Source: Alphaproteobacteria bacterium (lineage in GTDB: Bacteria > Pseudomonadota > Alphaproteobacteria > MPNO01). Taken from it: a stretch of 64,000 bases of DNA. Position numbers and translations under genes: made by a program. The stretch lies in assembly GCA_964291675.2 (NCBI GenBank), contig OZ219866.1, positions 2,464,001 through 2,528,000 of the forward strand, written 5' to 3'. Position 1 is the first letter of the stretch, and every line of letters starts with the position of its first letter. Below are positions 1 to 64,000 of the stretch, in pieces. A model generated the notes under the pieces. The model did not search any database, had not been told where the DNA came from, and saw nothing but the letters and a program-made list of their open reading frames with translations.

Positions 1-2
1 CG

Positions 3-2573
3 ATCGGCTTCCGCTGGGGCGAGACCGGCAAGTGGAACATCGAGGAGAAGGACGGCGCCGATGGCGAAACCACCCGGCTGCGGCTCAGCCTGATCGACAT
101 AAGGGACGATGTCGCCCCGGTCGGCTTCCCCTATTTCGGCAATACCAGCCACGACCATTTCGCCGGCACCGAGCATGACGAGGTGCTGTGGCGCAACGTG
201 CCGGTGAAGAGGATCGCCACCGGCGACGGCGAGATGCTGGTCGCCACGGTCTACGACCTGTTCGTTGCCAATTACGGGCTGGATCGCGGCCTGGGCGGGG
301 CCAACGTGGCCGCGGATTTCGACGACGACGTGCCCTACACGCCCGCCTGGCAGGAGCGGATCACCGGGGTCGCGCGCGACAAGGCGATCGCGGTCGCCCG
401 CCAGTTCGCCGACAACGCGCACAAGACCGAGGGCCGGTCGATGGTCATCGTCGGCGCCGCGCTCAACCACTGGTACCACATGGACATGATCTACCGCGGC
501 ATCATCAACATGCTGGTGATGTGCGGATGCGTCGGCAAGTCCGGCGGCGGCTGGTCGCACTATGTCGGGCAGGAGAAGCTCAGGCCGCAGACCGGCTGGC
601 TGCCGCTCGCCTTCGCGCTCGACTGGCACCGCCCGCCGCGGCACATGAACAGCACGTCCTTCTGGTACGCCCACAGCGACCAGTGGCGCTACGAGAAGCT
701 GGCGGTCGACGAGATCGTCTCGCCGCTCGCCCCTGCGGGCGAGTGGAACGAGCTGAGCCTGATCGACTTCAACGTCCGTTCCGAGCGCATGGGCTGGCTG
801 CCCTCGGCGCCGCAGCTCGCGAGCAATCCGCTACAGGTGACCCGGAACGCCGCCGACGGGGACCCCGTCGCGGCGGCGGTCGCCGGGCTCCGGGACGGCA
901 GCTTGCGGATGTCATCCGAGGACCCGGACGATCCGGCGAACTGGCCGCGCAATCTGTTCGTCTGGCGCTCCAACCTGCTGGGATCGAGCGGCAAGGGCCA
1001 CGAATACTTCCTCAAGCACCTGCTCGGCACCCAGCACGGCGTGCAGGGCAGGGAGCTCGGCGAGGCGGGCGAGCGGAAGCCGGTCGAGGTCGCGTGGCAC
1101 GACGCCGCGCCGGAAGGCAAGCTCGACCTGCTGGTCACCCTCGATTTCCGCATGTCGACCACCTGCCTCTACTCCGACATCGTGCTGCCGACCGCGACCT
1201 GGTACGAGAAGAACGATCTCAACACGTCGGACATGCACCCCTTCATCCACCCGCTGTCGGCCGCCGTCGACCCGGTGTGGGAGACCCGCAGCGACTGGGA
1301 GATCTTTAAGGGCATCGCCAAGAAATTCTCCGAGGTCGCCGACGGCGAGCTCGGCGTCGAGCGCGACCTGGTGCTGGTGCCCACCCTGCACGACACGCCG
1401 GCGGAGCTCGCCCAGGCGACCGGGGTCAGGGACTGGAAGAAGGGCGAGTGCGAACCCGTCCCCGGCAAGACCATGCCCAACATGGTGGTCGTCGAGCGCG
1501 ACTATCCCGCCACCTACAAGAAGTTCACCGCGCTGGGGCCGCTGATGACCGAGGCCGGCAACGGCGGCAAGGGCATCGCCTGGAACACCGAGGACGAGGT
1601 CGCGTTCCTCAAGCGGCTGAACGGCGAGGTGCGCGAGGAGGGGGTCTCCAGGGGGCTGGCGCGGATCGAGAGCGATATCGACGCCACCGAGGTGGTGCTG
1701 ACGCTCGCGCCGGAGACCAACGGCAATGTCGCGGTCAAGGCGTGGGCGGCGCTCGGCAAGGCGACCGGGCGCGAGCACAAGCATCTGGCGGCGGCGCGCG
1801 AAGAGGACAAGCTCCGCTTCCACGACCTCCAGGCGCAGCCGCGCAAGATCATCTCCTCGCCCACCTGGTCGGGGGTCGAGGCGGAGCACGTCACCTACAC
1901 GGCCGGCTACACCAACGTGCACGAGCTGATCCCGTGGCGCACCCTGTCGGGCCGCCAGCAGCTCTACCAGGACCATCTGTGGATGCGCGCCTTCGGCGAA
2001 CAGCTCTGCGTCTACAAGCCGCCGATCGACACCAAGACGATCAGCCCGCTGATCGACGACAAGGACAACGGCAGCCCGCAGGTGGTGCTCAACTTCATCA
2101 CGCCGCACCAGAAATGGGGCATCCACTCGACCTATACCGACAACCTGCTGATGCTGACGCTGTCGCGCGGCGGACCGATCGTCTGGATCAGCGAGATCGA
2201 CGCCCGCAAGGCCGGAATCGAGGACAATGACTGGATCGAGGCCTACAACGCCAACGGCGCGCTGGTCGCGCGCGCCGTGGTCAGCCAGCGCGTGCCGGAG
2301 GGCATGACGCTGATGTACCACGCCCAGGAGAAGATCGTGAACGTGCCGGGCAGCGAGGTGACGGGGTCGCGCGGCGGCATCCACAACTCGGTCACCCGCG
2401 CGACCGTCAAGCCGACCCACATGATCGGCGGCTACGCCCAGCAATCCTACGGCTTCAACTACTACGGCACCGTCGGCTCGAACCGCGACGAGTTCGTGAT
2501 CGTGCGCAAGATGCTGGCGGTCGACTGGATGGAAGGCCCCTACCGGGGCTCCCCGATGGAGGCGGCAAAATGA
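3..2573 (+). CDS. narG: Respiratory nitrate reductase alpha subunit (5' end outside window)
   Basis: Open frame from base 3 (IGFRWGETGKWN); NarG motifs HYVGQEKLRPQTGW, WRSNLLGSSGKGHEYF, TPHQKWGIHSTY; ATGA overlap with narH. Confidence 0.98.
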   Translation: MGFRWGETGKWNIEEKDGADGETTRLRLSLIDIRDDVAPVGFPYFGNTSHDHFAGTEHDEVLWRNVPVKRIATGDGEMLVATVYDLFVANYGLDRGLGGANVAADFDDDVPYTPAWQERITGVARDKAIAVARQFADNAHKTEGRSMVIVGAALNHWYHMDMIYRGIINMLVMCGCVGKSGGGWSHYVGQEKLRPQTGWLPLAFALDWHRPPRHMNSTSFWYAHSDQWRYEKLAVDEIVSPLAPAGEWNELSLIDFNVRSERMGWLPSAPQLASNPLQVTRNAADGDPVAAAVAGLRDGSLRMSSEDPDDPANWPRNLFVWRSNLLGSSGKGHEYFLKHLLGTQHGVQGRELGEAGERKPVEVAWHDAAPEGKLDLLVTLDFRMSTTCLYSDIVLPTATWYEKNDLNTSDMHPFIHPLSAAVDPVWETRSDWEIFKGIAKKFSEVADGELGVERDLVLVPTLHDTPAELAQATGVRDWKKGECEPVPGKTMPNMVVVERDYPATYKKFTALGPLMTEAGNGGKGIAWNTEDEVAFLKRLNGEVREEGVSRGLARIESDIDATEVVLTLAPETNGNVAVKAWAALGKATGREHKHLAAAREEDKLRFHDLQAQPRKIISSPTWSGVEAEHVTYTAGYTNVHELIPWRTLSGRQQLYQDHLWMRAFGEQLCVYKPPIDTKTISPLIDDKDNGSPQVVLNFITPHQKWGIHSTYTDNLLMLTLSRGGPIVWISEIDARKAGIEDNDWIEAYNANGALVARAVVSQRVPEGMTLMYHAQEKIVNVPGSEVTGSRGGIHNSVTRATVKPTHMIGGYAQQSYGFNYYGTVGSNRDEFVIVRKMLAVDWMEGPYRGSPMEAAK

Positions 2574-4114
2574 AGATCCGCGCGCAGATCGGCAAGGTCC
2601 TGAACCTCGACAAGTGCATCGGCTGCCATACCTGCTCGGTGACCTGCAAGAACGTCTGGACCAGCCGCGAGGGCATGGAATACGCCTGGTTCAACAACGT
2701 CGAGACCAAGCCCGGCGTCGGCTATCCCAGGGAATGGGAGAACCAGGACGTGTGGAACGGCGGCTGGGTGCGCAAGCGGAACGGCCGCATCGCGCCGAAG
2801 ATGGGCGGCAAGCTGCGGATTCTCGCGAAGATCTTCGCCAACCCGGACATGCCGCAGATCGACGACTATTACGAGCCCTTCACCTTCGACTACGAGCACC
2901 TGCACAACGCGCCGGAGTCGCAGACCCCGCCGACCGCGCGACCGCGCTCGCTGATCAGCGGCGAGCGCATGGAGAAGGTCGAGTGGGGTCCGAACTGGGA
3001 AGAGATCCTCGGCGGCGAGTTCGCCAAGCGCAGCAAGGACGTGAATTTCGAGGCGCTGGAAAAGGACATCTACGGCCAGTTCGAGAACACCTTCATGATG
3101 TACCTGCCCAGGCTTTGCGAGCACTGCCTGAACCCGAGCTGCGTCGCGGCCTGCCCGTCGGGGGCGATCTACAAGCGCGAGGAGGACGGCATCGTCCTGA
3201 TCGACCAGGACAAGTGCCGCGGCTGGCGCATGTGCGTCTCGGCCTGCCCCTACAAGAAGATCTATTACAACTGGCGGTCCGGCAAGTCGGAGAAATGCAT
3301 CTTCTGCTACCCGCGCATCGAGGCCGGGCAGCCGACCGTCTGCTCCGAGACCTGCGTCGGGCGCATCCGCTATCTCGGCGTGCTGCTCTACGATGCCGAC
3401 CGGATCGAGCAGGCCGCGGCGGCGGAAGACCCGCAGGATCTGTACCAGGCGCAGCTCGACATCTTCCTCGACCCCGCCGACCCCGAGGTGGTGCGCCAGG
3501 CGCTCGCCGACGGGGTGCCGCAGGCCTGGATCGACGCGGCGCGCAAATCTCCGGTCTGGCGCATGGCGATGGACTGGAAGGTCGCCTTCCCGCTGCACCC
3601 GGAATACCGCACCCTGCCGATGGTGTGGTACGTGCCGCCGCTGTCGCCGATCCAGTCGGCGGCGGAGGCCGGCGCGCTCGGCCATGACGGGCTGATCCCC
3701 GACGTCTCGCAGCTCCGCATTCCGCTCAAATACCTCGCCAACATGCTCACCGCCGGCGACGAGGCGCCGGTCCGCCTGGCGCTCGAGCGGATGCTGGCGA
3801 TGCGGGCCTATATGCGCGCCAGGCATGTCGACGGGCGCCGCGAGCTGGGCGCGCTGGAGCGGGTCGGGCTCACCGAGGCCGATATCGAGGACATGTACCA
3901 GACGATGGCGATCGCCAACTACGAGGACCGCTTCGTGATCCCGACCACGCATCGCGAATACGCCGAAGAAGCCTTCGACCTGCGCGGCGAGTGCGGCTTC
4001 AGCTTCGGCGACGGGTGCAGCGGCGGCACCGGCAAGCTCGACCTGTTCAGCCACGAGGTGCGGGTCGGGCCGAGCGCCGGCGGGCGCTCGGACAAGGCGG
4101 GCGCGGTGCGATGA
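2570..4114 (+). CDS. narH: Respiratory nitrate reductase beta (Fe-S) subunit
   Basis: MKIRAQIGKVLNLDKCIGCHTCSVTCKNVW; four Cys clusters typical of NarH. Confidence 0.98.
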   Translation: MKIRAQIGKVLNLDKCIGCHTCSVTCKNVWTSREGMEYAWFNNVETKPGVGYPREWENQDVWNGGWVRKRNGRIAPKMGGKLRILAKIFANPDMPQIDDYYEPFTFDYEHLHNAPESQTPPTARPRSLISGERMEKVEWGPNWEEILGGEFAKRSKDVNFEALEKDIYGQFENTFMMYLPRLCEHCLNPSCVAACPSGAIYKREEDGIVLIDQDKCRGWRMCVSACPYKKIYYNWRSGKSEKCIFCYPRIEAGQPTVCSETCVGRIRYLGVLLYDADRIEQAAAAEDPQDLYQAQLDIFLDPADPEVVRQALADGVPQAWIDAARKSPVWRMAMDWKVAFPLHPEYRTLPMVWYVPPLSPIQSAAEAGALGHDGLIPDVSQLRIPLKYLANMLTAGDEAPVRLALERMLAMRAYMRARHVDGRRELGALERVGLTEADIEDMYQTMAIANYEDRFVIPTTHREYAEEAFDLRGECGFSFGDGCSGGTGKLDLFSHEVRVGPSAGGRSDKAGAVR

Positions 4115-4815
4115 AGACCTACCGGGCGCTGGCGGCGCTGCTGCAATATCCCACCGCCGAGCTCGCCGGGGCGGCGGGCGAGATCGCCGCCGCGGCGAAG
4201 CAAGACGCGCTCCTGTCCCAAGCCAGCCTCAAGGCGATCGAACGCATGGCGGCGCAGCTCGCCGTGGGCGACCTGCTGACCGCGCAGGAGGGCTATGTCG
4301 GGCTGTTCGACCGCTCGCGCAGCCTGTCGCTCCACCTGTTCGAGCATATCCACGGCGAGTCGCGCGACCGCGGCCAGGCGATGGTCAACCTCGCGGCGCA
4401 TTACGAGACCCGCGGCTACGGCATCGACGGCAACGAGCTGCCCGACTACCTGCCGCTGTTCCTCGAATTCCTGTCGCTGATCGATCCCCGGGAGGCGGCC
4501 GACCTGCTGGCCGACGTGGTCCATATCCTGGCCGCGATCCGCATCCGGCTGGAGCGGCGGGGCAGCGACTATGCGGGGCTGTTCCAGGCGCTTGAGGAGC
4601 TTGCCGCCAGGCGGCCCGACGGCGCCGCGGTGGCGGGGATTCTGGAGCGGGACAGGTCGCCCGAGGCGGAGGCCGCCGAGCTCGACAAGGAGTGGGAGGA
4701 GGCGCCCGCCTTCGCCGGTGCCGGGGACGACGGCTGCCCGGCGGCGCGCGACACCCTCAACCGGATGGCCGAGCTCGCCCCCGGCGCCGGGCACGACGGA
4801 CGGGAGGGAGGATGA
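4111..4815 (+). CDS. narJ: Nitrate reductase Moco-insertion chaperone
   Basis: ATG at 4111 overlaps the narH stop; SLHLFEHIHGESRDRGQAM and ELPDYLPLFLEF motifs. Confidence 0.95.
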   Translation: MKTYRALAALLQYPTAELAGAAGEIAAAAKQDALLSQASLKAIERMAAQLAVGDLLTAQEGYVGLFDRSRSLSLHLFEHIHGESRDRGQAMVNLAAHYETRGYGIDGNELPDYLPLFLEFLSLIDPREAADLLADVVHILAAIRIRLERRGSDYAGLFQALEELAARRPDGAAVAGILERDRSPEAEAAELDKEWEEAPAFAGAGDDGCPAARDTLNRMAELAPGAGHDGREGG

Positions 4816-5522
4816 CCATGGCCGACTGGTTGCACATCCTGGTCTTCGGCTACTACCCCTATTTCGCGGCGACGGTGTTCCTCGCCGGCAGCCTGATCCG
4901 TTTCGACCGCGAGCAATACACCTGGCGCAGCGGGTCGAGCCAGCTGCTGCGCCGCGGCCAGCTGGTGTGGGGCAGCGTGCTGTTCCACATCGGCATCCTG
5001 CTCCTGTTCCTCGGCCATCTGGTCGGCCTGCTGACGCCGCAGGAGATCTACCACGCCTTCGGCCTCTCCTCCGGCGCCAAGCAAATGCTGGCGATCGTGG
5101 CCGGCGGGATTTTTGGCGTGGTCTGCTTCGTCGGCCTGACCATGCTGCTGCACCGCCGGCTGTTCGACCCGCGCATCCGCCGCACGTCGAGCCCGATGGA
5201 CATCGCGATCCTCGCCATCTTGTGGGCGCAGCTGGTGCTCGGCCTGGCCACCCTGCCGCTCTCCTGGGCGCATCGCGAGCACGGCGAGGTCATGGTCACG
5301 CTCTCGCTCTGGGCGCAGAAGATCGTCACCTTCCAGGCCGACGCGGCGCTCCACGTGGCCGACGTGAGCTGGGTCTACAAGGCGCATATCTTCCTCGGCG
5401 TCACCATCTTCCTGATCTTCCCGTTCAGCCGCCTGGTCCATATCTGGAGCGCGCCGGTCGGCTATCTGGGTCGGCGCGGCTACCAGGTGGTGCGGACCCG
5501 CGAAGGACGCCGCGTCGCGTGA
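4812..5522 (+). CDS. narI: Nitrate reductase gamma subunit (cytochrome b)
   Basis: RFDREQYTWRSGSSQLL, heme His ligands (LFHIGI..FLGH; AHIFLG..FSRLVH), five TM segments; ATGA overlap with narJ. Confidence 0.96.
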   Translation: MTMADWLHILVFGYYPYFAATVFLAGSLIRFDREQYTWRSGSSQLLRRGQLVWGSVLFHIGILLLFLGHLVGLLTPQEIYHAFGLSSGAKQMLAIVAGGIFGVVCFVGLTMLLHRRLFDPRIRRTSSPMDIAILAILWAQLVLGLATLPLSWAHREHGEVMVTLSLWAQKIVTFQADAALHVADVSWVYKAHIFLGVTIFLIFPFSRLVHIWSAPVGYLGRRGYQVVRTREGRRVA

Positions 5523-5529
5523 GACGGCG

Positions 5530-6291
5530 ATGACCGGAATCCGCGTCAACGACCGCTGCATCGAGGAAGACGAGATCCTGCGCGAGATGCAGTACCACCC
5601 GGCCGGCGATGCCGCCGCCGCGCGCCACGCCGCCGCCCGATGGTTGGTGATCCGCGCGCTGCTTCTGGATCGCGCCCGAGCTCTGGGGATCGACGAGGAC
5701 GACGAATCGGCCGCCGTCCAGGCGGTGATCGAGCGCGAGGTGGACATCCCCGAGCCCGCGGGCGCGGAGTGCCGCCGCTACTACGACAACAACAAGGCGC
5801 GCTTCGCCAGCCCCGATCTGGTCGAGGCCGCGCATATCCTGCTGCCCGCGGCGCCCGACGACGAGGCGCGCCGCGCCGAGGCCGAGGCGCGGGCCGGCGA
5901 GCTGATCGACACGCTCACCCGCGCGCCGGAGCGTTTCGGCGAGCTGGCGCGGGCCCATTCGGCCTGCGACTCCAGGCACGAGGACGGGCGGCTGGGCCAG
6001 GTCTCGCGCGGCGACACGGTGCCCGAGATGGAGACCTTTCTGTTCAACCTGGAGGAAGGGCAGCTCTCGCCGGTGCCGGTGAAGACCCGCTACGGCATCC
6101 ATGTCGTGCGCGTCGACAAGCAGCTCCCCGGGCGGACCCTGCCCTACGAGACGGTGGCCGACAGGGTGGCGGAGCATTTGAAGGACGCGTCCTGGCGCCG
6201 CGCGTTCCGGCAATATGTCCAGCTGCTCGCCGGGGACGCCCGCATCACCGGTTTCGACATCGCCGCCGCGGACTCGCCGCTGGTGCAGTAG
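5530..6291 (+). CDS. Parvulin/PpiC-type peptidyl-prolyl isomerase (NifM-like), nar-associated
   Basis: AAHILL, FGELARAHSACDS..GRLG, PVKTRYGIHVV rotamase motifs; directly after narI. Confidence 0.85.
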   Translation: MTGIRVNDRCIEEDEILREMQYHPAGDAAAARHAAARWLVIRALLLDRARALGIDEDDESAAVQAVIEREVDIPEPAGAECRRYYDNNKARFASPDLVEAAHILLPAAPDDEARRAEAEARAGELIDTLTRAPERFGELARAHSACDSRHEDGRLGQVSRGDTVPEMETFLFNLEEGQLSPVPVKTRYGIHVVRVDKQLPGRTLPYETVADRVAEHLKDASWRRAFRQYVQLLAGDARITGFDIAAADSPLVQ

Positions 6292-6406
6292 TCCTGCTTT
6301 TGCCGGGCAGGGCCCCGATCGTCTCGAACGCCGGTGACGGGCCATCGCCTTCGGCTCGGGATGCGCAAGCCGCCCGGGGCCGGGAACAACGAGATCGTCC
6401 GGCGCG

Positions 6407-7843
6407 CTATCGGCCAAGCGAGGCGACGATGCCGGGCATGATCCGATACAGGTGCAGCAGGATGAACGACGCGCCCTGCTGGTCGGCCAACGCGCCGTAG
6501 GTCGGCGATCCGACGATGCGCAGATGCGGGTCCGCCCGGCCGCCGGCGCCGATCGCGCGGCATTCCGGATCGACGCCGAAGCCGATTCCGGTTGGATGGG
6601 GCGCCGCGTATCCGCGCGCCGCCAGCGTGCTCACCAGGGGATTCGTCGAGCGGTCCGGCCGCATGCCCGGCCCGGTGCAGTTCACGATGGCATCGAAGGT
6701 CTTCCGGCGGCGTTCGCCGTCTCCCCTGGGTTGCAGGGCGACCGACAGCGCCTCGCCGTCGCGCGCCGCGGATACGCAGGTCGCCGCCTCGAACGAGACC
6801 TGCCCGGCGGCTTCGGCATCGGCGATGCGGGCCTCGATCTGCGGCGGGAGCTGGAAGCGGTGCACGTCGTACCAGACCCGCAGGTGGCGCTGGAACCGGC
6901 GTTTCTCCGCCAGCTTCAGGGCGGGCCAGAGTTCCCAGACCGAATCCCTGAGATCGGCGAACGGCTCCAGCCAGGTGCCGCCGGCGGCTTCGGCCCGCAT
7001 CGCCTCCGAGCGCAGCGTCCGCAGCAGGCCGCGCACGCTCGCGTGCCGGCCATGCGCCGCGGTGAACAGGGAAACCGGCCGGAGGATGCGTTCGACGAGA
7101 TCGGGGGGAGGACCGGCACCCGCCTCCGGCCGCCGCCGGGTGCGCAGCCCGTGGCGCGAGACCGCCGTGATCGGTCCCCGATGTCCCGATCGCAGCAGGA
7201 CGGCGATCGCGTCCGAGGCGGTTTGCGCCATGCCGAGCAGCAGGATCCTGGCATCGGCGGGGATCTGGCGCAGCCGGGCGGTGTCCCACGGGTTGCCGAG
7301 GAAGCCGGGACCGTCCGAGAGCGCGCCGTCGAAGGGCGGCGGTGCGTGCGGACGATCGTAGCCGGTGGCAATGACCGCGAGGCCCGCCGACAATTCCCGA
7401 CCGCCGTCCAGGGTCAGCCGGTAGCCACCCCCTGTCCGCCGCGCGTCGAGTACGCGCGAGCGGACATGCCGGATCGCCGAGCCCGACGGGTTGCCGTCGA
7501 CATGCGCGCGGAGCTGCCCTTCGACATAGCGCCCGAAAACGCCGCGGCGCATGTAGATGTTGCCGTCCGCGGCCAGCGCCCCGGGGTCGCGCGCGGCGCC
7601 GCCCTGCGCGGCATACCAGTCCCGCAGGTGATCCGGCGCGTCGGGATAGACCATATGCACAGCCAGCGGCGCGTTGAGCCGATGGTCGGGATCGTCGGTG
7701 TCGTAGGCGAGGCCGTGGCCGGGCCGGGCGCGCGGCTCGACGATCGCGATGTCGAGCGGGTGTTCGGCCATGCGCGAGAGGTGGATCGCGAAGACCGCGC
7801 CGGTGAACCCGCCGCCGACGATGGCGACATCGACCGCCGTCAT
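6407..7843 (-). CDS. FAD/NAD(P)-binding protein (YdhS-like)
   Basis: VAIVGGGFTG Rossmann motif, GLAY..HRLNAP, WYDVHRF, IVNCTGP. Confidence 0.75.
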   Translation of the reverse strand: MTAVDVAIVGGGFTGAVFAIHLSRMAEHPLDIAIVEPRARPGHGLAYDTDDPDHRLNAPLAVHMVYPDAPDHLRDWYAAQGGAARDPGALAADGNIYMRRGVFGRYVEGQLRAHVDGNPSGSAIRHVRSRVLDARRTGGGYRLTLDGGRELSAGLAVIATGYDRPHAPPPFDGALSDGPGFLGNPWDTARLRQIPADARILLLGMAQTASDAIAVLLRSGHRGPITAVSRHGLRTRRRPEAGAGPPPDLVERILRPVSLFTAAHGRHASVRGLLRTLRSEAMRAEAAGGTWLEPFADLRDSVWELWPALKLAEKRRFQRHLRVWYDVHRFQLPPQIEARIADAEAAGQVSFEAATCVSAARDGEALSVALQPRGDGERRRKTFDAIVNCTGPGMRPDRSTNPLVSTLAARGYAAPHPTGIGFGVDPECRAIGAGGRADPHLRIVGSPTYGALADQQGASFILLHLYRIMPGIVASLGR

Positions 7844-7868
7844 CGAAGGCTCCCCGGCGCCGCCCCGG

Positions 7869-9024
7869 CTATTGCATCGTGCCCGGCAGCCAGGTCGCGA
7901 GCTCCGGGATCGCCACCAGAAGCGCGATCAGGAGCACCTCGGCGACGACGAAGGGCAGCACGCCCGAGTAGATGCGCGACAGCGGCACGTCCGGCGCCAT
8001 GCCCTTGATGATGAACACGTTCATGCCGACCGGCGGGGTAATCAGCCCGAGCTCGACCACCATGACGACGATGACGCCGAACCAGACGGGATCGAATCCG
8101 AGCTGCAGCACGATCGGAAAGAAGATCGGGATGGTGAGCAGGATCATCGCCAGCGCGTCGAGCGCGCAGCCGAGCAGCAGGTAGATCGCGAGTATGACCG
8201 CCATGGTGACGAACGGTCCCGTGCCCAGCCCGTCGACCCAGCTGCCGAGCGCATCGGCGAGCCCGCCCAGGGTGAGGAACTTGTTCAAGAGAATCGCGCC
8301 GATCAGGATGGTGAAGATCATCGCCGCGGTCTTGATCGTCTCGAGCAGGCAGGCGCCCAGCCGCTTCCCGGCGAACAGCCCGAGCCAGACATAGACGACA
8401 TGGGCGACGAAGATGCCGGTATAGGCGAGATATCCCACCCAGCCGGGCCAGCCCGCGGCCTCGACCCCGGTCGACAGGTTGACGGCGACGGCAACGAGCA
8501 GCACCAGAAGCGAGGCCACGAGCAGCAGGTTCGCGGCCCGCAGCAGCCGCCTGCGCCGCGGCGGCGCGTCGCGCGTCCAGGTGTTGACCGCGAGGTCGAA
8601 GGCGCCCATGAACGCGCGCGCCCACACGTCCCCGACCGCGGCCGATGCCGGCGGCCTCGGTCGGCGTGAACGCGCCGGTATAGATGCCGCCGATCACCAG
8701 GACGAACAGGACGATGGTTGCCAGCGCCAGCCCGCCGCGCCGGTGCCCGAGCCAGGCGTTGCACGACCGGTAAAGGTCTTCCGACAGCCCGGAGCCGGTG
8801 GCGAAGAAGCCCATCAGCACGAATAGCGGGACGACGCTGAGCTCGTTGGTGATCACCGTCTCGTAGACGGTCAGGCCGAGCAGGGAGAGCGACGGCTCGA
8901 CGCCGATCAGCAGGGCCGCGCCCGCGGTGCCGACGGCGCCCATCGCGAAGCCGATCGGCATGCCCATGGCGAGCAGCGCGAACATCGCGACGAGGCCGAC
9001 CAGGTTGAGGACGATCGGATCCAT
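7869..9024 (-). pseudogene. TRAP large permease DctM, disrupted (in-frame deletion plus frameshift)
   Basis: N-terminal DctM (VPLFVLMG) jumps from GGLALATI straight to VLFVLVIGGIYTGAFTPTEAA (~124 aa missing versus the intact DctM at 58074); frame breaks near 8616-8640; C-terminus (FDPVWFG, ELGLITPPVGMN) is in another frame. Confidence 0.85.
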
Positions 9025-9045
9025 CGCGGGCGTGCGGGCTCCGGC

Positions 9046-9594
9046 TCAGCCGGCGCCGGGGCCGGGCGGGGGACCGGCCGCGTCCGCAACCGCCGTCCCG
9101 GCGGAGATGCGGATCGCCCGGACCCACTGCATAGCCAGCGCGGCGAACATCACGAGCGAGCACAGCACCATGACGACAGTCACCGGCCATAGCGGTATCT
9201 CCCAGATCTGGGTCAGATTGCCGTTGTCCCGCTGGACGACCGCCAGCTCGCCCAGGCGCCAGCAGACCAACGCGACGAAGACCAGCGACACCGCATAGGT
9301 AACGCCGTCGAACGCCGCCTGCCAGCGCGGCGGGAGATGGGAGATCACGATGTCCGCGCGGGTGTGGCCGCGCAGGAAGGTGGTCAGGCCGATCGCCAGG
9401 AAGACCGTCAGCCCCATCGACAGCTCGGTCGCCTCGACCTTGGCCGTGATCGGCGCGGAAAGCAGCTCCCGGCCCAGCACGTCGACGAAGGTCAACAGGG
9501 TCATCGACGCAAGCGTCGCCGCGCTGAGCCAGGCGAGCCGCGAGGCGGCCCGCCCGGCCAGCACGGCGAACCGCCCCGGCGGGGATGCGGTCAC
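9046..9594 (-). CDS. TRAP small permease DctQ
   Basis: DVLGRELLSAPI..ELS, GHTRADI; four TM segments; lies between dctP and dctM remnants. Confidence 0.85.
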   Translation of the reverse strand: MTASPPGRFAVLAGRAASRLAWLSAATLASMTLLTFVDVLGRELLSAPITAKVEATELSMGLTVFLAIGLTTFLRGHTRADIVISHLPPRWQAAFDGVTYAVSLVFVALVCWRLGELAVVQRDNGNLTQIWEIPLWPVTVVMVLCSLVMFAALAMQWVRAIRISAGTAVADAAGPPPGPGAG

Positions 9595-9610
9595 GAAGCC
9601 GTCGCGGCGG

Positions 9611-10350
9611 CTACTCGATCGCGGCGACCGTCGCCTTCAGATCGGCCTGGCACCGGCGCGGCCGCCCGCCTCGGTCAGCGCGTCCTGCGCCTCCCGGTTC
9701 AGCGAGGCCCATCTCTTCTTGTTCATCGTCAGGAAGAAGGGAACCGTGTACAGCCCGCCGGGCACCAGATGGTGATGCGTGACCAGCTTCTCCAGGCGGA
9801 ACCCCCTGATCGCCTCGAACGGGAAGAACGCGCCGGCGGCGATGCCGCGGAGCAGGCTCTCATGCGCCTTGGTCGCCGGCATCGCGACGGCAACGGCGCC
9901 CAGCTGCTTGGCGAGGAAGATGCCGCCGCCGACCCGGAGCTTCACCCCCTTCAGGTCTTCGAGCGTGGCGATCCGCTTCTTGGTGTGGAGTATGCCCGGC
10001 CCGTGGACCCACACCGTGAGCAGGCGGGTGTCCGCGAACTCCGTCGCGATCAGGCCGTTCTTCTCGTACCACATCCAGGCGGCCTGGCTGCCCACCACGG
10101 CGCTCGGCGACAGGAAGGGAATCTCCCACAGCCGCAGCGCGACGAAGCGTCCCGGGGTATAGGCGGGCACGCCCCAGGCGATGTCGCGGATGCCGTTGAC
10201 CGCGAGGTCGTACTGCCCGGGCGGCTTGGCCAGCGCCGTCTTGTCGACGGTCAGCTTCAGCTTGCCGCCGGACGCCTGTTTCGCCGATTCCGCCCATTCG
10301 GCCAGGGTGTTCGTCATGTGATGCACCGACGGCACCCAGTTGGCGATCGT
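9611..10350 (-). pseudogene. TRAP solute-binding protein DctP, truncated at the 5' end and internally deleted
   Basis: ANWVPSVHH..., YTPGRF, LEDLKGVKLRVGG; no start codon or signal peptide; premature TGA at 9637, with the apparent original end ADLKATVAAIE-TAG (stop 9611-9613) in another frame. Confidence 0.85.
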
Positions 10351-10848
10351 CCTCGAAGCGCAGGAACCAGCCGTCCCGCGCGGCCAGCTCGGCGCCGCGC
10401 CACTCGGCCCGGCTTCCTGCTGCGGCTCTGCCTTCAGGAGACCGGACGGGCGTTCGAGCAGGGCTGCGCCGAGCTCGGCCTGACGCCGCGCCAGTTCGAT
10501 TTCCTGTTCGTGCTGAACCGGATCGAGGAGACGACCCAGGACCGCCTGGCCAGAATTCTGGTCCTCGACCGTTCGACCACCGGCCTCGTGGTCGGCATCC
10601 TGGAGCGCAAGGGCTTCGTCGAGCGTCGCGTGGCCCCCGCGGACAGGCGCAAGAGGCTGGTCAGGAGTACCGACGAGGGCCGCGCGGCCTTCGCGAAGGC
10701 GAGCCCGGCGGCCGAAGCGGCCAAGGCTCGGCTCTTCGAGCGGTTGAGCGAGGGCGAACGAGGACTCCTCATGCACCTGCTGCGCAAGATTTCCCGGCCG
10801 ACGCCCCGGGAAGGCGGTCGCCCGCCCGGGTCGATCGCGTCGTCCTGA
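10351..10848 (+). pseudogene. MarR-family regulator lacking a normal start/promoter region
   Basis: RPGFLLR..LTPRQF..LDRSTTG.VV..LERKGFVER...DRR wHTH; abuts the dctP remnant head-to-head; nearest upstream in-frame ATG (10321) lies inside antisense dctP. Confidence 0.75.
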
Positions 10849-10973
10849 CATCCGAGAAGGCCCCCGCCGATCCCGATACCGGCATGGTGCCGCGGAACGG
10901 GTTCAGAAGCCCTCGTCGCCGAGACGCCGCGGACCGGCGTTGCTCCGATCCGCTCTCGACGAACGGCGCGATG

Positions 10974-11001
10974 GAAAAAGGGGCCGGATGGCCCCTTTTT
11001 C
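10974..11001. terminator. Bidirectional Rho-independent terminator
   Basis: GAAAAAGGGGCC-GGAT-GGCCCCTTTTTC between convergent marR and the TAXI gene. Confidence 0.8.
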
Positions 11002-11023
11002 GCCCGGTCGGCCGATGCCGGCG

Positions 11024-11986
11024 CTATTTCGTCATGCCGAGCTCCTTGTAGGCCTTCAACGCGCCGGGGTGGTGCTCGATGCCGGCGTTCTTGAACACCT
11101 CGATCCCCGCGCTCGGGTTCCACGACTTGTAGACCGTCTTCATGTACTTGTCGGTCTTGTCGGTGAAGACGTATTTGACGATGCGATAGATCGTCTCGTC
11201 CGGCACGCTGTCCTGCGCCATGATCGTCGACGGAACGCCGTAGGACTGGGCGTCGGCCACCACGCCGTCGCCGTAATCCGCGGCCTTGATGACATAGGGC
11301 GCGAAGGCCGGGTTCTTGCCGAGCACCGCCTTGAGCTCCGCCGGCGCGAGCGGGATCAGGCGGATCTTGCGGGTCGCCGCCATCGCTGAGACCACCGGAA
11401 CCGGGACGGCGGAGGCCACGGCGAAGGCGTCGATGTTGCCGTCGCGCAGCGCGTTGCCGGCCTCGCTGAAGCCGAGGAACTGGGCCTTGATCTGGTCGCG
11501 CACGCCGACCGTCCGCAGGATCAGGTCGGCATTGGCCGCGGTGCCGCTGCCCGCCTTGGCGAGCGAGACCCGCTTGCCCTTGAGGTCGGCGAAGGACTTG
11601 ATGCCGTCCTTGTCGAGCGTCACCCAGTGGATCGGCGAGATGGTGAGCGCCATCAGCGCGCGGACATTCTTGGCCGGCGGCTTGCCCTTGAATTTTCCGG
11701 TCGAGGTGACGGCGTTGTAGACCGCGCCGAGATTGGCCAGGCCGAGGTTGAGCCCGCCGTCCTCGCGGCTCAGCATCCGCATGTTGGTGGTCGAGCCGGC
11801 GGTGGTCCGGGTCGAGAGCGTGATGCCTTCCAGGTCGCGGGTGATCGCGGTCGACAGCCCGCCGCCCATCAGAAAGTAGCTGCCGCCGGGCGAGCTGGTG
11901 CCGAGGACGAGGCTTTGCGCGGCCGCTCCCTGTGCCAGCGCCAGTACCGCCGCCGAGGCGAGCGTTACCGCAACGAATCTTTTCAT
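11024..11986 (-). CDS. TAXI-family TRAP solute-binding protein
   Basis: Signal peptide MKRFVAVTLASAAVLALAQGAAA; GTSSPGGSYF, TAGSTTN, DLKGKRVS..AGSGT, HPGALKAY. Confidence 0.92.
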   Translation of the reverse strand: MKRFVAVTLASAAVLALAQGAAAQSLVLGTSSPGGSYFLMGGGLSTAITRDLEGITLSTRTTAGSTTNMRMLSREDGGLNLGLANLGAVYNAVTSTGKFKGKPPAKNVRALMALTISPIHWVTLDKDGIKSFADLKGKRVSLAKAGSGTAANADLILRTVGVRDQIKAQFLGFSEAGNALRDGNIDAFAVASAVPVPVVSAMAATRKIRLIPLAPAELKAVLGKNPAFAPYVIKAADYGDGVVADAQSYGVPSTIMAQDSVPDETIYRIVKYVFTDKTDKYMKTVYKSWNPSAGIEVFKNAGIEHHPGALKAYKELGMTK

Positions 11987-12034
11987 CCCTTGGTCTCCAT
12001 TGCTTGAATTTACGTTTGCCACACTAGCACCGGC

Positions 12035-13897
12035 TCAGCGGTCGGGAACAGCTTCGCCCGCCTTGCTCCTGCGGAACTGCCAGGCCGTGAAGACGGCGAA
12101 ACAGGCCGCCGCGATCAACGCGTACACCCCGGAGGTCAGCACCAGGGCGATCCCGACGACGATCGAGACGACCCGGTCGGCAAGCGGCAGACGGGCGTAG
12201 TAGAACCCCTCGATCCCGGCCGAGATCGCCAGCCCGCCCAGCGCCAGCGAGGCGATGGTGATCGCGATGCTCCACACGCTGCCCTGCAGCAGCAGCCCCG
12301 GCTGATAGACGAACAGCACCGGCAGATAAAAGATCGCCATCGCCTTGACCATGGCGACATTGCAGACCGGCCACAATCGCTGCTTGGAGATGCCGGCCGC
12401 CATGTAGGCCGCGAGCGCCACCGGCGGCGTGACGTTCGAGGCCTGACCCCACCACAGCACCAGCAGGTGGGCGGCCATCACCGGGATGCCGAGCTGGATC
12501 AGCGCCGGCGCCGCCAGGGTCGCCAGGATCACATAGGCCGGGATCACCGACAGCCCCATGCCGAGGATGTAGCCGATCACGAAGATGAACATGACCGTGA
12601 AGGCGAGATTGCTCTCGGCGAGGTCGATGATCATGCCGGTAATGCGGATGCCGGTGCCGGGCAGCAGCACCGCGCCGGCGATGATCGAGACCGGGCCGGC
12701 GATGGCGATGATCGGCAGCGAGGCCTTCGCGCCCTCGGCCAGCGCCACGACGATCGCGCGCGGCCCCATCGGCCGCGGGGTCAGCCAGCTTGCCGCGATC
12801 ACGCTGACGATGGCCAGCATGCCGATGCGCCTGAGCGAGTAGTCGAGATAGACCATGACCACGACCACCGCGATCGGCACCAGATAGGCCCAGCCCTGCT
12901 TCAGGGTGGCGGAGAAGGACGGGCAGTCCTCGGCCGGCAGGCCCTTCAACCCGTTGCGCCGAGCGTAGAAATGGACCTGCAGGTAGACGTTGAGGAAATA
13001 GAGCAGCGCCGGAATCGTGGCCGCGAGCACGATCTCCCCGTAGGAGAAGCCGGTCAGCGCCACCATGATGAAGGCCGACGCCCCCATCACCGGCGGCATG
13101 ATCGTGCCGCCGGTCGAGGCCGCGGCCTCGATGCCCCCGGCCACCGCCGGCCGGTAGCCGGTCTTCATCATGATCGGGATGGTGATGCTGCCGGTGATCG
13201 CGACATTGGCCGAGGCCGAGCCCGAGATGCTGGCGGTGATGAAGGACGAGCCGACCGCGGCCTTGGCGCCGCCGCCCGGGCGGGTGCCTAGGAAGGAGAG
13301 GCAGAGGTCGGTGAAGTAGTCCGACGCGCCGGAGCGGATCAGGAAGGTGCCGAACACCAGGAACAGGAACAGGTTGGAGGCGAGCACGTAGGTGATCGAG
13401 CCGTACAGGCCGTCGGTCTGGGCATACAGCGCGGTCGCGATCTGGCGCAGGTCGAACCCGCTATGGACGAACGGCCAGGGGACGAAGGCGCCGAAATAGA
13501 GGAATAGCAGGAATGCGCCCGAGATGATCGCCATCGCCAGGCCGAGCGCGCGCCGCCCGCCCTCGATCACGCCCAAAATCATGATCCAGCCGACCGCCAT
13601 GTCGAAATCGCCGATGTCGAAGCCCTCGTTCTCGGCGAAGTAGAGGTAGCGGTCGTTGAACCGGAAGGTGGCGTAGGTCACCGCGAGCAGGAAGACGACG
13701 TCGAACGCCCGCGCCGGGATGGTCCGGGCCAGCGGATGCACGCAGATCGCCAGCGCCACGCCGGCATAGATGAACAGGCTGCGGTCGAGCGCCGGGCTGA
13801 ACGTGCCCCGGGTCGCGACATAGAGGTAGTAGCAGGTCGTCGCCAGCCCGATCACGAAGCCGAGCTTCTTCCATTCGCCGCAAAACGCTTCGGCCAT
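12035..13897 (-). CDS. TRAP fused 4TM/12TM permease (TAXI type)
   Basis: GGGAKAAV.SS..ISGSASANV, IEAAASTGG.IMPPVMGA, SNVTPPVALAAY. Confidence 0.92.
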   Translation of the reverse strand: MAEAFCGEWKKLGFVIGLATTCYYLYVATRGTFSPALDRSLFIYAGVALAICVHPLARTIPARAFDVVFLLAVTYATFRFNDRYLYFAENEGFDIGDFDMAVGWIMILGVIEGGRRALGLAMAIISGAFLLFLYFGAFVPWPFVHSGFDLRQIATALYAQTDGLYGSITYVLASNLFLFLVFGTFLIRSGASDYFTDLCLSFLGTRPGGGAKAAVGSSFITASISGSASANVAITGSITIPIMMKTGYRPAVAGGIEAAASTGGTIMPPVMGASAFIMVALTGFSYGEIVLAATIPALLYFLNVYLQVHFYARRNGLKGLPAEDCPSFSATLKQGWAYLVPIAVVVVMVYLDYSLRRIGMLAIVSVIAASWLTPRPMGPRAIVVALAEGAKASLPIIAIAGPVSIIAGAVLLPGTGIRITGMIIDLAESNLAFTVMFIFVIGYILGMGLSVIPAYVILATLAAPALIQLGIPVMAAHLLVLWWGQASNVTPPVALAAYMAAGISKQRLWPVCNVAMVKAMAIFYLPVLFVYQPGLLLQGSVWSIAITIASLALGGLAISAGIEGFYYARLPLADRVVSIVVGIALVLTSGVYALIAAACFAVFTAWQFRRSKAGEAVPDR

Positions 13898-14002
13898 GCC
13901 TTGCCGGTCGCCCAGAGCGCCTCTCCCCCGCCCGCTACCCCGCTATACTCGCGATCCGGTTTCCCGCCGTCCAGCCACGGGCGCGCAACAGGGGCGACGG
14001 CG

Positions 14003-14995
14003 ATGTCCGAAATTCGAGTGCTCAGGGAGGCGGACCTCAAGGCGGTGCTCGATGTCGAGACCGGGCTCGAAATCGTCGAGCGCACGTTCCGCGATCTCGG
14101 CACCAGGGACATCTTCCGCCTGTCCGAGCCCGCCGCGCTGTTGGGCGGCTCCGGGATCGGCACGGCCGCGCGCTACAAGTCCAAGGGCGCGACCCTGATT
14201 TCCGAGAATGTCACCGGGATCCGGCTGATCAGCGACGTGGCGAGGGCGCACGGCTTCCGCTCCCACCACATGCTGGTGGTGTTCGACGACGCGACCGGCG
14301 CGCCGATCGGGCTGTTGAACGAGACCTGGCTGCACCGGTTCCGCACCGCGCTCACCGGCGTGGTCGCGGCCAGGCATCTGGCGCGGCCGGGGTCCCGGGT
14401 GCTCGCGCTGATCGGCGCCGGCTCGATCGCCGCCGAGCTGTTTCCCGCGATCACCCGGGCTTTCGACCTCGACGAGATCCGCGTCGTCGCCCGGCGGCCG
14501 GAGAGCGCCCGGGCCTTCTGCCGCAGGTTTGCCGCCGAGCCCGCCCGGTTCGTCGCCATGCGCGACCCGCAGGACGCGCTCGACGGCGCCGATATCGCGA
14601 TCACCCTGACCTTGGCCCAATCTCCGGTGGTCCGGCCCGGCATGCTGTCGCCGGGCGCCTTCCTGTGCTCGATGGGCGAGACCGAAGAGGTCGCGTTCGG
14701 CGTGCTCGACGAGGCCGATGTGTTCGTCGTGGACGATTTCGAGTATGCGACGGTTCTGGGCGACATCGAGGCGTGGCTGCGCAGCGGCCGCATCGGCCGG
14801 GCCGCGCTGGAGGCCCGGGTGGACGGCCATATCGGCGAGGTCGTCGCCGGGACCAGGCCGTTCCGCCGGAACGACGGCCAGCGCATATTCGCGATCGTCC
14901 AGGGCATGGCGATCTGCGATCTCGCGCTTGCCCGCCACGCGCTGGTTGAGGCGGAGAGACGAGGGCTGGGCGGGAGGCTGGACCTGTTCGGCTGA
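14003..14995 (+). CDS. Ornithine cyclodeaminase/mu-crystallin family protein
   Basis: FDDATGAP....L..FRTA, ALIGAGSIA, GMAICDLALA; divergent from the TAXI genes. Confidence 0.85.
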   Translation: MSEIRVLREADLKAVLDVETGLEIVERTFRDLGTRDIFRLSEPAALLGGSGIGTAARYKSKGATLISENVTGIRLISDVARAHGFRSHHMLVVFDDATGAPIGLLNETWLHRFRTALTGVVAARHLARPGSRVLALIGAGSIAAELFPAITRAFDLDEIRVVARRPESARAFCRRFAAEPARFVAMRDPQDALDGADIAITLTLAQSPVVRPGMLSPGAFLCSMGETEEVAFGVLDEADVFVVDDFEYATVLGDIEAWLRSGRIGRAALEARVDGHIGEVVAGTRPFRRNDGQRIFAIVQGMAICDLALARHALVEAERRGLGGRLDLFG

Positions 14996-15022
14996 GTGTC
15001 CCCGGGGCGTGACCCACCGCTG

Positions 15023-15454
15023 TCAGGACGGGGTCCGCGCGTACTCGGCCAGCGTTATCACCGCGTCGCCATGTCCGGTCGGCGCCAGCGCGTTTGCGAA
15101 GCGGAGGTCCGCCGTCACCACCGCGGCGCCGATGCGGTGCGCCAGCGCGAGATAGATGCAGTCGTAGACAGGCCGGTCGAGTGCCAGCGCGAGACGAAGC
15201 GCATCGGCCGCCACCGTTTCATCGGCGTTCCAGCGGACCGGCATCTCCCGCACCGACTCCATCATGGCGCCGGCATCCCTGCGTTCGATCTCGCCCAGCC
15301 GAGCCTTGCGCCACACGGCATTGGCGATCTCGCAAGCCATCAGGCGCGGCGCGTGGAGATCGTCGTCGCCCGATGCGAGCGTGCGCGCCATGTCCGAACC
15401 CTGTTCGGCAACCAGCCACTTGACCGCCACGCTGGCGTCGACGACCAGGCGCAT
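15023..15454 (-). CDS. PIN-domain toxin (VapC/FitB-like)
   Basis: VVDASVAVKW, E..NA.W, VYDCIYLALA, VTAD acidic PIN residues. Confidence 0.9.
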   Translation of the reverse strand: MRLVVDASVAVKWLVAEQGSDMARTLASGDDDLHAPRLMACEIANAVWRKARLGEIERRDAGAMMESVREMPVRWNADETVAADALRLALALDRPVYDCIYLALAHRIGAAVVTADLRFANALAPTGHGDAVITLAEYARTPS

Positions 15455-15711
15455 CAGAAATCGCGGTGGCCGCGGTCGCGGTCTTCGCGGATCAGCACCT
15501 CCGCCGGCGTATGCGCCCGCCCTTCGGTCGCGCGCCGCAGCCGGTCCGACAGGGCCAGGAAGGACGCGCGCCTGGCCGCCATGTCGTCCGCGACCGCGTT
15601 CTCGAGAATGTGGCGCACCTCGCCTTCCAGAGACCGGTTGTTCGCCGCCGCGCGCCGCTTTAGTCGCTGAACCACGCGCTCGTCGAGCCGCCGCACGTTG
15701 ATCGTCGCCAT
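15454..15711 (-). CDS. RHH/Arc antitoxin (FitA-like), 85 aa
   Basis: MATINVRRLDERVVQRLKRRAAANNRSLEGEVRHIL...LIREDRD; TGATG overlap with the toxin start. Confidence 0.88.
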   Translation of the reverse strand: MATINVRRLDERVVQRLKRRAAANNRSLEGEVRHILENAVADDMAARRASFLALSDRLRRATEGRAHTPAEVLIREDRDRGHRDF

Positions 15712-15727
15712 CGCCTCATTCCGGAAA

Positions 15728-15766
15728 GCTATAGCATCGAAATGATGGCAGGAGTTGGCGCCGTCA
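15728..15766 (-). promoter_or_regulatory. Putative TA promoter/operator
   Basis: Minus strand TTGACG followed by TGCCATCA and TGCTATAG, resembling FitA TGCTATCA half-sites. Confidence 0.4.
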
Positions 15767-15773
15767 AGAACCC

Positions 15774-16520
15774 TCAGTGCCGGACAAGCAGGCGCCCGTA
15801 GCCTTCCACCGCGATCGCCGATCCCATCGCCCGCAGGCAGCGCCAGAGCGTCGCCTGGTTGCTGGTCACCACGGGCTTGCCGAGCTCGTCCTCGAGGCGT
15901 TCGATCAGGTCGAGCGACGGCAGGTTGGTGCAGCTTATGAACACCGCATCGGCGTCCGGCCGGTCGACCCGGCGCGCCAGTTCCCGGGTGGTCTCCAGGG
16001 GAACCCGGCCGATGCCGGCGCGCTCGGACGCGGTCCTGCCGAGCCCGAGACCTTCGACGGAGACGACGTCGAGGCCGTGCTCGGTGAGCCATTCGGTCTC
16101 GCGCCGGTTGACGAAATCGGTCCTGGGCGTGGCGAGCGCGATGTGCCGCGCGCCGAGCGCGCGGAGGGCGGCGACGACCGCATCCGAGGTCAGCACCGCC
16201 GGCGCGCCCGTCATCCGCGTCATCGCCTCGGTCAGAACCTCGCCGGGGAAGAAATAGGTGCACGACGTGCAGCCGAAGGCGATCACGTCGACACCCGCCG
16301 AGCCCAGATCGCGAGCTGCCCCTTCGACGTTCTCGGCGATCTGCCGGTAGAGCGCCGGCGCCTGCGGCCCGTCCTGGAAGGCGCGCGCGACGTGGACCGC
16401 GAGACCCGCCGGGGCCATTCGATGGAATTCCGGCTCGATGCTGGTGTTGGTCGAGGGGCAGACCAGCCCGATCCTGCCGAGCCCGGCATAGGGGCCGGCG
16501 GCGGGAAGGCTATCGGCCAT
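15774..16520 (-). CDS. Asp/Glu racemase / maleate isomerase / arylmalonate decarboxylase family
   Basis: RIGLVCPSTNTSIEPEF, FGCTS, FISCTNL, PVVTSNQA; two catalytic-type Cys. Confidence 0.85.
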   Translation of the reverse strand: MADSLPAAGPYAGLGRIGLVCPSTNTSIEPEFHRMAPAGLAVHVARAFQDGPQAPALYRQIAENVEGAARDLGSAGVDVIAFGCTSCTYFFPGEVLTEAMTRMTGAPAVLTSDAVVAALRALGARHIALATPRTDFVNRRETEWLTEHGLDVVSVEGLGLGRTASERAGIGRVPLETTRELARRVDRPDADAVFISCTNLPSLDLIERLEDELGKPVVTSNQATLWRCLRAMGSAIAVEGYGRLLVRH

Positions 16521-17598
16521 CCGCGCCGCCCGCATCGGCGATGCACGCGCACAACCCGCCGCCGGGCGGCGCCTGGTGCTCGGTCCCGCCGCTGACGAAG
16601 ACCCGCCCGGTGCCGAGGATGCCGCCGATCACCCCGCTGGCGGTCGCCCGCATGTGCTTGTCGGGGTCGAGGTCGCTGTGGAAGACGGTCGTGCGTTCGC
16701 CGCGCACCCGCCCGTCCGGCGCGACGCCGGTCTTCACGAACACCGCCCGCAGCCTTTCCGGCGCGGCGATCTCGCCCGACTCGTCGAGGCCGCAGCCGGC
16801 CCTTCGGAACAGGGTCTTCAGCGAACGCGCGTCGAGAATGTCGGCCATCGGTCCGGAGAACACCTTGGTCGACCCGCCGGCGCCCGGCCGGTTGCCCAGG
16901 ACCAGAACCTCGCCAACCTCGACCTCCGTGCCGGAAAAGCTCATCGTCCGCCTCGAATGGCGTTGCAGGTCGGCGCCGATCCGCGTGTCCCCGATCTCCG
17001 CCTCGGTCAATTCGCCCAGCGCCAGCGCGACGCCGAGCGCGGCCGCGCCCCGGGATTGCCCGCTCGACCCGGCCCGGGCGACGACCGCCGGATCGCCGGT
17101 CGCCGCGGCGTCGCGGTGGCTGAGGATCGGGCTCTTGACCAGGACCAGGGCGACCCGATCCGGGGCGAGCCCGGCTTCGGCCATCGCGTCCTCCACCGCG
17201 CCGGCGATCAGGCGGGCATGGGTCGGCGTGACCAGCTCGCCCGCCGTCATCGCCCGGGTCCGCCCGCCGCCGATGACCAGGCGCTCCTCGTCGCCGCCGC
17301 CGCCGTCGGCGATCGCCGCCAGCACGTAGACCACCGGGCTCAGCACGCCCTCGGAGCCGGTCGAGAAAATGAGCGTGGACGCGCCGAGCAACTCCGCGCC
17401 GCCGATTCGTTCGATCGTCGCCTCGGCGGCCGACAGCGCGAGCTCGCGCGAGAAATCGTTGATCGTCGCGGTGCCTTCGGTCTTGGCGACCAGCGCCAGG
17501 CGCGCGATGTCGCCTGTCGGCAGCCCGGAAAGAATGCGTTCGAGCCCCGCCACGTCGCCGGGGCCGTCGGTCGCGTAAGAATCGACATGGACTCGCAT
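16510..17598 (-). CDS. Ring-opening amidohydrolase of the cyanuric acid hydrolase/barbiturase family (divergent)
   Basis: KTEG...NDFSR, STGSEGVLSP, VKSPIL, SRGAAALGVALALGE, VSGGTEHQAPPGGG. Confidence 0.85.
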   Translation of the reverse strand: MRVHVDSYATDGPGDVAGLERILSGLPTGDIARLALVAKTEGTATINDFSRELALSAAEATIERIGGAELLGASTLIFSTGSEGVLSPVVYVLAAIADGGGGDEERLVIGGGRTRAMTAGELVTPTHARLIAGAVEDAMAEAGLAPDRVALVLVKSPILSHRDAAATGDPAVVARAGSSGQSRGAAALGVALALGELTEAEIGDTRIGADLQRHSRRTMSFSGTEVEVGEVLVLGNRPGAGGSTKVFSGPMADILDARSLKTLFRRAGCGLDESGEIAAPERLRAVFVKTGVAPDGRVRGERTTVFHSDLDPDKHMRATASGVIGGILGTGRVFVSGGTEHQAPPGGGLCACIADAGGADGR

Positions 17599-17613
17599 GG
17601 TCGGGGCGATCCG

Positions 17614-18984
17614 CTACGCGGCGAGAAACGAGTCGACGAACCATCGGCCCCGGAGCGCCAGGGCGTAATCCTCGTGCGGGTGGCCGAGGAGCTGTATCCC
17701 CATCGGCAGGCCGCGGTCGGCCAGCAAGGGCAGGTTCCAGGCCGGCGCGCCGAGACATGAGGAGACGTCGCCATAGACCGGATCTCCGACCGGCATGCCG
17801 ACCGGCGGAGGGCCCTTGGCGGAGAGAGTCAGGTAGCCGTCGAACGCGCCGTCGAGCGCCGCGAACGTCCGCCGCAGCGCCTCGCGCATGGCGAGGCGGT
17901 CGCGGTAATCCTCGGGTGAAAGCGCCTCGCCCCGGGCGAGGCGTTCGAGAACCGCTTCGCTGAGCAGGTCGCCCTCCATGTCGCGGTATCCCCGGGTCGG
18001 CCAGCGCATCTCGTAGGCGAAGATGTCGAACATGAAACCGGGGATGGTGAGCAGGGCATTCTCCAGGGCGTCGAGGCGTTCGTCGTCCCCGCGCGAGACG
18101 ATTTCGACGCCGCTGCCGGCGACATCGGTCAGGAACCGCTCGAAGGCCTCCCTGGTCTCGTCCTCGGTGTCGGGCCAGGCGCGGGTCTCCAGCCGTGCAA
18201 GCCGGCGCGGCTTGACTGCCCGCTCCAGCTCGGGCCGACCGTAAAGGCCGGGGTGGCCCGGGTCGCCGCCGACGGTCTGCGAGATATGGAACGCCGTCCG
18301 CCAGCAATCCTCGAGCGAGCCGGCATGGACGCCGAGCACGCTCTGGCTCGGCGACATCGAGTGCCCGCCGCCGCGGTTGAGCGCACCGAACGTCGGCTTC
18401 AGCGCGTAGTTGCCGCAATAGCCGGCGGGCCGCTGGATCGAGCCCCTGACCTGGCTTCCGCTGCCTGCCGGCACCATGCCCGCGCCGACCGCCGCCGCGG
18501 TTCCGCTCGAAGAACCGCCGGGCGTGCGGGTCGGATCGAAGGGGTTGCGGGTCGGTCCGGGCGTGGCTTGGCCGAACTCCGTGGTCACGGTCTTGCCGAC
18601 GATGCCGGCCCCGCCGATGCGCAGCGCGTGGACATGGGCGGCGTCGCGGATCGACTGCCATCCCGCGTAGACCGGGCTGTTCATCTGGGTCGGCATGTCG
18701 ACGGTTTCATAAAGGTCCTTGATGCAGACCGGCATGCCGTCGACCGCCGACAGCGGACGGTTCTCCCGGTAGCGTGCCGAGGACCGATCCGCCGCTTGCC
18801 GCGCGCCCTCGACATCGGTGACGACGAACGCCTTCACCTCGGGCTCGCGGGCCTCGATCGTCTCCAGGCAGCGTTCGAGATAGGCCCGCGGCGTGTCGCC
18901 GCCGTCGAGAAACGCCGGGATGCAGTCGTGGAAGCCGCGCAGCTCCGGGTTGCGGGGGTCGTAGGGCCGGCGGGCGCCGCTCAT
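17614..18984 (-). CDS. Amidase-signature family amidase
   Basis: IKDL, GKTVTTEF, TPGGSSSGTAAAVGAG, GSQVRGSIQRPAGYCG. Confidence 0.9.
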   Translation of the reverse strand: MSGARRPYDPRNPELRGFHDCIPAFLDGGDTPRAYLERCLETIEAREPEVKAFVVTDVEGARQAADRSSARYRENRPLSAVDGMPVCIKDLYETVDMPTQMNSPVYAGWQSIRDAAHVHALRIGGAGIVGKTVTTEFGQATPGPTRNPFDPTRTPGGSSSGTAAAVGAGMVPAGSGSQVRGSIQRPAGYCGNYALKPTFGALNRGGGHSMSPSQSVLGVHAGSLEDCWRTAFHISQTVGGDPGHPGLYGRPELERAVKPRRLARLETRAWPDTEDETREAFERFLTDVAGSGVEIVSRGDDERLDALENALLTIPGFMFDIFAYEMRWPTRGYRDMEGDLLSEAVLERLARGEALSPEDYRDRLAMREALRRTFAALDGAFDGYLTLSAKGPPPVGMPVGDPVYGDVSSCLGAPAWNLPLLADRGLPMGIQLLGHPHEDYALALRGRWFVDSFLAA

Positions 18985-19012
18985 CCTGTGGCTCCTTGGG
19001 AAGACCGGCGCG

Positions 19013-19891
19013 TCAGAGGCTCTGCGCGTAGTCGAGGATCAGCCGGTTGAAGGCTTCGGGATGCTCGCGGTAGCTGAAATGCCCCGAATGGTTGAACACG
19101 TGCATCTCGGTCCGGGGCTCCTTGTGCACCATGATCTCGTAGAGCCCGAAACCCTGGTCGATGGTCGCCGTCGGGTCGTTGAGCCCCCAGACGATCAGGT
19201 TGGGGCGCTCGGTGCCGGCGCTCATCAGCCGGTCGAAGGTGTCGCTCTTCTGGCGGGCGAGCTGCGGCACGAACACCCGGTCGAGCAGCCCTTCGTCGAG
19301 CATCTTGCGGACCGACTCCAGGTATTTCGGCAAGGCGGCCACCCGCATCAGCTCGTCGAGCCAGTCCTCGGTGACGATCTTCGGGTTCCACGAATAGTTC
19401 TCCAGCACCCAGCGCTGGCTCTCGCGGCTGAGATAGGGCTTGGGCGTGTCGGTGAAGACGATGTGGTTGCGGCCCTGGCCGGGGCCGAGCGTGTTGGTGT
19501 CGACCATGATGTTCGACTTGATGCGGGCGGGGTTCTCCAGCGTCATGCGGCAGGTGAGATAGGCGCCGCGCGAGTGGCCGACGATGTGGCAGTCGTGGAG
19601 ATCGAGCGCGTCGAGAAAGCCGAGCGCATGGCGCACCACCCGCGCCATGGTGTAGTCGTCGTCGGTCTCGGGGTTGCCGGTGTAGCCCTGTCCGATCTTG
19701 TCGACCGCGATCACCCGGCATTCCCCGGCCAGGGAGTCGAAATTGAGGTTCCAGTCGGCCGCGCAGTCGGCCCCGTGATGGGAGCCGAAATTGCCGCCGT
19801 GGAACAGCACGATCGTCTCGCCGGTCCCCTTGTCGAAATAGCGCGTGTCGATCCCGTCGACATCGATGAATTTCGCCTGCGAAAAGTCCAT
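19013..19891 (-). CDS. Alpha/beta hydrolase, GHSRG paralog 1
   Basis: HGGNFG, DKIGQGYT, GHSRGAY, WGLNDPT, SGHFSYREHP. Confidence 0.9.
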   Translation of the reverse strand: MDFSQAKFIDVDGIDTRYFDKGTGETIVLFHGGNFGSHHGADCAADWNLNFDSLAGECRVIAVDKIGQGYTGNPETDDDYTMARVVRHALGFLDALDLHDCHIVGHSRGAYLTCRMTLENPARIKSNIMVDTNTLGPGQGRNHIVFTDTPKPYLSRESQRWVLENYSWNPKIVTEDWLDELMRVAALPKYLESVRKMLDEGLLDRVFVPQLARQKSDTFDRLMSAGTERPNLIVWGLNDPTATIDQGFGLYEIMVHKEPRTEMHVFNHSGHFSYREHPEAFNRLILDYAQSL

Positions 19892-19920
19892 TTCCGCCTC
19901 CCTCGTCTCCGTGCGGCCGT

Positions 19921-20799
19921 TCAGGGCGCGTGAATGAAGGTTCGGACCACCTCGTTGAACCGTTCGGGGTGCTCGCGGAAGCTGTAATGGCCCGACCGGT
20001 TGAAGATCTGCCAGCGCGCCCGGCGCTCCCTCTCGGCGAGGATGCGGTAGAGGCCCATCGCCTGTTCGCGCGACACCGTGGGGTCGTCGCTGCCCCAGAT
20101 CTGGAGGACCGGGCGCTGGATGCCGCGGGTGCCGAGGATGCGGAACATCTCCTCCTTCTGGGTGAGGATGCCGGGCAGGAATTTGGTCCACTGGAAGCCG
20201 TCCCCGGACATCTTGCGCACCGCCTCGGCGTATTTGGGCTGCCGCGCGATTTCCACCATGGCGTCGATCCACGCATCCGATATGTGGTCGTGGCCGTAGG
20301 AGTATTTCTCCACCACCCAGCGCTGGCTCGCGGCGCTCAGCGCGGGCCCGGGCATGTTGGCGAACACGAGCTCGTTGCGCCCGATTCCCGGCGCGCAGGT
20401 GTTGCTGTCGACGATGGTGCAGCTCTTGACCAGCTCCGGGTGCTCGACCGTGAGGCGGCAGACCAGATAGCCGCCGCGCGAATGGCCGACCAGATGCGCC
20501 CCCTCGATCCCCAGCGCCCGCAGCGTCGCATATGCGTGCTGCACCGCCGCATGCATGGTGTAGTCGTCATCCGTCCGGGGATTGCCGGTGTAGCCCTGTC
20601 CCAGCTTGTCGATGGCGAAGACGCGGAACCATTTGGCGAGGCCGTCGAAATTGAGGTCCCAGTCGTCGGCCGAGCAGGCGCCCGTGGTCGAGCCGAAGGC
20701 GCCGCCATGCACCAGCACCAAGGTCTCGCCCGAGCCCCGCTCGAAATAGCGGGTACGCACCCCCTCCACGTCGACGAATCTTGCGTCCGGTATCGGCAT
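19921..20799 (-). CDS. Alpha/beta hydrolase, GHSRG paralog 2
   Basis: HGGAFG, DKLGQGYT, GHSRGGY, WGSDDPT, SGHYSFREHP. Confidence 0.9.
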   Translation of the reverse strand: MPIPDARFVDVEGVRTRYFERGSGETLVLVHGGAFGSTTGACSADDWDLNFDGLAKWFRVFAIDKLGQGYTGNPRTDDDYTMHAAVQHAYATLRALGIEGAHLVGHSRGGYLVCRLTVEHPELVKSCTIVDSNTCAPGIGRNELVFANMPGPALSAASQRWVVEKYSYGHDHISDAWIDAMVEIARQPKYAEAVRKMSGDGFQWTKFLPGILTQKEEMFRILGTRGIQRPVLQIWGSDDPTVSREQAMGLYRILAERERRARWQIFNRSGHYSFREHPERFNEVVRTFIHAP

Positions 20800-20824
20800 T
20801 CGTGTCTCCCGCGTCCGCGATGTT

Positions 20825-21748
20825 TCAAGTCACCCCTGACGACGCCCGCTTGAGACGGGGGTCGAGTATGTCGCGCAGCCCGTCGCCCAGCAGGTTGATG
20901 CCGAGCACCGTCATGAAGATGCAGAGCCCGGGAAACAGCGCCAGCCACCACGACGTCGAGATGTGCTCGCGCCCGTCGGCGAGCATGCTGCCCCAGGTGG
21001 GGATTTCCGGCGGCACCCCGAGCCCCAGGAAGCTGAGGCTGGCTTCCGAGATGATCGCCGATGCCATGGCGAAGGTGCCGATGACGATCGCCGCCTGCAG
21101 CAGGTTGGGCAGGATGTGGCGGCCGACGATCCGCCCGTGCGAGGCGCCGAGCGACCGCGCGGCGGTGACGAAATCCCGCGCCCTCAGCGACAGCGTCTGC
21201 CCGCGCGCGACGCGGCAATAGGGGATCCAGCGCTGCGCCACCAGCGCGATGATCAGGATGCCGAGCCCCTGCCCCATGAAGGCGAGGATGGCGATCGCCA
21301 GCAGCAGCGGCGGGAACGCCCAGACGACCTCCACGGTCTTCTGGATGGCGAAATCGGTGCGCCCGCCGAAATAGCCCGAGATCGCCCCGAACCCGACGCC
21401 GACGATGCCGGAGACCAGCACCACCGTGGAGGCGATCACCAGCGAGATCCGCGCGCCGTAGATGATCCTGCTCAGAATGTCGCGCCCGACATGGTCGGTG
21501 CCGAGAAAGAACCTGCCGGCGAAGTAGTCGGGCGCCTGAAGCGCGGCCAGCAGGTCCTGCTGGTTGGGGTCGTAGGGGGTGATCACCGGGGCCAGCACGC
21601 CCACCGTTATCAGCAGCGCGACGACCGCCCCGCCGAGGCAGATCTTGACCTTCATCCAGCGCCGCGAGCGCCTTTTCAGCTCGGCCAGCCACTGGACCAG
21701 CGGCGCGGCGCGGCTAGTCGAAACGGATTCTTGGATCGATCGCGCCAT
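20825..21748 (-). CDS. Dpp/Opp-type ABC permease (DppC-like)
   Basis: LGTDHVGRDILSRIIYGARISL; EAA-like loop DFVTAARSLGAS. Confidence 0.93.
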   Translation of the reverse strand: MARSIQESVSTSRAAPLVQWLAELKRRSRRWMKVKICLGGAVVALLITVGVLAPVITPYDPNQQDLLAALQAPDYFAGRFFLGTDHVGRDILSRIIYGARISLVIASTVVLVSGIVGVGFGAISGYFGGRTDFAIQKTVEVVWAFPPLLLAIAILAFMGQGLGILIIALVAQRWIPYCRVARGQTLSLRARDFVTAARSLGASHGRIVGRHILPNLLQAAIVIGTFAMASAIISEASLSFLGLGVPPEIPTWGSMLADGREHISTSWWLALFPGLCIFMTVLGINLLGDGLRDILDPRLKRASSGVT

Positions 21749-22718
21749 AGCTGATATCGATGAGGAAGTTGACGGTGACGAACAGCACGGTGTAGGCGAG
21801 CACCACGCCCGTGATCAGCGGGTAGTCGCGGGTGCCGAGGCCGTTGATCAGCAGATTGCCGATCCCCGGCCAGGCGAACACGGTCTCGACGATGATCGAG
21901 CCCGAGAGCAGCGTGCCGAGCTCGAGACCGACGACGGTGATGATCGTGATCAGGGCGTTGCGGACGATGTGGCGCCACAGCACGACCCGGCCGCTCAGCC
22001 CCTTGGCGCGGGCGGTGGTCACGAACTCCTCATGCGTCACGTCGAGGATCGCCGAGCGCGTGACGCGCATCAGGATGCCGAGCATGTTCACGCCGAGCGT
22101 AGCCGCCGGCATGACGATGTAGGAAAGCGCGTCGAAGAACCCTTTCCAGTTCCCCTGGATCAGGCTGTCGACGGTGTAGAAGCCGGTGATCGTCGGTCCG
22201 GCGATGCCGTAGGTCTCGCGCCCGGCCGACGGCAGCAGGTTGAAATACCCCGAGACGATGAGGATCAGCATGATCCCCATCCAGAAGCTCGGCATGCTGA
22301 TGCCGAAGAAGCCGAACACCGAGCCGAAATTGTCGACCCAGGAGTTGGGTCTGGCTCCGGCCCACACGCCCAGCGGAACGCCGATCAGGACCGCCAGCAG
22401 GGTGGCGAAGAAGGTGAGCTCAAGCGTCGCCGGAAAGCGCTGCGCGAGCAACGTGGTGACCGACTCCTTGTAGCGGAACGACTCGCCGAAATCGCCCTGC
22501 ACGGCGGAGCCGAGGAAGACCAGGTATTGCTCGTGGAACGGCTTGTCGAGCCCCCACCGCGCCCGCGCCTCGGCGATATCCTCGTGCGTCGCCTCCTCGG
22601 GCAGCAGGATATCGGCCGGATCGCCGGGCGCGAGCTGCAGCAGGCCGAACACCAGCAGGGTGATCAACAGAAGGACGGGTATCGTCCCGACCACCCGCTT
22701 GAGGGTGTAGGTCAGCAA
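21714..22718 (-). CDS. Dpp/Opp-type ABC permease (DppB-like)
   Basis: APGDPA, GDFGES, RFPATLEL, TARAKGL, IVETVFAWPGIG; TTG start. Confidence 0.93.
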   Translation of the reverse strand: MLTYTLKRVVGTIPVLLLITLLVFGLLQLAPGDPADILLPEEATHEDIAEARARWGLDKPFHEQYLVFLGSAVQGDFGESFRYKESVTTLLAQRFPATLELTFFATLLAVLIGVPLGVWAGARPNSWVDNFGSVFGFFGISMPSFWMGIMLILIVSGYFNLLPSAGRETYGIAGPTITGFYTVDSLIQGNWKGFFDALSYIVMPAATLGVNMLGILMRVTRSAILDVTHEEFVTTARAKGLSGRVVLWRHIVRNALITIITVVGLELGTLLSGSIIVETVFAWPGIGNLLINGLGTRDYPLITGVVLAYTVLFVTVNFLIDISYGAIDPRIRFD

Positions 22719-22781
22719 ACGAAACCCGCCTTTCCGTCAGACCGGCAAGGCGCGATGCCGCCGCGCGGCGGGCGGCGCCGG

Positions 22782-24314
22782 CTAGTTCTTCATCGTCGCT
22801 TCGCTCATATAGGGACGACCGTCCGGCCGCGGCTGGTAGTCGACGTTGTTCGCCACGCCGTATTGCAGCGTGTGCGTCCACATGAAGCAGGCCGGCGCCT
22901 CCTCGGTCAGCACCGACATCGCCTCACGCAGCGTCGCGATGCGCTTCTGCTCGTCGAAGGCGGCCCGTTCGGCCTGCATCAGCTTGTCGTACTCGGCGCT
23001 GGAGAACTTGATGCGCGGCGACACCCCGGTCTCGAAATACTGCGACAGCGCCGGGCCGGGGTCGATCACCGAGCCGCGGCCCTGATAGAAGAACGGCACC
23101 TTGCCCTTGCGCACATTGGCCCACTGCGTGACCCATTCGGGGGTGTGCAGCTTGGTCCTGATCCCGACCGCGCCCAGCATCGGCACCATGGCCTGGGTGA
23201 TCTGCTTGTCGTTCACGTAGCGCGCGACGGGCGTGTACAGGTCGACATCGACCCCGTCGGCGTATCCCGCCTCGGCGAGCAGCTTCTTCGCCTTCTCCGG
23301 GTTGTAGTCGTAGACCGGCTTGTGGTCGGGGTTGTAGGCGTACTGGCCCGGCCCGATCGGACCCTGCAGAAGCTGCGCCTGCCCCTTGAGCAGCGCCTTC
23401 ACGATGCCCTCGCGGTTGATCGCGTGGCAGACCGCCTGGCGCACCTTCTGGTTGTCCCACGGCTTCATCGCCGGGTTCATGGCGAGGAACATGATCTCGA
23501 CCGAGCTGGTGGGAACCAGCCTGGCGTTCTTCGACTTCTCGATGCGGCTCAGGAGATGCGGCGGGATGAACTGCGCGATCTGGATCTCGCCGTTGAGCAG
23601 CGCGGTGACCCGCTGTTCCGACTCGGTCATCTTGCGCACGATCACGATGTCCGGCGAGCCCGGCCTGAGGAACGGGTTCCCTTCGGCCTTCTCCAGCACC
23701 ATGCGGTTGCCGATGACGAACTCCTTGAGCCTGTAGGGTCCGGCGCCGTAGGGGTGGTTCTTGTCGGCTTCCTTGGCGCCGTACTTGTCGTAGGCGTCCT
23801 TGCTGGAGATCGCCCACAGGCCGCAGATATAGCTCAGCAGCGACGATGTCGGCTTGTGGGAGATCATCCTGACGGTGTAGTCGTCGACCGCCTCGACGGA
23901 CTTGATCTTCCGCGCCGAGTTCTGCTTCTGGCTGCTCTCGGGATCCTTGCTCATGCGGAAGAAGGAGTGGACGACGTCCTTCGCCGTCAGCTCGGTCCCG
24001 TTGTGGAACTTCATCCCCTTCTTGAGATGGAAGATCCAGGTGTTCTCGTCCTTGACCTCCCATTTCTCGGCGAGATGGCCGACATAGCCGCCCTTCTCGA
24101 AGCTGTAGCGGCAGAGATTGCCGTAGATCTCGCCCCACAGACCGTAGAGATGCGACGCGCTGTCGCCATAGGGGTTGACCGTGCTGAGATTGGAGGTGAT
24201 GCCGAGCGTGAGCCGGGTCTCCGCCGACGCGGTCGCGCCGACCGTGACCCCGGCCGCCAGAACGGCGCACGCCGCCATTCTCGACGCCACTCGCGCGGAA
24301 GCTGAAACTCGCAT
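22782..24314 (-). CDS. Family-5 ABC solute-binding protein (DppA-like)
   Basis: Signal peptide; LAEKW...FHLKKGMKFHNG, GAGPY, KVRQAV.HAINRE, YNPEKAKKLLAEAGY. Confidence 0.93.
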   Translation of the reverse strand: MRVSASARVASRMAACAVLAAGVTVGATASAETRLTLGITSNLSTVNPYGDSASHLYGLWGEIYGNLCRYSFEKGGYVGHLAEKWEVKDENTWIFHLKKGMKFHNGTELTAKDVVHSFFRMSKDPESSQKQNSARKIKSVEAVDDYTVRMISHKPTSSLLSYICGLWAISSKDAYDKYGAKEADKNHPYGAGPYRLKEFVIGNRMVLEKAEGNPFLRPGSPDIVIVRKMTESEQRVTALLNGEIQIAQFIPPHLLSRIEKSKNARLVPTSSVEIMFLAMNPAMKPWDNQKVRQAVCHAINREGIVKALLKGQAQLLQGPIGPGQYAYNPDHKPVYDYNPEKAKKLLAEAGYADGVDVDLYTPVARYVNDKQITQAMVPMLGAVGIRTKLHTPEWVTQWANVRKGKVPFFYQGRGSVIDPGPALSQYFETGVSPRIKFSSAEYDKLMQAERAAFDEQKRIATLREAMSVLTEEAPACFMWTHTLQYGVANNVDYQPRPDGRPYMSEATMKN

Positions 24315-24395
24315 TACCGTTCTCCCCTTCGGATGTTCGTCCCCAGCGGCATCCCCGCCGCATGGCCGCAGTCTACAGACATCGCCGCCGCCGGC

Positions 24396-25697
24396 TCAAT
24401 AATAGCCCGCCGCGATCGCCTGGCAGACCAGCTCGACGGCGGGCGGGACCAGCCCCAACGGCAGCCCCTCCTCGGCCCGCCAGTAGGAGTGGATGCCGGT
24501 GCCGAACTCGACGATCCGCACCTCGGGCGCGGGCTCGATCTTCTCCAGCATGGGCAGCATGACGCCGTAATACTTCTCCGGCGTGTGGTCGCGGCTGAAC
24601 CGGGCGATCATGTAGAGCAGCGGCGGCACCGGCTTCGCGCCCTTGCCCTCCAGCGGCCGCCCCATGCCGATATAGCGCTGCACCAGGTCCCGCGTTCCCG
24701 TCTCCGACAGGCCGAGGCGGGCCGCGGTCACGGTCGCGGCTTCGGTGAGCGCCGGGATCGAGTGGATGTGGAAGAAATTCTCCGCCTTGATCTGCGGGAA
24801 GCGCTTGACCTCCTCCCACGTCTCGAAGACTTCCTCCATCACCCAGGGCAGCCGCATCAGGGGCTCGCCGCCCTCCTGCATGTAGAGCTCCGCGCCCCGG
24901 TAGCGGGCGAGCTCGCGCCAGTCGCGGACCAGCAGGTCGTTGAACGGGTTGGGCCAGTCGTGCCCGGCCATCGCGTGGAAGATGCAGGCGAAGGTGGAGT
25001 TCTCGATCCCGGCGAGCCCGACGACGTTCTCGACGCGCTGCAAAATCATGTGCGAGAACGGCCCGCCGGTAGAATGGCCGTGGGTGTAGACGGCGAACTC
25101 GTCGACCGGGAAATGCCGCCGGCACAGATCCTTCATCGCCGCCTCGAAAGCGAGCGGCCAGGCCGCCATCCGCGCATGGAACACGGTCCCCGGGCGGGCG
25201 CGGGCGAAGGTCCGGGTGCCGTAGACGTGGCGCAGGGACGCCTCGCGCACGATGTCGTACTGCTCGCGGCCGATCGCCTCGCCGCGCTTCCAGATCGGCG
25301 TGCGCAGCCCGCCATCGGCGAGCCTGGTGTCGCCCGGCCAGTCGCGCGACGGGTCGGGAAAGTAGAGCCGGCCCGGGAAGGTCATGTTGACCACCTTGAA
25401 GCCGCGCTTCCGCGCGAGGGTCAGCGCGTAGGGCTCGATCGAGCGCCAGTCGCTCGCCCCGCCATGGGTCATCAGCATGCCGGAACGCCGCCCGTCGGCG
25501 GAGACATGGGCTCTGGCGCGGTCCACCGGCTCGTAGACCATCGCGCCGATGTCCCATTCCATGCCGGCGACGTCGAGGCGGAACACGTCCTCGTACCGCC
25601 CGATCTCGATGTCGGGCTCGGCCAGCACGCGGTCCGAGATCTCGACCAGCTCGTCGCGCGCGTAGCGCCTCGGCGGCTGCCACGATCCGTCGGGCAT
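24396..25697 (-). CDS. Uncharacterised ~433-aa alpha/beta-hydrolase-fold protein
   Basis: Starts MPDGSWQPP; HGGASD, nucleophile elbow GHSTGGPF, C-terminal GIHSY; colinear similarity to 29580-30869. Confidence 0.75.
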   Translation of the reverse strand: MPDGSWQPPRRYARDELVEISDRVLAEPDIEIGRYEDVFRLDVAGMEWDIGAMVYEPVDRARAHVSADGRRSGMLMTHGGASDWRSIEPYALTLARKRGFKVVNMTFPGRLYFPDPSRDWPGDTRLADGGLRTPIWKRGEAIGREQYDIVREASLRHVYGTRTFARARPGTVFHARMAAWPLAFEAAMKDLCRRHFPVDEFAVYTHGHSTGGPFSHMILQRVENVVGLAGIENSTFACIFHAMAGHDWPNPFNDLLVRDWRELARYRGAELYMQEGGEPLMRLPWVMEEVFETWEEVKRFPQIKAENFFHIHSIPALTEAATVTAARLGLSETGTRDLVQRYIGMGRPLEGKGAKPVPPLLYMIARFSRDHTPEKYYGVMLPMLEKIEPAPEVRIVEFGTGIHSYWRAEEGLPLGLVPPAVELVCQAIAAGYY

Positions 25698-25714
25698 GGT
25701 TCCGGTCCCCGCGC

Positions 25715-26590
25715 CTAGAGCGCTTGGATGAAGCCGCGCAGCATCTCGTTGAAGATCTCCGGCTGCTCGCGGAACGAATGGTGCCCCGCGCGGTTGATGA
25801 TCTGGAGCTGGCAGCGCGGCTCGGTGGCGGCGATCAGGTCGAACAGCGCATAGCCCTGCTCCAGCGGCGCCGTCGGGTCGTTGCGGCCCCAGACGATCTG
25901 CGTCGGTCTGCCCATGCCGCGGTCGCGGATCCAGGCGAACATCACCGACTTGTCCTTCGCCAGGCCGGGCAGGAACATCCTGGTCTTGAGACCCTCGTCC
26001 TCCATCTTGCGGACGGATTCCTGGAACTTGGGCAGGTTCGCCACCTCGACTGCGGCATCGAGGAACGCGTCGTCGATGTGGTGCGGGCTGTAGGAGTAGT
26101 GCTCGTAGACCCATTTCTGGCACTCGCGGCCGAGCCGGGGTCGGGGCGCGCCGGCATGCACGACGTCGTTGAGCCCGCGCCCGGGCGCGCAGGTGTTGCT
26201 GTCGATAATGGTGCAGGACGCCACTAGCCCGGGCTGCTCCAGCGTCAGCCGGCAGACCAGGTAGCCGCCGCGCGAATGGCCCGCGAGATGCACGTCCGAG
26301 AGCCCCAGCGCGCGGATGAAGCCGTTGGCGTGCTGCACCACCGCGTTCATCGTGTAGTCGTCGCCCGGCGGGTTGTCGGTATGTCCCTGGCCGAGCTTGT
26401 CGAACGCGACGACATGGAAGTCGCGGGCCAGCGAATCGAAGTTCCGGTCCCAGACGACGGCGCTCGACGCCGCCTCGTCGGAGCCGAAATTGCCGCCGAA
26501 GACGAGCACCAGGGGCGGCCCGGAGCCGGCTTCGAAATAGCGCGTGCGGATTCCGTCGACATCGATCCACTTGGCATCGGTCATCGGCAT
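25715..26590 (-). CDS. Alpha/beta hydrolase, GHSRG paralog 3
   Basis: MPMTDAKW; [38 protein letters not shown]. Confidence 0.9.
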   Translation of the reverse strand: MPMTDAKWIDVDGIRTRYFEAGSGPPLVLVFGGNFGSDEAASSAVVWDRNFDSLARDFHVVAFDKLGQGHTDNPPGDDYTMNAVVQHANGFIRALGLSDVHLAGHSRGGYLVCRLTLEQPGLVASCTIIDSNTCAPGRGLNDVVHAGAPRPRLGRECQKWVYEHYSYSPHHIDDAFLDAAVEVANLPKFQESVRKMEDEGLKTRMFLPGLAKDKSVMFAWIRDRGMGRPTQIVWGRNDPTAPLEQGYALFDLIAATEPRCQLQIINRAGHHSFREQPEIFNEMLRGFIQAL

Positions 26591-26631
26591 GATCGCGTCT
26601 CCCTGGACCAGGAAATAACCGCCCGAGATCG

Positions 26632-27510
26632 TCAGTTCAGGCTGGAGATGAAGCCGCGGACGATCCCGTTGAACCGTTCGGGGTGCTCGCGGAACGGGAA
26701 ATGCCCGGCCCGGTTGACGATGTGGAAATAGGCCTGGCGTTCGCCGGCGGCGATCGTCTCGTAGAGCGGAATGCCCTGGCGCAGCGGCGCGGTGGGGTCG
26801 TTGTAGCCCCACACCAGCTGGGTCGGCCGCTTCATCTTCCGGTCCTGGATCCAGCGCAGGGTCTCGGCCTTCTGGCGCGCCAGCTCGGGCAGGAAGAGGC
26901 CCGCCTTGAGGCCCTCGTCCTCCATCTTGCGGATCGCCTCCTGCGTCGTGGGAAGGCGGCCGACCTCGACCACGGCATCGAGCCAGGCTTCGGTGATGTG
27001 GTCGGGGGAGTAGGAATATTTCTCGTAGGTCCAGCGCTGGCACTCGCGGCTGAGCGGCTCGTATGGCGGCTGGGCGTGGACGATCTCGTTGAGCCCGACG
27101 CCGGGGCCGAGCGTGCCCGAGTCCACGATGGTGCAGGACCGGACGAGCTCCGGGAATTCGAGCGTCAGCCGGCAGACCAGGTAGCCGCCCCGCGAATGCC
27201 CCACCAGATGGACGTTGGAGAGTCCGATAGCGTCGATGAAGGCAGCGGCGTGATGGACGACCGCGTTCATCGTGTAGTCGTCGTCGATCGGGTTGCCGGT
27301 ATGGCCCTGTCCCAGCTTGTCCGGCGCTACCACATGATAGTCCGCCGCCAGCCCGTCGAAGTTGCGGTCCCAGGCGATGGCGCAGTTCGACCCGTCCCTG
27401 GAGCCGAAATTGCCGCCATAGAAGAGCACCACGGTCTCGCCCTCGCCGGCCTCGAAATAGCGCGTGTCGACATCGCCGACGCTGGTCCATTTGGGATCGT
27501 TCATCGGCAT
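26632..27510 (-). CDS. Alpha/beta hydrolase, GHSRG paralog 4
   Basis: MPMNDPKW; [38 protein letters not shown]. Confidence 0.9.
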
Positions 27511-27512
27511 CT

Positions 27513-28499
<987 letters not shown>

Positions 28500-28528
28500 C
28501 TCTGCGGCTTCCCCCGAACCCCGGCCGG

Positions 28529-29491
<963 letters not shown>

Positions 29492-29579
29492 CTGCTAACC
29501 TCGCCGCCCGCGACACGGAGTCCCCGGCAGGCTGGCCCGGGACCTCTCGGCAGCGTCGAGGATCGGAGGAGGAAAGCGC

Positions 29580-30869
29580 ATGGGCTCCATGCAGGATGTC
29601 GTCCCTGTTCCGGACGACGGGGGGGTACTGCCGGCCGAGGCCGTGGCGGCGATTGCCAACGGCGACGCTTACCCGGAAACGACCGGCTATTCGAAGAGCG
29701 TCGATTATGTCGATTTCGAAATCTACGGCAAACCCTTCACGCAGGTCGTCATGACGCTGCTGCCCGAGACGCCCCGCCTGCACGCAGGAAGGCGGATCGT
29801 GGTGATCGCGGGGGAGGGCGGGAGCGACAACGGCAACGGGTTCCTTGCGACCTACGAGGGCAGGGAGGGCATCGGACCCTGGCTGGCGAGGCGCGGCGTG
29901 ACCTTCGTGGCGGTGCCGCGCCTGGGCCGGTGGAACTTCTTCGCCGACGGGGAAAGCGGAAGCTGGATCGACATCCCGCTCGGCGAACGCATGCCGGTCT
30001 TCGACCGCCACCGGCCGGAATACTGGCCCGCCGACGCGTACACGTCGCATGTCTCGCAGGGACAGGCGAGCCCGACCGGAAGCGATACCTACAGGCTGCC
30101 GAAAGAGGGCTCGGCTCTTTACGACCACATGCTCGCCGCGACGCCCGATGCCCTGGTCGAAGGCTATCGGCACGGCGTCCGGTTCGCGCTCGCCGCACTC
30201 GGCGTGCCGCGTAGCGGGGTCCTGCTGCTCTATTGGGGGTTCTCCACCGGAGGGCCGTTCCTGTGGGCGCTGGCGCGCTCGATCGCCCCCGACGGCATGC
30301 TGGGATGGGGAACGTCGAGCACCGGCGTCGCCTATTTCCACAGCCGCATCCGAACCGGAAACTTCGACTGGCCCTACGAGAGCTCGGTGCTCCGGGTGCG
30401 CGAGCGCGGGCGGCCCGATTTCCGCTTCTACACCGAACATGTCGATGACGAGGTGCGCGAACGCTGGTGGCGCAAGGCGCTGGCGGCGCCGCGGTTCAAG
30501 TCGATCGAGGATACGACGATGTTCTACAACGCCGCGGCGCTCGCCGAGCATGCCGGACGGCTGTGGATCGCGGATTTCCTGCCGCGGGAAGTACGCGACC
30601 GCGGCTTTGCGGCGCTGATGCGCGACATCCTGGAGCCCTGTTTCCCGGCGCCCGAGCTCCGGACGGTCGCGGTATGGGAGATGAACGGGACGCTCGACCA
30701 GGTCATCCAGCCGGACAAGGTCGATGCCGCGCGCGCGGTCATGGAGCCCTATTGCCGCCGCTACCGGGTCGCGCGCCTCGAAGGCTTCCGCCACGACATC
30801 CTGCACGACACCATCGTCGCGGTCGGGCGGATCTGGCTGAGCGTCGTGGAAGACGGCTATTTCGACTGA
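29580..30869 (+). CDS. Uncharacterised ~429-aa alpha/beta-hydrolase-fold protein
   Basis: AGGAGG RBS; EGGSD, WGFSTGGPF, NGTLDQ, GFRHD; paralogous to 24396-25697. Confidence 0.75.
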   Translation: MGSMQDVVPVPDDGGVLPAEAVAAIANGDAYPETTGYSKSVDYVDFEIYGKPFTQVVMTLLPETPRLHAGRRIVVIAGEGGSDNGNGFLATYEGREGIGPWLARRGVTFVAVPRLGRWNFFADGESGSWIDIPLGERMPVFDRHRPEYWPADAYTSHVSQGQASPTGSDTYRLPKEGSALYDHMLAATPDALVEGYRHGVRFALAALGVPRSGVLLLYWGFSTGGPFLWALARSIAPDGMLGWGTSSTGVAYFHSRIRTGNFDWPYESSVLRVRERGRPDFRFYTEHVDDEVRERWWRKALAAPRFKSIEDTTMFYNAAALAEHAGRLWIADFLPREVRDRGFAALMRDILEPCFPAPELRTVAVWEMNGTLDQVIQPDKVDAARAVMEPYCRRYRVARLEGFRHDILHDTIVAVGRIWLSVVEDGYFD

Positions 30870-30889
30870 AACCCGAATCCGGAGGGGAA

Positions 30890-31200
30890 GCTCGTTGGCG
30901 ACGGATCGAGCGGCGAAGCACGTGCGAATGGCCCCCCTGACGTGGCCGGCATCCGGGGAGACGCCGCGCCGGCGAATTGAGGAATGCCCGTCTCGGCCCC
31001 GTCTTTCGATCGGCCGATACCAGCCGGTCCTTCCGGACCTCCGACCGGCGCGGACAGACGATTTCGCTCGAGCGGCATCCGGTCGGCAGGAGGAGCCGTT
31101 CGATGTCGGCCCGCTGCCGGCCGTGCTTGCCGGTGGCCTCGTCCAGGGCCTTGCGAAGGCGCCCGATTTCCTCGCGCGACGGGAAGAAGGTGTGACCCGG
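30890..31200 (-). pseudogene. Tyrosine recombinase (phage integrase) relic
   Basis: Reads FFPSREEIGRLRKAL...ADIERLLLPTGCRSSEI..RRSEV......DRKTGPRRAFLNSPAR (box I TGxRxxE plus the KTG Lys); no start, no HxxR/Tyr. Confidence 0.7.
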
Positions 31201-31208
31201 CTCGCGGG

Positions 31209-31979
31209 TCAATCCGCGGGCAGCGCCTCGCCGGCGACGGCCAGCGGCGGAACCGGCCTGCCGCGCAGATCGGTCTTCAGGTGTTTTTCGCTGTAGCCGT
31301 TGAACAGATGGCCCAGCAGCCCGCGATCGAGATCCGAGGTGCCGAACAGCCAGTCGGCGATCGGAAAGGTCAGGTTCATGTTGACCTCCATCATGAGGCG
31401 CGTGTTGTGGTGCGCGAAATGATGGCGTCTGAGCGTGTTCACGAAGGGGCAGTTGCGGACGAAGGCGTTCTCGTCGACATGGCAGCAGTAATGCATGAAC
31501 TCGTAGATCAGGTACATGCTGACCGTGGTGACGATCAGCAGCCAGCCGACATTGGCCGAGATGGCGAGGCCGAGAATCACCGCGGGCGGCGCTGACATGA
31601 CGACGAAGGTGACCAGTGCGAAGGGCGGAAACACCGTCACCCGCCAATCGTCGGGGTCGCGGAAGCGCATCTCGGAATCGGAGAAGAACTGGTGGTGGTT
31701 CAGCGTGTGCCGCACATAGACGGCCCGGAGCCCCGGCTGGTTGAAGGGCCGGTGCATGACGAAACGGTGCACCGCCCATTCGAAGACGTTGCACATCAGG
31801 AAGAACACCGGCACCGAGAGCCATTCCCACCACAGCACGTTGTCGAGGTGGCTCACGAAGTAGTAGAGCGCCGCGCCGCCCATCAGGTAGATCACCGCGA
31901 CGTGGAAGTAGCCGTTGTACCAGCCGGCAATGCGCGAGCGGTATTCCCTGCGGAACTCGACCTGGCGCTGGATCATCAT
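31209..31979 (-). CDS. Fatty acid hydroxylase/sterol desaturase family membrane di-iron enzyme
   Basis: His boxes EWAVHRFVMH, RHTLNHH, YEFMHYCCH, RRHHFAHH. Confidence 0.85.
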   Translation of the reverse strand: MMIQRQVEFRREYRSRIAGWYNGYFHVAVIYLMGGAALYYFVSHLDNVLWWEWLSVPVFFLMCNVFEWAVHRFVMHRPFNQPGLRAVYVRHTLNHHQFFSDSEMRFRDPDDWRVTVFPPFALVTFVVMSAPPAVILGLAISANVGWLLIVTTVSMYLIYEFMHYCCHVDENAFVRNCPFVNTLRRHHFAHHNTRLMMEVNMNLTFPIADWLFGTSDLDRGLLGHLFNGYSEKHLKTDLRGRPVPPLAVAGEALPAD

Positions 31980-32011
31980 CTCGTGGTCCTCCTCTCGCGC
32001 ACGCGGCCGGC

Positions 32012-32911
32012 CTACTCCGCGGCGTGCGCCTCTTCCTCCTGCTGCAGGGCGAATATCGACGTGTAGCCGCCCGACCAGTCCGGCGGCATCAGGCACGGGC
32101 GCGGGTCGTGATGCGCCCACCTGACCGGCTCGCCGCGCAGCATCCGCCGGTCGTATCTGGAGCGCAGCGGGTTGGCGGTATAGGCGAACGCATCCGCCGA
32201 GGCATAGACGTTCAGCAGCAGCGGGCGGCCGATCGGCGAGTGGTTCGGACGGGAGCCGTGAATTGTGCGGCAGTTGTGGATGGTGATCGATCCCGCCGGC
32301 CCGTCGAGCTGCCGGACCCGCGAGGCGTCGATCGCCGCCGCGTCGTCGTCGGACAGGCAGCCGACCCACTCGCCGTCCCCGTTGTACTGGTCGCGCAGCG
32401 GCTCCTCATGACTCCCCGAGACGACCAGCAGGGGACCCTGTTCGGGGCCGCAATCGTAGAGATACGTGCCCACCGTCAGCGGGCTGTAGTTGGTATGCGG
32501 CCAGAAGCCGATGTCCTGGTGCCATTTGACCTCTTCGCCGCCGTCCGCCCATTTGAAGTTGAGCTTGGAATGGTGGAACTTCACGTTGGGTCCGATGAGG
32601 TCGGCGACGATGTCCGGCAGCACCGAACGGGAGGCGTAGTCCCAGTAGGCCGGATGGTGGTCGTTGGGGCTGGAGAGCCGGCGGAGGCGCGGGCGCCCGG
32701 CGCTGTGGCCGTCCTCCAGATCCCATACCGAATCCGAGCTTGCGACGGCGCGGCTCCGCTCGATCATCTCGTCGGTGGTCGCGCGCAGCCGGGCGAGCCA
32801 GTCCTCGCTTATCGCCTTCTCGACCAGCAGATAGCCGGTCTCGAAATAGGACTCGCGCTGGGCCTCGCTCAGGATCTTGGGCGGGGTCGCGCGGATCTGG
32901 TCTGGTGTCAT
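32012..32911 (-). CDS. Phytanoyl-CoA dioxygenase (PhyH) family Fe(II)/2OG dioxygenase
   Basis: YFETGYL, SKLNFK, WHQD, distal IHGSRPN..R. Confidence 0.9.
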   Translation of the reverse strand: MTPDQIRATPPKILSEAQRESYFETGYLLVEKAISEDWLARLRATTDEMIERSRAVASSDSVWDLEDGHSAGRPRLRRLSSPNDHHPAYWDYASRSVLPDIVADLIGPNVKFHHSKLNFKWADGGEEVKWHQDIGFWPHTNYSPLTVGTYLYDCGPEQGPLLVVSGSHEEPLRDQYNGDGEWVGCLSDDDAAAIDASRVRQLDGPAGSITIHNCRTIHGSRPNHSPIGRPLLLNVYASADAFAYTANPLRSRYDRRMLRGEPVRWAHHDPRPCLMPPDWSGGYTSIFALQQEEEAHAAE

Positions 32912-32976
32912 GGCGGGTCCCGGCTCGCAGTCGCGCTCCCGGCGCCGCAACGCCGGTCTCGCACTCTGCCTCCTGT

Positions 32977-33016
32977 CTGATATATCAGTAAAACATCAAC
33001 TCGCGGTGAAGGTCAA
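32977..33016 (-). promoter_or_regulatory. Sigma70-like promoter with perfect palindrome CTGATATATCAG (putative GntR operator)
   Basis: TTGACC at 33016-33011; TG-n-TTTACT about 18 nt downstream; palindrome at 32977-32988. Confidence 0.65.
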
Positions 33017-33029
33017 GCCACCTCGCAGC

Positions 33030-34352
33030 CTATCTGAAGCCGAGAAGCTGCGCCGGCAGCCAGAGCACCATTTGCGGGAAATAGCCGACGATGGCGAGAC
33101 AGACCAGCTGCAGGAAGATGAACGGGACGACGCCCGCGAACATGTGCCGCAGCGTGATCTCCGGCGGGCTGATGCCGCGCAAATAGAAGATCGCGGGCGC
33201 CATCGGCGGCGTCAGGTAGCTGGTCTGGATGACGACCAGGAACATCACGCAGAACCAGACCGGGTCGAACCCCATCGACTGGACGATCGGCATGAAGACG
33301 GGGATGAAGATCAGCAGCACCGAGATCCAGTCGAGCACGAACCCGGCGGCGAAGCAGATGAACAGGAACACCGCCAGCGTCACCCAAGGCGCGAGCGCGG
33401 CCTGCTCGATGAGGTCCTGAGCGAGAGCGATGCCGCCGGCGGCCACGAAGACGCCGGCGAACATGTTGCCGCCCAGCAGGATGAGGAAGATCATGCAGGT
33501 GACCTTCAGCGTCTTGAGCACCGCCTCGTTCAGCACCCTGAGGCTGAACTGCCGGTAGAGGATCGCGAGGATCATCGAGCCCAGCGCGCCCAGCCCGGCC
33601 GCCTCGGTCGGCGCGGCGAGGCCGAACATGATCGAGCCCAGCACGGCGGTGATCATGGCGACCGGCGGGGCGAGGGCGATCAGGGTGATGCGGATGCGCT
33701 CCAATAGCGGCGGCTCGTCGTCCGACGGCGGAATTCTCGGCCCGGCCCCGGGGTCGACGGTGCAGCGGACCAGGATATAGGCGATGTAGAGCCCGGCCAT
33801 CAGCAGGCCGGGGAACACCATGCCGACGAACAGATCGCCGACCGAGACGTCGGCCACCGGGCCCAGCACGACCACGACGATCGAGGGCGGAATAATGGTT
33901 CCGAGCGAGCCGCCGGCGCAGATGGTGCCCGAGATCAGCCCCTTGTCGTAGGCGTATTTCATCATCACCGGGATCGCCAGCAATCCGACCACGGTCTCGG
34001 TCGCGCCGATCACCCCGGACGAGGCGGCGAAGATCACGCACATGACCACCGTGCCGACGGCGAGCCCGCCCGGCAGCCGGCGGGTCCAGAGATGCACCGC
34101 CTCGAAGAGCTGTTCGGCGATCCCGGAACGCTCCAGCATCGCCCCCATGAAGATGAACAGCGGCACCGCCGCCAGCACGAAGTTCGACGCGACGGCGTCG
34201 ATCTTCTGGGCGAACTGGTAGATCACCGCGGCGTCGAAGGTGAGGTACCCGAAGACCAGCGCGATGCCCATCATCGAAAAGGCGACGTGAAATCCGAGGA
34301 ACAGCGCCAGCAGCAGCGCCGGAAACATCACCAGAGCGAGGTATTCACCCAT
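33030..34352 (-). CDS. TRAP large permease DctM
   Basis: AVPLFIFMG, GSLGTIIPPS, PTEAAGLG, FDPVWF, SYLTPP. Confidence 0.93.
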   Translation of the reverse strand: MGEYLALVMFPALLLALFLGFHVAFSMMGIALVFGYLTFDAAVIYQFAQKIDAVASNFVLAAVPLFIFMGAMLERSGIAEQLFEAVHLWTRRLPGGLAVGTVVMCVIFAASSGVIGATETVVGLLAIPVMMKYAYDKGLISGTICAGGSLGTIIPPSIVVVVLGPVADVSVGDLFVGMVFPGLLMAGLYIAYILVRCTVDPGAGPRIPPSDDEPPLLERIRITLIALAPPVAMITAVLGSIMFGLAAPTEAAGLGALGSMILAILYRQFSLRVLNEAVLKTLKVTCMIFLILLGGNMFAGVFVAAGGIALAQDLIEQAALAPWVTLAVFLFICFAAGFVLDWISVLLIFIPVFMPIVQSMGFDPVWFCVMFLVVIQTSYLTPPMAPAIFYLRGISPPEITLRHMFAGVVPFIFLQLVCLAIVGYFPQMVLWLPAQLLGFR

Positions 34353-34872
34353 GCGGCGCCTGCCGCTCCGGCGTCCGTCCGGTGAGCACGCGGACGCATC
34401 TGACGAGCTCGGCCACGCCTTGCAGGGCGAGCAGGAAATAGCCCAGGAAGAAGACCAGGCGGAACGGCCAGATCACCGGGTTCCAGGCCGATTGCCCCGA
34501 ATGGTCGTTGTTGACATAGGCCTCGACCCAGTAGTCCCAGAGGCCCCAGCTCACCCAGCACACCACCGGCAGGAACAGGAACAGGTAGCCGGCGGTATCG
34601 ACGACCGCCTTGGCCTTGTCGGGGAAGCGGCTGTACAGCACGTCGATGCGGATATGGCCGCCCTCGCGCAGCGTGTAGGCGGCGCCGATCAGGGCGTGGG
34701 TCCCCATCGCCATGTAGCCCAGCTCGAACGCCCAGATCGTCGGGGCGTTCAGCGCGTAGCGCGAGAAGACCTCGAAGCAGGTCGCGAGTATCAGCGGAAA
34801 GACGATCCAGGCGATGACGATGCCGGAGACGCCGCTCAACCGGTCGATGGAGCGGACGAGCGCCGTCACCAT
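34345..34872 (-). CDS. TRAP small permease DctQ
   Basis: EVFSRYALNAPTIWAFEL, GGHIRID. Confidence 0.93.
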   Translation of the reverse strand: MVTALVRSIDRLSGVSGIVIAWIVFPLILATCFEVFSRYALNAPTIWAFELGYMAMGTHALIGAAYTLREGGHIRIDVLYSRFPDKAKAVVDTAGYLFLFLPVVCWVSWGLWDYWVEAYVNNDHSGQSAWNPVIWPFRLVFFLGYFLLALQGVAELVRCVRVLTGRTPERQAPHG

Positions 34873-34900
34873 CGCGGCATCGTCACGGTCGGCGGACCGG

Positions 34901-34934
34901 CGGGGAAGGCGCGGCCGTCACCGCGCCTTCCCCG
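34901..34934. other. Intercistronic hairpin after dctP (probable mRNA-stabilising stem)
   Basis: CGGGGAAGGCGCGG-CCGTCA-CCGCGCCTTCCCCG. Confidence 0.65.
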
Positions 34935-34952
34935 ACCGTTGGGGCGAAGAGC

Positions 34953-36008
34953 CTAGTCGGAAATCACGTTGCGGTAATGCGTCGCCTGCCGCCACAGCTT
35001 CTCGAAGGCCAGTTGGCTCTTCAGCACCTTGTCGAACCAGGGGTTATCCTTGGCCTGCTCCATCGCCCAGTCAATCGCCAGCTTCTTCGCCTGGCGCTGG
35101 ACGTCGGCGTCGAGCACGATGATCTCGTTGCCCTGCTTCTTGAAGAAGTCGAGCGCCTTGGCGTCCTCGTGGCCGATCCGCGTCCAGCTCTCGAAGGTGA
35201 CCGTCTTGGCGGCCAGCGCCACGAGCTGCTTGTCGCGATCGGAGAGCTTGTCCCAGGCCTTCGGGTTGATCACCAGCTCGAACGGCGCGGTCGGCTGGTG
35301 GATGCCGGGAATGATCACGTATTTGGCGATCTTGTGGAAACCCGACGAGATGTTCTCATACAGCGTGCCCCATTCCGTGGCGTCGATCGCGCCGCGCTCC
35401 AGCGAGGTATAGACCTCGCCGCCCGGCATGGTGACCGGCGCCGCGCCGAGCCCCTTGGAGATGGCGAGCCAGGCGCCCGCGGTGCGGAACTTGAGACCCT
35501 TGAGGTCGGCCAGGGTCTTCACCGGCTTGCGCGAGTGCAGGAAGGCTTCGGCGGTGCGCGTGAAGCACGGGAAGGAGACCAGGCCGAAGCGCTCCCGGTT
35601 GAAGTCCTGCCACATCTCCAGCCCGCCGCCCTCGTAGATCCAGTGCAGCATGCGCTCGGAATCCATGGCGCCGGCATAGCCGCCGAACAGCACGGTGGTC
35701 TTGTCCTTGCCCCAGTCATAGCCCATCCAGGTGTGACCGGCCTCGGCCACCCCCTTGGCGACGGCGCTGCGGACCTCCAGCCCCTTGGACAACTGCCCCG
35801 ACGGGAAGACGCGCACCGTGACGCGGCCTTCGGTCAGGAAGTCGATCTTCTTGGCGACCGCCTCGGCGCCGATCTTCATTAGCGGACCGCCGCCCCAGCT
35901 CGCCGCCATTTTCCACTTCTCGGCGGCCAGAGCCGTCTGTGCCGTGGCCACGGCGAGCCCGCAAACCGCTGCCGCGGCCAACCAGCCTTGCGCGCGAATC
36001 CGTGTCAT
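34953..36008 (-). CDS. TRAP solute-binding protein DctP (TakP/2-oxoacid-like subgroup)
   Basis: Signal peptide, WKMAASW, DLKGLKFR, MPGGEVYTSLERGAIDATEW. Confidence 0.9.
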   Translation of the reverse strand: MTRIRAQGWLAAAAVCGLAVATAQTALAAEKWKMAASWGGGPLMKIGAEAVAKKIDFLTEGRVTVRVFPSGQLSKGLEVRSAVAKGVAEAGHTWMGYDWGKDKTTVLFGGYAGAMDSERMLHWIYEGGGLEMWQDFNRERFGLVSFPCFTRTAEAFLHSRKPVKTLADLKGLKFRTAGAWLAISKGLGAAPVTMPGGEVYTSLERGAIDATEWGTLYENISSGFHKIAKYVIIPGIHQPTAPFELVINPKAWDKLSDRDKQLVALAAKTVTFESWTRIGHEDAKALDFFKKQGNEIIVLDADVQRQAKKLAIDWAMEQAKDNPWFDKVLKSQLAFEKLWRQATHYRNVISD

Positions 36009-36042
36009 GATGCGTTCCTCCCTTGGTGGATCCGGTGGTCGT

Positions 36043-36348
36043 TCAACAGGCGGGCTTCCCGAGTGCTTCGAGAGCCCGGTCGATATCGTCGCCGGTCAGT
36101 TCCCAGTCGTTCTCCAGATTGGCGACGACGGCGCGCATGAAATCCTGGCACAGCTCCAGCGCCGTCGCGTCGTCGTCCAGGTGGTCGGCGAGCACGGCCA
36201 GCGAGAGCTGGGCCGGCCCCGCGCCCTCATAGGTCCATTCGAACCCTGTCGTGGTGAACCGCTTGAGTGCATAGCGGCCGTCCAGCGGTTTGCCGTCGAC
36301 CAGCACCACGATGCCGTCGATGGTCCGGGATCCCGAATAGACCTTCAT
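36043..36348 (-). CDS. Small conserved protein, DUF6166-like
   Basis: Y.G.R...G..V.VDG.PL and GFEWTYEGAGPAQLSLAVLADH motif. Confidence 0.7.
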   Translation of the reverse strand: MKVYSGSRTIDGIVVLVDGKPLDGRYALKRFTTTGFEWTYEGAGPAQLSLAVLADHLDDDATALELCQDFMRAVVANLENDWELTGDDIDRALEALGKPAC

Positions 36349-36358
36349 CGCCCGCCGA

Positions 36359-36403
36359 CTGATATATCTGTAGTATGCTAACCGCGGCGACGAGGCTTGT
36401 AAA
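36359..36403 (-). promoter_or_regulatory. Sigma70 promoter TTTACA-N17-TAGCAT with operator CAGATATATCAG over the start site
   Basis: -35 at 36403-36398, -10 at 36380-36375, operator at 36359-36370. Confidence 0.7.
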
Positions 36404-36423
36404 CCCGGCCCCGGCCGGGGGCC

Positions 36424-37092
36424 TCATCTCGCCGCCGCGCGCTCCGGCTGCGGGGTGTCCAGGGTGGCGCGGGTGAACTCTTCGACATAGTCGATCAGCC
36501 GGTCGGAGGCCCGCGCCGCTTCGTCCGGGTCTCCTTCGGCGATGCCGCGCGCGAGCTCGGCATGCAGCCGGGCGCAGAGCGGCAGGTCCGCCGCCTCCTT
36601 GTAATGCATGTACCAGAAGCGCCGCGACAGCCCGTGAGTCTGGCCCATCGCGCGCTGCGCATACTCGTTGTGGGACGCCTCGGCCTCGAGCTGGTTGAGC
36701 GCCTGGTCGTAGCGCATGAACGCGATGTCGTCGTTCTCGCGCGATGCCTTTTCCATGCCGTCGGCGATTTCCAGGAACCGGAGCCTCTCCTCTTCCGTGC
36801 GGCGCAGCGCGCCGGTGCGCGCGATCAGCCGTTCCAGCTCGCGCCGCACTTCCAGCAGCAGGATCTGGTTGCGCGGGTTGATCTCGGTAACCAGGATTCC
36901 CTTGCGCGGCAGGACGACCACCAGCCCCTCGCGCGCGAGACGTTGCAGCGCCTCGCGTATCGGCGTGCGGCCGAAGCCGAGATCGGTGGCCAGCGCGCTC
37001 TCCGACAGGACCGCGCCCGGGCTGAGCCGCAGCGTGACGATCGCCTCCTCCAGCCGGTCATAGGCCCGGTCGGTCAGGGTCGCGTGCTTCAT
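36424..37092 (-). CDS. GntR-family (FadR/FCD) transcriptional regulator
   Basis: AYDRLEEAI...L.PG..LSE..LA..LGFGRTPIREAL; C-terminal FCD domain. Confidence 0.93.
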   Translation of the reverse strand: MKHATLTDRAYDRLEEAIVTLRLSPGAVLSESALATDLGFGRTPIREALQRLAREGLVVVLPRKGILVTEINPRNQILLLEVRRELERLIARTGALRRTEEERLRFLEIADGMEKASRENDDIAFMRYDQALNQLEAEASHNEYAQRAMGQTHGLSRRFWYMHYKEAADLPLCARLHAELARGIAEGDPDEAARASDRLIDYVEEFTRATLDTPQPERAAAR

Positions 37093-37161
37093 CGCGTCAC
37101 GGCGTCCCTCGATACGGCGCGCCCCTGCCGTGCGGGCGCCGCAAGGCGTAGCGGAAACAAG

Positions 37162-38040
37162 CTAGATCTGGCGGCGTTTCTCGACCATCGCTGCGAAGGC
37201 CTCGTACTCGCTGTCGTCGACGCCGTAGCTGTGATCGTCATCCGGAAAGGTGCCTTCTCTCACTTCGCTCGCGTAGCGGGAAATTCCATTGACCGCGACC
37301 TCGGTCAGGTTGGCATAGCGCTTGGTGAATTTGGGTTTGAAGTCGGTGAACACGCCGAGCAGATCATAGCACAGCAATATCTGGCCGTCGGTTCCGGCTC
37401 CCGCCCCGATCCCGATGGTGGGGATTTCGAGCTGCTCGGAGATCAGCCTGGCGATCCTGGCGGGTACCGCCTCGAACTCCAGCATGAAGCAGCCCGCATC
37501 CTCGATGGCCAGCGCGTCCTCGAGAATCTTCATCGCGGCATCCGCCGTCCGGCCCTGTATCCGGAAGCCTCCGAAGACGGCCACCGTATGGGGCGTCAGG
37601 CCGATATGGGACGCCGTCGGGATGCCGGAATCGACCAGGGCGCTGAGGACATGCGCCTGGCTTTTGCCGCCCTGGGGCTTGACCGCATCCGAGCCGGCGT
37701 CCTGCATGAAGCGGGTCGCGTTGGCGAGCGCCCGGTCGATGGTGTTGTAGCTCTGATAGGGCATGCAGCCGAGCACGAAGGTGTTCGGGGCGCCGCGGCG
37801 CACCGCCTGGCCGTGCATGATCATCATGTCCATGGTCGCGGGTATGGTGTTGGGATGCCCGTGGGCGATCATCGCCAGGCTGTCGCCGAGCACCGCGACA
37901 TCGACGCCGCCCATCTCCGCCCATTGCGCCGAGGTGTAGTCCGGCACCGACATGTAGACCATCTTTTCGCCGGTCGCCTTGGACCGCCGGATCTCCGTGA
38001 TGGTCCGCTTCTTGCGCGTGGTCTCGCTGGCCTCGGCCAT
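37162..38040 (-). CDS. panB: Ketopantoate hydroxymethyltransferase (PanB)-like protein, divergent active site
   Basis: LGDSL.M..HG, AVRRGAP, HIGLTP, IPTIGIGAG..TDGQIL; but GCMPY and KPQGG replace ADxPF and KxEGG. Confidence 0.8.
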   Translation of the reverse strand: MAEASETTRKKRTITEIRRSKATGEKMVYMSVPDYTSAQWAEMGGVDVAVLGDSLAMIAHGHPNTIPATMDMMIMHGQAVRRGAPNTFVLGCMPYQSYNTIDRALANATRFMQDAGSDAVKPQGGKSQAHVLSALVDSGIPTASHIGLTPHTVAVFGGFRIQGRTADAAMKILEDALAIEDAGCFMLEFEAVPARIARLISEQLEIPTIGIGAGAGTDGQILLCYDLLGVFTDFKPKFTKRYANLTEVAVNGISRYASEVREGTFPDDDHSYGVDDSEYEAFAAMVEKRRQI

Positions 38041-38054
38041 GACGCCGCTTCCCG

Positions 38055-38111
38055 TTGATCTATCTGTGATATATTAAGCGTCATTCTGGGGGAGCGCCGT
38101 GCACCCGTCAA
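38055..38111 (-). promoter_or_regulatory. Promoter TTGACG-N17-CAGAAT followed by two degenerate TGATATATCA-like sites
   Basis: -35 at 38111-38106, -10 at 38088-38083; plus strand TTGATCTATCTG/TGATATATTAA at 38055-38077. Confidence 0.6.
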
Positions 38112-38139
38112 CGTCGCGGCCGGGAAGGAGGGCCGGGCG

Positions 38140-38325
38140 ATGCCGAACAATATTCGCGCGATACTCACCGTTATCGTCGTGGCGATCGCCTGCGCGGCCT
38201 TCTGGTTCGAACACGACGCCGGCGAGACGTTCCTGAAGTGGCTGGCCGCCGGGCTCGGGGTCTTCATGGTGTTCGCGGTCTGGCTGTTCCCGGAGACCGC
38301 GCGGAAATCCGACGACCCCGATTGA
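38140..38325 (+). CDS. Small two-TM membrane protein (61 aa)
   Basis: AAGGAGG RBS, two hydrophobic helices, host-like codon use. Confidence 0.65.
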   Translation: MPNNIRAILTVIVVAIACAAFWFEHDAGETFLKWLAAGLGVFMVFAVWLFPETARKSDDPD

Positions 38326-38338
38326 GCGTCACTGCGGG

Positions 38339-39433
38339 CTAACGAAACCCGTCGATGCCGAGCTCCGCCCGGAGCCCGACCGTCGCCGCCTCCTTGGCCG
38401 GTTCGAGCGGGATTCCGGTGGCGTCGGCCACCCGGTCGAGCGCCGAGTAGTTGGCGACCACGGCGGCCGCGTCGACCAGGGCGGCATCGCCCAGGGACTC
38501 GCGCAGGCGTTCCCGGATCGTAGTCAGCCCGGCCTCGTCTTCGCCCAGCACCGCTTCCGCGAACCCCGCCAGAAGGCGTCCATGCGGGATGCCGCCGCCG
38601 CCGCTGCCGGCGATCGCCTTCAAGTTCACTTCGGTGCCGCTGGCAGTCGCGCTCGCACGGAGCATCTCGGCATGGGTGGTGGTTCAGTAGAAGCACATGT
38701 TGATGGCCGAGACCCGTCCGGCGATGAGCTCCATCTGGGCGCGGTCTATCGCGCGGTGCTTACCCGCGACGTCCGGTATCAGGCGTCCGGGGAGGTATTG
38801 CGCGTCGACCATGTCGAACAGCCCGGCCGCCTCCCGCGGCACCAGGCTGAGCGCGCGCCGGATGAAGGTCGGGTCGGGCGAGACATAGGCGCCGTCGAGG
38901 CAGGCCTCCTCGGCGGTCCGGTCTTCCGGCGCCAGCATGGCGACCCATGCCGGTCCCGCCTTGGCGCCCGCCGGCCTTGCCCGCGACGGCTCGCCCGGTT
39001 GCGGCGGCGGCAGGGGGTGCGGCGGCACCCCGATCGCGCGGCAGAAAATATCGACCGCGATCGTCGTCGCCGCGACGCCCACCGTCTCGACGAATTCCGT
39101 CTGTTCGATGCCGCTCGCCATCGCGCGGTCGAACCAGGCGCGGGTCAGGCGGCCCGGGTCGGTGGCGATCCGGTGGACGACTTCGACGACATTGCCCGGC
39201 AGGTCGGTCGCCGAGCGGTGCGATCCGGGCATCCCATAGGGCGACAGCGCGGCCTTGCAGTCCGCGCAATAGGCGCAATCGCGCGCCGCCCGGGTCTCGG
39301 CCGCGATGGCGAGCCGGCGCTCCGCGTCCAGCCAGGTGCCGGGCGCGGCGAGGCGTCGCCAGGCGCGAAAATGGGCGGCGGCCAGATCGGCGCGGACCGC
39401 GATCCCTGCCGAGTCGTATGAGAGACCGTCCAT
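38339..39433 (-). CDS. AhpD/CMD-like alkylhydroperoxidase-related protein, probable selenoprotein (UGA at 38686-38684 read as Sec), 364 aa
   Basis: ELIAGRVSAINMC-F-Y-TGA-T-T-T-H-AEML continues in frame into ORF 38339-38665; matches AhpD CxxCxxxH; hairpin downstream of the UGA. Confidence 0.82.
38635..38672 (-). other. Putative bacterial SECIS element
   Basis: RNA GCUC-CGUGC-GAGC hairpin whose G-containing loop starts ~24 nt after the UGA, enclosed by a possible UGCCG/CGGCA lower stem. Confidence 0.55.
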
Positions 39434-39447
39434 CCCGGTTCGCCCGA

Positions 39448-40452
39448 TCAGCCGGCGCGGATCGCCGGCAGCACGCGCTCGCCGAACAGCTCCACCGTCC
39501 CCGCCGGGTCGGAGGCGACGCTCACGGTGAACATGACGCGCTTCAGCCCCGCGTCCCCGGCGGCACGCAGCTGCGCGAGGCACTGCTCCGGGGTGCCGTG
39601 GATGGCGAAGCGCCCGGCGAGGTAATCGAACAGCCCGAGCTCGTCGACCAGCTCCGCATCGGCCTCGCCCGGCCTGGTGCTGTAGCGCCGGCGCAGCTCC
39701 CGCACCTTCTCGTGGTACTCCGCCGGCACGCCGCGCTCGTCGAGATCGTCCGAGGCCAGAATGTAGCCGCCCGCCATGAAGGCGAGGATCGCGCCGGCCC
39801 GGCGCCTCGCGGCCCCGCCGTCCAGGTTGCAGTCAAGGCTCGCGATCTGCCACGTCTCGACATCCTCCGCGGCGCGTCCGGCGGCCCGCGCCCCCTCGGC
39901 AACGAGGGCTTCGGAATAGGCCAGATTCTCCCGCGCGATCCCGAAATTGACGAACGCGCCGTCGGCGATCCCGCCCGCCAGCCGGAGCGTCCTCGGGCCG
40001 GACCCGGCGAGGAAGACGCGCGGGCCGGTCCGCGCCCAGGGGAGGTGGGAAGCGGCATCGCCAAGCGCCGTCGGCGCGCCCGAGGTCAGCGCCTTGATGA
40101 AGCGGATTCCATCGTCCATGTCGCGGAGCCCCGAGCTCGGGAGGCCCAGGTTCCGCGTGCCGCTGTGCCCGGCGCCGAGCCCGAGCACCGTCCTTCCCGG
40201 GGCGAGCAGATCGAGCGAGGAGATCGCCGCGGCGGAGACCGAGGGGTGGCGCGATGACAGGTTGGTGACGCAGAGCGCGACCCGCGCCCGGCTCGTCTCG
40301 CGGGCGACGACGGCGGCCGCGACCCAGGGGTCCATCGCGTTGCCCGGGGTATCGGCGATGCCGATCATGTCGTAGCTCCAGCGGTCCGCCGCCCGCGCCA
40401 TGCGCTCGATCAGTTCCGGCGTGTAGGGCCAGAAGAAGAACCCGATCTCCAT
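39448..40452 (-). CDS. LLM-class (luciferase-like/Mer-like) flavin-dependent oxidoreductase
   Basis: MEIGFFFW; DPWV.AA, VTNL.SRHP, APGR.VLGLGAG, AGSGPRTLRLAG.IADG, GTPEQC. Confidence 0.88.
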   Translation of the reverse strand: MEIGFFFWPYTPELIERMARAADRWSYDMIGIADTPGNAMDPWVAAAVVARETSRARVALCVTNLSSRHPSVSAAAISSLDLLAPGRTVLGLGAGHSGTRNLGLPSSGLRDMDDGIRFIKALTSGAPTALGDAASHLPWARTGPRVFLAGSGPRTLRLAGGIADGAFVNFGIARENLAYSEALVAEGARAAGRAAEDVETWQIASLDCNLDGGAARRRAGAILAFMAGGYILASDDLDERGVPAEYHEKVRELRRRYSTRPGEADAELVDELGLFDYLAGRFAIHGTPEQCLAQLRAAGDAGLKRVMFTVSVASDPAGTVELFGERVLPAIRAG

Positions 40453-40463
40453 CGCAATCTCCG

Positions 40464-41414
40464 TCAGACCACCCGGAACCGGAGCGGCTCGCCGGCGGCG
40501 AGGCGCCGGCAGTTGTCGAGCGCCACGTCCAGGCTGCGCTCGATGGTGTCCATGGTGAGCCAGGCGACATGCGGGGCCAAGACCGCATTGTCGAGTGCGA
40601 GCAGCGGATTGCCGGGCGCCACCGGCTCGTGGGCAAAGACGTCGAGCCCTGCCGCCCCGAGACGGCCGCTCGCAAGCGCCTCCGCGAGTGCCGCCTCGTC
40701 GACCAGGCTGCCGCGCGCCGTGTTGACCAGCACCGCCCCCGGCTTCATGCGCGCGAGCGCGACGGCGTCGATCATGCCGACGGTCTCCGGAGTCTCCGGG
40801 ACGTGGAGCGAGACGATGTCGGATTCTTCGAGCAGCGCCGGCAGCGTACGCCACTCGGCGAGACCCTCCGCCTCCTCCTTGGGTGCGCGCGCGGTATAGA
40901 GCAGGCGCGCGCCGAGCGCCTTGAGCACCGGGGCCAGTGCTTGCGGCACGGCGCCGTAGCCGACCAGCCCGACGATCCGCCCGCCGATCTCGCCCAGGCG
41001 ATCCTGCATGGCGCCGTCGAGCTTCCAGCCCGCGCCCTCGCGCGTCGCACGATCGAACGCCGGCAGCCGGCGCAGCGCCGCCAGCATCAGGGCGAGCGTC
41101 ATCTCCGCGACCGCCCTCGTGTTGGTTCCCGGCATGTTGCACACCGGGATGTCGCGGGCGCGCGCGGCATCGAGGTCGATGGTGTTGACCCCGACGCCGA
41201 TCTTCTGGATCAGAAGCAGCCCGGGCGCCGCCGCGATGTCGGCCCCCGAGACCGGGCGCAGCACGTGCCAGAGCACGTCCGCGTCGGTCATCAGCGCCCG
41301 GAAACGCGCATCGTCGGCCGCCGGGCAGACGGCGATATCGAGCCCGTCGCCCGACACCTCGGCCAGCCGGCGGGCGAGTGCCGGGCCCGCGTCGTAGTGG
41401 AAGATCACCCGCAT
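40464..41414 (-). CDS. D-isomer-specific 2-hydroxyacid dehydrogenase
   Basis: GVGVNTID, N..AVAE, GLVGYGAV, SLHVP, VNTARG, LDVF..EP, PHVAW. Confidence 0.92.
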   Translation of the reverse strand: MRVIFHYDAGPALARRLAEVSGDGLDIAVCPAADDARFRALMTDADVLWHVLRPVSGADIAAAPGLLLIQKIGVGVNTIDLDAARARDIPVCNMPGTNTRAVAEMTLALMLAALRRLPAFDRATREGAGWKLDGAMQDRLGEIGGRIVGLVGYGAVPQALAPVLKALGARLLYTARAPKEEAEGLAEWRTLPALLEESDIVSLHVPETPETVGMIDAVALARMKPGAVLVNTARGSLVDEAALAEALASGRLGAAGLDVFAHEPVAPGNPLLALDNAVLAPHVAWLTMDTIERSLDVALDNCRRLAAGEPLRFRVV

Positions 41415-42700
41415 CGCCGTCCCCAGGGGAATTGCGAGCGCGGCGGCAGCCGGCCGCCCGTCGGCAGGGTCTCGGCGATCCTGAGCCCTTCGTTCCACTT
41501 CGCGGTGCGCTCGCCATGGGCGATCGAGCCGATTTTGAGCTGTCCCACCCCCCAGCCGAGGGCGAGATGGACCACGGTCACGTCCTCGGTCTCGCCCGAG
41601 CGCGCCGAGACCACGGCGCCGTAACCCGCCGCCCGCGCGGCGTCCAGCGCCGCCCGGCAGAGGCTCAGCGTACCCGCCTGGTTGGGCTTGAGCAGGACCG
41701 CGTTACAGGCGCCCTGGGCCGCCGCCCGGTGCACGCGGTCCGCGTTGCTGACCAGGGCGTCGTCGCCCACCACCTGGACGCCGGCGCCGAACGCGCTTGT
41801 GAAGGCGGCGAGCCCCGCCATGTCGTCCTCGGCCAGCGGGTCCTCGACCGAGACGATGGGAAAGCGTTCGATCCAGCCGCCCAGCAATGCGCACATGCCG
41901 TCCGGGTCGAGCGCCCGCCCGTCCCGGGCGAGGCGGTAGCGTCCGTCCGCACAGAACTCGGAAGCCGCGATATCGAGGGAGATGCCGACCTCTTCGCCCG
42001 GCACCAGGCCGGCGCGCTCTATCGCCCGGGCAAGGGTTTCGAGCGCGTCCTCGTTGCTGTCGAACGCGGGCCACAGCCCGCCCTCGTCGGCGGTGCCGGC
42101 GAGCGCGCCCCGTCCGGCCATGATCTCGCCCGCGGCGCGGTAGATCTCCGCCGTCCAGTCGAGCGCCTCGGCGTAGTCCGATGCGCCGGTCGCGATCACC
42201 ATGAAATCCTGCACGTCGACCCGCCGCGCGGCATGCGCCCCTCCACCGAAGATCTGGATCTCGGGGAGCGGCATCATGGGCTCCGCATCGCCGGCGAGGT
42301 GGCGCCACAGCGGCAACCCCCGCGCGGCGGCGGCGGCGTGGGCGGTCGCCATCGACGCGGCGACCATCGCGTTGCCGCCGAGCCGCGAGGCGTCCGCCGT
42401 GCCGTCGAGTGCCGCGAGGCAGTGGTCGACGGCCTCCTGGTCGCAGGCGTCGAGCCCGGCGAGGGCGGCGGCGATCTCGCCGTCGACCGCGGCGATCGCG
42501 CGGGTCACGTCCAACCCGCCGAACGCCTCGCCGCCGTCGCGCAAATCCACCGCCTCGGCGCTTCCCCGAGAGGCGCCGGAAGGCGCGATCGCCCGCCCGC
42601 GCGCGCCGCCCGCGAGCGCGATCTCGACCTCGACCGTAGGCCGGGCGCGCGAGTCCCACACCCGGCGCCCCTTCACCGAGCGGATCGCCGTCGCGTTCAA
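41405..42700 (-). CDS. Enolase paralog (phosphopyruvate hydratase-like) with altered active site
   Basis: TTG start overlaps the upstream stop; DSRARPTVEV, PSGAS, DEGG, LDIAASEF, SVEDP, VGDD, LLKPNQ, SARSGETED. Confidence 0.88.
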   Translation of the reverse strand: MNATAIRSVKGRRVWDSRARPTVEVEIALAGGARGRAIAPSGASRGSAEAVDLRDGGEAFGGLDVTRAIAAVDGEIAAALAGLDACDQEAVDHCLAALDGTADASRLGGNAMVAASMATAHAAAAARGLPLWRHLAGDAEPMMPLPEIQIFGGGAHAARRVDVQDFMVIATGASDYAEALDWTAEIYRAAGEIMAGRGALAGTADEGGLWPAFDSNEDALETLARAIERAGLVPGEEVGISLDIAASEFCADGRYRLARDGRALDPDGMCALLGGWIERFPIVSVEDPLAEDDMAGLAAFTSAFGAGVQVVGDDALVSNADRVHRAAAQGACNAVLLKPNQAGTLSLCRAALDAARAAGYGAVVSARSGETEDVTVVHLALGWGVGQLKIGSIAHGERTAKWNEGLRIAETLPTGGRLPPRSQFPWGRRCG

Positions 42701-43713
42701 ACCCCGAGCTCCGCCGCCCAGGCGGCGCGCACGGCACGAAGACGCGAGACAGGGGATTGGAGCAGGGTGCGGGCGACGCGGCGCACCCGGTCCCTTTCGG
42801 CTTCCTCCGTCACGTATTCCACCGGCGACTTGCCGTCGATCCGGGCGAGGAACAGCCCCGCCAGCAAGGGGGCCGCGCGGGCTTCGAGAACCTCCGGGGG
42901 TTCCCAGTCGACGCCGCCCAGATAGGTCCGGGCGAGAACGTCGAAGCAGTCCAGGAAGCCGGGTGCCGCCTCCGGCGTCCACAGGCATTTGAGCAGCAGG
43001 TGGTTGAGGCAGAAGGCGAGGTCGAAGGCGGGGTCGCCGTACCACGCGCATTCGGCATCGAGGAACACCGGCCCGGCCTTCCCGATCAGGATGTTCTTGG
43101 GGCTCACGTCGCCATGCACTAAGGCGAGCCGGGTCGCCGCCGTCCTCTCGACGATCTGGCCGAGCCGGCCGGCAAGGTCCGGATGGGCGCGGGCCGCGGT
43201 CTCCAGATAGGGTTCGAGACGGATCGCATGGAAGATCCCGTCGGAAGCGAAGCGCCGGGCCACGTCGTCGCGCCCCGCGGTGCCGGCGTGGATGGCGCGG
43301 ATGGCGGCGGCGACACGGCGCGCATCGTCCGGCTCGGCCTCGCCCCGGCGCAGCTTCTCCTTCCACAGCGGGAATTCGCCGGGCTCCAGAAAGTCCATCG
43401 CGATCAGCCCGGCCTGCCGGTCGTGGCCCAGCAGACGCGGCACCGCCTGCGGCACGATCCGCCCGGCGGTCTCGATCCACGCCGCTTCGAAGGCGTTGCG
43501 CTCGACCGGCGCGCGCCAGTCCGAGGCGACCTTGAGCCGGGCGAGCGCGCGCTTGACGCAGACACAGCGCCCGCCGATGTCGATCTTCCAGATGTCGGAC
43601 GACACCCCGCCGGGAAGCGCGGTCGCGCGCAATTGCGCCCCGCAGGGGACGAGGCCGAGCCGGCCCAGCGCCGTCAGGACCTCCCGGGGCGCGGTCCCGG
43701 CTTCGCCCGCCAT
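42697..43713 (-). CDS. Aminoglycoside-phosphotransferase/MtnK-like small-molecule kinase
   Basis: GGVSSD, CVKRAL..L, HGDVSPKNIL, LDAECAWYGDPAFD. Confidence 0.85.
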   Translation of the reverse strand: MAGEAGTAPREVLTALGRLGLVPCGAQLRATALPGGVSSDIWKIDIGGRCVCVKRALARLKVASDWRAPVERNAFEAAWIETAGRIVPQAVPRLLGHDRQAGLIAMDFLEPGEFPLWKEKLRRGEAEPDDARRVAAAIRAIHAGTAGRDDVARRFASDGIFHAIRLEPYLETAARAHPDLAGRLGQIVERTAATRLALVHGDVSPKNILIGKAGPVFLDAECAWYGDPAFDLAFCLNHLLLKCLWTPEAAPGFLDCFDVLARTYLGGVDWEPPEVLEARAAPLLAGLFLARIDGKSPVEYVTEEAERDRVRRVARTLLQSPVSRLRAVRAAWAAELGV

Positions 43714-43720
43714 GCCGGAT

Positions 43721-44713
43721 TCATCCGGGCAGGGGGGCGATGCCGAGGACCGGCGGCAGGCCCGACAGAACGGGGGCAAATTCCTCCCCGCCGTCCTCGC
43801 TCGCCCAGATCCCGCCGTCGTTGAGGCCGACGAGCACGGTCCCGGAGGACGCGGGATCGACCGCGATCGAGCGCGGCGCGGGCGCCAGCCGCTCCGGGAG
43901 TCCGCCGGTCTGTCGACTCCAAGTCTTGCCGCCGTCCTCGCTTCGGTAGAACCCGGCCCCGGCGCCTTCCGGGCGCCTCCAGCCGGGCGGTGGCACCTCC
44001 GCGCCCGCGGTGAACAGCACGTTCGGCCGGTCCGCGTGGACCGCGACGTTGATCAGATAGGGGTGCGCGATCCCCGTATCCGATTGCGCGAAACTCTCGC
44101 CCCCGTCGGCGCTGCGATACAGGCCGTGACCCGAGGCCGAGACCACGGTCTTCCCGTCTGGAAGAACCGTGACCGTGTGCGAATCGAACTCGGTGCCGTC
44201 CTTGATGTTGGCCCAGCTCCCGCCGCCGTCGGCCGAGCGCACCAGCCATCCCTCCTCGACCGCGCCGAATATGACGCCGGGGTCGGAGGGAGACAGGCCG
44301 ATGCCGCGGACATGGGCGACGAAGGGCGGGCCCGGGAAGGTCCAGTCCTTGCGTGTCGGCAGGCGGCGCAGGCTCTCCAGCTCCTCCCAGCTCTCCCCGC
44401 CATCGGTCGATTTGAAGATGCAGGCGGGCTCGGTGCCGACATAGAGCTCGCCGGTATCCGGATGACGGGCGAGCGAGAGCGCGTGCTTGTAGACCAGCCC
44501 CGCGTTCTTCTCGGCCCAGCGCCGCCCCCCGTCATCGGTGCGCCAGACGCCGGCGCGCTCGGTCGCCGCCCAGGCCCGGCCGGGGCGGGACGGGTCCGCC
44601 AGGATCCAGCGGACCACGCCTTCCAGCCCCAGCGGACGGGCCTCATAGCCCGCGCCGTTGCTCTCGGCCAGGAAGACGCCGTTGCCCGTCGCGAGCAGGA
44701 GAGAGGTGCCCAT
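43721..44713 (-). CDS. BNR/Asp-box beta-propeller protein, no signal peptide
   Basis: Repeated Asp-boxes TDDGG.RW, STDGGESW, SADGGGSW, SADGGESF, SEDGGKTW, SEDGGEEF. Confidence 0.85.
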   Translation of the reverse strand: MGTSLLLATGNGVFLAESNGAGYEARPLGLEGVVRWILADPSRPGRAWAATERAGVWRTDDGGRRWAEKNAGLVYKHALSLARHPDTGELYVGTEPACIFKSTDGGESWEELESLRRLPTRKDWTFPGPPFVAHVRGIGLSPSDPGVIFGAVEEGWLVRSADGGGSWANIKDGTEFDSHTVTVLPDGKTVVSASGHGLYRSADGGESFAQSDTGIAHPYLINVAVHADRPNVLFTAGAEVPPPGWRRPEGAGAGFYRSEDGGKTWSRQTGGLPERLAPAPRSIAVDPASSGTVLVGLNDGGIWASEDGGEEFAPVLSGLPPVLGIAPLPG

Positions 44714-44851
44714 CTGCCCCTCCGAGACGATTGCGTGGGACGCGGAACCGATCACAACCCGTCCGCCGACACCCGTCAAGCCGCGCGTTGGACCGCCGCG
44801 CGGGCGCGCTCTAGCATTTGCGAAAGCCAATCGCGGTGATTGCTTCCAACC

Positions 44852-46423
44852 ATGCCGAGGCATGCCGAGACCCAGGTCGCGATCGTCGGTGCCGGCCCGG
44901 TCGGGCTCGCGCTTGCCATCGAGCTCGGGCTGCGCGGTGTCGCCTGCGTCGTCATCGAGCGGCGCGCGGGCGCCCCCCGCGTGCCCCGGATGAGCAGCGT
45001 CAGCGGCCGCAACATGGAGTTCTGCCGGCGCTGGGGGATCGCGGAGGAGGTGCGGAGCGCCGCGTGGTCGCCCGCCCATCCGATGGATTTCGTCTATGTC
45101 GAGACCATGACCGGGCGCGAGCTGGCCCGGCTCAAGATCCCGTCCTACGCCGAGAGCGCGGGCCGGCTCGACTACACGCCGGAGGGGCCGGCGACCTGCC
45201 CGCAGATCTATTTCGATCCCATCCTCGCCGAGAAGGCGCGATCGCTCGACCGCGTGACGCTCGACTACGGCACGAGGCTGGAGAGCTTCGAGAGGCACGC
45301 GAACGGCGTTCGCGCCCATCTCGTCGGCGTGAGCTCCGGCGCCCGCTCGACGGTCTCCGCCGAGTATCTCGTCGGCTGCGACGGGGCGGGCGGAACCGTC
45401 CGGCGCCTTCTCGCCATCCCGCTCGACGGCCAGGGGACGATAGCGAGCAGCGTCAACGTGTTCTTCCGGTCGCGCGAATTCGCGGCGATGCACGACAAGG
45501 GCTGGGCGCGGTTCTTCCGCTTCTTCGGCGACGACGGGTGCTGGGGCGAGGCGATCGCGATCGACGGCAGGGAGCTCTGGCGGCTCTCGGTCTTCCACGA
45601 CCCGGACCCCGACCTGGCCGGACACTCCTATCTGCGCAAGCTCGCCGGGCGCGACTTCGACTACCAGATCCTCGACGTCTCTCCCTGGGAGCGGCGCGAC
45701 TTCCTGGCCCGGTTCTACCGCCGCGGGCGGGTGCTGATCGCCGGCGACGCGGCGCACCAGACCTCGCCGACCGGCGGGGCGGGCATGCATATCGGGGTGT
45801 GCGAGGCGGTCAATCTCGGCTGGAAGCTCGCCGCCCTGCTCGACGGCTGGGGCGGGGCAAGGCTGCTCGATTCCTACGAGGCCGAGTCCCGCCCGGTCGC
45901 CGGCCGCTTCGTCGCGCTGTCGACGCAGACCTTCGATGCCATCGCCGCGCTGCCCGGGGCCGAGGCGTTCCGCCGCGCGTTCGAGGCCGATCCCGGCATC
46001 CTGCGGCGGCTCTCGCTGGCCGACCGGTTGCGGACGCAGCTCTGCTACGAGGGCTCGCCGGTCTGCGTGCCCGACGGAACCCCGCCGCCCGACCCCCCGG
46101 ACGATCCGCTGCACACGGCGCGCCCCGGCGGCCGCGCGCCGCATTGCTGGATCGGCGGCGGGCGCTCGACGATCGATCTGTTCGGCCGGGGCTTCGTGCT
46201 GCTGCGCTTGGGCCGCCCGCCCGCCGATGCCTCGCCGCTGGTCGCGGCGGCCGCCGCCGCGCGGGTTCCGCTGGAGGTCGTCGACATCGAGCATGCGGAG
46301 GCCGAGGCGCTCTACGGAAGGAGGCTGGTCCTCGTCCGCCCCGACGGCCATGTCGCCTGGCGCGGCAACGGGACGCCCGTCGACGCGGCGGCGCTGATCG
46401 AGCGGGTGCGCGGCGCCGGGTGA
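44852..46423 (+). CDS. FAD-dependent monooxygenase (PheA/TfdB/RdmE-like)
   Basis: VAIVGAGPVG, LVGCDG, AGDAAH..PTGG.GM, NLGWKL, LVRPDGHVAW. Confidence 0.92.
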   Translation: MPRHAETQVAIVGAGPVGLALAIELGLRGVACVVIERRAGAPRVPRMSSVSGRNMEFCRRWGIAEEVRSAAWSPAHPMDFVYVETMTGRELARLKIPSYAESAGRLDYTPEGPATCPQIYFDPILAEKARSLDRVTLDYGTRLESFERHANGVRAHLVGVSSGARSTVSAEYLVGCDGAGGTVRRLLAIPLDGQGTIASSVNVFFRSREFAAMHDKGWARFFRFFGDDGCWGEAIAIDGRELWRLSVFHDPDPDLAGHSYLRKLAGRDFDYQILDVSPWERRDFLARFYRRGRVLIAGDAAHQTSPTGGAGMHIGVCEAVNLGWKLAALLDGWGGARLLDSYEAESRPVAGRFVALSTQTFDAIAALPGAEAFRRAFEADPGILRRLSLADRLRTQLCYEGSPVCVPDGTPPPDPPDDPLHTARPGGRAPHCWIGGGRSTIDLFGRGFVLLRLGRPPADASPLVAAAAAARVPLEVVDIEHAEAEALYGRRLVLVRPDGHVAWRGNGTPVDAAALIERVRGAG

Positions 46424-46897
46424 AGGCCGCCCTCCCCCGGAACGGTGCGGCACGCCTTGCACGGCTTGAGGCAAGGCAGGACTCGATGATAGAAAGCGTT
46501 CTAAGACTCGTAGTCTGGCCTTGAAACATGGCCGGTCGGTCCCGTGTCTTCTGCCGCACATTGGCCACGTCCGCGCTGGCCGAATCCCAGCGCAACGTCG
46601 ATGGGCATGATCGTGGCGCGTCCGCGTGCCCGAATCCGACCGCTTCCTCAGGAAACCGGGGTTCCGGCATAAGGGAGGAAATTACTTTGCCCGGCTTTAG
46701 TCCCAGGGCAATTTGCCATCGTTCGCAGGCATGCCCAAACTCTGCCATTTCAGGAGGCCATGCAATAAAGCACCATTAGGGGTCTTTCGATTTGGGCATT
46801 GGTATGGAATGGTACCAAGTATGAGACAAGTGATACTTGCTGTGGCGGCACTGGTTATACTGTTTCTCCCGATAGACTTGGCGAAGGGATCGGACAA

Positions 46898-48347
46898 GGT
46901 TGTGTCCCCGGGCGTGGTGTAGGAGTTCTGACGGCGGTTGGTAGCTGTGGGTAAGTAGCCCGCCGCAGCGACCGTCACGAGTCTGGCGGCGGCGGGCTAC
47001 TTATCCATAGCGGAGGCCATCGCGGTGCCGGTTTAGGGTTGGGCTTGCTGAGTCCACCCGACCGGAGGAGTACCACGATGACCGCCAATGACATGATGAC
47101 CCTGCGCGCGCTGCTGGAAAAGAGTTCCGACACCGATCTGCTTCGCGAGATGATCGCCTTCACGGCCGAGCGTTTGATGGCGCTGGAGGTGGAGGGGTTG
47201 ACCGGGGCTGCGCCCGGCGAGCGTTCGCCGGACCGGATCAACCACCGCAACGGCTACCGCGACCGGGTCTGGGAGACCCGGGCCGGCACGGTCGAGCTGA
47301 AGATCCCGAAGCTCAGGAAGGGGAGCTACTTCCCGGGGTTCCTGGAGCCGCGACGTATGGCCGAGAAGGCGCTGACCGCGGTGATCCAGGAGGCCTATAT
47401 CCAGGGCGTGTCGACGCGGGCGGTCGACGACTTGGTGCAGGCGATGGGGATGTCGGGCATCTCCAAGAGCCAGGTCTCGCGGCTGTGCGGCGAGATCGAC
47501 GGCAAGATCCAGGGCTTCCTCGACCGGTCCCTTGAGGGCGACTGGCCCTATCTCTGGCTCGACGCGACCTATGTGAAGGTGCGCGAGGCCGGGCGCATCG
47601 TCTCGGTCGCGGTCACCGTCGCGGTGGCGGTCAACGACCGGGGCCGGCGCGAGGTCCTCGGCATGGCGGTCGGCGCGTCGGAGGCCGAGACCTTCTGGAC
47701 CGAGTTCCTGCGCAGCCTCACCCGCCGCGGCTTGCGCGGCGTGAAGCTGGTAATCGCCGACGACCACAAGGGCCTGAAGGCCGCCGCCACGCGCATCCTC
47801 GGCGCAACCTCCCAGCGCTGCCGCGTGCACTTCATGCGCAACCTGCTCGCCCATGCCGGCAAGCAGGGCCGGCGCGTCGTCTCCGCCTTCGTCGCTACCG
47901 CCTTCGCCCAGGACGACGCCGACGGCGCCAGGGCCCAGTGGCGCCTGGTCGCCGATCAGCTCAGGCCCAAGGTGCCGAAGCTCGCCGCGCTGATGGACGA
48001 GGCCGAGCACGACGTCCTGGCCTACATGACCTTTCCCAGAGAGCACCGCCAGAAGCTGCATTCGACGAATCCACTCGAACGGCTCCATGCCGAGATCAAG
48101 CGCCGCACCAACGTCGTCGGCATCTTCCCCAACGAGGACGCCATCACCCGCCTCGTCGGCGCGATCCTGCTCGAGCAAAATGATGAATGGGCCGTTGCAA
48201 GGAGATACATGACGCTGGAATCGATCGCTCCCGTGAGCGACAATCTCACCGTCAAGCTGCCCGCCGTGGCAGCCTGAGCGAACCGGCCCTGCCCGCCGGA
48301 TACCGCGATCGGCGCCAGGCTCTTACACCACGTGGCGGGACACGATC
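46898..48347 (+). mobile_element. IS256-family insertion sequence, 1450 bp
   Basis: Imperfect IRs GGTTGTGTCCCCGGGCGTGGTGTAGGAG / GATCGTGTCCCGCCACGTGGTGTAAGAG; 9-bp TSD ATCGGACAA at 46889-46897 and 48348-48356. Confidence 0.95.
47078..48277 (+). CDS. IS256-family transposase
   Basis: [53 protein letters not shown]; GGAGG RBS. Confidence 0.96.
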
Positions 48348-49072
48348 ATCGGACAAGGTCATACATGACAAGAGTGCACTGAAGTCCGATGCAGAGAAAA
48401 ATGCCTTCATAGACGCTTTCGTTGATACTGTTTTTCCAACGACTCGGCCGACCGAACCAGTGAGACGGCGGAGGGATGACATTCATTTTGCGATCCTGGG
48501 ATCTGCTACCTTTGAGACTTTCAAATATGTCGACAGCGCTGTAACCTCATTATCGAAAATTCTCCCTTACGATGTATCGGTTCGTGACGGGGGCAACGTC
48601 AATACGGTGATATTCTTTACGGACAATGTCCGAAGGGACAGCTTTGGGCGCCTGAGAGATTTGATACAAGAGTTTCTGTTTCCGGACGAAACAATAGAGG
48701 ACGCATTTCGGAAATTCGGAAACTCGAAATGCCTCTTGATTACACCTGGATACGCGGACAAGGTGTCGGGCGTCCTTATGGTGTTGTCGAATCAGAAAGA
48801 CGATTTCGAGTATGTGAAATTCTGTTTTAAATCTACCCTTCTGCGGTCTCTCGGACTACTCGGAAAACGGACGAACAACGAGCTAATGAACGACGGCAAC
48901 GAGTTTAACATCACAAATCTGGACAAACGAATTTTGCGAGCATTGTATTCGGAGGAACTGAACGGAAAAGATCTGGAAGGTGCGGTGCGAGTCCTGACCG
49001 AGTAGAGAATGCATATCAGGGCTCGCAAGTTTGGTGATGTGAAGTATGGATAGCGCAACCGCACGGGCAGGC

Positions 49073-50313
49073 TGTACAGATAGGGTAATTGCCTGACAGT
49101 TGCCGCTTCCGGCGGGGTTCTGTTTCAGGCGGCTTTCTTCATCTTCTCCTCCTTTGGCGTCTTCGGTTTTGGCAGGCATCGGACGAAGACGTCGGCCGGC
49201 GTCCTGCCCTTCATGCCGCGGCCCTGGTGGGGTCGCTCGGTATTGTAGCGCAGCAGGTAGGCGTCGAGGTCGGTCTGCATGGCCTCGATGCTGTCGTAGA
49301 ACTTCTTCCTCCCCATGACGCGGAAGTGCTCGTCCAGCAGGGTGCGGTGCAGACGCTCGACGAAGCCGTTGGGCTGGGGCCTTCGGACCCTGGTGGTGCG
49401 GTGCTCGATCTCCTCGAGCTGGAGGAACAGCTCGTAGGGGTGGCGATCGGGCCGGCCGCAGAACTCGCGCCCGTTGTCCGACAACACGGTGTCGATCCGC
49501 GCGCCGTGCGCCTCGAAGCTCGGCAGCACGTCGTTGTTCATCAGCTGGACCGCGGTGACCGGCATCTTATTGGGATAGAGCCTGCCCCAGGCGTAGCGCG
49601 AGTGGCAGTCGACGGCGCTCTGCAGGTAGACCTTGCCGACCCCCTTGAGGTGGCCGACGAAGAAGCTGTCGACGGCCACGAGGTCGCCGCTGTGGCGGGT
49701 CTCGATGTGGCGCTCGCGGAACTCGGGCGAGAACCGCTCCAGCAGACGGATCTGCTCGTCCGAGAGCTCGATCCGGCGCTCGGCGGTGGTCTTCTCCAGC
49801 CGGAGCAGCCGTTCCTGCCTGGTCAGCAGCGCATGCCGCGACCACACCCCGCGCACCCCGCCGGAAGACACGTGGACGCCCTTGAGCGAGAGCTCCTGGG
49901 CGACGCGGAGCGCGCCGTGGGTGGGGTGGTCCAGCGCGTGCGCGAGGATCGCGTCCTCGACCTCCTGCGAGACCCGGTTGGGGGGCGGTCCCCGGGCGCC
50001 GGGCAGCCGGTCGATCAGCCCGTCCGCCCCGTAGGTCTGATAGTTCCTCCTGATCTCGTAGAACTGCTGGCGCGAGTAACCCATGATCCGGCACGCCTTC
50101 GACACGTTGTTCATCTCGGCGGCCAGCTCCAGAAGGCTCAGCTTGCGCCGTGCTATCTTGTCCTTGGTGGTCATGTCGCTCTCCCGATGGGTCGGATGTT
50201 GGCAAAACGATCCTTACCCCCACCGGGAGCGGCCTGGCCACCGCCGGCGCGCACGACTCTTGACGGTCGCGCGCCGGCGGCCCGAACTGTCAGGTGATTA
50301 CCGTCCCACTACA
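49073..50313 (-). mobile_element. IS481-family insertion sequence, 1241 bp
   Basis: TGT...ACA ends; 29-nt imperfect IRs sharing TGTA-N7-GGTAAT-N2-CCTGACAGTT; no clear TSD. Confidence 0.9.
49125..50174 (-). CDS. IS481-family transposase
   Basis: N-terminal HTH (NVSKACRIMGYSRQQFY); rve core VAVDSF, SDNGREF, PQ.NG.VER; YNTERPHQG. Confidence 0.95.
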   Translation of the reverse strand: MTTKDKIARRKLSLLELAAEMNNVSKACRIMGYSRQQFYEIRRNYQTYGADGLIDRLPGARGPPPNRVSQEVEDAILAHALDHPTHGALRVAQELSLKGVHVSSGGVRGVWSRHALLTRQERLLRLEKTTAERRIELSDEQIRLLERFSPEFRERHIETRHSGDLVAVDSFFVGHLKGVGKVYLQSAVDCHSRYAWGRLYPNKMPVTAVQLMNNDVLPSFEAHGARIDTVLSDNGREFCGRPDRHPYELFLQLEEIEHRTTRVRRPQPNGFVERLHRTLLDEHFRVMGRKKFYDSIEAMQTDLDAYLLRYNTERPHQGRGMKGRTPADVFVRCLPKPKTPKEEKMKKAA

Positions 50314-50445
50314 GGCTGGGTGTCGGGCGCCACCGGATTCCTCGCCTGCGACAAGGGGGGCGGCTGCGCCATTCCGACGCCAACCGGGACGGGCGGCTGG
50401 CTGCGGCGGACGCGGAGCGGTCGAAGTTCGATGTCTGGCGTGATC
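50314..50445 (+). pseudogene. Relic of a calcium-binding (RTX/hemolysin-type) protein
   Basis: GWVSGATGFLACDKGG, then in another frame DANRDGRLAAADAERSKFDVWRD, resembling the GW...DG.LA.D / D.N.DG.....D......VW.D module. Confidence 0.45.
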
Positions 50446-50810
50446 GGGCTCCACACAGACGCCAGCGAGCGCGAGCAGTCGGGTCACCGGCGTTCGGCAA
50501 CGAAAGCTGCGGCATCCGCCAAGGTGCCTTGCACGCCTTACGATGGCGTTTGCCAGCACTTTTCCGTACCGGCCATCCGGTCACGGTTGCGCCGCCGCCC
50601 AACATATGACTTGTAAACACGCTGTCCTGGCGCGATCATCCTGCGCAGGGGCAGGCCGCCTGTGGAAGGCTGGCGAGGCCTCCGCCGCACGGCACTGAAG
50701 AGGAGGTGGGGAGGGGCACGGAACGCGACAGGACCGGCGCCGTCCCACTCTTGCGTCTGCGGCACAGACCAGACGAACGGAAGCCGTTCGGAACCAGGGG
50801 AGACATCGAC

Positions 50811-52022
50811 ATGCAACTGAAATGGCTTGTGCCCACGGTCGCCGGTCCGGCGATCGCGATCGCCGGGCTTCTGGCGGCGCCGATGCAGTCGCTCGCCATG
50901 GAGCGCACCGTCCATATCGCCGGCTTCGGCGCCAAGTCGGGCGTCGTCAGGTCGTTCGGCGTCAACACCGAGGCGGTGATGCTCGCCGCCGCCAACCAGA
51001 TCAACGCATCCGGCGGGGTCAAGCTCGGCGACGGCGCCACCGGCAAGATCAAGGTCACCTTCTACGACGACCGCTGCAACGCCGAGGAGGGCATCTCGGT
51101 GCTGCGCCGCATCGCCACCACCGACGCGGTGGTCGCGGTCGGGCCGACCTGCTCCAACGTCGCCGAGCCGCTGTTCGGCATCCTGCAGAAGAAGGTCGGC
51201 GACGACAAGGACACCGGGCTCCAGTTCCCGGTCTTCACCGACACCGCGATCAAGGGCGGGCTCGCCAAGATCTCGGAATGGGCATTCCGCAACGTGCCCA
51301 ACGAGATGGAGATGTACCGCCAGATGTTCAAGTGGATCAAGGCGCAGAACCCCGACCTCAAGACCGTCTTCGGCGGCGTCGAGGAGGATTTCGCGCATTC
51401 CCGCTTCACCTGGTACAAGGTGATGAAGACGCGGTCGGGCGATGCCGGCTATGAGGTGCTCGGCGAGGCCAAGTGGCTGCTGGCCGACACCAACTTCACC
51501 ACCCAGGTGCGCAAGATGCGCAAGGCCAAGGCCGATGTCGTGGCGATCTCGGCGCATCCCTTCACCACCTGCGGCGTGCTCAAGGAGATGCAGCGCCAGC
51601 GCGTCAAGCCGAAGCTGCTGGTCGGGCTGACCTCATCGTCCAGCCTGGAGACCCTGCAGGGCTGCGCCAAGCAGGCCGAGGGGATCATCATCCCGACCAG
51701 CTTCGCCCCGGTGACGCCGGCCGCGAAGATGGCCGCCGAGGCCGCCGCCAAGCTCGGCGGCAGCGCCGATCTGCACAGCGCCGCCGCCTGGGAGATCGTC
51801 AACATCCTCAAGGACGTGATCGAGTCCCAGAAGGTGATGGCCAAGGCCGACACGCTGAAGGCCGACAGGCGCAAGATCCGCGACGGGCTCGCCAACCTGA
51901 AGACCACCGGCGGGCTGCTCGGCAAGATCCAGCGGACCGACGAGGGCGAGGCGGTCAAGCCCTATGTCTACGTCCACGCCAAGGCCGGTGAGTGGGCGGT
52001 TCTCCACAACCCGATCAAGTAA
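50811..52022 (+). CDS. Liv-type (branched-chain amino acid family) ABC solute-binding protein
   Basis: Signal peptide; INASGGV, YDDRC, VGPTCS, WAFRN, DTNFTTQV. Confidence 0.9.
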   Translation: MQLKWLVPTVAGPAIAIAGLLAAPMQSLAMERTVHIAGFGAKSGVVRSFGVNTEAVMLAAANQINASGGVKLGDGATGKIKVTFYDDRCNAEEGISVLRRIATTDAVVAVGPTCSNVAEPLFGILQKKVGDDKDTGLQFPVFTDTAIKGGLAKISEWAFRNVPNEMEMYRQMFKWIKAQNPDLKTVFGGVEEDFAHSRFTWYKVMKTRSGDAGYEVLGEAKWLLADTNFTTQVRKMRKAKADVVAISAHPFTTCGVLKEMQRQRVKPKLLVGLTSSSSLETLQGCAKQAEGIIIPTSFAPVTPAAKMAAEAAAKLGGSADLHSAAAWEIVNILKDVIESQKVMAKADTLKADRRKIRDGLANLKTTGGLLGKIQRTDEGEAVKPYVYVHAKAGEWAVLHNPIK

Positions 52023-52032
52023 CGCTCGAATC

Positions 52033-52072
52033 CCCGGCGGGCCGGCGCAAAGTCGGCCCGCCGGGTGCTTTT
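52033..52072 (+). terminator. Hairpin/attenuating terminator after the SBP gene
   Basis: CCCGGCGGGCCGGC-GCAAA-GTCGGCCCGCCGGG followed by TGCTTTT. Confidence 0.6.
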
Positions 52073-52089
52073 GCTGACGGGGGCGCGGG

Positions 52090-52986
52090 ATGGAGGACTT
52101 CCTGTTCGACCTGATCGACCTGGTTCAGTCGATCGCCGACGGGCTCCTGTTCGGGACCACCTATGCGATGATCGGGATCGGCTTCACGCTGATCTTCGGC
52201 GTCATGGACAAGCTCAACATGAGCTACGCCGCCGCCGCCATCGCCGGGGCCTATTCCAGCATCGCGGCGTTCGCGCTGGTCCCCTTGCCGGCGCCGGCGG
52301 TGTTTCTCGTCGCGGCGGTCTCCGCCGGCATTTTCGGCTATGTGATCTACCTGCTCTGCTTCCGCTTCATCCCGCTGGCGAGCCCGCTTGCCACGCTGAT
52401 GGCGACCGTCGGCATGCTGCTGCTGATCGACGAGATCGTGGTCCACGAAACCGACGGCATGCCGCAGCCCTACCCGGCGCTGTTCGACGACGTGATGATC
52501 GAGCTCGGGCCGTTCGGGCTGCGCGGCGACCTGATGTTCGTCTTCGGGGTCAGCGTCGTCGCCATGGGGCTGCTGCTCTACTTGATCTACCGCACGCGGC
52601 TCGGCATCGCGACGCGGGCGGTCTCGCAGCAGCCGGTGGCGGCGCAGCTCTGCGGCATCGGTCTGGAGCGCACCAACGCGATGACCTTCGTCATCACCGG
52701 GGTGCTCGGCGGCGTCGCCGGCGCGATGATCGGGGCGGCGGTCGGCGTGCTGTCGCCGCTGCTCACGCTGCCGTTCACCGTCAAGGGGCTGATCGTCACC
52801 GTCATCGGCGGGCTCGGCAGCATCCCCGGCGCGATCGTCGCCGGCCTCCTGGTCGGCGCCTTCGAGAACATGTTCCAGTTCCTGCGCGGCGTCACCGAGC
52901 GCGACATGTACGTGATGCTGCTCCTGTTCGTGTTCCTGTTCCTGCGCCCCGGCGGCATCTTCTCCCGCCCGGCCGGGCGGGACTGA
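52090..52986 (+). CDS. Liv-type ABC permease (LivH-like 1)
   Basis: YAMIGIGFTLIFGV, RTRLGIA.RAVSQ, IGGLGSIPGA, RPGG. Confidence 0.9.
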   Translation: MEDFLFDLIDLVQSIADGLLFGTTYAMIGIGFTLIFGVMDKLNMSYAAAAIAGAYSSIAAFALVPLPAPAVFLVAAVSAGIFGYVIYLLCFRFIPLASPLATLMATVGMLLLIDEIVVHETDGMPQPYPALFDDVMIELGPFGLRGDLMFVFGVSVVAMGLLLYLIYRTRLGIATRAVSQQPVAAQLCGIGLERTNAMTFVITGVLGGVAGAMIGAAVGVLSPLLTLPFTVKGLIVTVIGGLGSIPGAIVAGLLVGAFENMFQFLRGVTERDMYVMLLLFVFLFLRPGGIFSRPAGRD

Positions 52987-53001
52987 AGGACCGCGCGCGG
53001 G

Positions 53002-53910
53002 ATGGATTTCTATCTCGGCCTCCTGCAGATCATCGGGGTCCACACGATCCTCGGCCTGTCGGCCTATGTGGTGATGCTCACCGGCCAGCTCAGCCTGGCG
53101 CAGGCCGGGTTCTTCGCGATCGGCGCCTATGTGTCGGGCATGCTCACAGTGCTTGCCGGGTTCCACATCCTGCCGGCGATGCTGGCCGGCGGCCTGCTTG
53201 CCGGCGTGATGGCGTGCATCGTCGGGTTTCCGGCGCTGCGGGTTAAGGGGCTGATGCTGGTCATCGCGACGCTCGCCTTCGGCGAGTTCGTGCGGCTGTT
53301 CTTCTTCAACTTCGACTACCAGATCTCCAAGGGCGGGATCGCCGTCGGGCCGCTCGGCGGGGAGGGGTTCCGCCAGATCCGCTTCTTCCCCGAGAACGGC
53401 TGGACCTCGCTCGACGTGATGCTGTTCGTCTGGGGGGTGGTGATCGCCGTCATGGCGGCGCTCTGGTGGATGGACCGCTCGCGCGCCGGCGCGGTGCTGC
53501 GCGCGGTCGGCGAGGACGAGCTCGCCGCCCAGAGCGCGGGCATCAACCTCACCGTGGTCAAGGTCGCGGCGATGACCGCGGGCGGTTTCATCGCCGGGCT
53601 CGGCGGCGCCCTCTACGCCCATTACACGACGCATATCGAGCACCTGAATTTCGGCGTGATCCTCGCCACCTTCGCCATCGCCTACCCGATCCTGGGCGGG
53701 CTCTCCAACGTCTTCGGCACGCTGATCGCGGTGATCTTCATCCAGGGCGTGCTGGTCGAGGGTCTGCGGTTCCTCGGCGACTGGCGCAACCTCTTGTTCG
53801 GCGCGCTGATCGTGCTGGCGATGAACGTGCGTCCGCGCGGGCTGCTCGACGAGCGGTCGATGGCGCTCCTCAAGGGCCTGTTCACCGGCCGGGACCATGC
53901 TCGTACTTAG
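53002..53910 (+). CDS. Liv-type ABC permease (LivM-like)
   Basis: TGQLSLAQAGFFAIGAY, PALRVKG..L.IATLAFGE, AVGEDELAA..GIN. Confidence 0.9.
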   Translation: MDFYLGLLQIIGVHTILGLSAYVVMLTGQLSLAQAGFFAIGAYVSGMLTVLAGFHILPAMLAGGLLAGVMACIVGFPALRVKGLMLVIATLAFGEFVRLFFFNFDYQISKGGIAVGPLGGEGFRQIRFFPENGWTSLDVMLFVWGVVIAVMAALWWMDRSRAGAVLRAVGEDELAAQSAGINLTVVKVAAMTAGGFIAGLGGALYAHYTTHIEHLNFGVILATFAIAYPILGGLSNVFGTLIAVIFIQGVLVEGLRFLGDWRNLLFGALIVLAMNVRPRGLLDERSMALLKGLFTGRDHART

Positions 53911-54664
53911 GTCGCTGTCCAAGCATTTCGGCGGCGTGCGCGCGGTCGACGGGCTCGATCTCGAGGTCGCGGAGGGCGAGATCTTCGGCCTGATCGGCCC
54001 CAACGGCTCGGGCAAGAGCACCACCGTCAACCTGATCTGCGGCGTGTTCCCGGTGACCGCGGGGGAGGTGCGGTTCAAGGATCGCGACATCACCCACGCC
54101 CAGCCGCATGTCTGCCTCGCCGCCGGTATCGCGCGCACCTTCCAGAACATCCGCCTGTTCGGCCATCTGAGCGTCTGGCAGAATTTGTGGGTGGCGCAGA
54201 ATGCCCTTGCCGACCGCAAGTCGACCCGCTTCGTGAACCGCTGGTTCTCCGGCTCCCGGCAGGCGCGCGCGGACACCGGGGCGCTGCTGGAATTCGCCGG
54301 GCTCGGCGCCAAGGCGGACGAGCTCGCCGGCAATCTCTCCTTCGGCGAGCAGCGCCGGCTGGAGCTGGCGCGCGCGCTGGCCGCCAAGCCGACGATGCTG
54401 CTGCTCGACGAGCCCGCGGCCGGGATGAACATGGAAGAGGTGGGCGCGCTCCGCGAGCGCCTGCACGCGCTGCGCGACGACGGCAAGACGATCCTGCTGG
54501 TCGAGCACGTGATGGAGCTGGTCATGGGGGTGACGGACCGCATCGCGGTGCTCAATTTCGGCCAGAAGATCGCCGAGGGAACGCCGGACGAGATCCAGAA
54601 CGACAAGCTGGTTCGCGAGGCCTATCTCGGCACCTCCGGGCAGGCCGGGCAGGGCGATGCTTGA
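53897..54664 (+). CDS. Liv-type ABC ATPase (LivG-like)
   Basis: GPNGSGKST, ARTFQN, LLDEPAAG, VEH.M. Confidence 0.93.
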   Translation: MLVLRSLSKHFGGVRAVDGLDLEVAEGEIFGLIGPNGSGKSTTVNLICGVFPVTAGEVRFKDRDITHAQPHVCLAAGIARTFQNIRLFGHLSVWQNLWVAQNALADRKSTRFVNRWFSGSRQARADTGALLEFAGLGAKADELAGNLSFGEQRRLELARALAAKPTMLLLDEPAAGMNMEEVGALRERLHALRDDGKTILLVEHVMELVMGVTDRIAVLNFGQKIAEGTPDEIQNDKLVREAYLGTSGQAGQGDA

Positions 54665-55379
54665 GGTGCGCGACATCGCCACCTCCTACGGCAAGATCGA
54701 GGCCCTGCGCGGCGTCGATCTCGCGGTGGCGGACGGGCGGATCACCTGCCTGCTGGGCCCCAACGGCGCCGGCAAGACGACGCTGATGATGACCATCGCG
54801 GGCATCCTCAACCCGACGCGCGGCTCCATCGTCTTCGACGGCGCCGAGCTGGTCGGCCAGACGCCGAGCCGCATCGTCGAGCGCGGCATCGCGCTGGTGC
54901 CCGAGAACCGCCTCGTGTTCGCCGAGATGGACGTGCGCGAGAACCTGATCGCCGGCGCCTATCGCAGGCTCGCGAGGGAGCGCGCCGAGGTGGACCGGGA
55001 CCTGGAGCGCATGTTCGACCGGTTCCCGATACTGCGCGAGCGCGCCGAGCAGAACGCAGGCACGCTGTCGGGCGGCGAGCAGCAGATGCTGGCCGTCGCC
55101 CGCGCGCTGATGGCGCGCCCCCGGCTGTTGCTGATGGACGAGCCCTCGCTCGGCCTCGCGCCGCTGATGGTGGAGGAGATCTTCCGCATCATCCGCGACC
55201 TGCACAGCGACGGCACGTCGATCTTCCTGGTCGAGCAGAACGCCCACATGGCGTTGCAGGTGGCGCATCATTTCTTCCTGCTCGAACAGGGACGGGTGAC
55301 CTTCTCCGGCACGCCGGGCGAGCTCGCCGAGGACGAGGTCATCCAGAGGGCCTATCTGGGGTCGCGGCCGGACGGCTGA
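54657..55379 (+). CDS. Liv-type ABC ATPase (LivF-like)
   Basis: GPNGAGKTT, LSGGEQQMLA, DEPSLGLAP, VEQNA. Confidence 0.93.
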   Translation: MLEVRDIATSYGKIEALRGVDLAVADGRITCLLGPNGAGKTTLMMTIAGILNPTRGSIVFDGAELVGQTPSRIVERGIALVPENRLVFAEMDVRENLIAGAYRRLARERAEVDRDLERMFDRFPILRERAEQNAGTLSGGEQQMLAVARALMARPRLLLMDEPSLGLAPLMVEEIFRIIRDLHSDGTSIFLVEQNAHMALQVAHHFFLLEQGRVTFSGTPGELAEDEVIQRAYLGSRPDG

Positions 55380-55385
55380 CGGCCG

Positions 55386-56285
55386 ATGGTCGATTTCGTC
55401 CAGAACTGCTTCGACGGGGCGATGCTGGGCTCCTCCTACGCCCTGCTCGCCATCGGCTTCACCCTGATCTTCGGGGTGATGCGGCGTCTCAACCTGTCCT
55501 ACGGGCCGTCGATCATGCTGGGCGCGTTCGTCGGCACGCTGATCTTCCTCGAATTCCGCGCCGGCAGCCTGGCCGTCGCCGCGGCCACGGTGCTGGGCGC
55601 GGTGCTGGTCGGCATCTATGTCGAACGGCTCTGCTTCTGGGCGATCCGCCGCGGCGCCGCGGTCGCCTCCATGGTCTCCAGCTTCGCCATCTGGATGCAG
55701 CTCGAGGAGCTGGTCACGGTGGTGTTCCCCGACCGAACCTATCCCTTCCCGCCGCTCATCGAGGCGGCGCCGATCGATTTCGGGCCGTTCTTCTTCAAGG
55801 TCGAGAACCTGGTGATGTTCGCCTCGGCCGCGGCGCTCACCGTCGCGCTTCACCTCGCCCTCTACCGCACGCGCTTCGGGCTCCGCCTGCGCGCGGTCTC
55901 GGAGAACCCGGACGCGGCGCGCTATATGGGGATCAACATCGCCGCGGTCACCTTCTTCGCCTTCGCCCTGGCATCGGCGATCGGCGGCGTCGCCGGCTAC
56001 CTGATCGTCTCGGCCGATGCCCAGATCACCCCGCTGTTCGGGCTGTGGGCGACCTTCAAGGGGCTGATCGCGATGATGCTGGGCGGCATGGGATCGATCC
56101 CCGGCGCCATACTGGGCGGGCTGCTGCTCGGCGTCGTCGAGGCGCAGAGCATCTGGTATCTCGGCACCGAGTACCGCGACCTCTGCGCGTATGCGCTCCT
56201 GTTCCTGTTCCTGGTGTTCCGCCCCGGCGGGCTGTTCGGCCACGCCCTCGCCGAACGGGAGCGGCTGGCGCTGAGGCGGGTGTGA
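55386..56285 (+). CDS. Liv-type ABC permease (LivH-like 2)
   Basis: YALLAIGFTLIFGV, RTRFG..LRAVSEN, LGGMGSIPGA, RPGG. Confidence 0.9.
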   Translation: MVDFVQNCFDGAMLGSSYALLAIGFTLIFGVMRRLNLSYGPSIMLGAFVGTLIFLEFRAGSLAVAAATVLGAVLVGIYVERLCFWAIRRGAAVASMVSSFAIWMQLEELVTVVFPDRTYPFPPLIEAAPIDFGPFFFKVENLVMFASAAALTVALHLALYRTRFGLRLRAVSENPDAARYMGINIAAVTFFAFALASAIGGVAGYLIVSADAQITPLFGLWATFKGLIAMMLGGMGSIPGAILGGLLLGVVEAQSIWYLGTEYRDLCAYALLFLFLVFRPGGLFGHALAERERLALRRV

Positions 56286-56403
56286 AGCCGCGCCGCTGGT
56301 GGCGCATGGGGATGACATTTACTCCCTGAATGGCCGTTGCTAAGATTTTTGGCCAATTCGATAACGCGTTGCGAGAACAACGCCACTCTTGGGAGGATCT
56401 ACA

Positions 56404-57456
56404 ATGTCGATCAGATTGCCGGCGCGGGGGCTTTCGGTCCTGGCCGCCACGTTCCTGTTCGCCGCCGGCGCGCTCCAATCCGCGCAGGCGCAGGACTTCG
56501 TGCTCAAGTTCGGAACCCTCGACTCGCCCCAGTCGATCATCGGCAAGGGCCAGAAATGGTACCTCGATCGCGTCGAGGAGCTCAGCAAGGGCAAGGTGAA
56601 GTTCGAGCCCTACTGGTCGAGCTCGCTGGTCCCCTCGCGCCAGCTTCTGGACGCGCTCAACTCCGGCATCTCGGATGTGAGCTTCATCATCCCGGGCTAT
56701 TACCCGGGCAAGCTCCCGCTGCTGACCGTGGCCACCCTTCCGACCACCTATTCCAACGCCTACACCTTCGGCAAGGCGATGAGCGACCTGGTCGCGGCGA
56801 CCCCGGAGATCCGCCAGCAGCTCGCCAAATGGGGCGCCCGCTATCTGGTGAGCCAGCCCTTCCCGCCCTACAACCTTTTGTCGCGCGCGCCGGTGAAATC
56901 CGTCGCCGACATGAAGGGGCTCAAGGTCCGCGCCTTCGGGGCGCAGGCCAAGCTGATGAAGCGGCTCGGCGCGGTGCCGGTCGGCATCCCGACGCCCGAG
57001 GTCTACACCTCGCTGCAGCGCGGCACCATCGACGCCGCATCCTACCCGCCGCTGCTGATCGTCGACTTCAAGCTGCACGAGGTCGGCAAGCATTTCTGGG
57101 CCCAGCCGCTGGCCAGCAACACGTCGCTGCTCGCCATCCGCCTGAAGACCTGGGACAAGCTGCCGCCGGAGGTCCAGAAGGCGTTCGACCAGGCGTCCGC
57201 GGAGAACCACGCAGCCTATCACAAGATCGTCCAGGTCGAGGGCAACGAAGGCTCGGCGAGGGAGGCGTTCAAGAAGGCGGGCGTCGCCATCAGCCCGGGC
57301 AGCCAGGCCGCGACGGACACTATCGACAAGCACACCGCGCCGATCTGGGAGGAGTGGATCCAGGACATGGAGAAGAAGGGCCTGCCCGGGCGCAAGGTGG
57401 CCGAGACCTTCGCCGCGGCGCTCGCCAAGGCGTCCAAGGAGGTGCCGGGCAAGTAG
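56404..57456 (+). CDS. TRAP solute-binding protein DctP
   Basis: Signal peptide; YYPGKLP, DMKGLKVR, EVYTSLQRGTID, WDKLP. Confidence 0.92.
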   Translation: MSIRLPARGLSVLAATFLFAAGALQSAQAQDFVLKFGTLDSPQSIIGKGQKWYLDRVEELSKGKVKFEPYWSSSLVPSRQLLDALNSGISDVSFIIPGYYPGKLPLLTVATLPTTYSNAYTFGKAMSDLVAATPEIRQQLAKWGARYLVSQPFPPYNLLSRAPVKSVADMKGLKVRAFGAQAKLMKRLGAVPVGIPTPEVYTSLQRGTIDAASYPPLLIVDFKLHEVGKHFWAQPLASNTSLLAIRLKTWDKLPPEVQKAFDQASAENHAAYHKIVQVEGNEGSAREAFKKAGVAISPGSQAATDTIDKHTAPIWEEWIQDMEKKGLPGRKVAETFAAALAKASKEVPGK

Positions 57457-57485
57457 GAAAGGCCCGGGCGTCACCCACCTGACCG

Positions 57486-57510
57486 CGGGGGTCCCGGCGC
57501 GGGACCCCCG
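57486..57510. other. Intercistronic hairpin after dctP
   Basis: CGGGGGTCCCG-GCG-CGGGACCCCCG perfect 11-bp stem. Confidence 0.65.
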
Positions 57511-57524
57511 AGAGGGGAGCGATC

Positions 57525-58058
57525 ATCGCAAGCGGCCTCGGCAGGACCATCGTCGCCTGGCAGGCGCATGTCGAGAAGGCGAGCACGGCGGTCGCCGCCG
57601 GCGTCATCTTCTCTCTCATGCTGCTCGTCGTGGCGGACGTGCTGGGGCGCAAGCTGTTCAACGCGCCGATCCAGGGCGCCATCGAGGTCACCGAGCTGAC
57701 GCTGGTGGTGATGGTCTATCTGAGCGTCGCCTACGTCCAGGGACGCCGAGAGCATATCCGGCTGGAGCTGTTCTCGTCGCGCCTTTCCGAGCGCGGGCTG
57801 AGACGGCTGAACCTGTTCAGCCTGGTCGTCGCGCTGGTGATCTGCCTGGTCATCACCTGGCGGATCGGGCTGTTCGCCTGGGAGTCCTGGGTGACCGGCG
57901 ACCACACCATGGGCCTGGTCGAGATCCCGATCTGGCCGAGCAAGGTCGCGGTCTTCTTCGGCTTCGTCCTGCTGTCCCTGCGGCTGGTCATCGACCTCGC
58001 CGGCGCGCTGCTCGGTGCCGAGACCGGGCACGGGCCGCAGGACGCCGCTTCGGGCTAG
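57525..58058 (+). CDS. TRAP small permease DctQ (start probably ATC at 57525; first ATG at 57618)
   Basis: DVLGRKLFNAPIQG..E, EHIRLEL; the first TM helix begins upstream of the ATG; GGGGAG RBS before the ATC. Confidence 0.8.
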   Translation: MASGLGRTIVAWQAHVEKASTAVAAGVIFSLMLLVVADVLGRKLFNAPIQGAIEVTELTLVVMVYLSVAYVQGRREHIRLELFSSRLSERGLRRLNLFSLVVALVICLVITWRIGLFAWESWVTGDHTMGLVEIPIWPSKVAVFFGFVLLSLRLVIDLAGALLGAETGHGPQDAASG

Positions 58059-58073
58059 GGTCCGGATATCGTC

Positions 58074-59375
58074 ATGCAGCCGACCGACATAGGCTGGCTC
58101 GCGATCGGCGTCCTCGCGGCGCTTCTCCTGCTGCGGGTCCCGGTCGCCTACGCCATGCTGACGGTGGGGTTCTTCGGCTATATCGGCATCGGCGGGGTCG
58201 AGGCGGCGCTGGGCGTGGTCGGGCTGATGGTGCATGCCTCGCTGGTCAAGTACGCGCTGACCGTCGTGCCGCTGTTCATCCTGATGGGGCATCTCGCCCA
58301 CCATGCGGGCTTCGCCGCGGACATCTTCACCACCGGGCAGCGCTGGCTGGGCCATTGGCCCGGCGGGGTGGTCCACGCCACGATCGCCGGCGCGGCTTCG
58401 TTCGGCGCCGCGTCGGGTTCGGGGATCGCCGCCTGCGCCACGGTGAGCAAGGTGACGATACCCGAGATGCTGGCGCTCGGCGTCGACCGGCGCCTCGCCT
58501 TCGGCAGCGTCGCCGCGGCGGGGACGCTCGCCACCATGATCCCGCCCAGCATCCTGATGATCATCTACGGGATCGTCACCGAGCAGTCGATCGCCCACCT
58601 GCTGATCGCCGGCATCCTTCCCGGCTGCGTCATCGCGCTGGTGTACATGGCGACGGTCTACCTCAAGGTGCGGCTCGACCCCACGCTCTGCCCCCGGCAG
58701 GAGAGGGCGAGCTGGAGGGAGCGACTGGTCGCGGTCAAGGGCGTGGCCGGCATCGGCGCGCTCGCCTTCGTGGTCATCGGCGGGATCTACACCGGCTGGT
58801 TCACGCCGACCGAGGCGGGCGCCTTCGGCGCCTTTGCCGCCTTCCTGCTCGCCCTGGCCACGCGGCGGCTGACCTGGGACCAGCTGCGCGACAGCCTGCT
58901 CGAGACCGCCCGGACCACCGGGATGGTCTATTTCATCGTCGCGGCCGCCTTCGTCTTCGGCACGTTTCTCGCCACCACGCGGCTGCCGACCAACATCTCC
59001 GAGCTGATCGTCAACGCGGACGTCAACCGCTACGCGATCCTGATCGCCATCGTCGCCTTCTATATCGCGCTGGGATGCTTCATCGACCCGCTGCCGGGCA
59101 TGATCCTCACGCTTCCCATCATCTTCCCCGCCATCGTGAGCCTCGGCTTCGACCCGATCTGGTTCGGCATTCTGCTAATCTATCTCTCGGAGCTCGCCAT
59201 GATCACGCCGCCCTTCGGGCTCCATCTGTTCGTGCTCAAGGGGATATTCCAGGATGCGGAGATGAACGAGGTCATCTTCGGCGCCGTGCCGTTCATCATG
59301 GCCGCCGTCGTCATCCTGTTCATCCTCATCGCCTTCCCCGAGGTCGCGCTGTGGCTGCCCTCGCAGATGCTGTGA
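58074..59375 (+). CDS. TRAP large permease DctM
   Basis: VVPLFILMG, GTLATMIPPS, FTPTEAG, FDPIWFG, ITPPFG. Confidence 0.93.
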   Translation: MQPTDIGWLAIGVLAALLLLRVPVAYAMLTVGFFGYIGIGGVEAALGVVGLMVHASLVKYALTVVPLFILMGHLAHHAGFAADIFTTGQRWLGHWPGGVVHATIAGAASFGAASGSGIAACATVSKVTIPEMLALGVDRRLAFGSVAAAGTLATMIPPSILMIIYGIVTEQSIAHLLIAGILPGCVIALVYMATVYLKVRLDPTLCPRQERASWRERLVAVKGVAGIGALAFVVIGGIYTGWFTPTEAGAFGAFAAFLLALATRRLTWDQLRDSLLETARTTGMVYFIVAAAFVFGTFLATTRLPTNISELIVNADVNRYAILIAIVAFYIALGCFIDPLPGMILTLPIIFPAIVSLGFDPIWFGILLIYLSELAMITPPFGLHLFVLKGIFQDAEMNEVIFGAVPFIMAAVVILFILIAFPEVALWLPSQML

Positions 59376-59421
59376 GGCGGCGGCAGCCGGATTCCAAAGC
59401 GCAAGGAGGACGCCGGACCCC

Positions 59422-59589
59422 ATGGCAGACAACACCGACAGGCTGGTTATCCGGGTCAACCAGCAGCAACGCGAGCTGCTGGAGAGACTCAAGCTCGAAG
59501 GAGAGTTCGGCGACACTCTCGCCGAGGTGGTGAGCGGCGTGTTTCGCCGCTACGCCGACGATGTCGCGAAGCGGGAGGGCAAGCGATGA
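59422..59589 (+). CDS. Small 55-aa protein, RHH-like (not in the ORF track)
   Basis: AAGGAGG RBS; MADNTDRLVIRVNQQQRELLERLKLEGEFGDTLAEVVSGVFRRYADDVAKREGKR; ATGA overlap with the next gene. Confidence 0.7.
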   Translation: MADNTDRLVIRVNQQQRELLERLKLEGEFGDTLAEVVSGVFRRYADDVAKREGKR

Positions 59590-60539
59590 CGGCGCTCGGC
59601 GACCGGCGGCTCGACCTGGTGCTCGAGCCCGTCACCGGCAAGGCGGTGCCGGTCTACAAGGGCGAGACGCTGCGCATCGCCCAGCTCGAAGGCGGGCAGT
59701 GCGTCGACTTCAACTGCTACAATCTGCGCGACTACAAGGAGTACATGTCCACCGGCATCATGCGGCGCCAGGGCATGCGGGCCCGAGAAGGCCATTTCGT
59801 GTGGAGCGCGCCGCCCAGGTTCCGCCCCATGATGGTCGTCACCGCGATGCCCGAGACCTGCGTGACCGACTTGCTGGCGCCGCGCTGCAACGGCGCCATG
59901 ATGGAGATCATGTTCGGTTTCGAGACGCACACCAACTGCACCGATACCTTCACCGAGGCGGTGGGGGAGTACGGTCTGACGCCGGACGATCTGCACGATT
60001 CCCTCAACATGTGGATGAACACCGGGCTGACGCCGGACGGCGAGACCACCTATTCCTGGAACCCGGCCCGCAAGGGGGACCATGTGGACCTGCTGGCGCT
60101 GATGGACGTGCTGGCGGTGCCCATCGTGTGCGGCTCGGGGGATGTGCTGCTGACCAGCAACTTCTCCTTCAAGCCGATCGGCGTCGAGGTGTTCGGGCCG
60201 ACCGCGGAGACCGAGGCCAGGGTCGAGGCGCTGAACGCGGAGTACGTCTCGTTGAAGAACCAGCGCAGGGTCGAGGATTTCCGCGTGCGCGAGATCAGAA
60301 CCGAGCGCGAGCTCAAGCCGGTTTCCGGCTACCAGCCCGAATTCCCGAGCTTTCCGCTGACCTATACCGAAATCGCCCTCGAGATGACCGATGACGACCG
60401 GGAACGGTTAGAATATCTAAGGAACGCACGCTATCCTGGCAGCGACGAAGAGGTGGTGCTCGCCGCAATCATGTCGTGGTACCTGGAGAACCGGCGCAAC
60501 AAGACGTGGGATGTCTACCGGGGCGGGCTGAAGCCCTAG
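59586..60539 (+). CDS. DUF1989 / urea-carboxylase-associated family protein with C-terminal extension
   Basis: KGETLRI..LEGGQCVDF, DLL..RC, NC.D.F, LN.WMN, GDHVDL.A.MDVL. Confidence 0.85.
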   Translation: MTALGDRRLDLVLEPVTGKAVPVYKGETLRIAQLEGGQCVDFNCYNLRDYKEYMSTGIMRRQGMRAREGHFVWSAPPRFRPMMVVTAMPETCVTDLLAPRCNGAMMEIMFGFETHTNCTDTFTEAVGEYGLTPDDLHDSLNMWMNTGLTPDGETTYSWNPARKGDHVDLLALMDVLAVPIVCGSGDVLLTSNFSFKPIGVEVFGPTAETEARVEALNAEYVSLKNQRRVEDFRVREIRTERELKPVSGYQPEFPSFPLTYTEIALEMTDDDRERLEYLRNARYPGSDEEVVLAAIMSWYLENRRNKTWDVYRGGLKP

Positions 60540-60575
60540 ATCCGGCGAGGGCGCGGGCCGACGCGCCAGGGAGGA

Positions 60576-61319
60576 ATGCACATGAAGACCGTCGAGGTCG
60601 TCGATCGCTCGCCGATGATCGACAAGCTCAACGACATGCTGGAGCTCGATCCGGCGAGAACGGCCATTGTCGCCATCGACATGCATCGGGGCCATCTCGA
60701 CCCCGAGGTGGCGACCATGCCGTGCAGCCCCGAGGTCTGCGACAGCGTGATCGCGAACACCGAGCGGCTGCTCGCCTTCTGCCGCGGCAACGGCCTGCCC
60801 GTCATCCACGTCGTGGTGGTGAACCGGGACATCAGGGGCGTCGGTTCCGAGGCCAGCATCCGGCCGTTCTTCCAGTACATGAACCGCATCAAGGAAGAGA
60901 CCGACCGGCTGGCGCCGGGGCGCCGGACGACGGTCATCGGGCACAACATGGAAGGCAGCGTGCAGACCGAGATCATGCCCCGGCTGTACGACGAATCCGA
61001 CTACGTCATCGACTACAAGAAGCGCCAGGACTGCTTCATCGGCACCGACCTGGAGCTGCTGCTGCAGACCGTCGGCGCCGATACGGTGGTCATCGTCGGC
61101 ATCAACACCAATACCTGCGTGCTCAACACCGCCTTCACCTCGGCGAACAAGAACTACAAGGTCGTGGTGGTCTCGGACTGCGTCGGCACCATGTATGGCG
61201 ACGACCTGCACGAGTTCGCGCTGCAGAACATCAGCCGCTGCCTGGGCTGGGTGCTCACCATCGACGAGTTCGAGGGCAAGGTCGCCGCGTCATTGCCGGA
61301 GCGCCTGGCGGTGTCCTGA
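60576..61319 (+). CDS. Cysteine hydrolase (isochorismatase family)
   Basis: Asp-Lys-Cys triad motifs AIDMH, KKRQDCF, GINTNTCV. Confidence 0.9.
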   Translation: MHMKTVEVVDRSPMIDKLNDMLELDPARTAIVAIDMHRGHLDPEVATMPCSPEVCDSVIANTERLLAFCRGNGLPVIHVVVVNRDIRGVGSEASIRPFFQYMNRIKEETDRLAPGRRTTVIGHNMEGSVQTEIMPRLYDESDYVIDYKKRQDCFIGTDLELLLQTVGADTVVIVGINTNTCVLNTAFTSANKNYKVVVVSDCVGTMYGDDLHEFALQNISRCLGWVLTIDEFEGKVAASLPERLAVS

Positions 61320-61333
61320 ACCGCGGGACGGCT

Positions 61334-62435
61334 TCACGCGAAGCCGTGCTCCAGCAGCTCGAGAAAGGCCTCGCGGCCGATGCCGGCGAGGCCCATCCGG
61401 GCGAGCGTCAGCCCTTCCGCGCGGAAATCCCGTTCGAGGATCGTCGAGGCCAGGTGGATGACGTGGTCGATGACCGGCGTCTTCACGCCGGCGATGCGGC
61501 CGAGCTCGGAATAGATCAGGTGGCCGTAGGGCACGTCTTCCAGCAGATAGCGATGCGCGAGCGTCGTCGGCGCCATGATCCAGCGGTCCGGCTCGCTCTG
61601 GTGGAAGGCCTCGTAAGCGAGCCCTGAGGCGCCGGCCTCGTCGGTGGTGTAGCCCATGCGCCAGAACAGCTCGACGAACGGCATGGTCTTGGCATCGAGC
61701 GCCGCGGCCACGGCCAGGCGTTCGCGGTCCACCGCGTCGATCAGCCGGCCGACCGACGGCGTGATCCCGTCATAGTAGTGCCGGAAAATCGCCCCCCGTG
61801 GCCTCGATCCGGCCGGCGTTGCACAGCACCGCCGGCGGGTGGTGGATCGCGTTGCCGTAGGGGAAGACGGTCTCCAGCACGTTGGCGAAGGGCTGCACCG
61901 ACGGGTAGACGGTCCTCACCACCTCGTGCAGCCTGGCCGTCTCGCGCCCCGGGAAGCCGCCGAAGACCATGAAATCCGACACCCGCGAGATGCGGCACTT
62001 GGTGGGCTCGATGCGGCGGCAGAGATAGGGAAGCGTCGCGGTCTCGCAAAATACCGGGTGCGCGATGCCGTGCTCCCTGAGCACATGCGGTATCAGCAAC
62101 AGCGTGTGGCCCGGCGAGACGAACAGGACCTGGTCTTCCCGCAGATGCGGCGCGGCGGCGGACACCCATTTCTCGTGCAGATGGGCGGGGCTCACGATCA
62201 TCACCAGCTCCGCGCCGTCCATCGCCGCTTCGGCGTCGTCGGTGATCGACGCGAGCGGCGCGAAGCCGTCGCCGAACGGGGCGGTGTAGTGGATGCCGCC
62301 GATCTCCTGGAGCGGCGCCAGCGCGTCGCGGTCCTGGCTGTAGAGGCGGATCTGGAAGCCGAGCGTCGTCAGATGCGCCGCCGCCGAGGTGCCGCCCCCG
62401 CCGGCGCCGAAAATGGCGATCCGCTCTACCGTCAT
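61334..62435 (-). pseudogene. NAD/NADP opine (octopine/nopaline) dehydrogenase family, split by a +1 frameshift near 61787 (real or sequencing error)
   Basis: IAIFGAGGGG, ETATLPY.CR, NAIHHP; removing one T gives GDFRHYYDGITPSVGRLIDAVDRERLAV...HRYLLEDVPYG. Confidence 0.8.
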
Positions 62436-62545
62436 GTCCATCCCCCCTCCCCGCAACCGTGCCCAAATGCACGCACAGGATCAACTTGCCGGTGCCGTGA
62501 ATTGCCGCCATGCTCGCCGCAGTCGGAATTCGGAACGCAGAGACC

Positions 62546-63777
62546 ATGACAGGACAGGACACGACCGCGCCGCCGCTGGTGTTCAGCCATTTCGGCTACG
62601 ACACCGGCGCCTATGACCGGGCCGTCGATTTCTGGACCCGCGTGTTCGGCTTCGGCATCAGCGACCACGGCCCGCTCGGCAAGCAGCGGATCTGCTTCAT
62701 GACCCGCCGCCCGTTCGAGCATCACCAGCTCGTCGCCGTGAGCGGGCGCGATCCGGCGCAGCCGACCACGGTGGCCGATCTCGGCTTCCGCGCGCCGGAC
62801 CTCGGCGAGCTCAGGCGGATCGCCGCCCTGCTGGCGGAGGAGGGGGGGTGACCGGCATCGCCGCGGTCGATCGCGGCGTGTCGTGGACGCTCCATTTCAC
62901 CGATCCGACGGGGCTTCCCGTCACCATCGATGTCGACACCCCCTGGTACGTCCCGCAGCCGCAGGCCTGGCCGCTCGACCTCGCGTCCGACGACGAGACG
63001 ATCCGCGCGACGACGCGGGCGCGCTGCGAGGATCGCGCGGGCTTCTGCAGCCGCGAGGAATGGCGCGCGGAGACCGAGGCCACGCTGGCCGCGAGCGGCA
63101 AGCTGCAGCTCCAGGCGACGCCGACCGTCGACCCTCCGCCGCCCGATGCCGGACCGGTCTTCCGCAACGATTTCGGCACCGGCGAGCGGTTTCCCCGTGT
63201 CTCGATGTTCCGCGTCGGCATGCTGGCGATCGATCTCGACGCGCTGGCCGACTTCTACGAGACCGAGCTCGGCTATCTCGTGACCGGGCGCGGGCTGCGC
63301 CCCGCCGTCGGCGAAGTTCCGGCGGCGGAGGTCGTCTACCTCACGCGCGACCCCAGCCAGGTCGCCCAGCTCGTCCTCGTCGCCGGGCGCCCGGCGGAGC
63401 TTCCGAGCAGCATCAACCAGGTCACCTTCAGGGTGCCGTCGCTGCCGGCGCTGCGCGAGGTGTGCGCACGCATGTACGCCCATCCCGAGGTCGACGACTA
63501 CCGCCCGGTGGATCACGGCAACTCGTTCTCGCTCTACTGCAACGACCCGGAGGGCAACACGATCGAGCTCAGCCGCGAATCCGCCTGGTACACGCCGGCG
63601 CCCAGCGCCTGGCCGCTCGACCTTACGCTGTCCGACGAGGAGATATTGCGCGTGTCCGAGGCGCGCTGCCATTCGGTGCCGGGCTTCATGATGCGGGCCG
63701 ACTGGAAGGCGCGGGCGCGGGCGCAGCTGCTCGATGCCGGGCGGCTCGAGGCCGAAGCTTTTCCCCGGCCCGCCTGA
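62546..63777 (+). pseudogene. Tandem two-domain VOC/glyoxalase-family protein, split at a G7 run (62842-62848)
   Basis: Domain 1 FSHFG..DFWTRVFGF..EHHQL continues as VDRGVSWTLHFTDPTG in a shifted frame; domain 2 DHGNSFSLYCNDPEGNTIEL. Confidence 0.75.
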
Positions 63778-63791
63778 CCGGCGATCGCCCG

Positions 63792-64000
63792 CTACCGGCC
63801 GGCGGCGAATTCCCTGAGCACGTCGAGCGCGAGCCTGCGGTCGTCCGGCGAGCCGCGGATCTGGATCGCGGGCTCGGTCACGCCGGTCTCCAGATAGGCG
63901 GCCAGCCGGTCGCGGCAGTTGGCCGGCGTGCCGCCGACCGCGAACGCATCCACCGCGTCGTCGGGAACCAGGCGTTTGGCGGTCTCCATGTCGCGCCTGG
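63792..64000 (-). CDS. C-terminal fragment of an LLM-class oxidoreductase (runs off the window)
   Basis: LVPDDAVDAFAVGGTPANCRDRLAAYLETGVTEP, typical LLM/Mer C-terminus. Confidence 0.7.
   Translation of the reverse strand, partial: RRDMETAKRLVPDDAVDAFAVGGTPANCRDRLAAYLETGVTEPAIQIRGSPDDRRLALDVLREFAAGR

What the first reader, a model, noticed from the sequence alone, without database searches (positions are those of the whole stretch)
38339..39433. Hidden selenoprotein: in-frame UGA forms a CxxU-xxx-H redox motif in an AhpD-like protein
Seen: ORF 38684-39433 ends ...ELIAGRVSAINMCFY-TGA, and the same frame continues ACC ACC ACC CAT GCC GAG ATG into ORF 38339-38665, which has no convincing RBS. 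Read-through gives C-F-Y-U-T-T-T-H, the AhpD/CMD CxxCxxxH motif with UGA at the second Cys. A GCUC-CGUGC-GAGC hairpin follows at a SECIS-like distance. The N-half carries another Cys cluster (CAYCADC). Known: bacteria recode UGA as Sec using a 3'-adjacent SECIS, and AhpD-like selenoproteins have been predicted from metagenomes, but I know of no defined function. Standard gene callers split this gene. Here it is the last gene of a catabolic operon, directly after an LLM oxidoreductase.
Basis: partly seen in the sequence, partly recalled or inferred. Interest (0 to 1): 0.85.

Follow-up and report, generated by a model that had tools for sequence, protein, structure and literature searches.

The report
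Known AhpD-related selenoprotein gene, split by callers

Summary
Window 39433..38339 (minus strand) is one 364-codon frame with a single in-frame TGA (38686-38684) inside C-F-Y-U-T-T-T-H.

It is a full-length member of NCBIfam NF041238, [quoted passage not shown]: 460 bits against a cut-off of 175. A 2026 review equates this family with "hypothetical protein 1" of the 2005 Sargasso Sea selenoproteome.

- The genome carries selA, selB, selD and tRNA-Sec.
- All 100 above-cut-off family matches listed from 41 related genomes have one in-frame TGA.
- A Cys homologue exists.
- A 15-nt hairpin (UGCUC-CGUGC-GAGCG) starts 19 nt after the UGA. It is nearly invariant in 39 homologues, and its codons are the only ones frozen at synonymous sites.
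- The predicted fold is two-lobed. The C-lobe resembles solved AhpD-like proteins, and the whole protein resembles Sestrin2.

The biochemical function is still unknown. The link to the LLM gene is not general. The genome holds five Sec paralogues.

Verdict: real, correctly interpreted, already known, low interest.

The parts
38339..39433 (-). One coding sequence of 364 codons plus stop TAG (38341-38339): AhpD-related selenoprotein, NCBIfam NF041238
   Evidence: frame, single TGA. (NF041238: 460.4 bits, cut-off 175, residues 13-363 on profile positions 1-355 of 357). (the same place found in the genome with '1 TGA').
38684..38686 (-). UGA codon 250, read as selenocysteine (inferred)
   Evidence: TGA at this column in 39 of 39 aligned homologue genes and in 100 of 100 listed above-cut-off matches. 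Cys in P0048.
38650..38664 (-). Putative SECIS apical hairpin: stem U-G-C-U-C (38664-38660), loop C-G-U-G-C (38659-38655), stem G-A-G-C-G (38654-38650). It starts 19 nt after the UGA.
   Evidence: RNAalifold consensus gives 5 pairs. The pairs form in 93.6% of cells, against 23.5-53.8% when the partners are slid. Its codons L258 CTC, R259 CGT and A260 GCG are the only 3 of 120 conserved degenerate codon columns that use a single codon. An unrelated SelW-like selenoprotein gene of the same genome has the same loop on a different stem.
38672..38731 (-). Active-site motif E235-x11-C247-F-Y-U250-T-T-T-H254 (AhpD-type E-x11-C-x-x-C-x3-H with Sec at the second Cys)
   Evidence: E235, C247, Y249, U250, T251 and H254 are invariant in 24 homologues. 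The motif aligns to E-x11-C-V-Y-C-A-V-S-H of solved 6k40.
39266..39277 (-). N-lobe C53-x-x-C56 pair (possible second redox or metal site)
   Evidence: C56 is invariant and C53 is kept in at least 90% of 24 homologues; it is missing in the fifth paralogue.
38960..39433 (-). N-terminal all-helical lobe (about residues 1-158), specific to this family
   Evidence: No Pfam hit. Modelled with pLDDT mostly above 90. Covered only by the Sestrin2 match, model residues 1..342, Z 17.3.
38342..38959 (-). C-terminal AhpD-like lobe (about residues 159-364)
   Evidence: Profile against PDB: 6k40 at E 2.3e-13 over profile positions 176-340. VIA-align: 6k40_B Z 13.9, rmsd 2.9, 177 aligned, model residues 160..353.
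39448..40500 (-). Upstream neighbour: luciferase-like (LLM-class) oxidoreductase, 14 nt from the selenoprotein start. The start coordinate is approximate.
   Evidence: Pfam Bac_luciferase, 133.7 bits. No NCBIfam model reaches its cut-off.

Best explanation
Window 39433..38339 (-) is a single gene for a 364-residue selenoprotein of family NF041238 (AhpD_rel_CFYUT).

Shown:
- One frame crosses a single UGA.
- It fits the curated family profile end to end.
- The UGA column is kept in all homologues examined.
- A Cys homologue exists.
- The complete Sec machinery is in the genome.
- A short hairpin starting 19 nt after the UGA is frozen at synonymous sites.

Inferred:
- SelB carrying Sec-tRNA(Sec) binds that hairpin (loop CGUGN) on the translating mRNA. 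UGA250 is therefore read as Sec instead of stop.
- The protein folds into two helical lobes arranged as in Sestrin2.
- The C-lobe is AhpD-like and carries E235-x11-C247-x-x-U250-x3-H254.
- By analogy with AhpD-type CxxC proteins, the selenolate of U250 attacks an oxidised substrate: a hydroperoxide, or the oxidised cysteine of a peroxiredoxin-type partner. C247 resolves the adduct as a selenenylsulfide. An external thiol system then re-reduces it. The conserved N-lobe C53-x-x-C56 may act as a relay.

I put the identity as a genuine Sec protein of this family at about 0.95. I put peroxide or peroxiredoxin-linked reductase chemistry at about 0.5. The real substrate is unknown.
For: - Frame and motif.
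- Family: NF041238 at 460.4 bits against a cut-off of 175, E 4.2e-138, residues 13-363.
- Sec machinery: selB 455.7 bits (cut-off 242.25), selA 565.5 (267.9), selD 314.4 (125), tRNA-Sec 76.7 (47) with anticodon TCA.
- Conserved UGA: 32 of 41 related genomes have an above-cut-off match. All 100 listed above-cut-off rows carry one in-frame TGA, by my hand count. The own genome has 5 such genes.
- Wider set: 39 of 39 distinct homologue genes have TGA at the same column, including a Deltaproteobacteria MAG at 46% identity.
- Cys homologue: P0048, 386 aa, 46% identical, C-A-F-C-A-P-I-H.
- Hairpin: RNAalifold consensus of 5 pairs. Pairs form in 93.6% of cells, against 23.5-53.8% when slid.
- Synonymous sites: only 3 of 120 conserved degenerate codon columns use one codon, and these are the consecutive hairpin codons. 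They include the Arg codon CGT in 39 of 39 sequences. None of the 19 other conserved Arg columns has CGT as its commonest codon.
- Independent gene: a SelW-like selenoprotein gene of the same genome has CCCUC-CGUGC-GAGGG starting 18 nt after its UGA.
- Compensated variant: the fifth paralogue keeps the loop on a different, bulged stem.
- Fold: AlphaFold2 pLDDT 93.3, pTM 0.93. Sestrin2 Z 17.3; 6k40 Z 13.9. 6k40 profile match E 2.3e-13 with the motif aligned.
- Chemistry precedent: passages of PMC8945050 report that the CxxC cysteines of the 6k40 protein (DR1765) matter for H2O2 tolerance.
Against: - No physical evidence for selenium in the protein.
- The window's own hairpin is weak. It folds at -5.1 kcal/mol and 55 of 200 shuffles fold as well. 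The 71 nt after the UGA fold no better than shuffles (z 0.16).
- The stem shows almost no covariation: 3 of 6 pairs never vary and only 1 cell has a double change. The support is conservation, not compensatory change.
- No Rfam family matches at the site.
- Pfam CMD scores 21.4 bits, below its 23-bit cut-off. The models for AhpD proper and for peroxidase-related enzymes are far below their cut-offs. The peroxide chemistry is therefore an analogy.
- Neighbours of the five paralogues differ, so context gives no common partner.
- The same fold also hosts a debrominase, Bmp8 (Z 13.0), and a leucine sensor, Sestrin2.
Confidence: 0.9

Rival explanations
1. It is the same selenoprotein, but its substrate is not a peroxide. 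It would act on a small molecule or protein of the local pathway (LLM oxidoreductase, 2-hydroxyacid dehydrogenase, enolase, kinase-like protein), for example as a reductase like the AhpD-fold debrominase Bmp8, or as a redox sensor.
For: There is a 14-nt gap to the LLM gene. LLM lies upstream in 8 of 13 orthologue loci. Another paralogue lies downstream of a Rieske oxygenase alpha subunit gene on the same strand. Bmp8 matches the fold at Z 13.0 and Sestrin2 at Z 17.3.
Against: LLM is directly adjacent in only 1 of the 13 orthologue loci. It is missing from the 4 kb upstream in the 88%-identical L038. It is near none of the 4 other paralogues. The E-x11-CxxC/U-x3-H motif is the AhpD type.
Confidence: 0.3
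2. Decoding is facultative. UGA250 is partly or conditionally read as stop, so the cell also makes a 249-residue N-lobe protein (for example when selenium is scarce) that has a role of its own.
For: The hairpin of this copy is weak at -5.1 kcal/mol, against -11.9 for the best paralogue. The N-lobe is a compact, confidently modelled unit with its own conserved CxxC.
Against: The part after the UGA is as conserved as the part before it. Among the best 120 database hits, 119 are UGA-truncated calls and none is a natural stand-alone N-lobe form that could be told apart from them. The 'shorter' length class was not searched.
Confidence: 0.12
3. The TGA is a true stop. There are two separate genes, or a gene broken by a nonsense mutation or a sequencing error.
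For: Gene callers split it: 119 of the best 120 database relatives are about 209-285 residues long and cover at most 68% of the query. The ORF listing gives two ORFs.
Against: TGA sits at the same column in 100 of 100 and 39 of 39 homologues. The profile fits across the TGA. The second ORF has no ribosome-binding site. The Sec machinery is present. An identical 211-nt contig from another study bridges the TGA with 0 differences (X2, record 9).
Confidence: 0.02

Closest known systems
NCBIfam NF041238, AhpD_rel_CFYUT, alkylhydroperoxidase-related (seleno)protein (= 'hypothetical protein 1' of the Sargasso Sea selenoproteome, Zhang, Fomenko and Gladyshev 2005)
   Same: Full-length profile match at 460 bits with a cut-off of 175. 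The exact C-F-Y-U-T motif, a CxxU redox motif and a SECIS-like hairpin after the UGA.
   Different: Nothing defining. This copy is one of five paralogues in its genome and sits behind an LLM gene. The papers I read do not mention either point (passages only).
AhpD-like / peroxidase-related CxxC proteins with solved structures (D. radiodurans DR1765 6k40, 2prr, 2oyo, 3c1l, 2pfx; TIGR01926, COG2128 type)
   Same: The C-lobe fold (Z 12.5-13.9), the sequence profile (E 2.3e-13 to 7.8e-8) and an aligned E-x11-C-x-Y-C-x-x-x-H motif.
   Different: They are single-lobe proteins of about 190 residues with Cys, not Sec. TIGR01926 scores only 40.9 bits against a cut-off of 81.8. They have no N-lobe.
Mycobacterium tuberculosis AhpD (1knc; TIGR00777)
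   Same: Helical AhpD fold and CxxC-x3-H chemistry, with an upstream Glu. The residue roles are recalled, not from a call.
   Different: 17.9 bits against a cut-off of 191.95. Z is only 7.9. No lipoamide/AhpC partnership was examined here.
Sestrin2 (human; 5dj4, 5t0n, 5cuf)
   Same: Best whole-protein structural match: two AhpD-like helical lobes, Z 17.3, rmsd 3.3, 238 residues aligned over model residues 1..342.
   Different: 12% identity and no sequence-level relation was shown. Foldseek E is only 0.11. In Sestrin2 the AhpD-like redox motif is in the N-lobe (recalled); here it is in the C-lobe. Helical folds give high Z easily.
'AhpD-like 1/2' and CMD-domain selenoproteins of marine metagenomes (Zhang and Gladyshev 2008)
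   Same: CxxU motif in an AhpD/CMD fold, abundant in metagenomes, function unknown.
   Different: Those are the COG2128 and PF02627 single-domain families. The review lists NF041238 as a separate entry.

Membership tests
NCBIfam NF041238 (AhpD_rel_CFYUT) | Whole-protein score above the curated cut-off (175 bits) | tested here: met
   460.4 bits, E 4.2e-138. 452.2 bits when found in the genome.
NCBIfam NF041238 (AhpD_rel_CFYUT) | End-to-end coverage of the 357-position profile, i.e. both lobes | tested here: met
   Residues 13-363 on profile positions 1-355 of 357.
NCBIfam NF041238 (AhpD_rel_CFYUT) | C-x-Y-U/C-T motif that gives the model its name | tested here: met
   C247-F-Y-U250-T251. The column is invariant in 24 homologues.
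Bacterial selenoprotein (UGA read as Sec) | In-frame UGA conserved at one column among homologues | tested here: met
   100 of 100 listed above-cut-off matches. 39 of 39 genes.
Bacterial selenoprotein (UGA read as Sec) | Cys-containing homologue at the same column | tested here: met
   P0048, C-A-F-C. 6k40, C-V-Y-C. Only 1 of the best 120 database relatives is a full-length Cys form.
Bacterial selenoprotein (UGA read as Sec) | SECIS stem-loop just downstream of the UGA, with a small apical loop containing G | tested here: met
   A 5-bp stem with loop CGUGC starts 19 nt after the UGA. Synonymous sites are frozen. Its stability alone is not significant. The criterion is taken from PMC1088965 passages.
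Bacterial selenoprotein (UGA read as Sec) | selA, selB, selC and selD in the genome | tested here: met
   All score above their curated cut-offs.
Bacterial selenoprotein (UGA read as Sec) | Selenium physically present in the polypeptide | not testable with these tools
   Needs 75Se labelling or mass spectrometry.
Pfam PF02627 CMD / AhpD superfamily | Score above the gathering cut-off (23 bits) | tested here: not met
   21.4 bits for the single sequence. Superfamily kinship is nevertheless supported by the profile search (E 2.3e-13) and by the fold (Z 13.9).
AhpD proper (TIGR00777) | Score above the cut-off (191.95 bits) | tested here: not met
   17.9 bits. It is not an AhpD orthologue.
Peroxidase-related enzyme (TIGR01926, COG2128 type) | Score above the cut-off (81.8 bits) | tested here: not met
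   40.9 bits on residues 229-344 only.
Sestrin family | Sequence-level family membership | not tested
   Only structural similarity was seen (Z 17.3, 12% identity). No Sestrin Pfam hit appeared at E up to 1.

The most novel reading that the evidence does not exclude
NF041238 proteins are bacterial Sestrin-like two-lobe selenoenzymes with two redox centres, in which the N-lobe CxxC feeds the C-lobe CxxU. In this Defluviicoccus-related lineage they have multiplied into five always-Sec paralogues per genome, each attached to a different oxygenase or dehydrogenase locus as a dedicated peroxide or adduct scavenger.
Probability: 0.12. Interest if true: 0.45.

Novelty: already known. Interest (0 to 1): 0.15.

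Why it matters
- **Annotation:** this gene, and 119 of the best 120 database relatives, are stored as truncated 'hypothetical proteins' because gene callers stop at the UGA. The gene should be one selenoprotein CDS with Sec at codon 250.
- **Biology:** the family has had no known function since 2005. A lineage with five Sec paralogues per genome, a strongly conserved SECIS and a confident two-lobe model would be a reasonable system in which to find that function.
- **Limit:** nothing here changes what is known about Sec decoding.

Tried and rejected
- **Rfam** at E up to 10 over 36000-42000: 8 weak matches (best E 0.27), none at the UGA or hairpin.
- **Thermodynamic test of the SECIS:** the 71 nt after the UGA give z 0.16. 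The 20-nt hairpin is matched by 55 of 200 shuffles. Stability alone does not single it out.
- **Covariation:** RNAalifold found 0 compensatory pairs. The count of structure pairs found 1 double-change cell. Proof by covariation is therefore not possible within the family.
- **Internal duplication of the two lobes by BLASTP:** E 0.71, not shown.
- **Foldseek against PDB:** 0 matches at E <= 0.001; the best is 6k40_A at 1.1e-3. VIA-align was used for the aligned ranges.
- **Functional link through neighbours:** the paralogues have unrelated neighbours: a Rieske oxygenase alpha subunit, an AsnC regulator and TrxB; a 3-hydroxyisobutyrate-dehydrogenase-like gene; DsbA-like and DnaK genes; a CMD protein. 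TrxB lies about 650 nt from the best-scoring paralogue, across a divergent regulator. I treat that as a lead only.
- **Phylum-wide sample:** 0 of 400 other genomes have a match at E <= 1e-40. At most 4 candidates per genome were scored, so this shows rarity in the sample, not absence.
- **Sequencing runs:** one holder carries 0.99 of the sampled words and may be the source. The rest hold 0.05-0.12 of the words, many labelled sponge metagenome. One run is an RNA library whose contigs, from relatives, cross the UGA region. That does not show transcription of this gene, and I draw no habitat claim from it.
- **Not done:** Complex prediction, the protein-atlas search and the search of protein representatives were not used, because the family assignment was already decisive. 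Supplementary files of papers were not asked for. The Sargasso and GOS supplements may list more members and Cys forms of 'hypothetical protein 1'. The gene between LLM and the selenoprotein gene in 7 orthologue loci was not identified (one search listed the ORFs only).
Full report
**1. The observation**

On the minus strand the frame that starts at ATG 39433 reads ...ELIAGRVSAINMCFY. It then meets TGA at 38686-38684, continues ACC ACC ACC CAT GCC GAG ATG..., and ends at TAG 38341-38339.
- Read with TGA=U it gives 364 residues with one recoded codon, U250, inside C247-F-Y-U-T-T-T-H254.
- A mechanical ORF list splits it into 38684..39583 and 38339..38665.
- The second piece starts at an ATG with no Shine-Dalgarno-like sequence before it (read).
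- The N-half Cys cluster C53-A-Y-C56-A-D-C59 is present.

**2. What it is**

The read-through protein matches NCBIfam NF041238, [quoted passage not shown], an equivalog model. The score is 460.4 bits (curated cut-off 175, E 4.2e-138), over residues 13-363 and profile positions 1-355 of 357.

Other models are far weaker:
- Pfam CMD: 21.4 bits, below its 23-bit cut-off.
- TIGR01926: 40.9 bits against 81.8.
- TIGR00777 (AhpD proper): 17.9 bits against 191.95.

[quoted passage not shown] The 2005 Sargasso Sea paper describes hypothetical protein 1 as four Sec sequences with a conserved CXXU motif, a SECIS-like stem-loop and no functional evidence (passages of PMC1088965). A full-text search for "NF041238" finds only that review. 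The family is therefore known and its function is not.

**3. Tests of Sec decoding**

(a) Machinery. The window's genome (4.8 Mb, two contigs) has all four components, each above its curated cut-off:
- selB, 455.7 bits.
- selA, 565.5 bits, next to selB.
- tRNA-Sec, 76.7 bits, beside them. ARAGORN calls it tRNA-SeC with anticodon TCA.
- selD, 314.4 bits, elsewhere in the genome.

(b) Conservation of the UGA.
- The own genome has five NF041238 genes, each with exactly one in-frame TGA.
- All five read C-x-Y-U-T-x-x-H-A at the same place, with strong conservation on both sides.
- In 41 genomes (own, genus, family, order), 37 have some match and 32 have a match above the cut-off.
- All 100 listed above-cut-off rows show "1 TGA" by my hand count of the table. 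One row also has a TAG, and 17 weaker matches were not listed.
- Genomes of the same genus carry 4-5 copies each. The five-paralogue set is therefore older than the species.
- From these loci and 13 loci of genome contigs I extracted 39 distinct genes. All have TGA at the same column.
- The 13 genome contigs records are titled Defluviicoccus sp. (4), Alphaproteobacteria bacterium (6), Rhodospirillales (1), Rhodospirillaceae (1) and Deltaproteobacteria (1).

(c) Cys homologue.
- In the large protein database, 702 proteins match at E <= 1e-10.
- Of the best 120, 119 are 209-285 residues long and cover at most 68% of the query. These are products truncated at the UGA; where they are named, the name is "hypothetical protein".
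- One, P0048 (386 aa, 46% identical, 93% coverage), is full length. It has Cys at the Sec column, C-A-F-C-A-P-I-H.

(d) SECIS.
- A 14-nt block, TGCTCCGTG[C/A/T]GAGC, is invariant or nearly so in the 39 sequences. The one freely variable base is the last loop position.
- RNAalifold predicts exactly this hairpin as the consensus: 5 pairs, -5.31 kcal/mol.
- The six pairs I named form in 93.6% of cells, against 23.5-53.8% when the 3' partners are slid.
- Covariation is almost absent, because the stem does not vary.
- I therefore tested synonymous sites. Among 120 codon columns whose amino acid is conserved and degenerate, only three use a single codon in every sequence: L258 CTC (39/39), R259 CGT (39/39) and A260 GCG (34/34). 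S261 AGC follows at 38/39. These are the hairpin codons.
- CGT is the commonest codon in none of the 19 other conserved Arg columns.
- A genome-wide scan for the loop-plus-stem core found 12 hits, and 7 of them have a TGA 9-34 nt upstream. Five are the paralogues. One is spurious, in a frame full of stops. One lies 21 nt after an in-frame TGA in a small gene reading MAIRIEYCRVUNYEP....
- That small gene matches the SelT/SelW/SelH family: TIGR02174 at 55 bits, cut-off 34.2.
- Its hairpin is CCCUC-CGUGC-GAGGG. It has the same loop on a different but complementary stem, and folds at -7.8 kcal/mol.
- The fifth paralogue keeps the loop (CGUGA) on a bulged, compensated stem.
- Together this points to a stem capped by CGUGN, about 20 nt after the UGA, as the element that this organism's SelB recognises.

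Weaknesses of the SECIS case:
- The window's own hairpin is weak at -5.1 kcal/mol, and 55 of 200 shuffles fold as well. The best paralogue folds at -11.9, matched by 3 of 200 shuffles.
- The longer 71-nt stretch folds no better than shuffles.
- No Rfam model hits the site.

(e) Reads.
- Contigs of four public runs were laid on 38300-39500.
- An identical 211-nt contig from a second study bridges the UGA with 0 differences.
- No difference at 38684-38686 appears among the 40 rows shown; 72 more rows were not shown.
- The best holder may be the source sample, so it is not independent.

**4. The protein**

AlphaFold2 with a 24-sequence alignment gives a confident all-helical model: pLDDT 93.3, pTM 0.93.
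- The C-terminal lobe (about 159-353) superposes on solved AhpD-like "peroxidase-related" proteins: 6k40_B at Z 13.9, rmsd 2.9, 177 residues; 2oyo at 13.7; 2prr at 13.6.
- It superposes less well on M. tuberculosis AhpD (1knc, Z 7.9).
- The whole model (1..342) matches human Sestrin2 best: Z 17.3, rmsd 3.3, 238 residues, 12% identity.
- Sestrin2 is built of two AhpD-like lobes (recalled). Helical proteins reach high Z easily, so I treat this as a likeness of architecture and not as kinship.
- A profile of the family finds 6k40 at E 2.3e-13. The alignment places E-x11-C-V-Y-C-A-V-S-H of 6k40 on E235-x11-C247-F-Y-U250-T-T-T-H254.
- According to a review, a mutant lacking DR1765 (the 6k40 protein) is more sensitive to H2O2. 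Its CxxC cysteines are needed for full complementation (passages of PMC8945050).
- Invariant residues in the family include E235, C247, Y249, U250, T251, H254, L258, R259 and S261, and C56 in the N-lobe. C53, H72 and H87 are nearly invariant.
- BLASTP does not show the two lobes to be repeats of each other (E 0.71).

**5. How it most likely works**

Shown: one gene, a family member, a conserved UGA, a Cys counterpart, the Sec machinery, and a hairpin under selection at the RNA level.

Inferred:
- SelB binds the hairpin and delivers Sec-tRNA(Sec) to UGA250.
- U250 sits where the second Cys of the AhpD-type CxxC lies. From memory of the M. tuberculosis AhpD literature, that Cys is the attacking nucleophile.
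- U250 reacts with a hydroperoxide or an oxidised peroxiredoxin-type partner.
- C247 resolves the adduct as a selenenylsulfide, and a thiol system re-reduces it.
- The N-lobe CxxC is a candidate relay or metal site.

I give the chemistry about even odds. The same fold also carries a debrominase (Bmp8, Z 13.0) and a ligand sensor (Sestrin2).

**6. Context**

- Upstream on the same strand lie a kinase-like APH protein, an enolase, a D-2-hydroxyacid dehydrogenase and the LLM-class oxidoreductase. The LLM gene ends 14 nt before the selenoprotein start.
- Downstream, after 298 nt, lie panB, a GntR regulator and TRAP transporter genes.
- No terminator-like site was found after the gene. One promoter-like site precedes panB.
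- LLM lies upstream in 8 of 13 orthologue loci. It is directly adjacent in only one of them (L037); in the other seven, about 0.9-1.0 kb lies between.
- The 88%-identical L038 lacks LLM within 4 kb.
- None of the four other paralogues has this LLM within 8 kb. Their neighbours are unrelated to one another.

**7. Distribution**

The family is dense in this order: 32 of 41 genomes, several copies each. It was not found at E <= 1e-40 in 400 other genomes drawn evenly across the phylum. At most 4 candidates per genome were scored, and this is a sample, not proof of absence.

**8. Verdict**

The gene belongs to a selenoprotein family that has been in print since 2005 and is curated at NCBI under a name that spells out its motif.

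What is mildly new here:
- the five-fold, always-Sec expansion in this lineage;
- the strongly frozen SECIS core shared with the genome's SelW-like gene;
- the Sestrin-like two-lobe model.

None of this changes current understanding. Novelty: already known. Interest: low.

Noticed in passing
G000:C1:551370-551585 (+), outside the window (locus L054:1370-1585): A small SelT/SelW/SelH-family selenoprotein gene (MAIRIEYCRVU..., TIGR02174 at 55 bits against a cut-off of 34.2). It has an in-frame TGA at C1:551400 and a hairpin CCCUC-CGUGC-GAGGG starting 18 nt after it. The apical loop is the same as in the AhpD-related genes.
   Followed up: partly
G000:C2:580921-581970, C1:738871-739923, C2:1279510-1280562, C2:951686-952723 (all +), outside the window: Four more NF041238 paralogues sit in the same genome, each with one in-frame TGA at the same motif. 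Genomes of the same genus carry 4-5 copies each. The fifth paralogue lacks the first Cys of the N-lobe CxxC.
   Followed up: partly
G000:C2:2837316-2841709 (-), about 310 kb from the window: selA, selB and tRNA-Sec lie together as one cluster. selD is elsewhere, at C2:1869115-1870017.
   Followed up: yes
window 39448-43779 (-): An unusual gene row lies upstream: an APH-type kinase-like protein, a full enolase (Enolase_N plus Enolase_C), a D-2-hydroxyacid dehydrogenase and an LLM-class oxidoreductase, with overlapping or nearly abutting frames. The row is conserved in L037 and partly in L040. The pathway was not identified.
   Followed up: no
window 43721-46561 (-): A long frame (946 aa as listed) with BNR/Asp-box, Sortilin-Vps10 and YCF48-like repeats.
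   Followed up: no
L050:7698-8675 (+) = G000:C2:582618-583595: A thioredoxin-disulfide reductase gene (TIGR01292, 385 bits against a cut-off of 343) lies about 650 nt downstream of the best-scoring paralogue, beyond a divergent AsnC-type regulator. A Rieske oxygenase alpha subunit gene lies upstream.
   Followed up: partly
window 38669-38709: In contigs of metagenome runs laid at 85% likeness, summed depth peaks sharply at the UGA/active-site stretch (684, 823 and 122 in three runs, against tens elsewhere). The SECIS bin beside it (38628-38668) comes next. Many related genes from other organisms align only there, which fits nucleotide-level conservation of this stretch.
   Followed up: no
L039-L043, L045, L046: about 3060-4000: In seven orthologue loci about 0.9-1.0 kb lies between the LLM gene and the selenoprotein gene. 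This stretch is absent from the window and was not identified.
   Followed up: no
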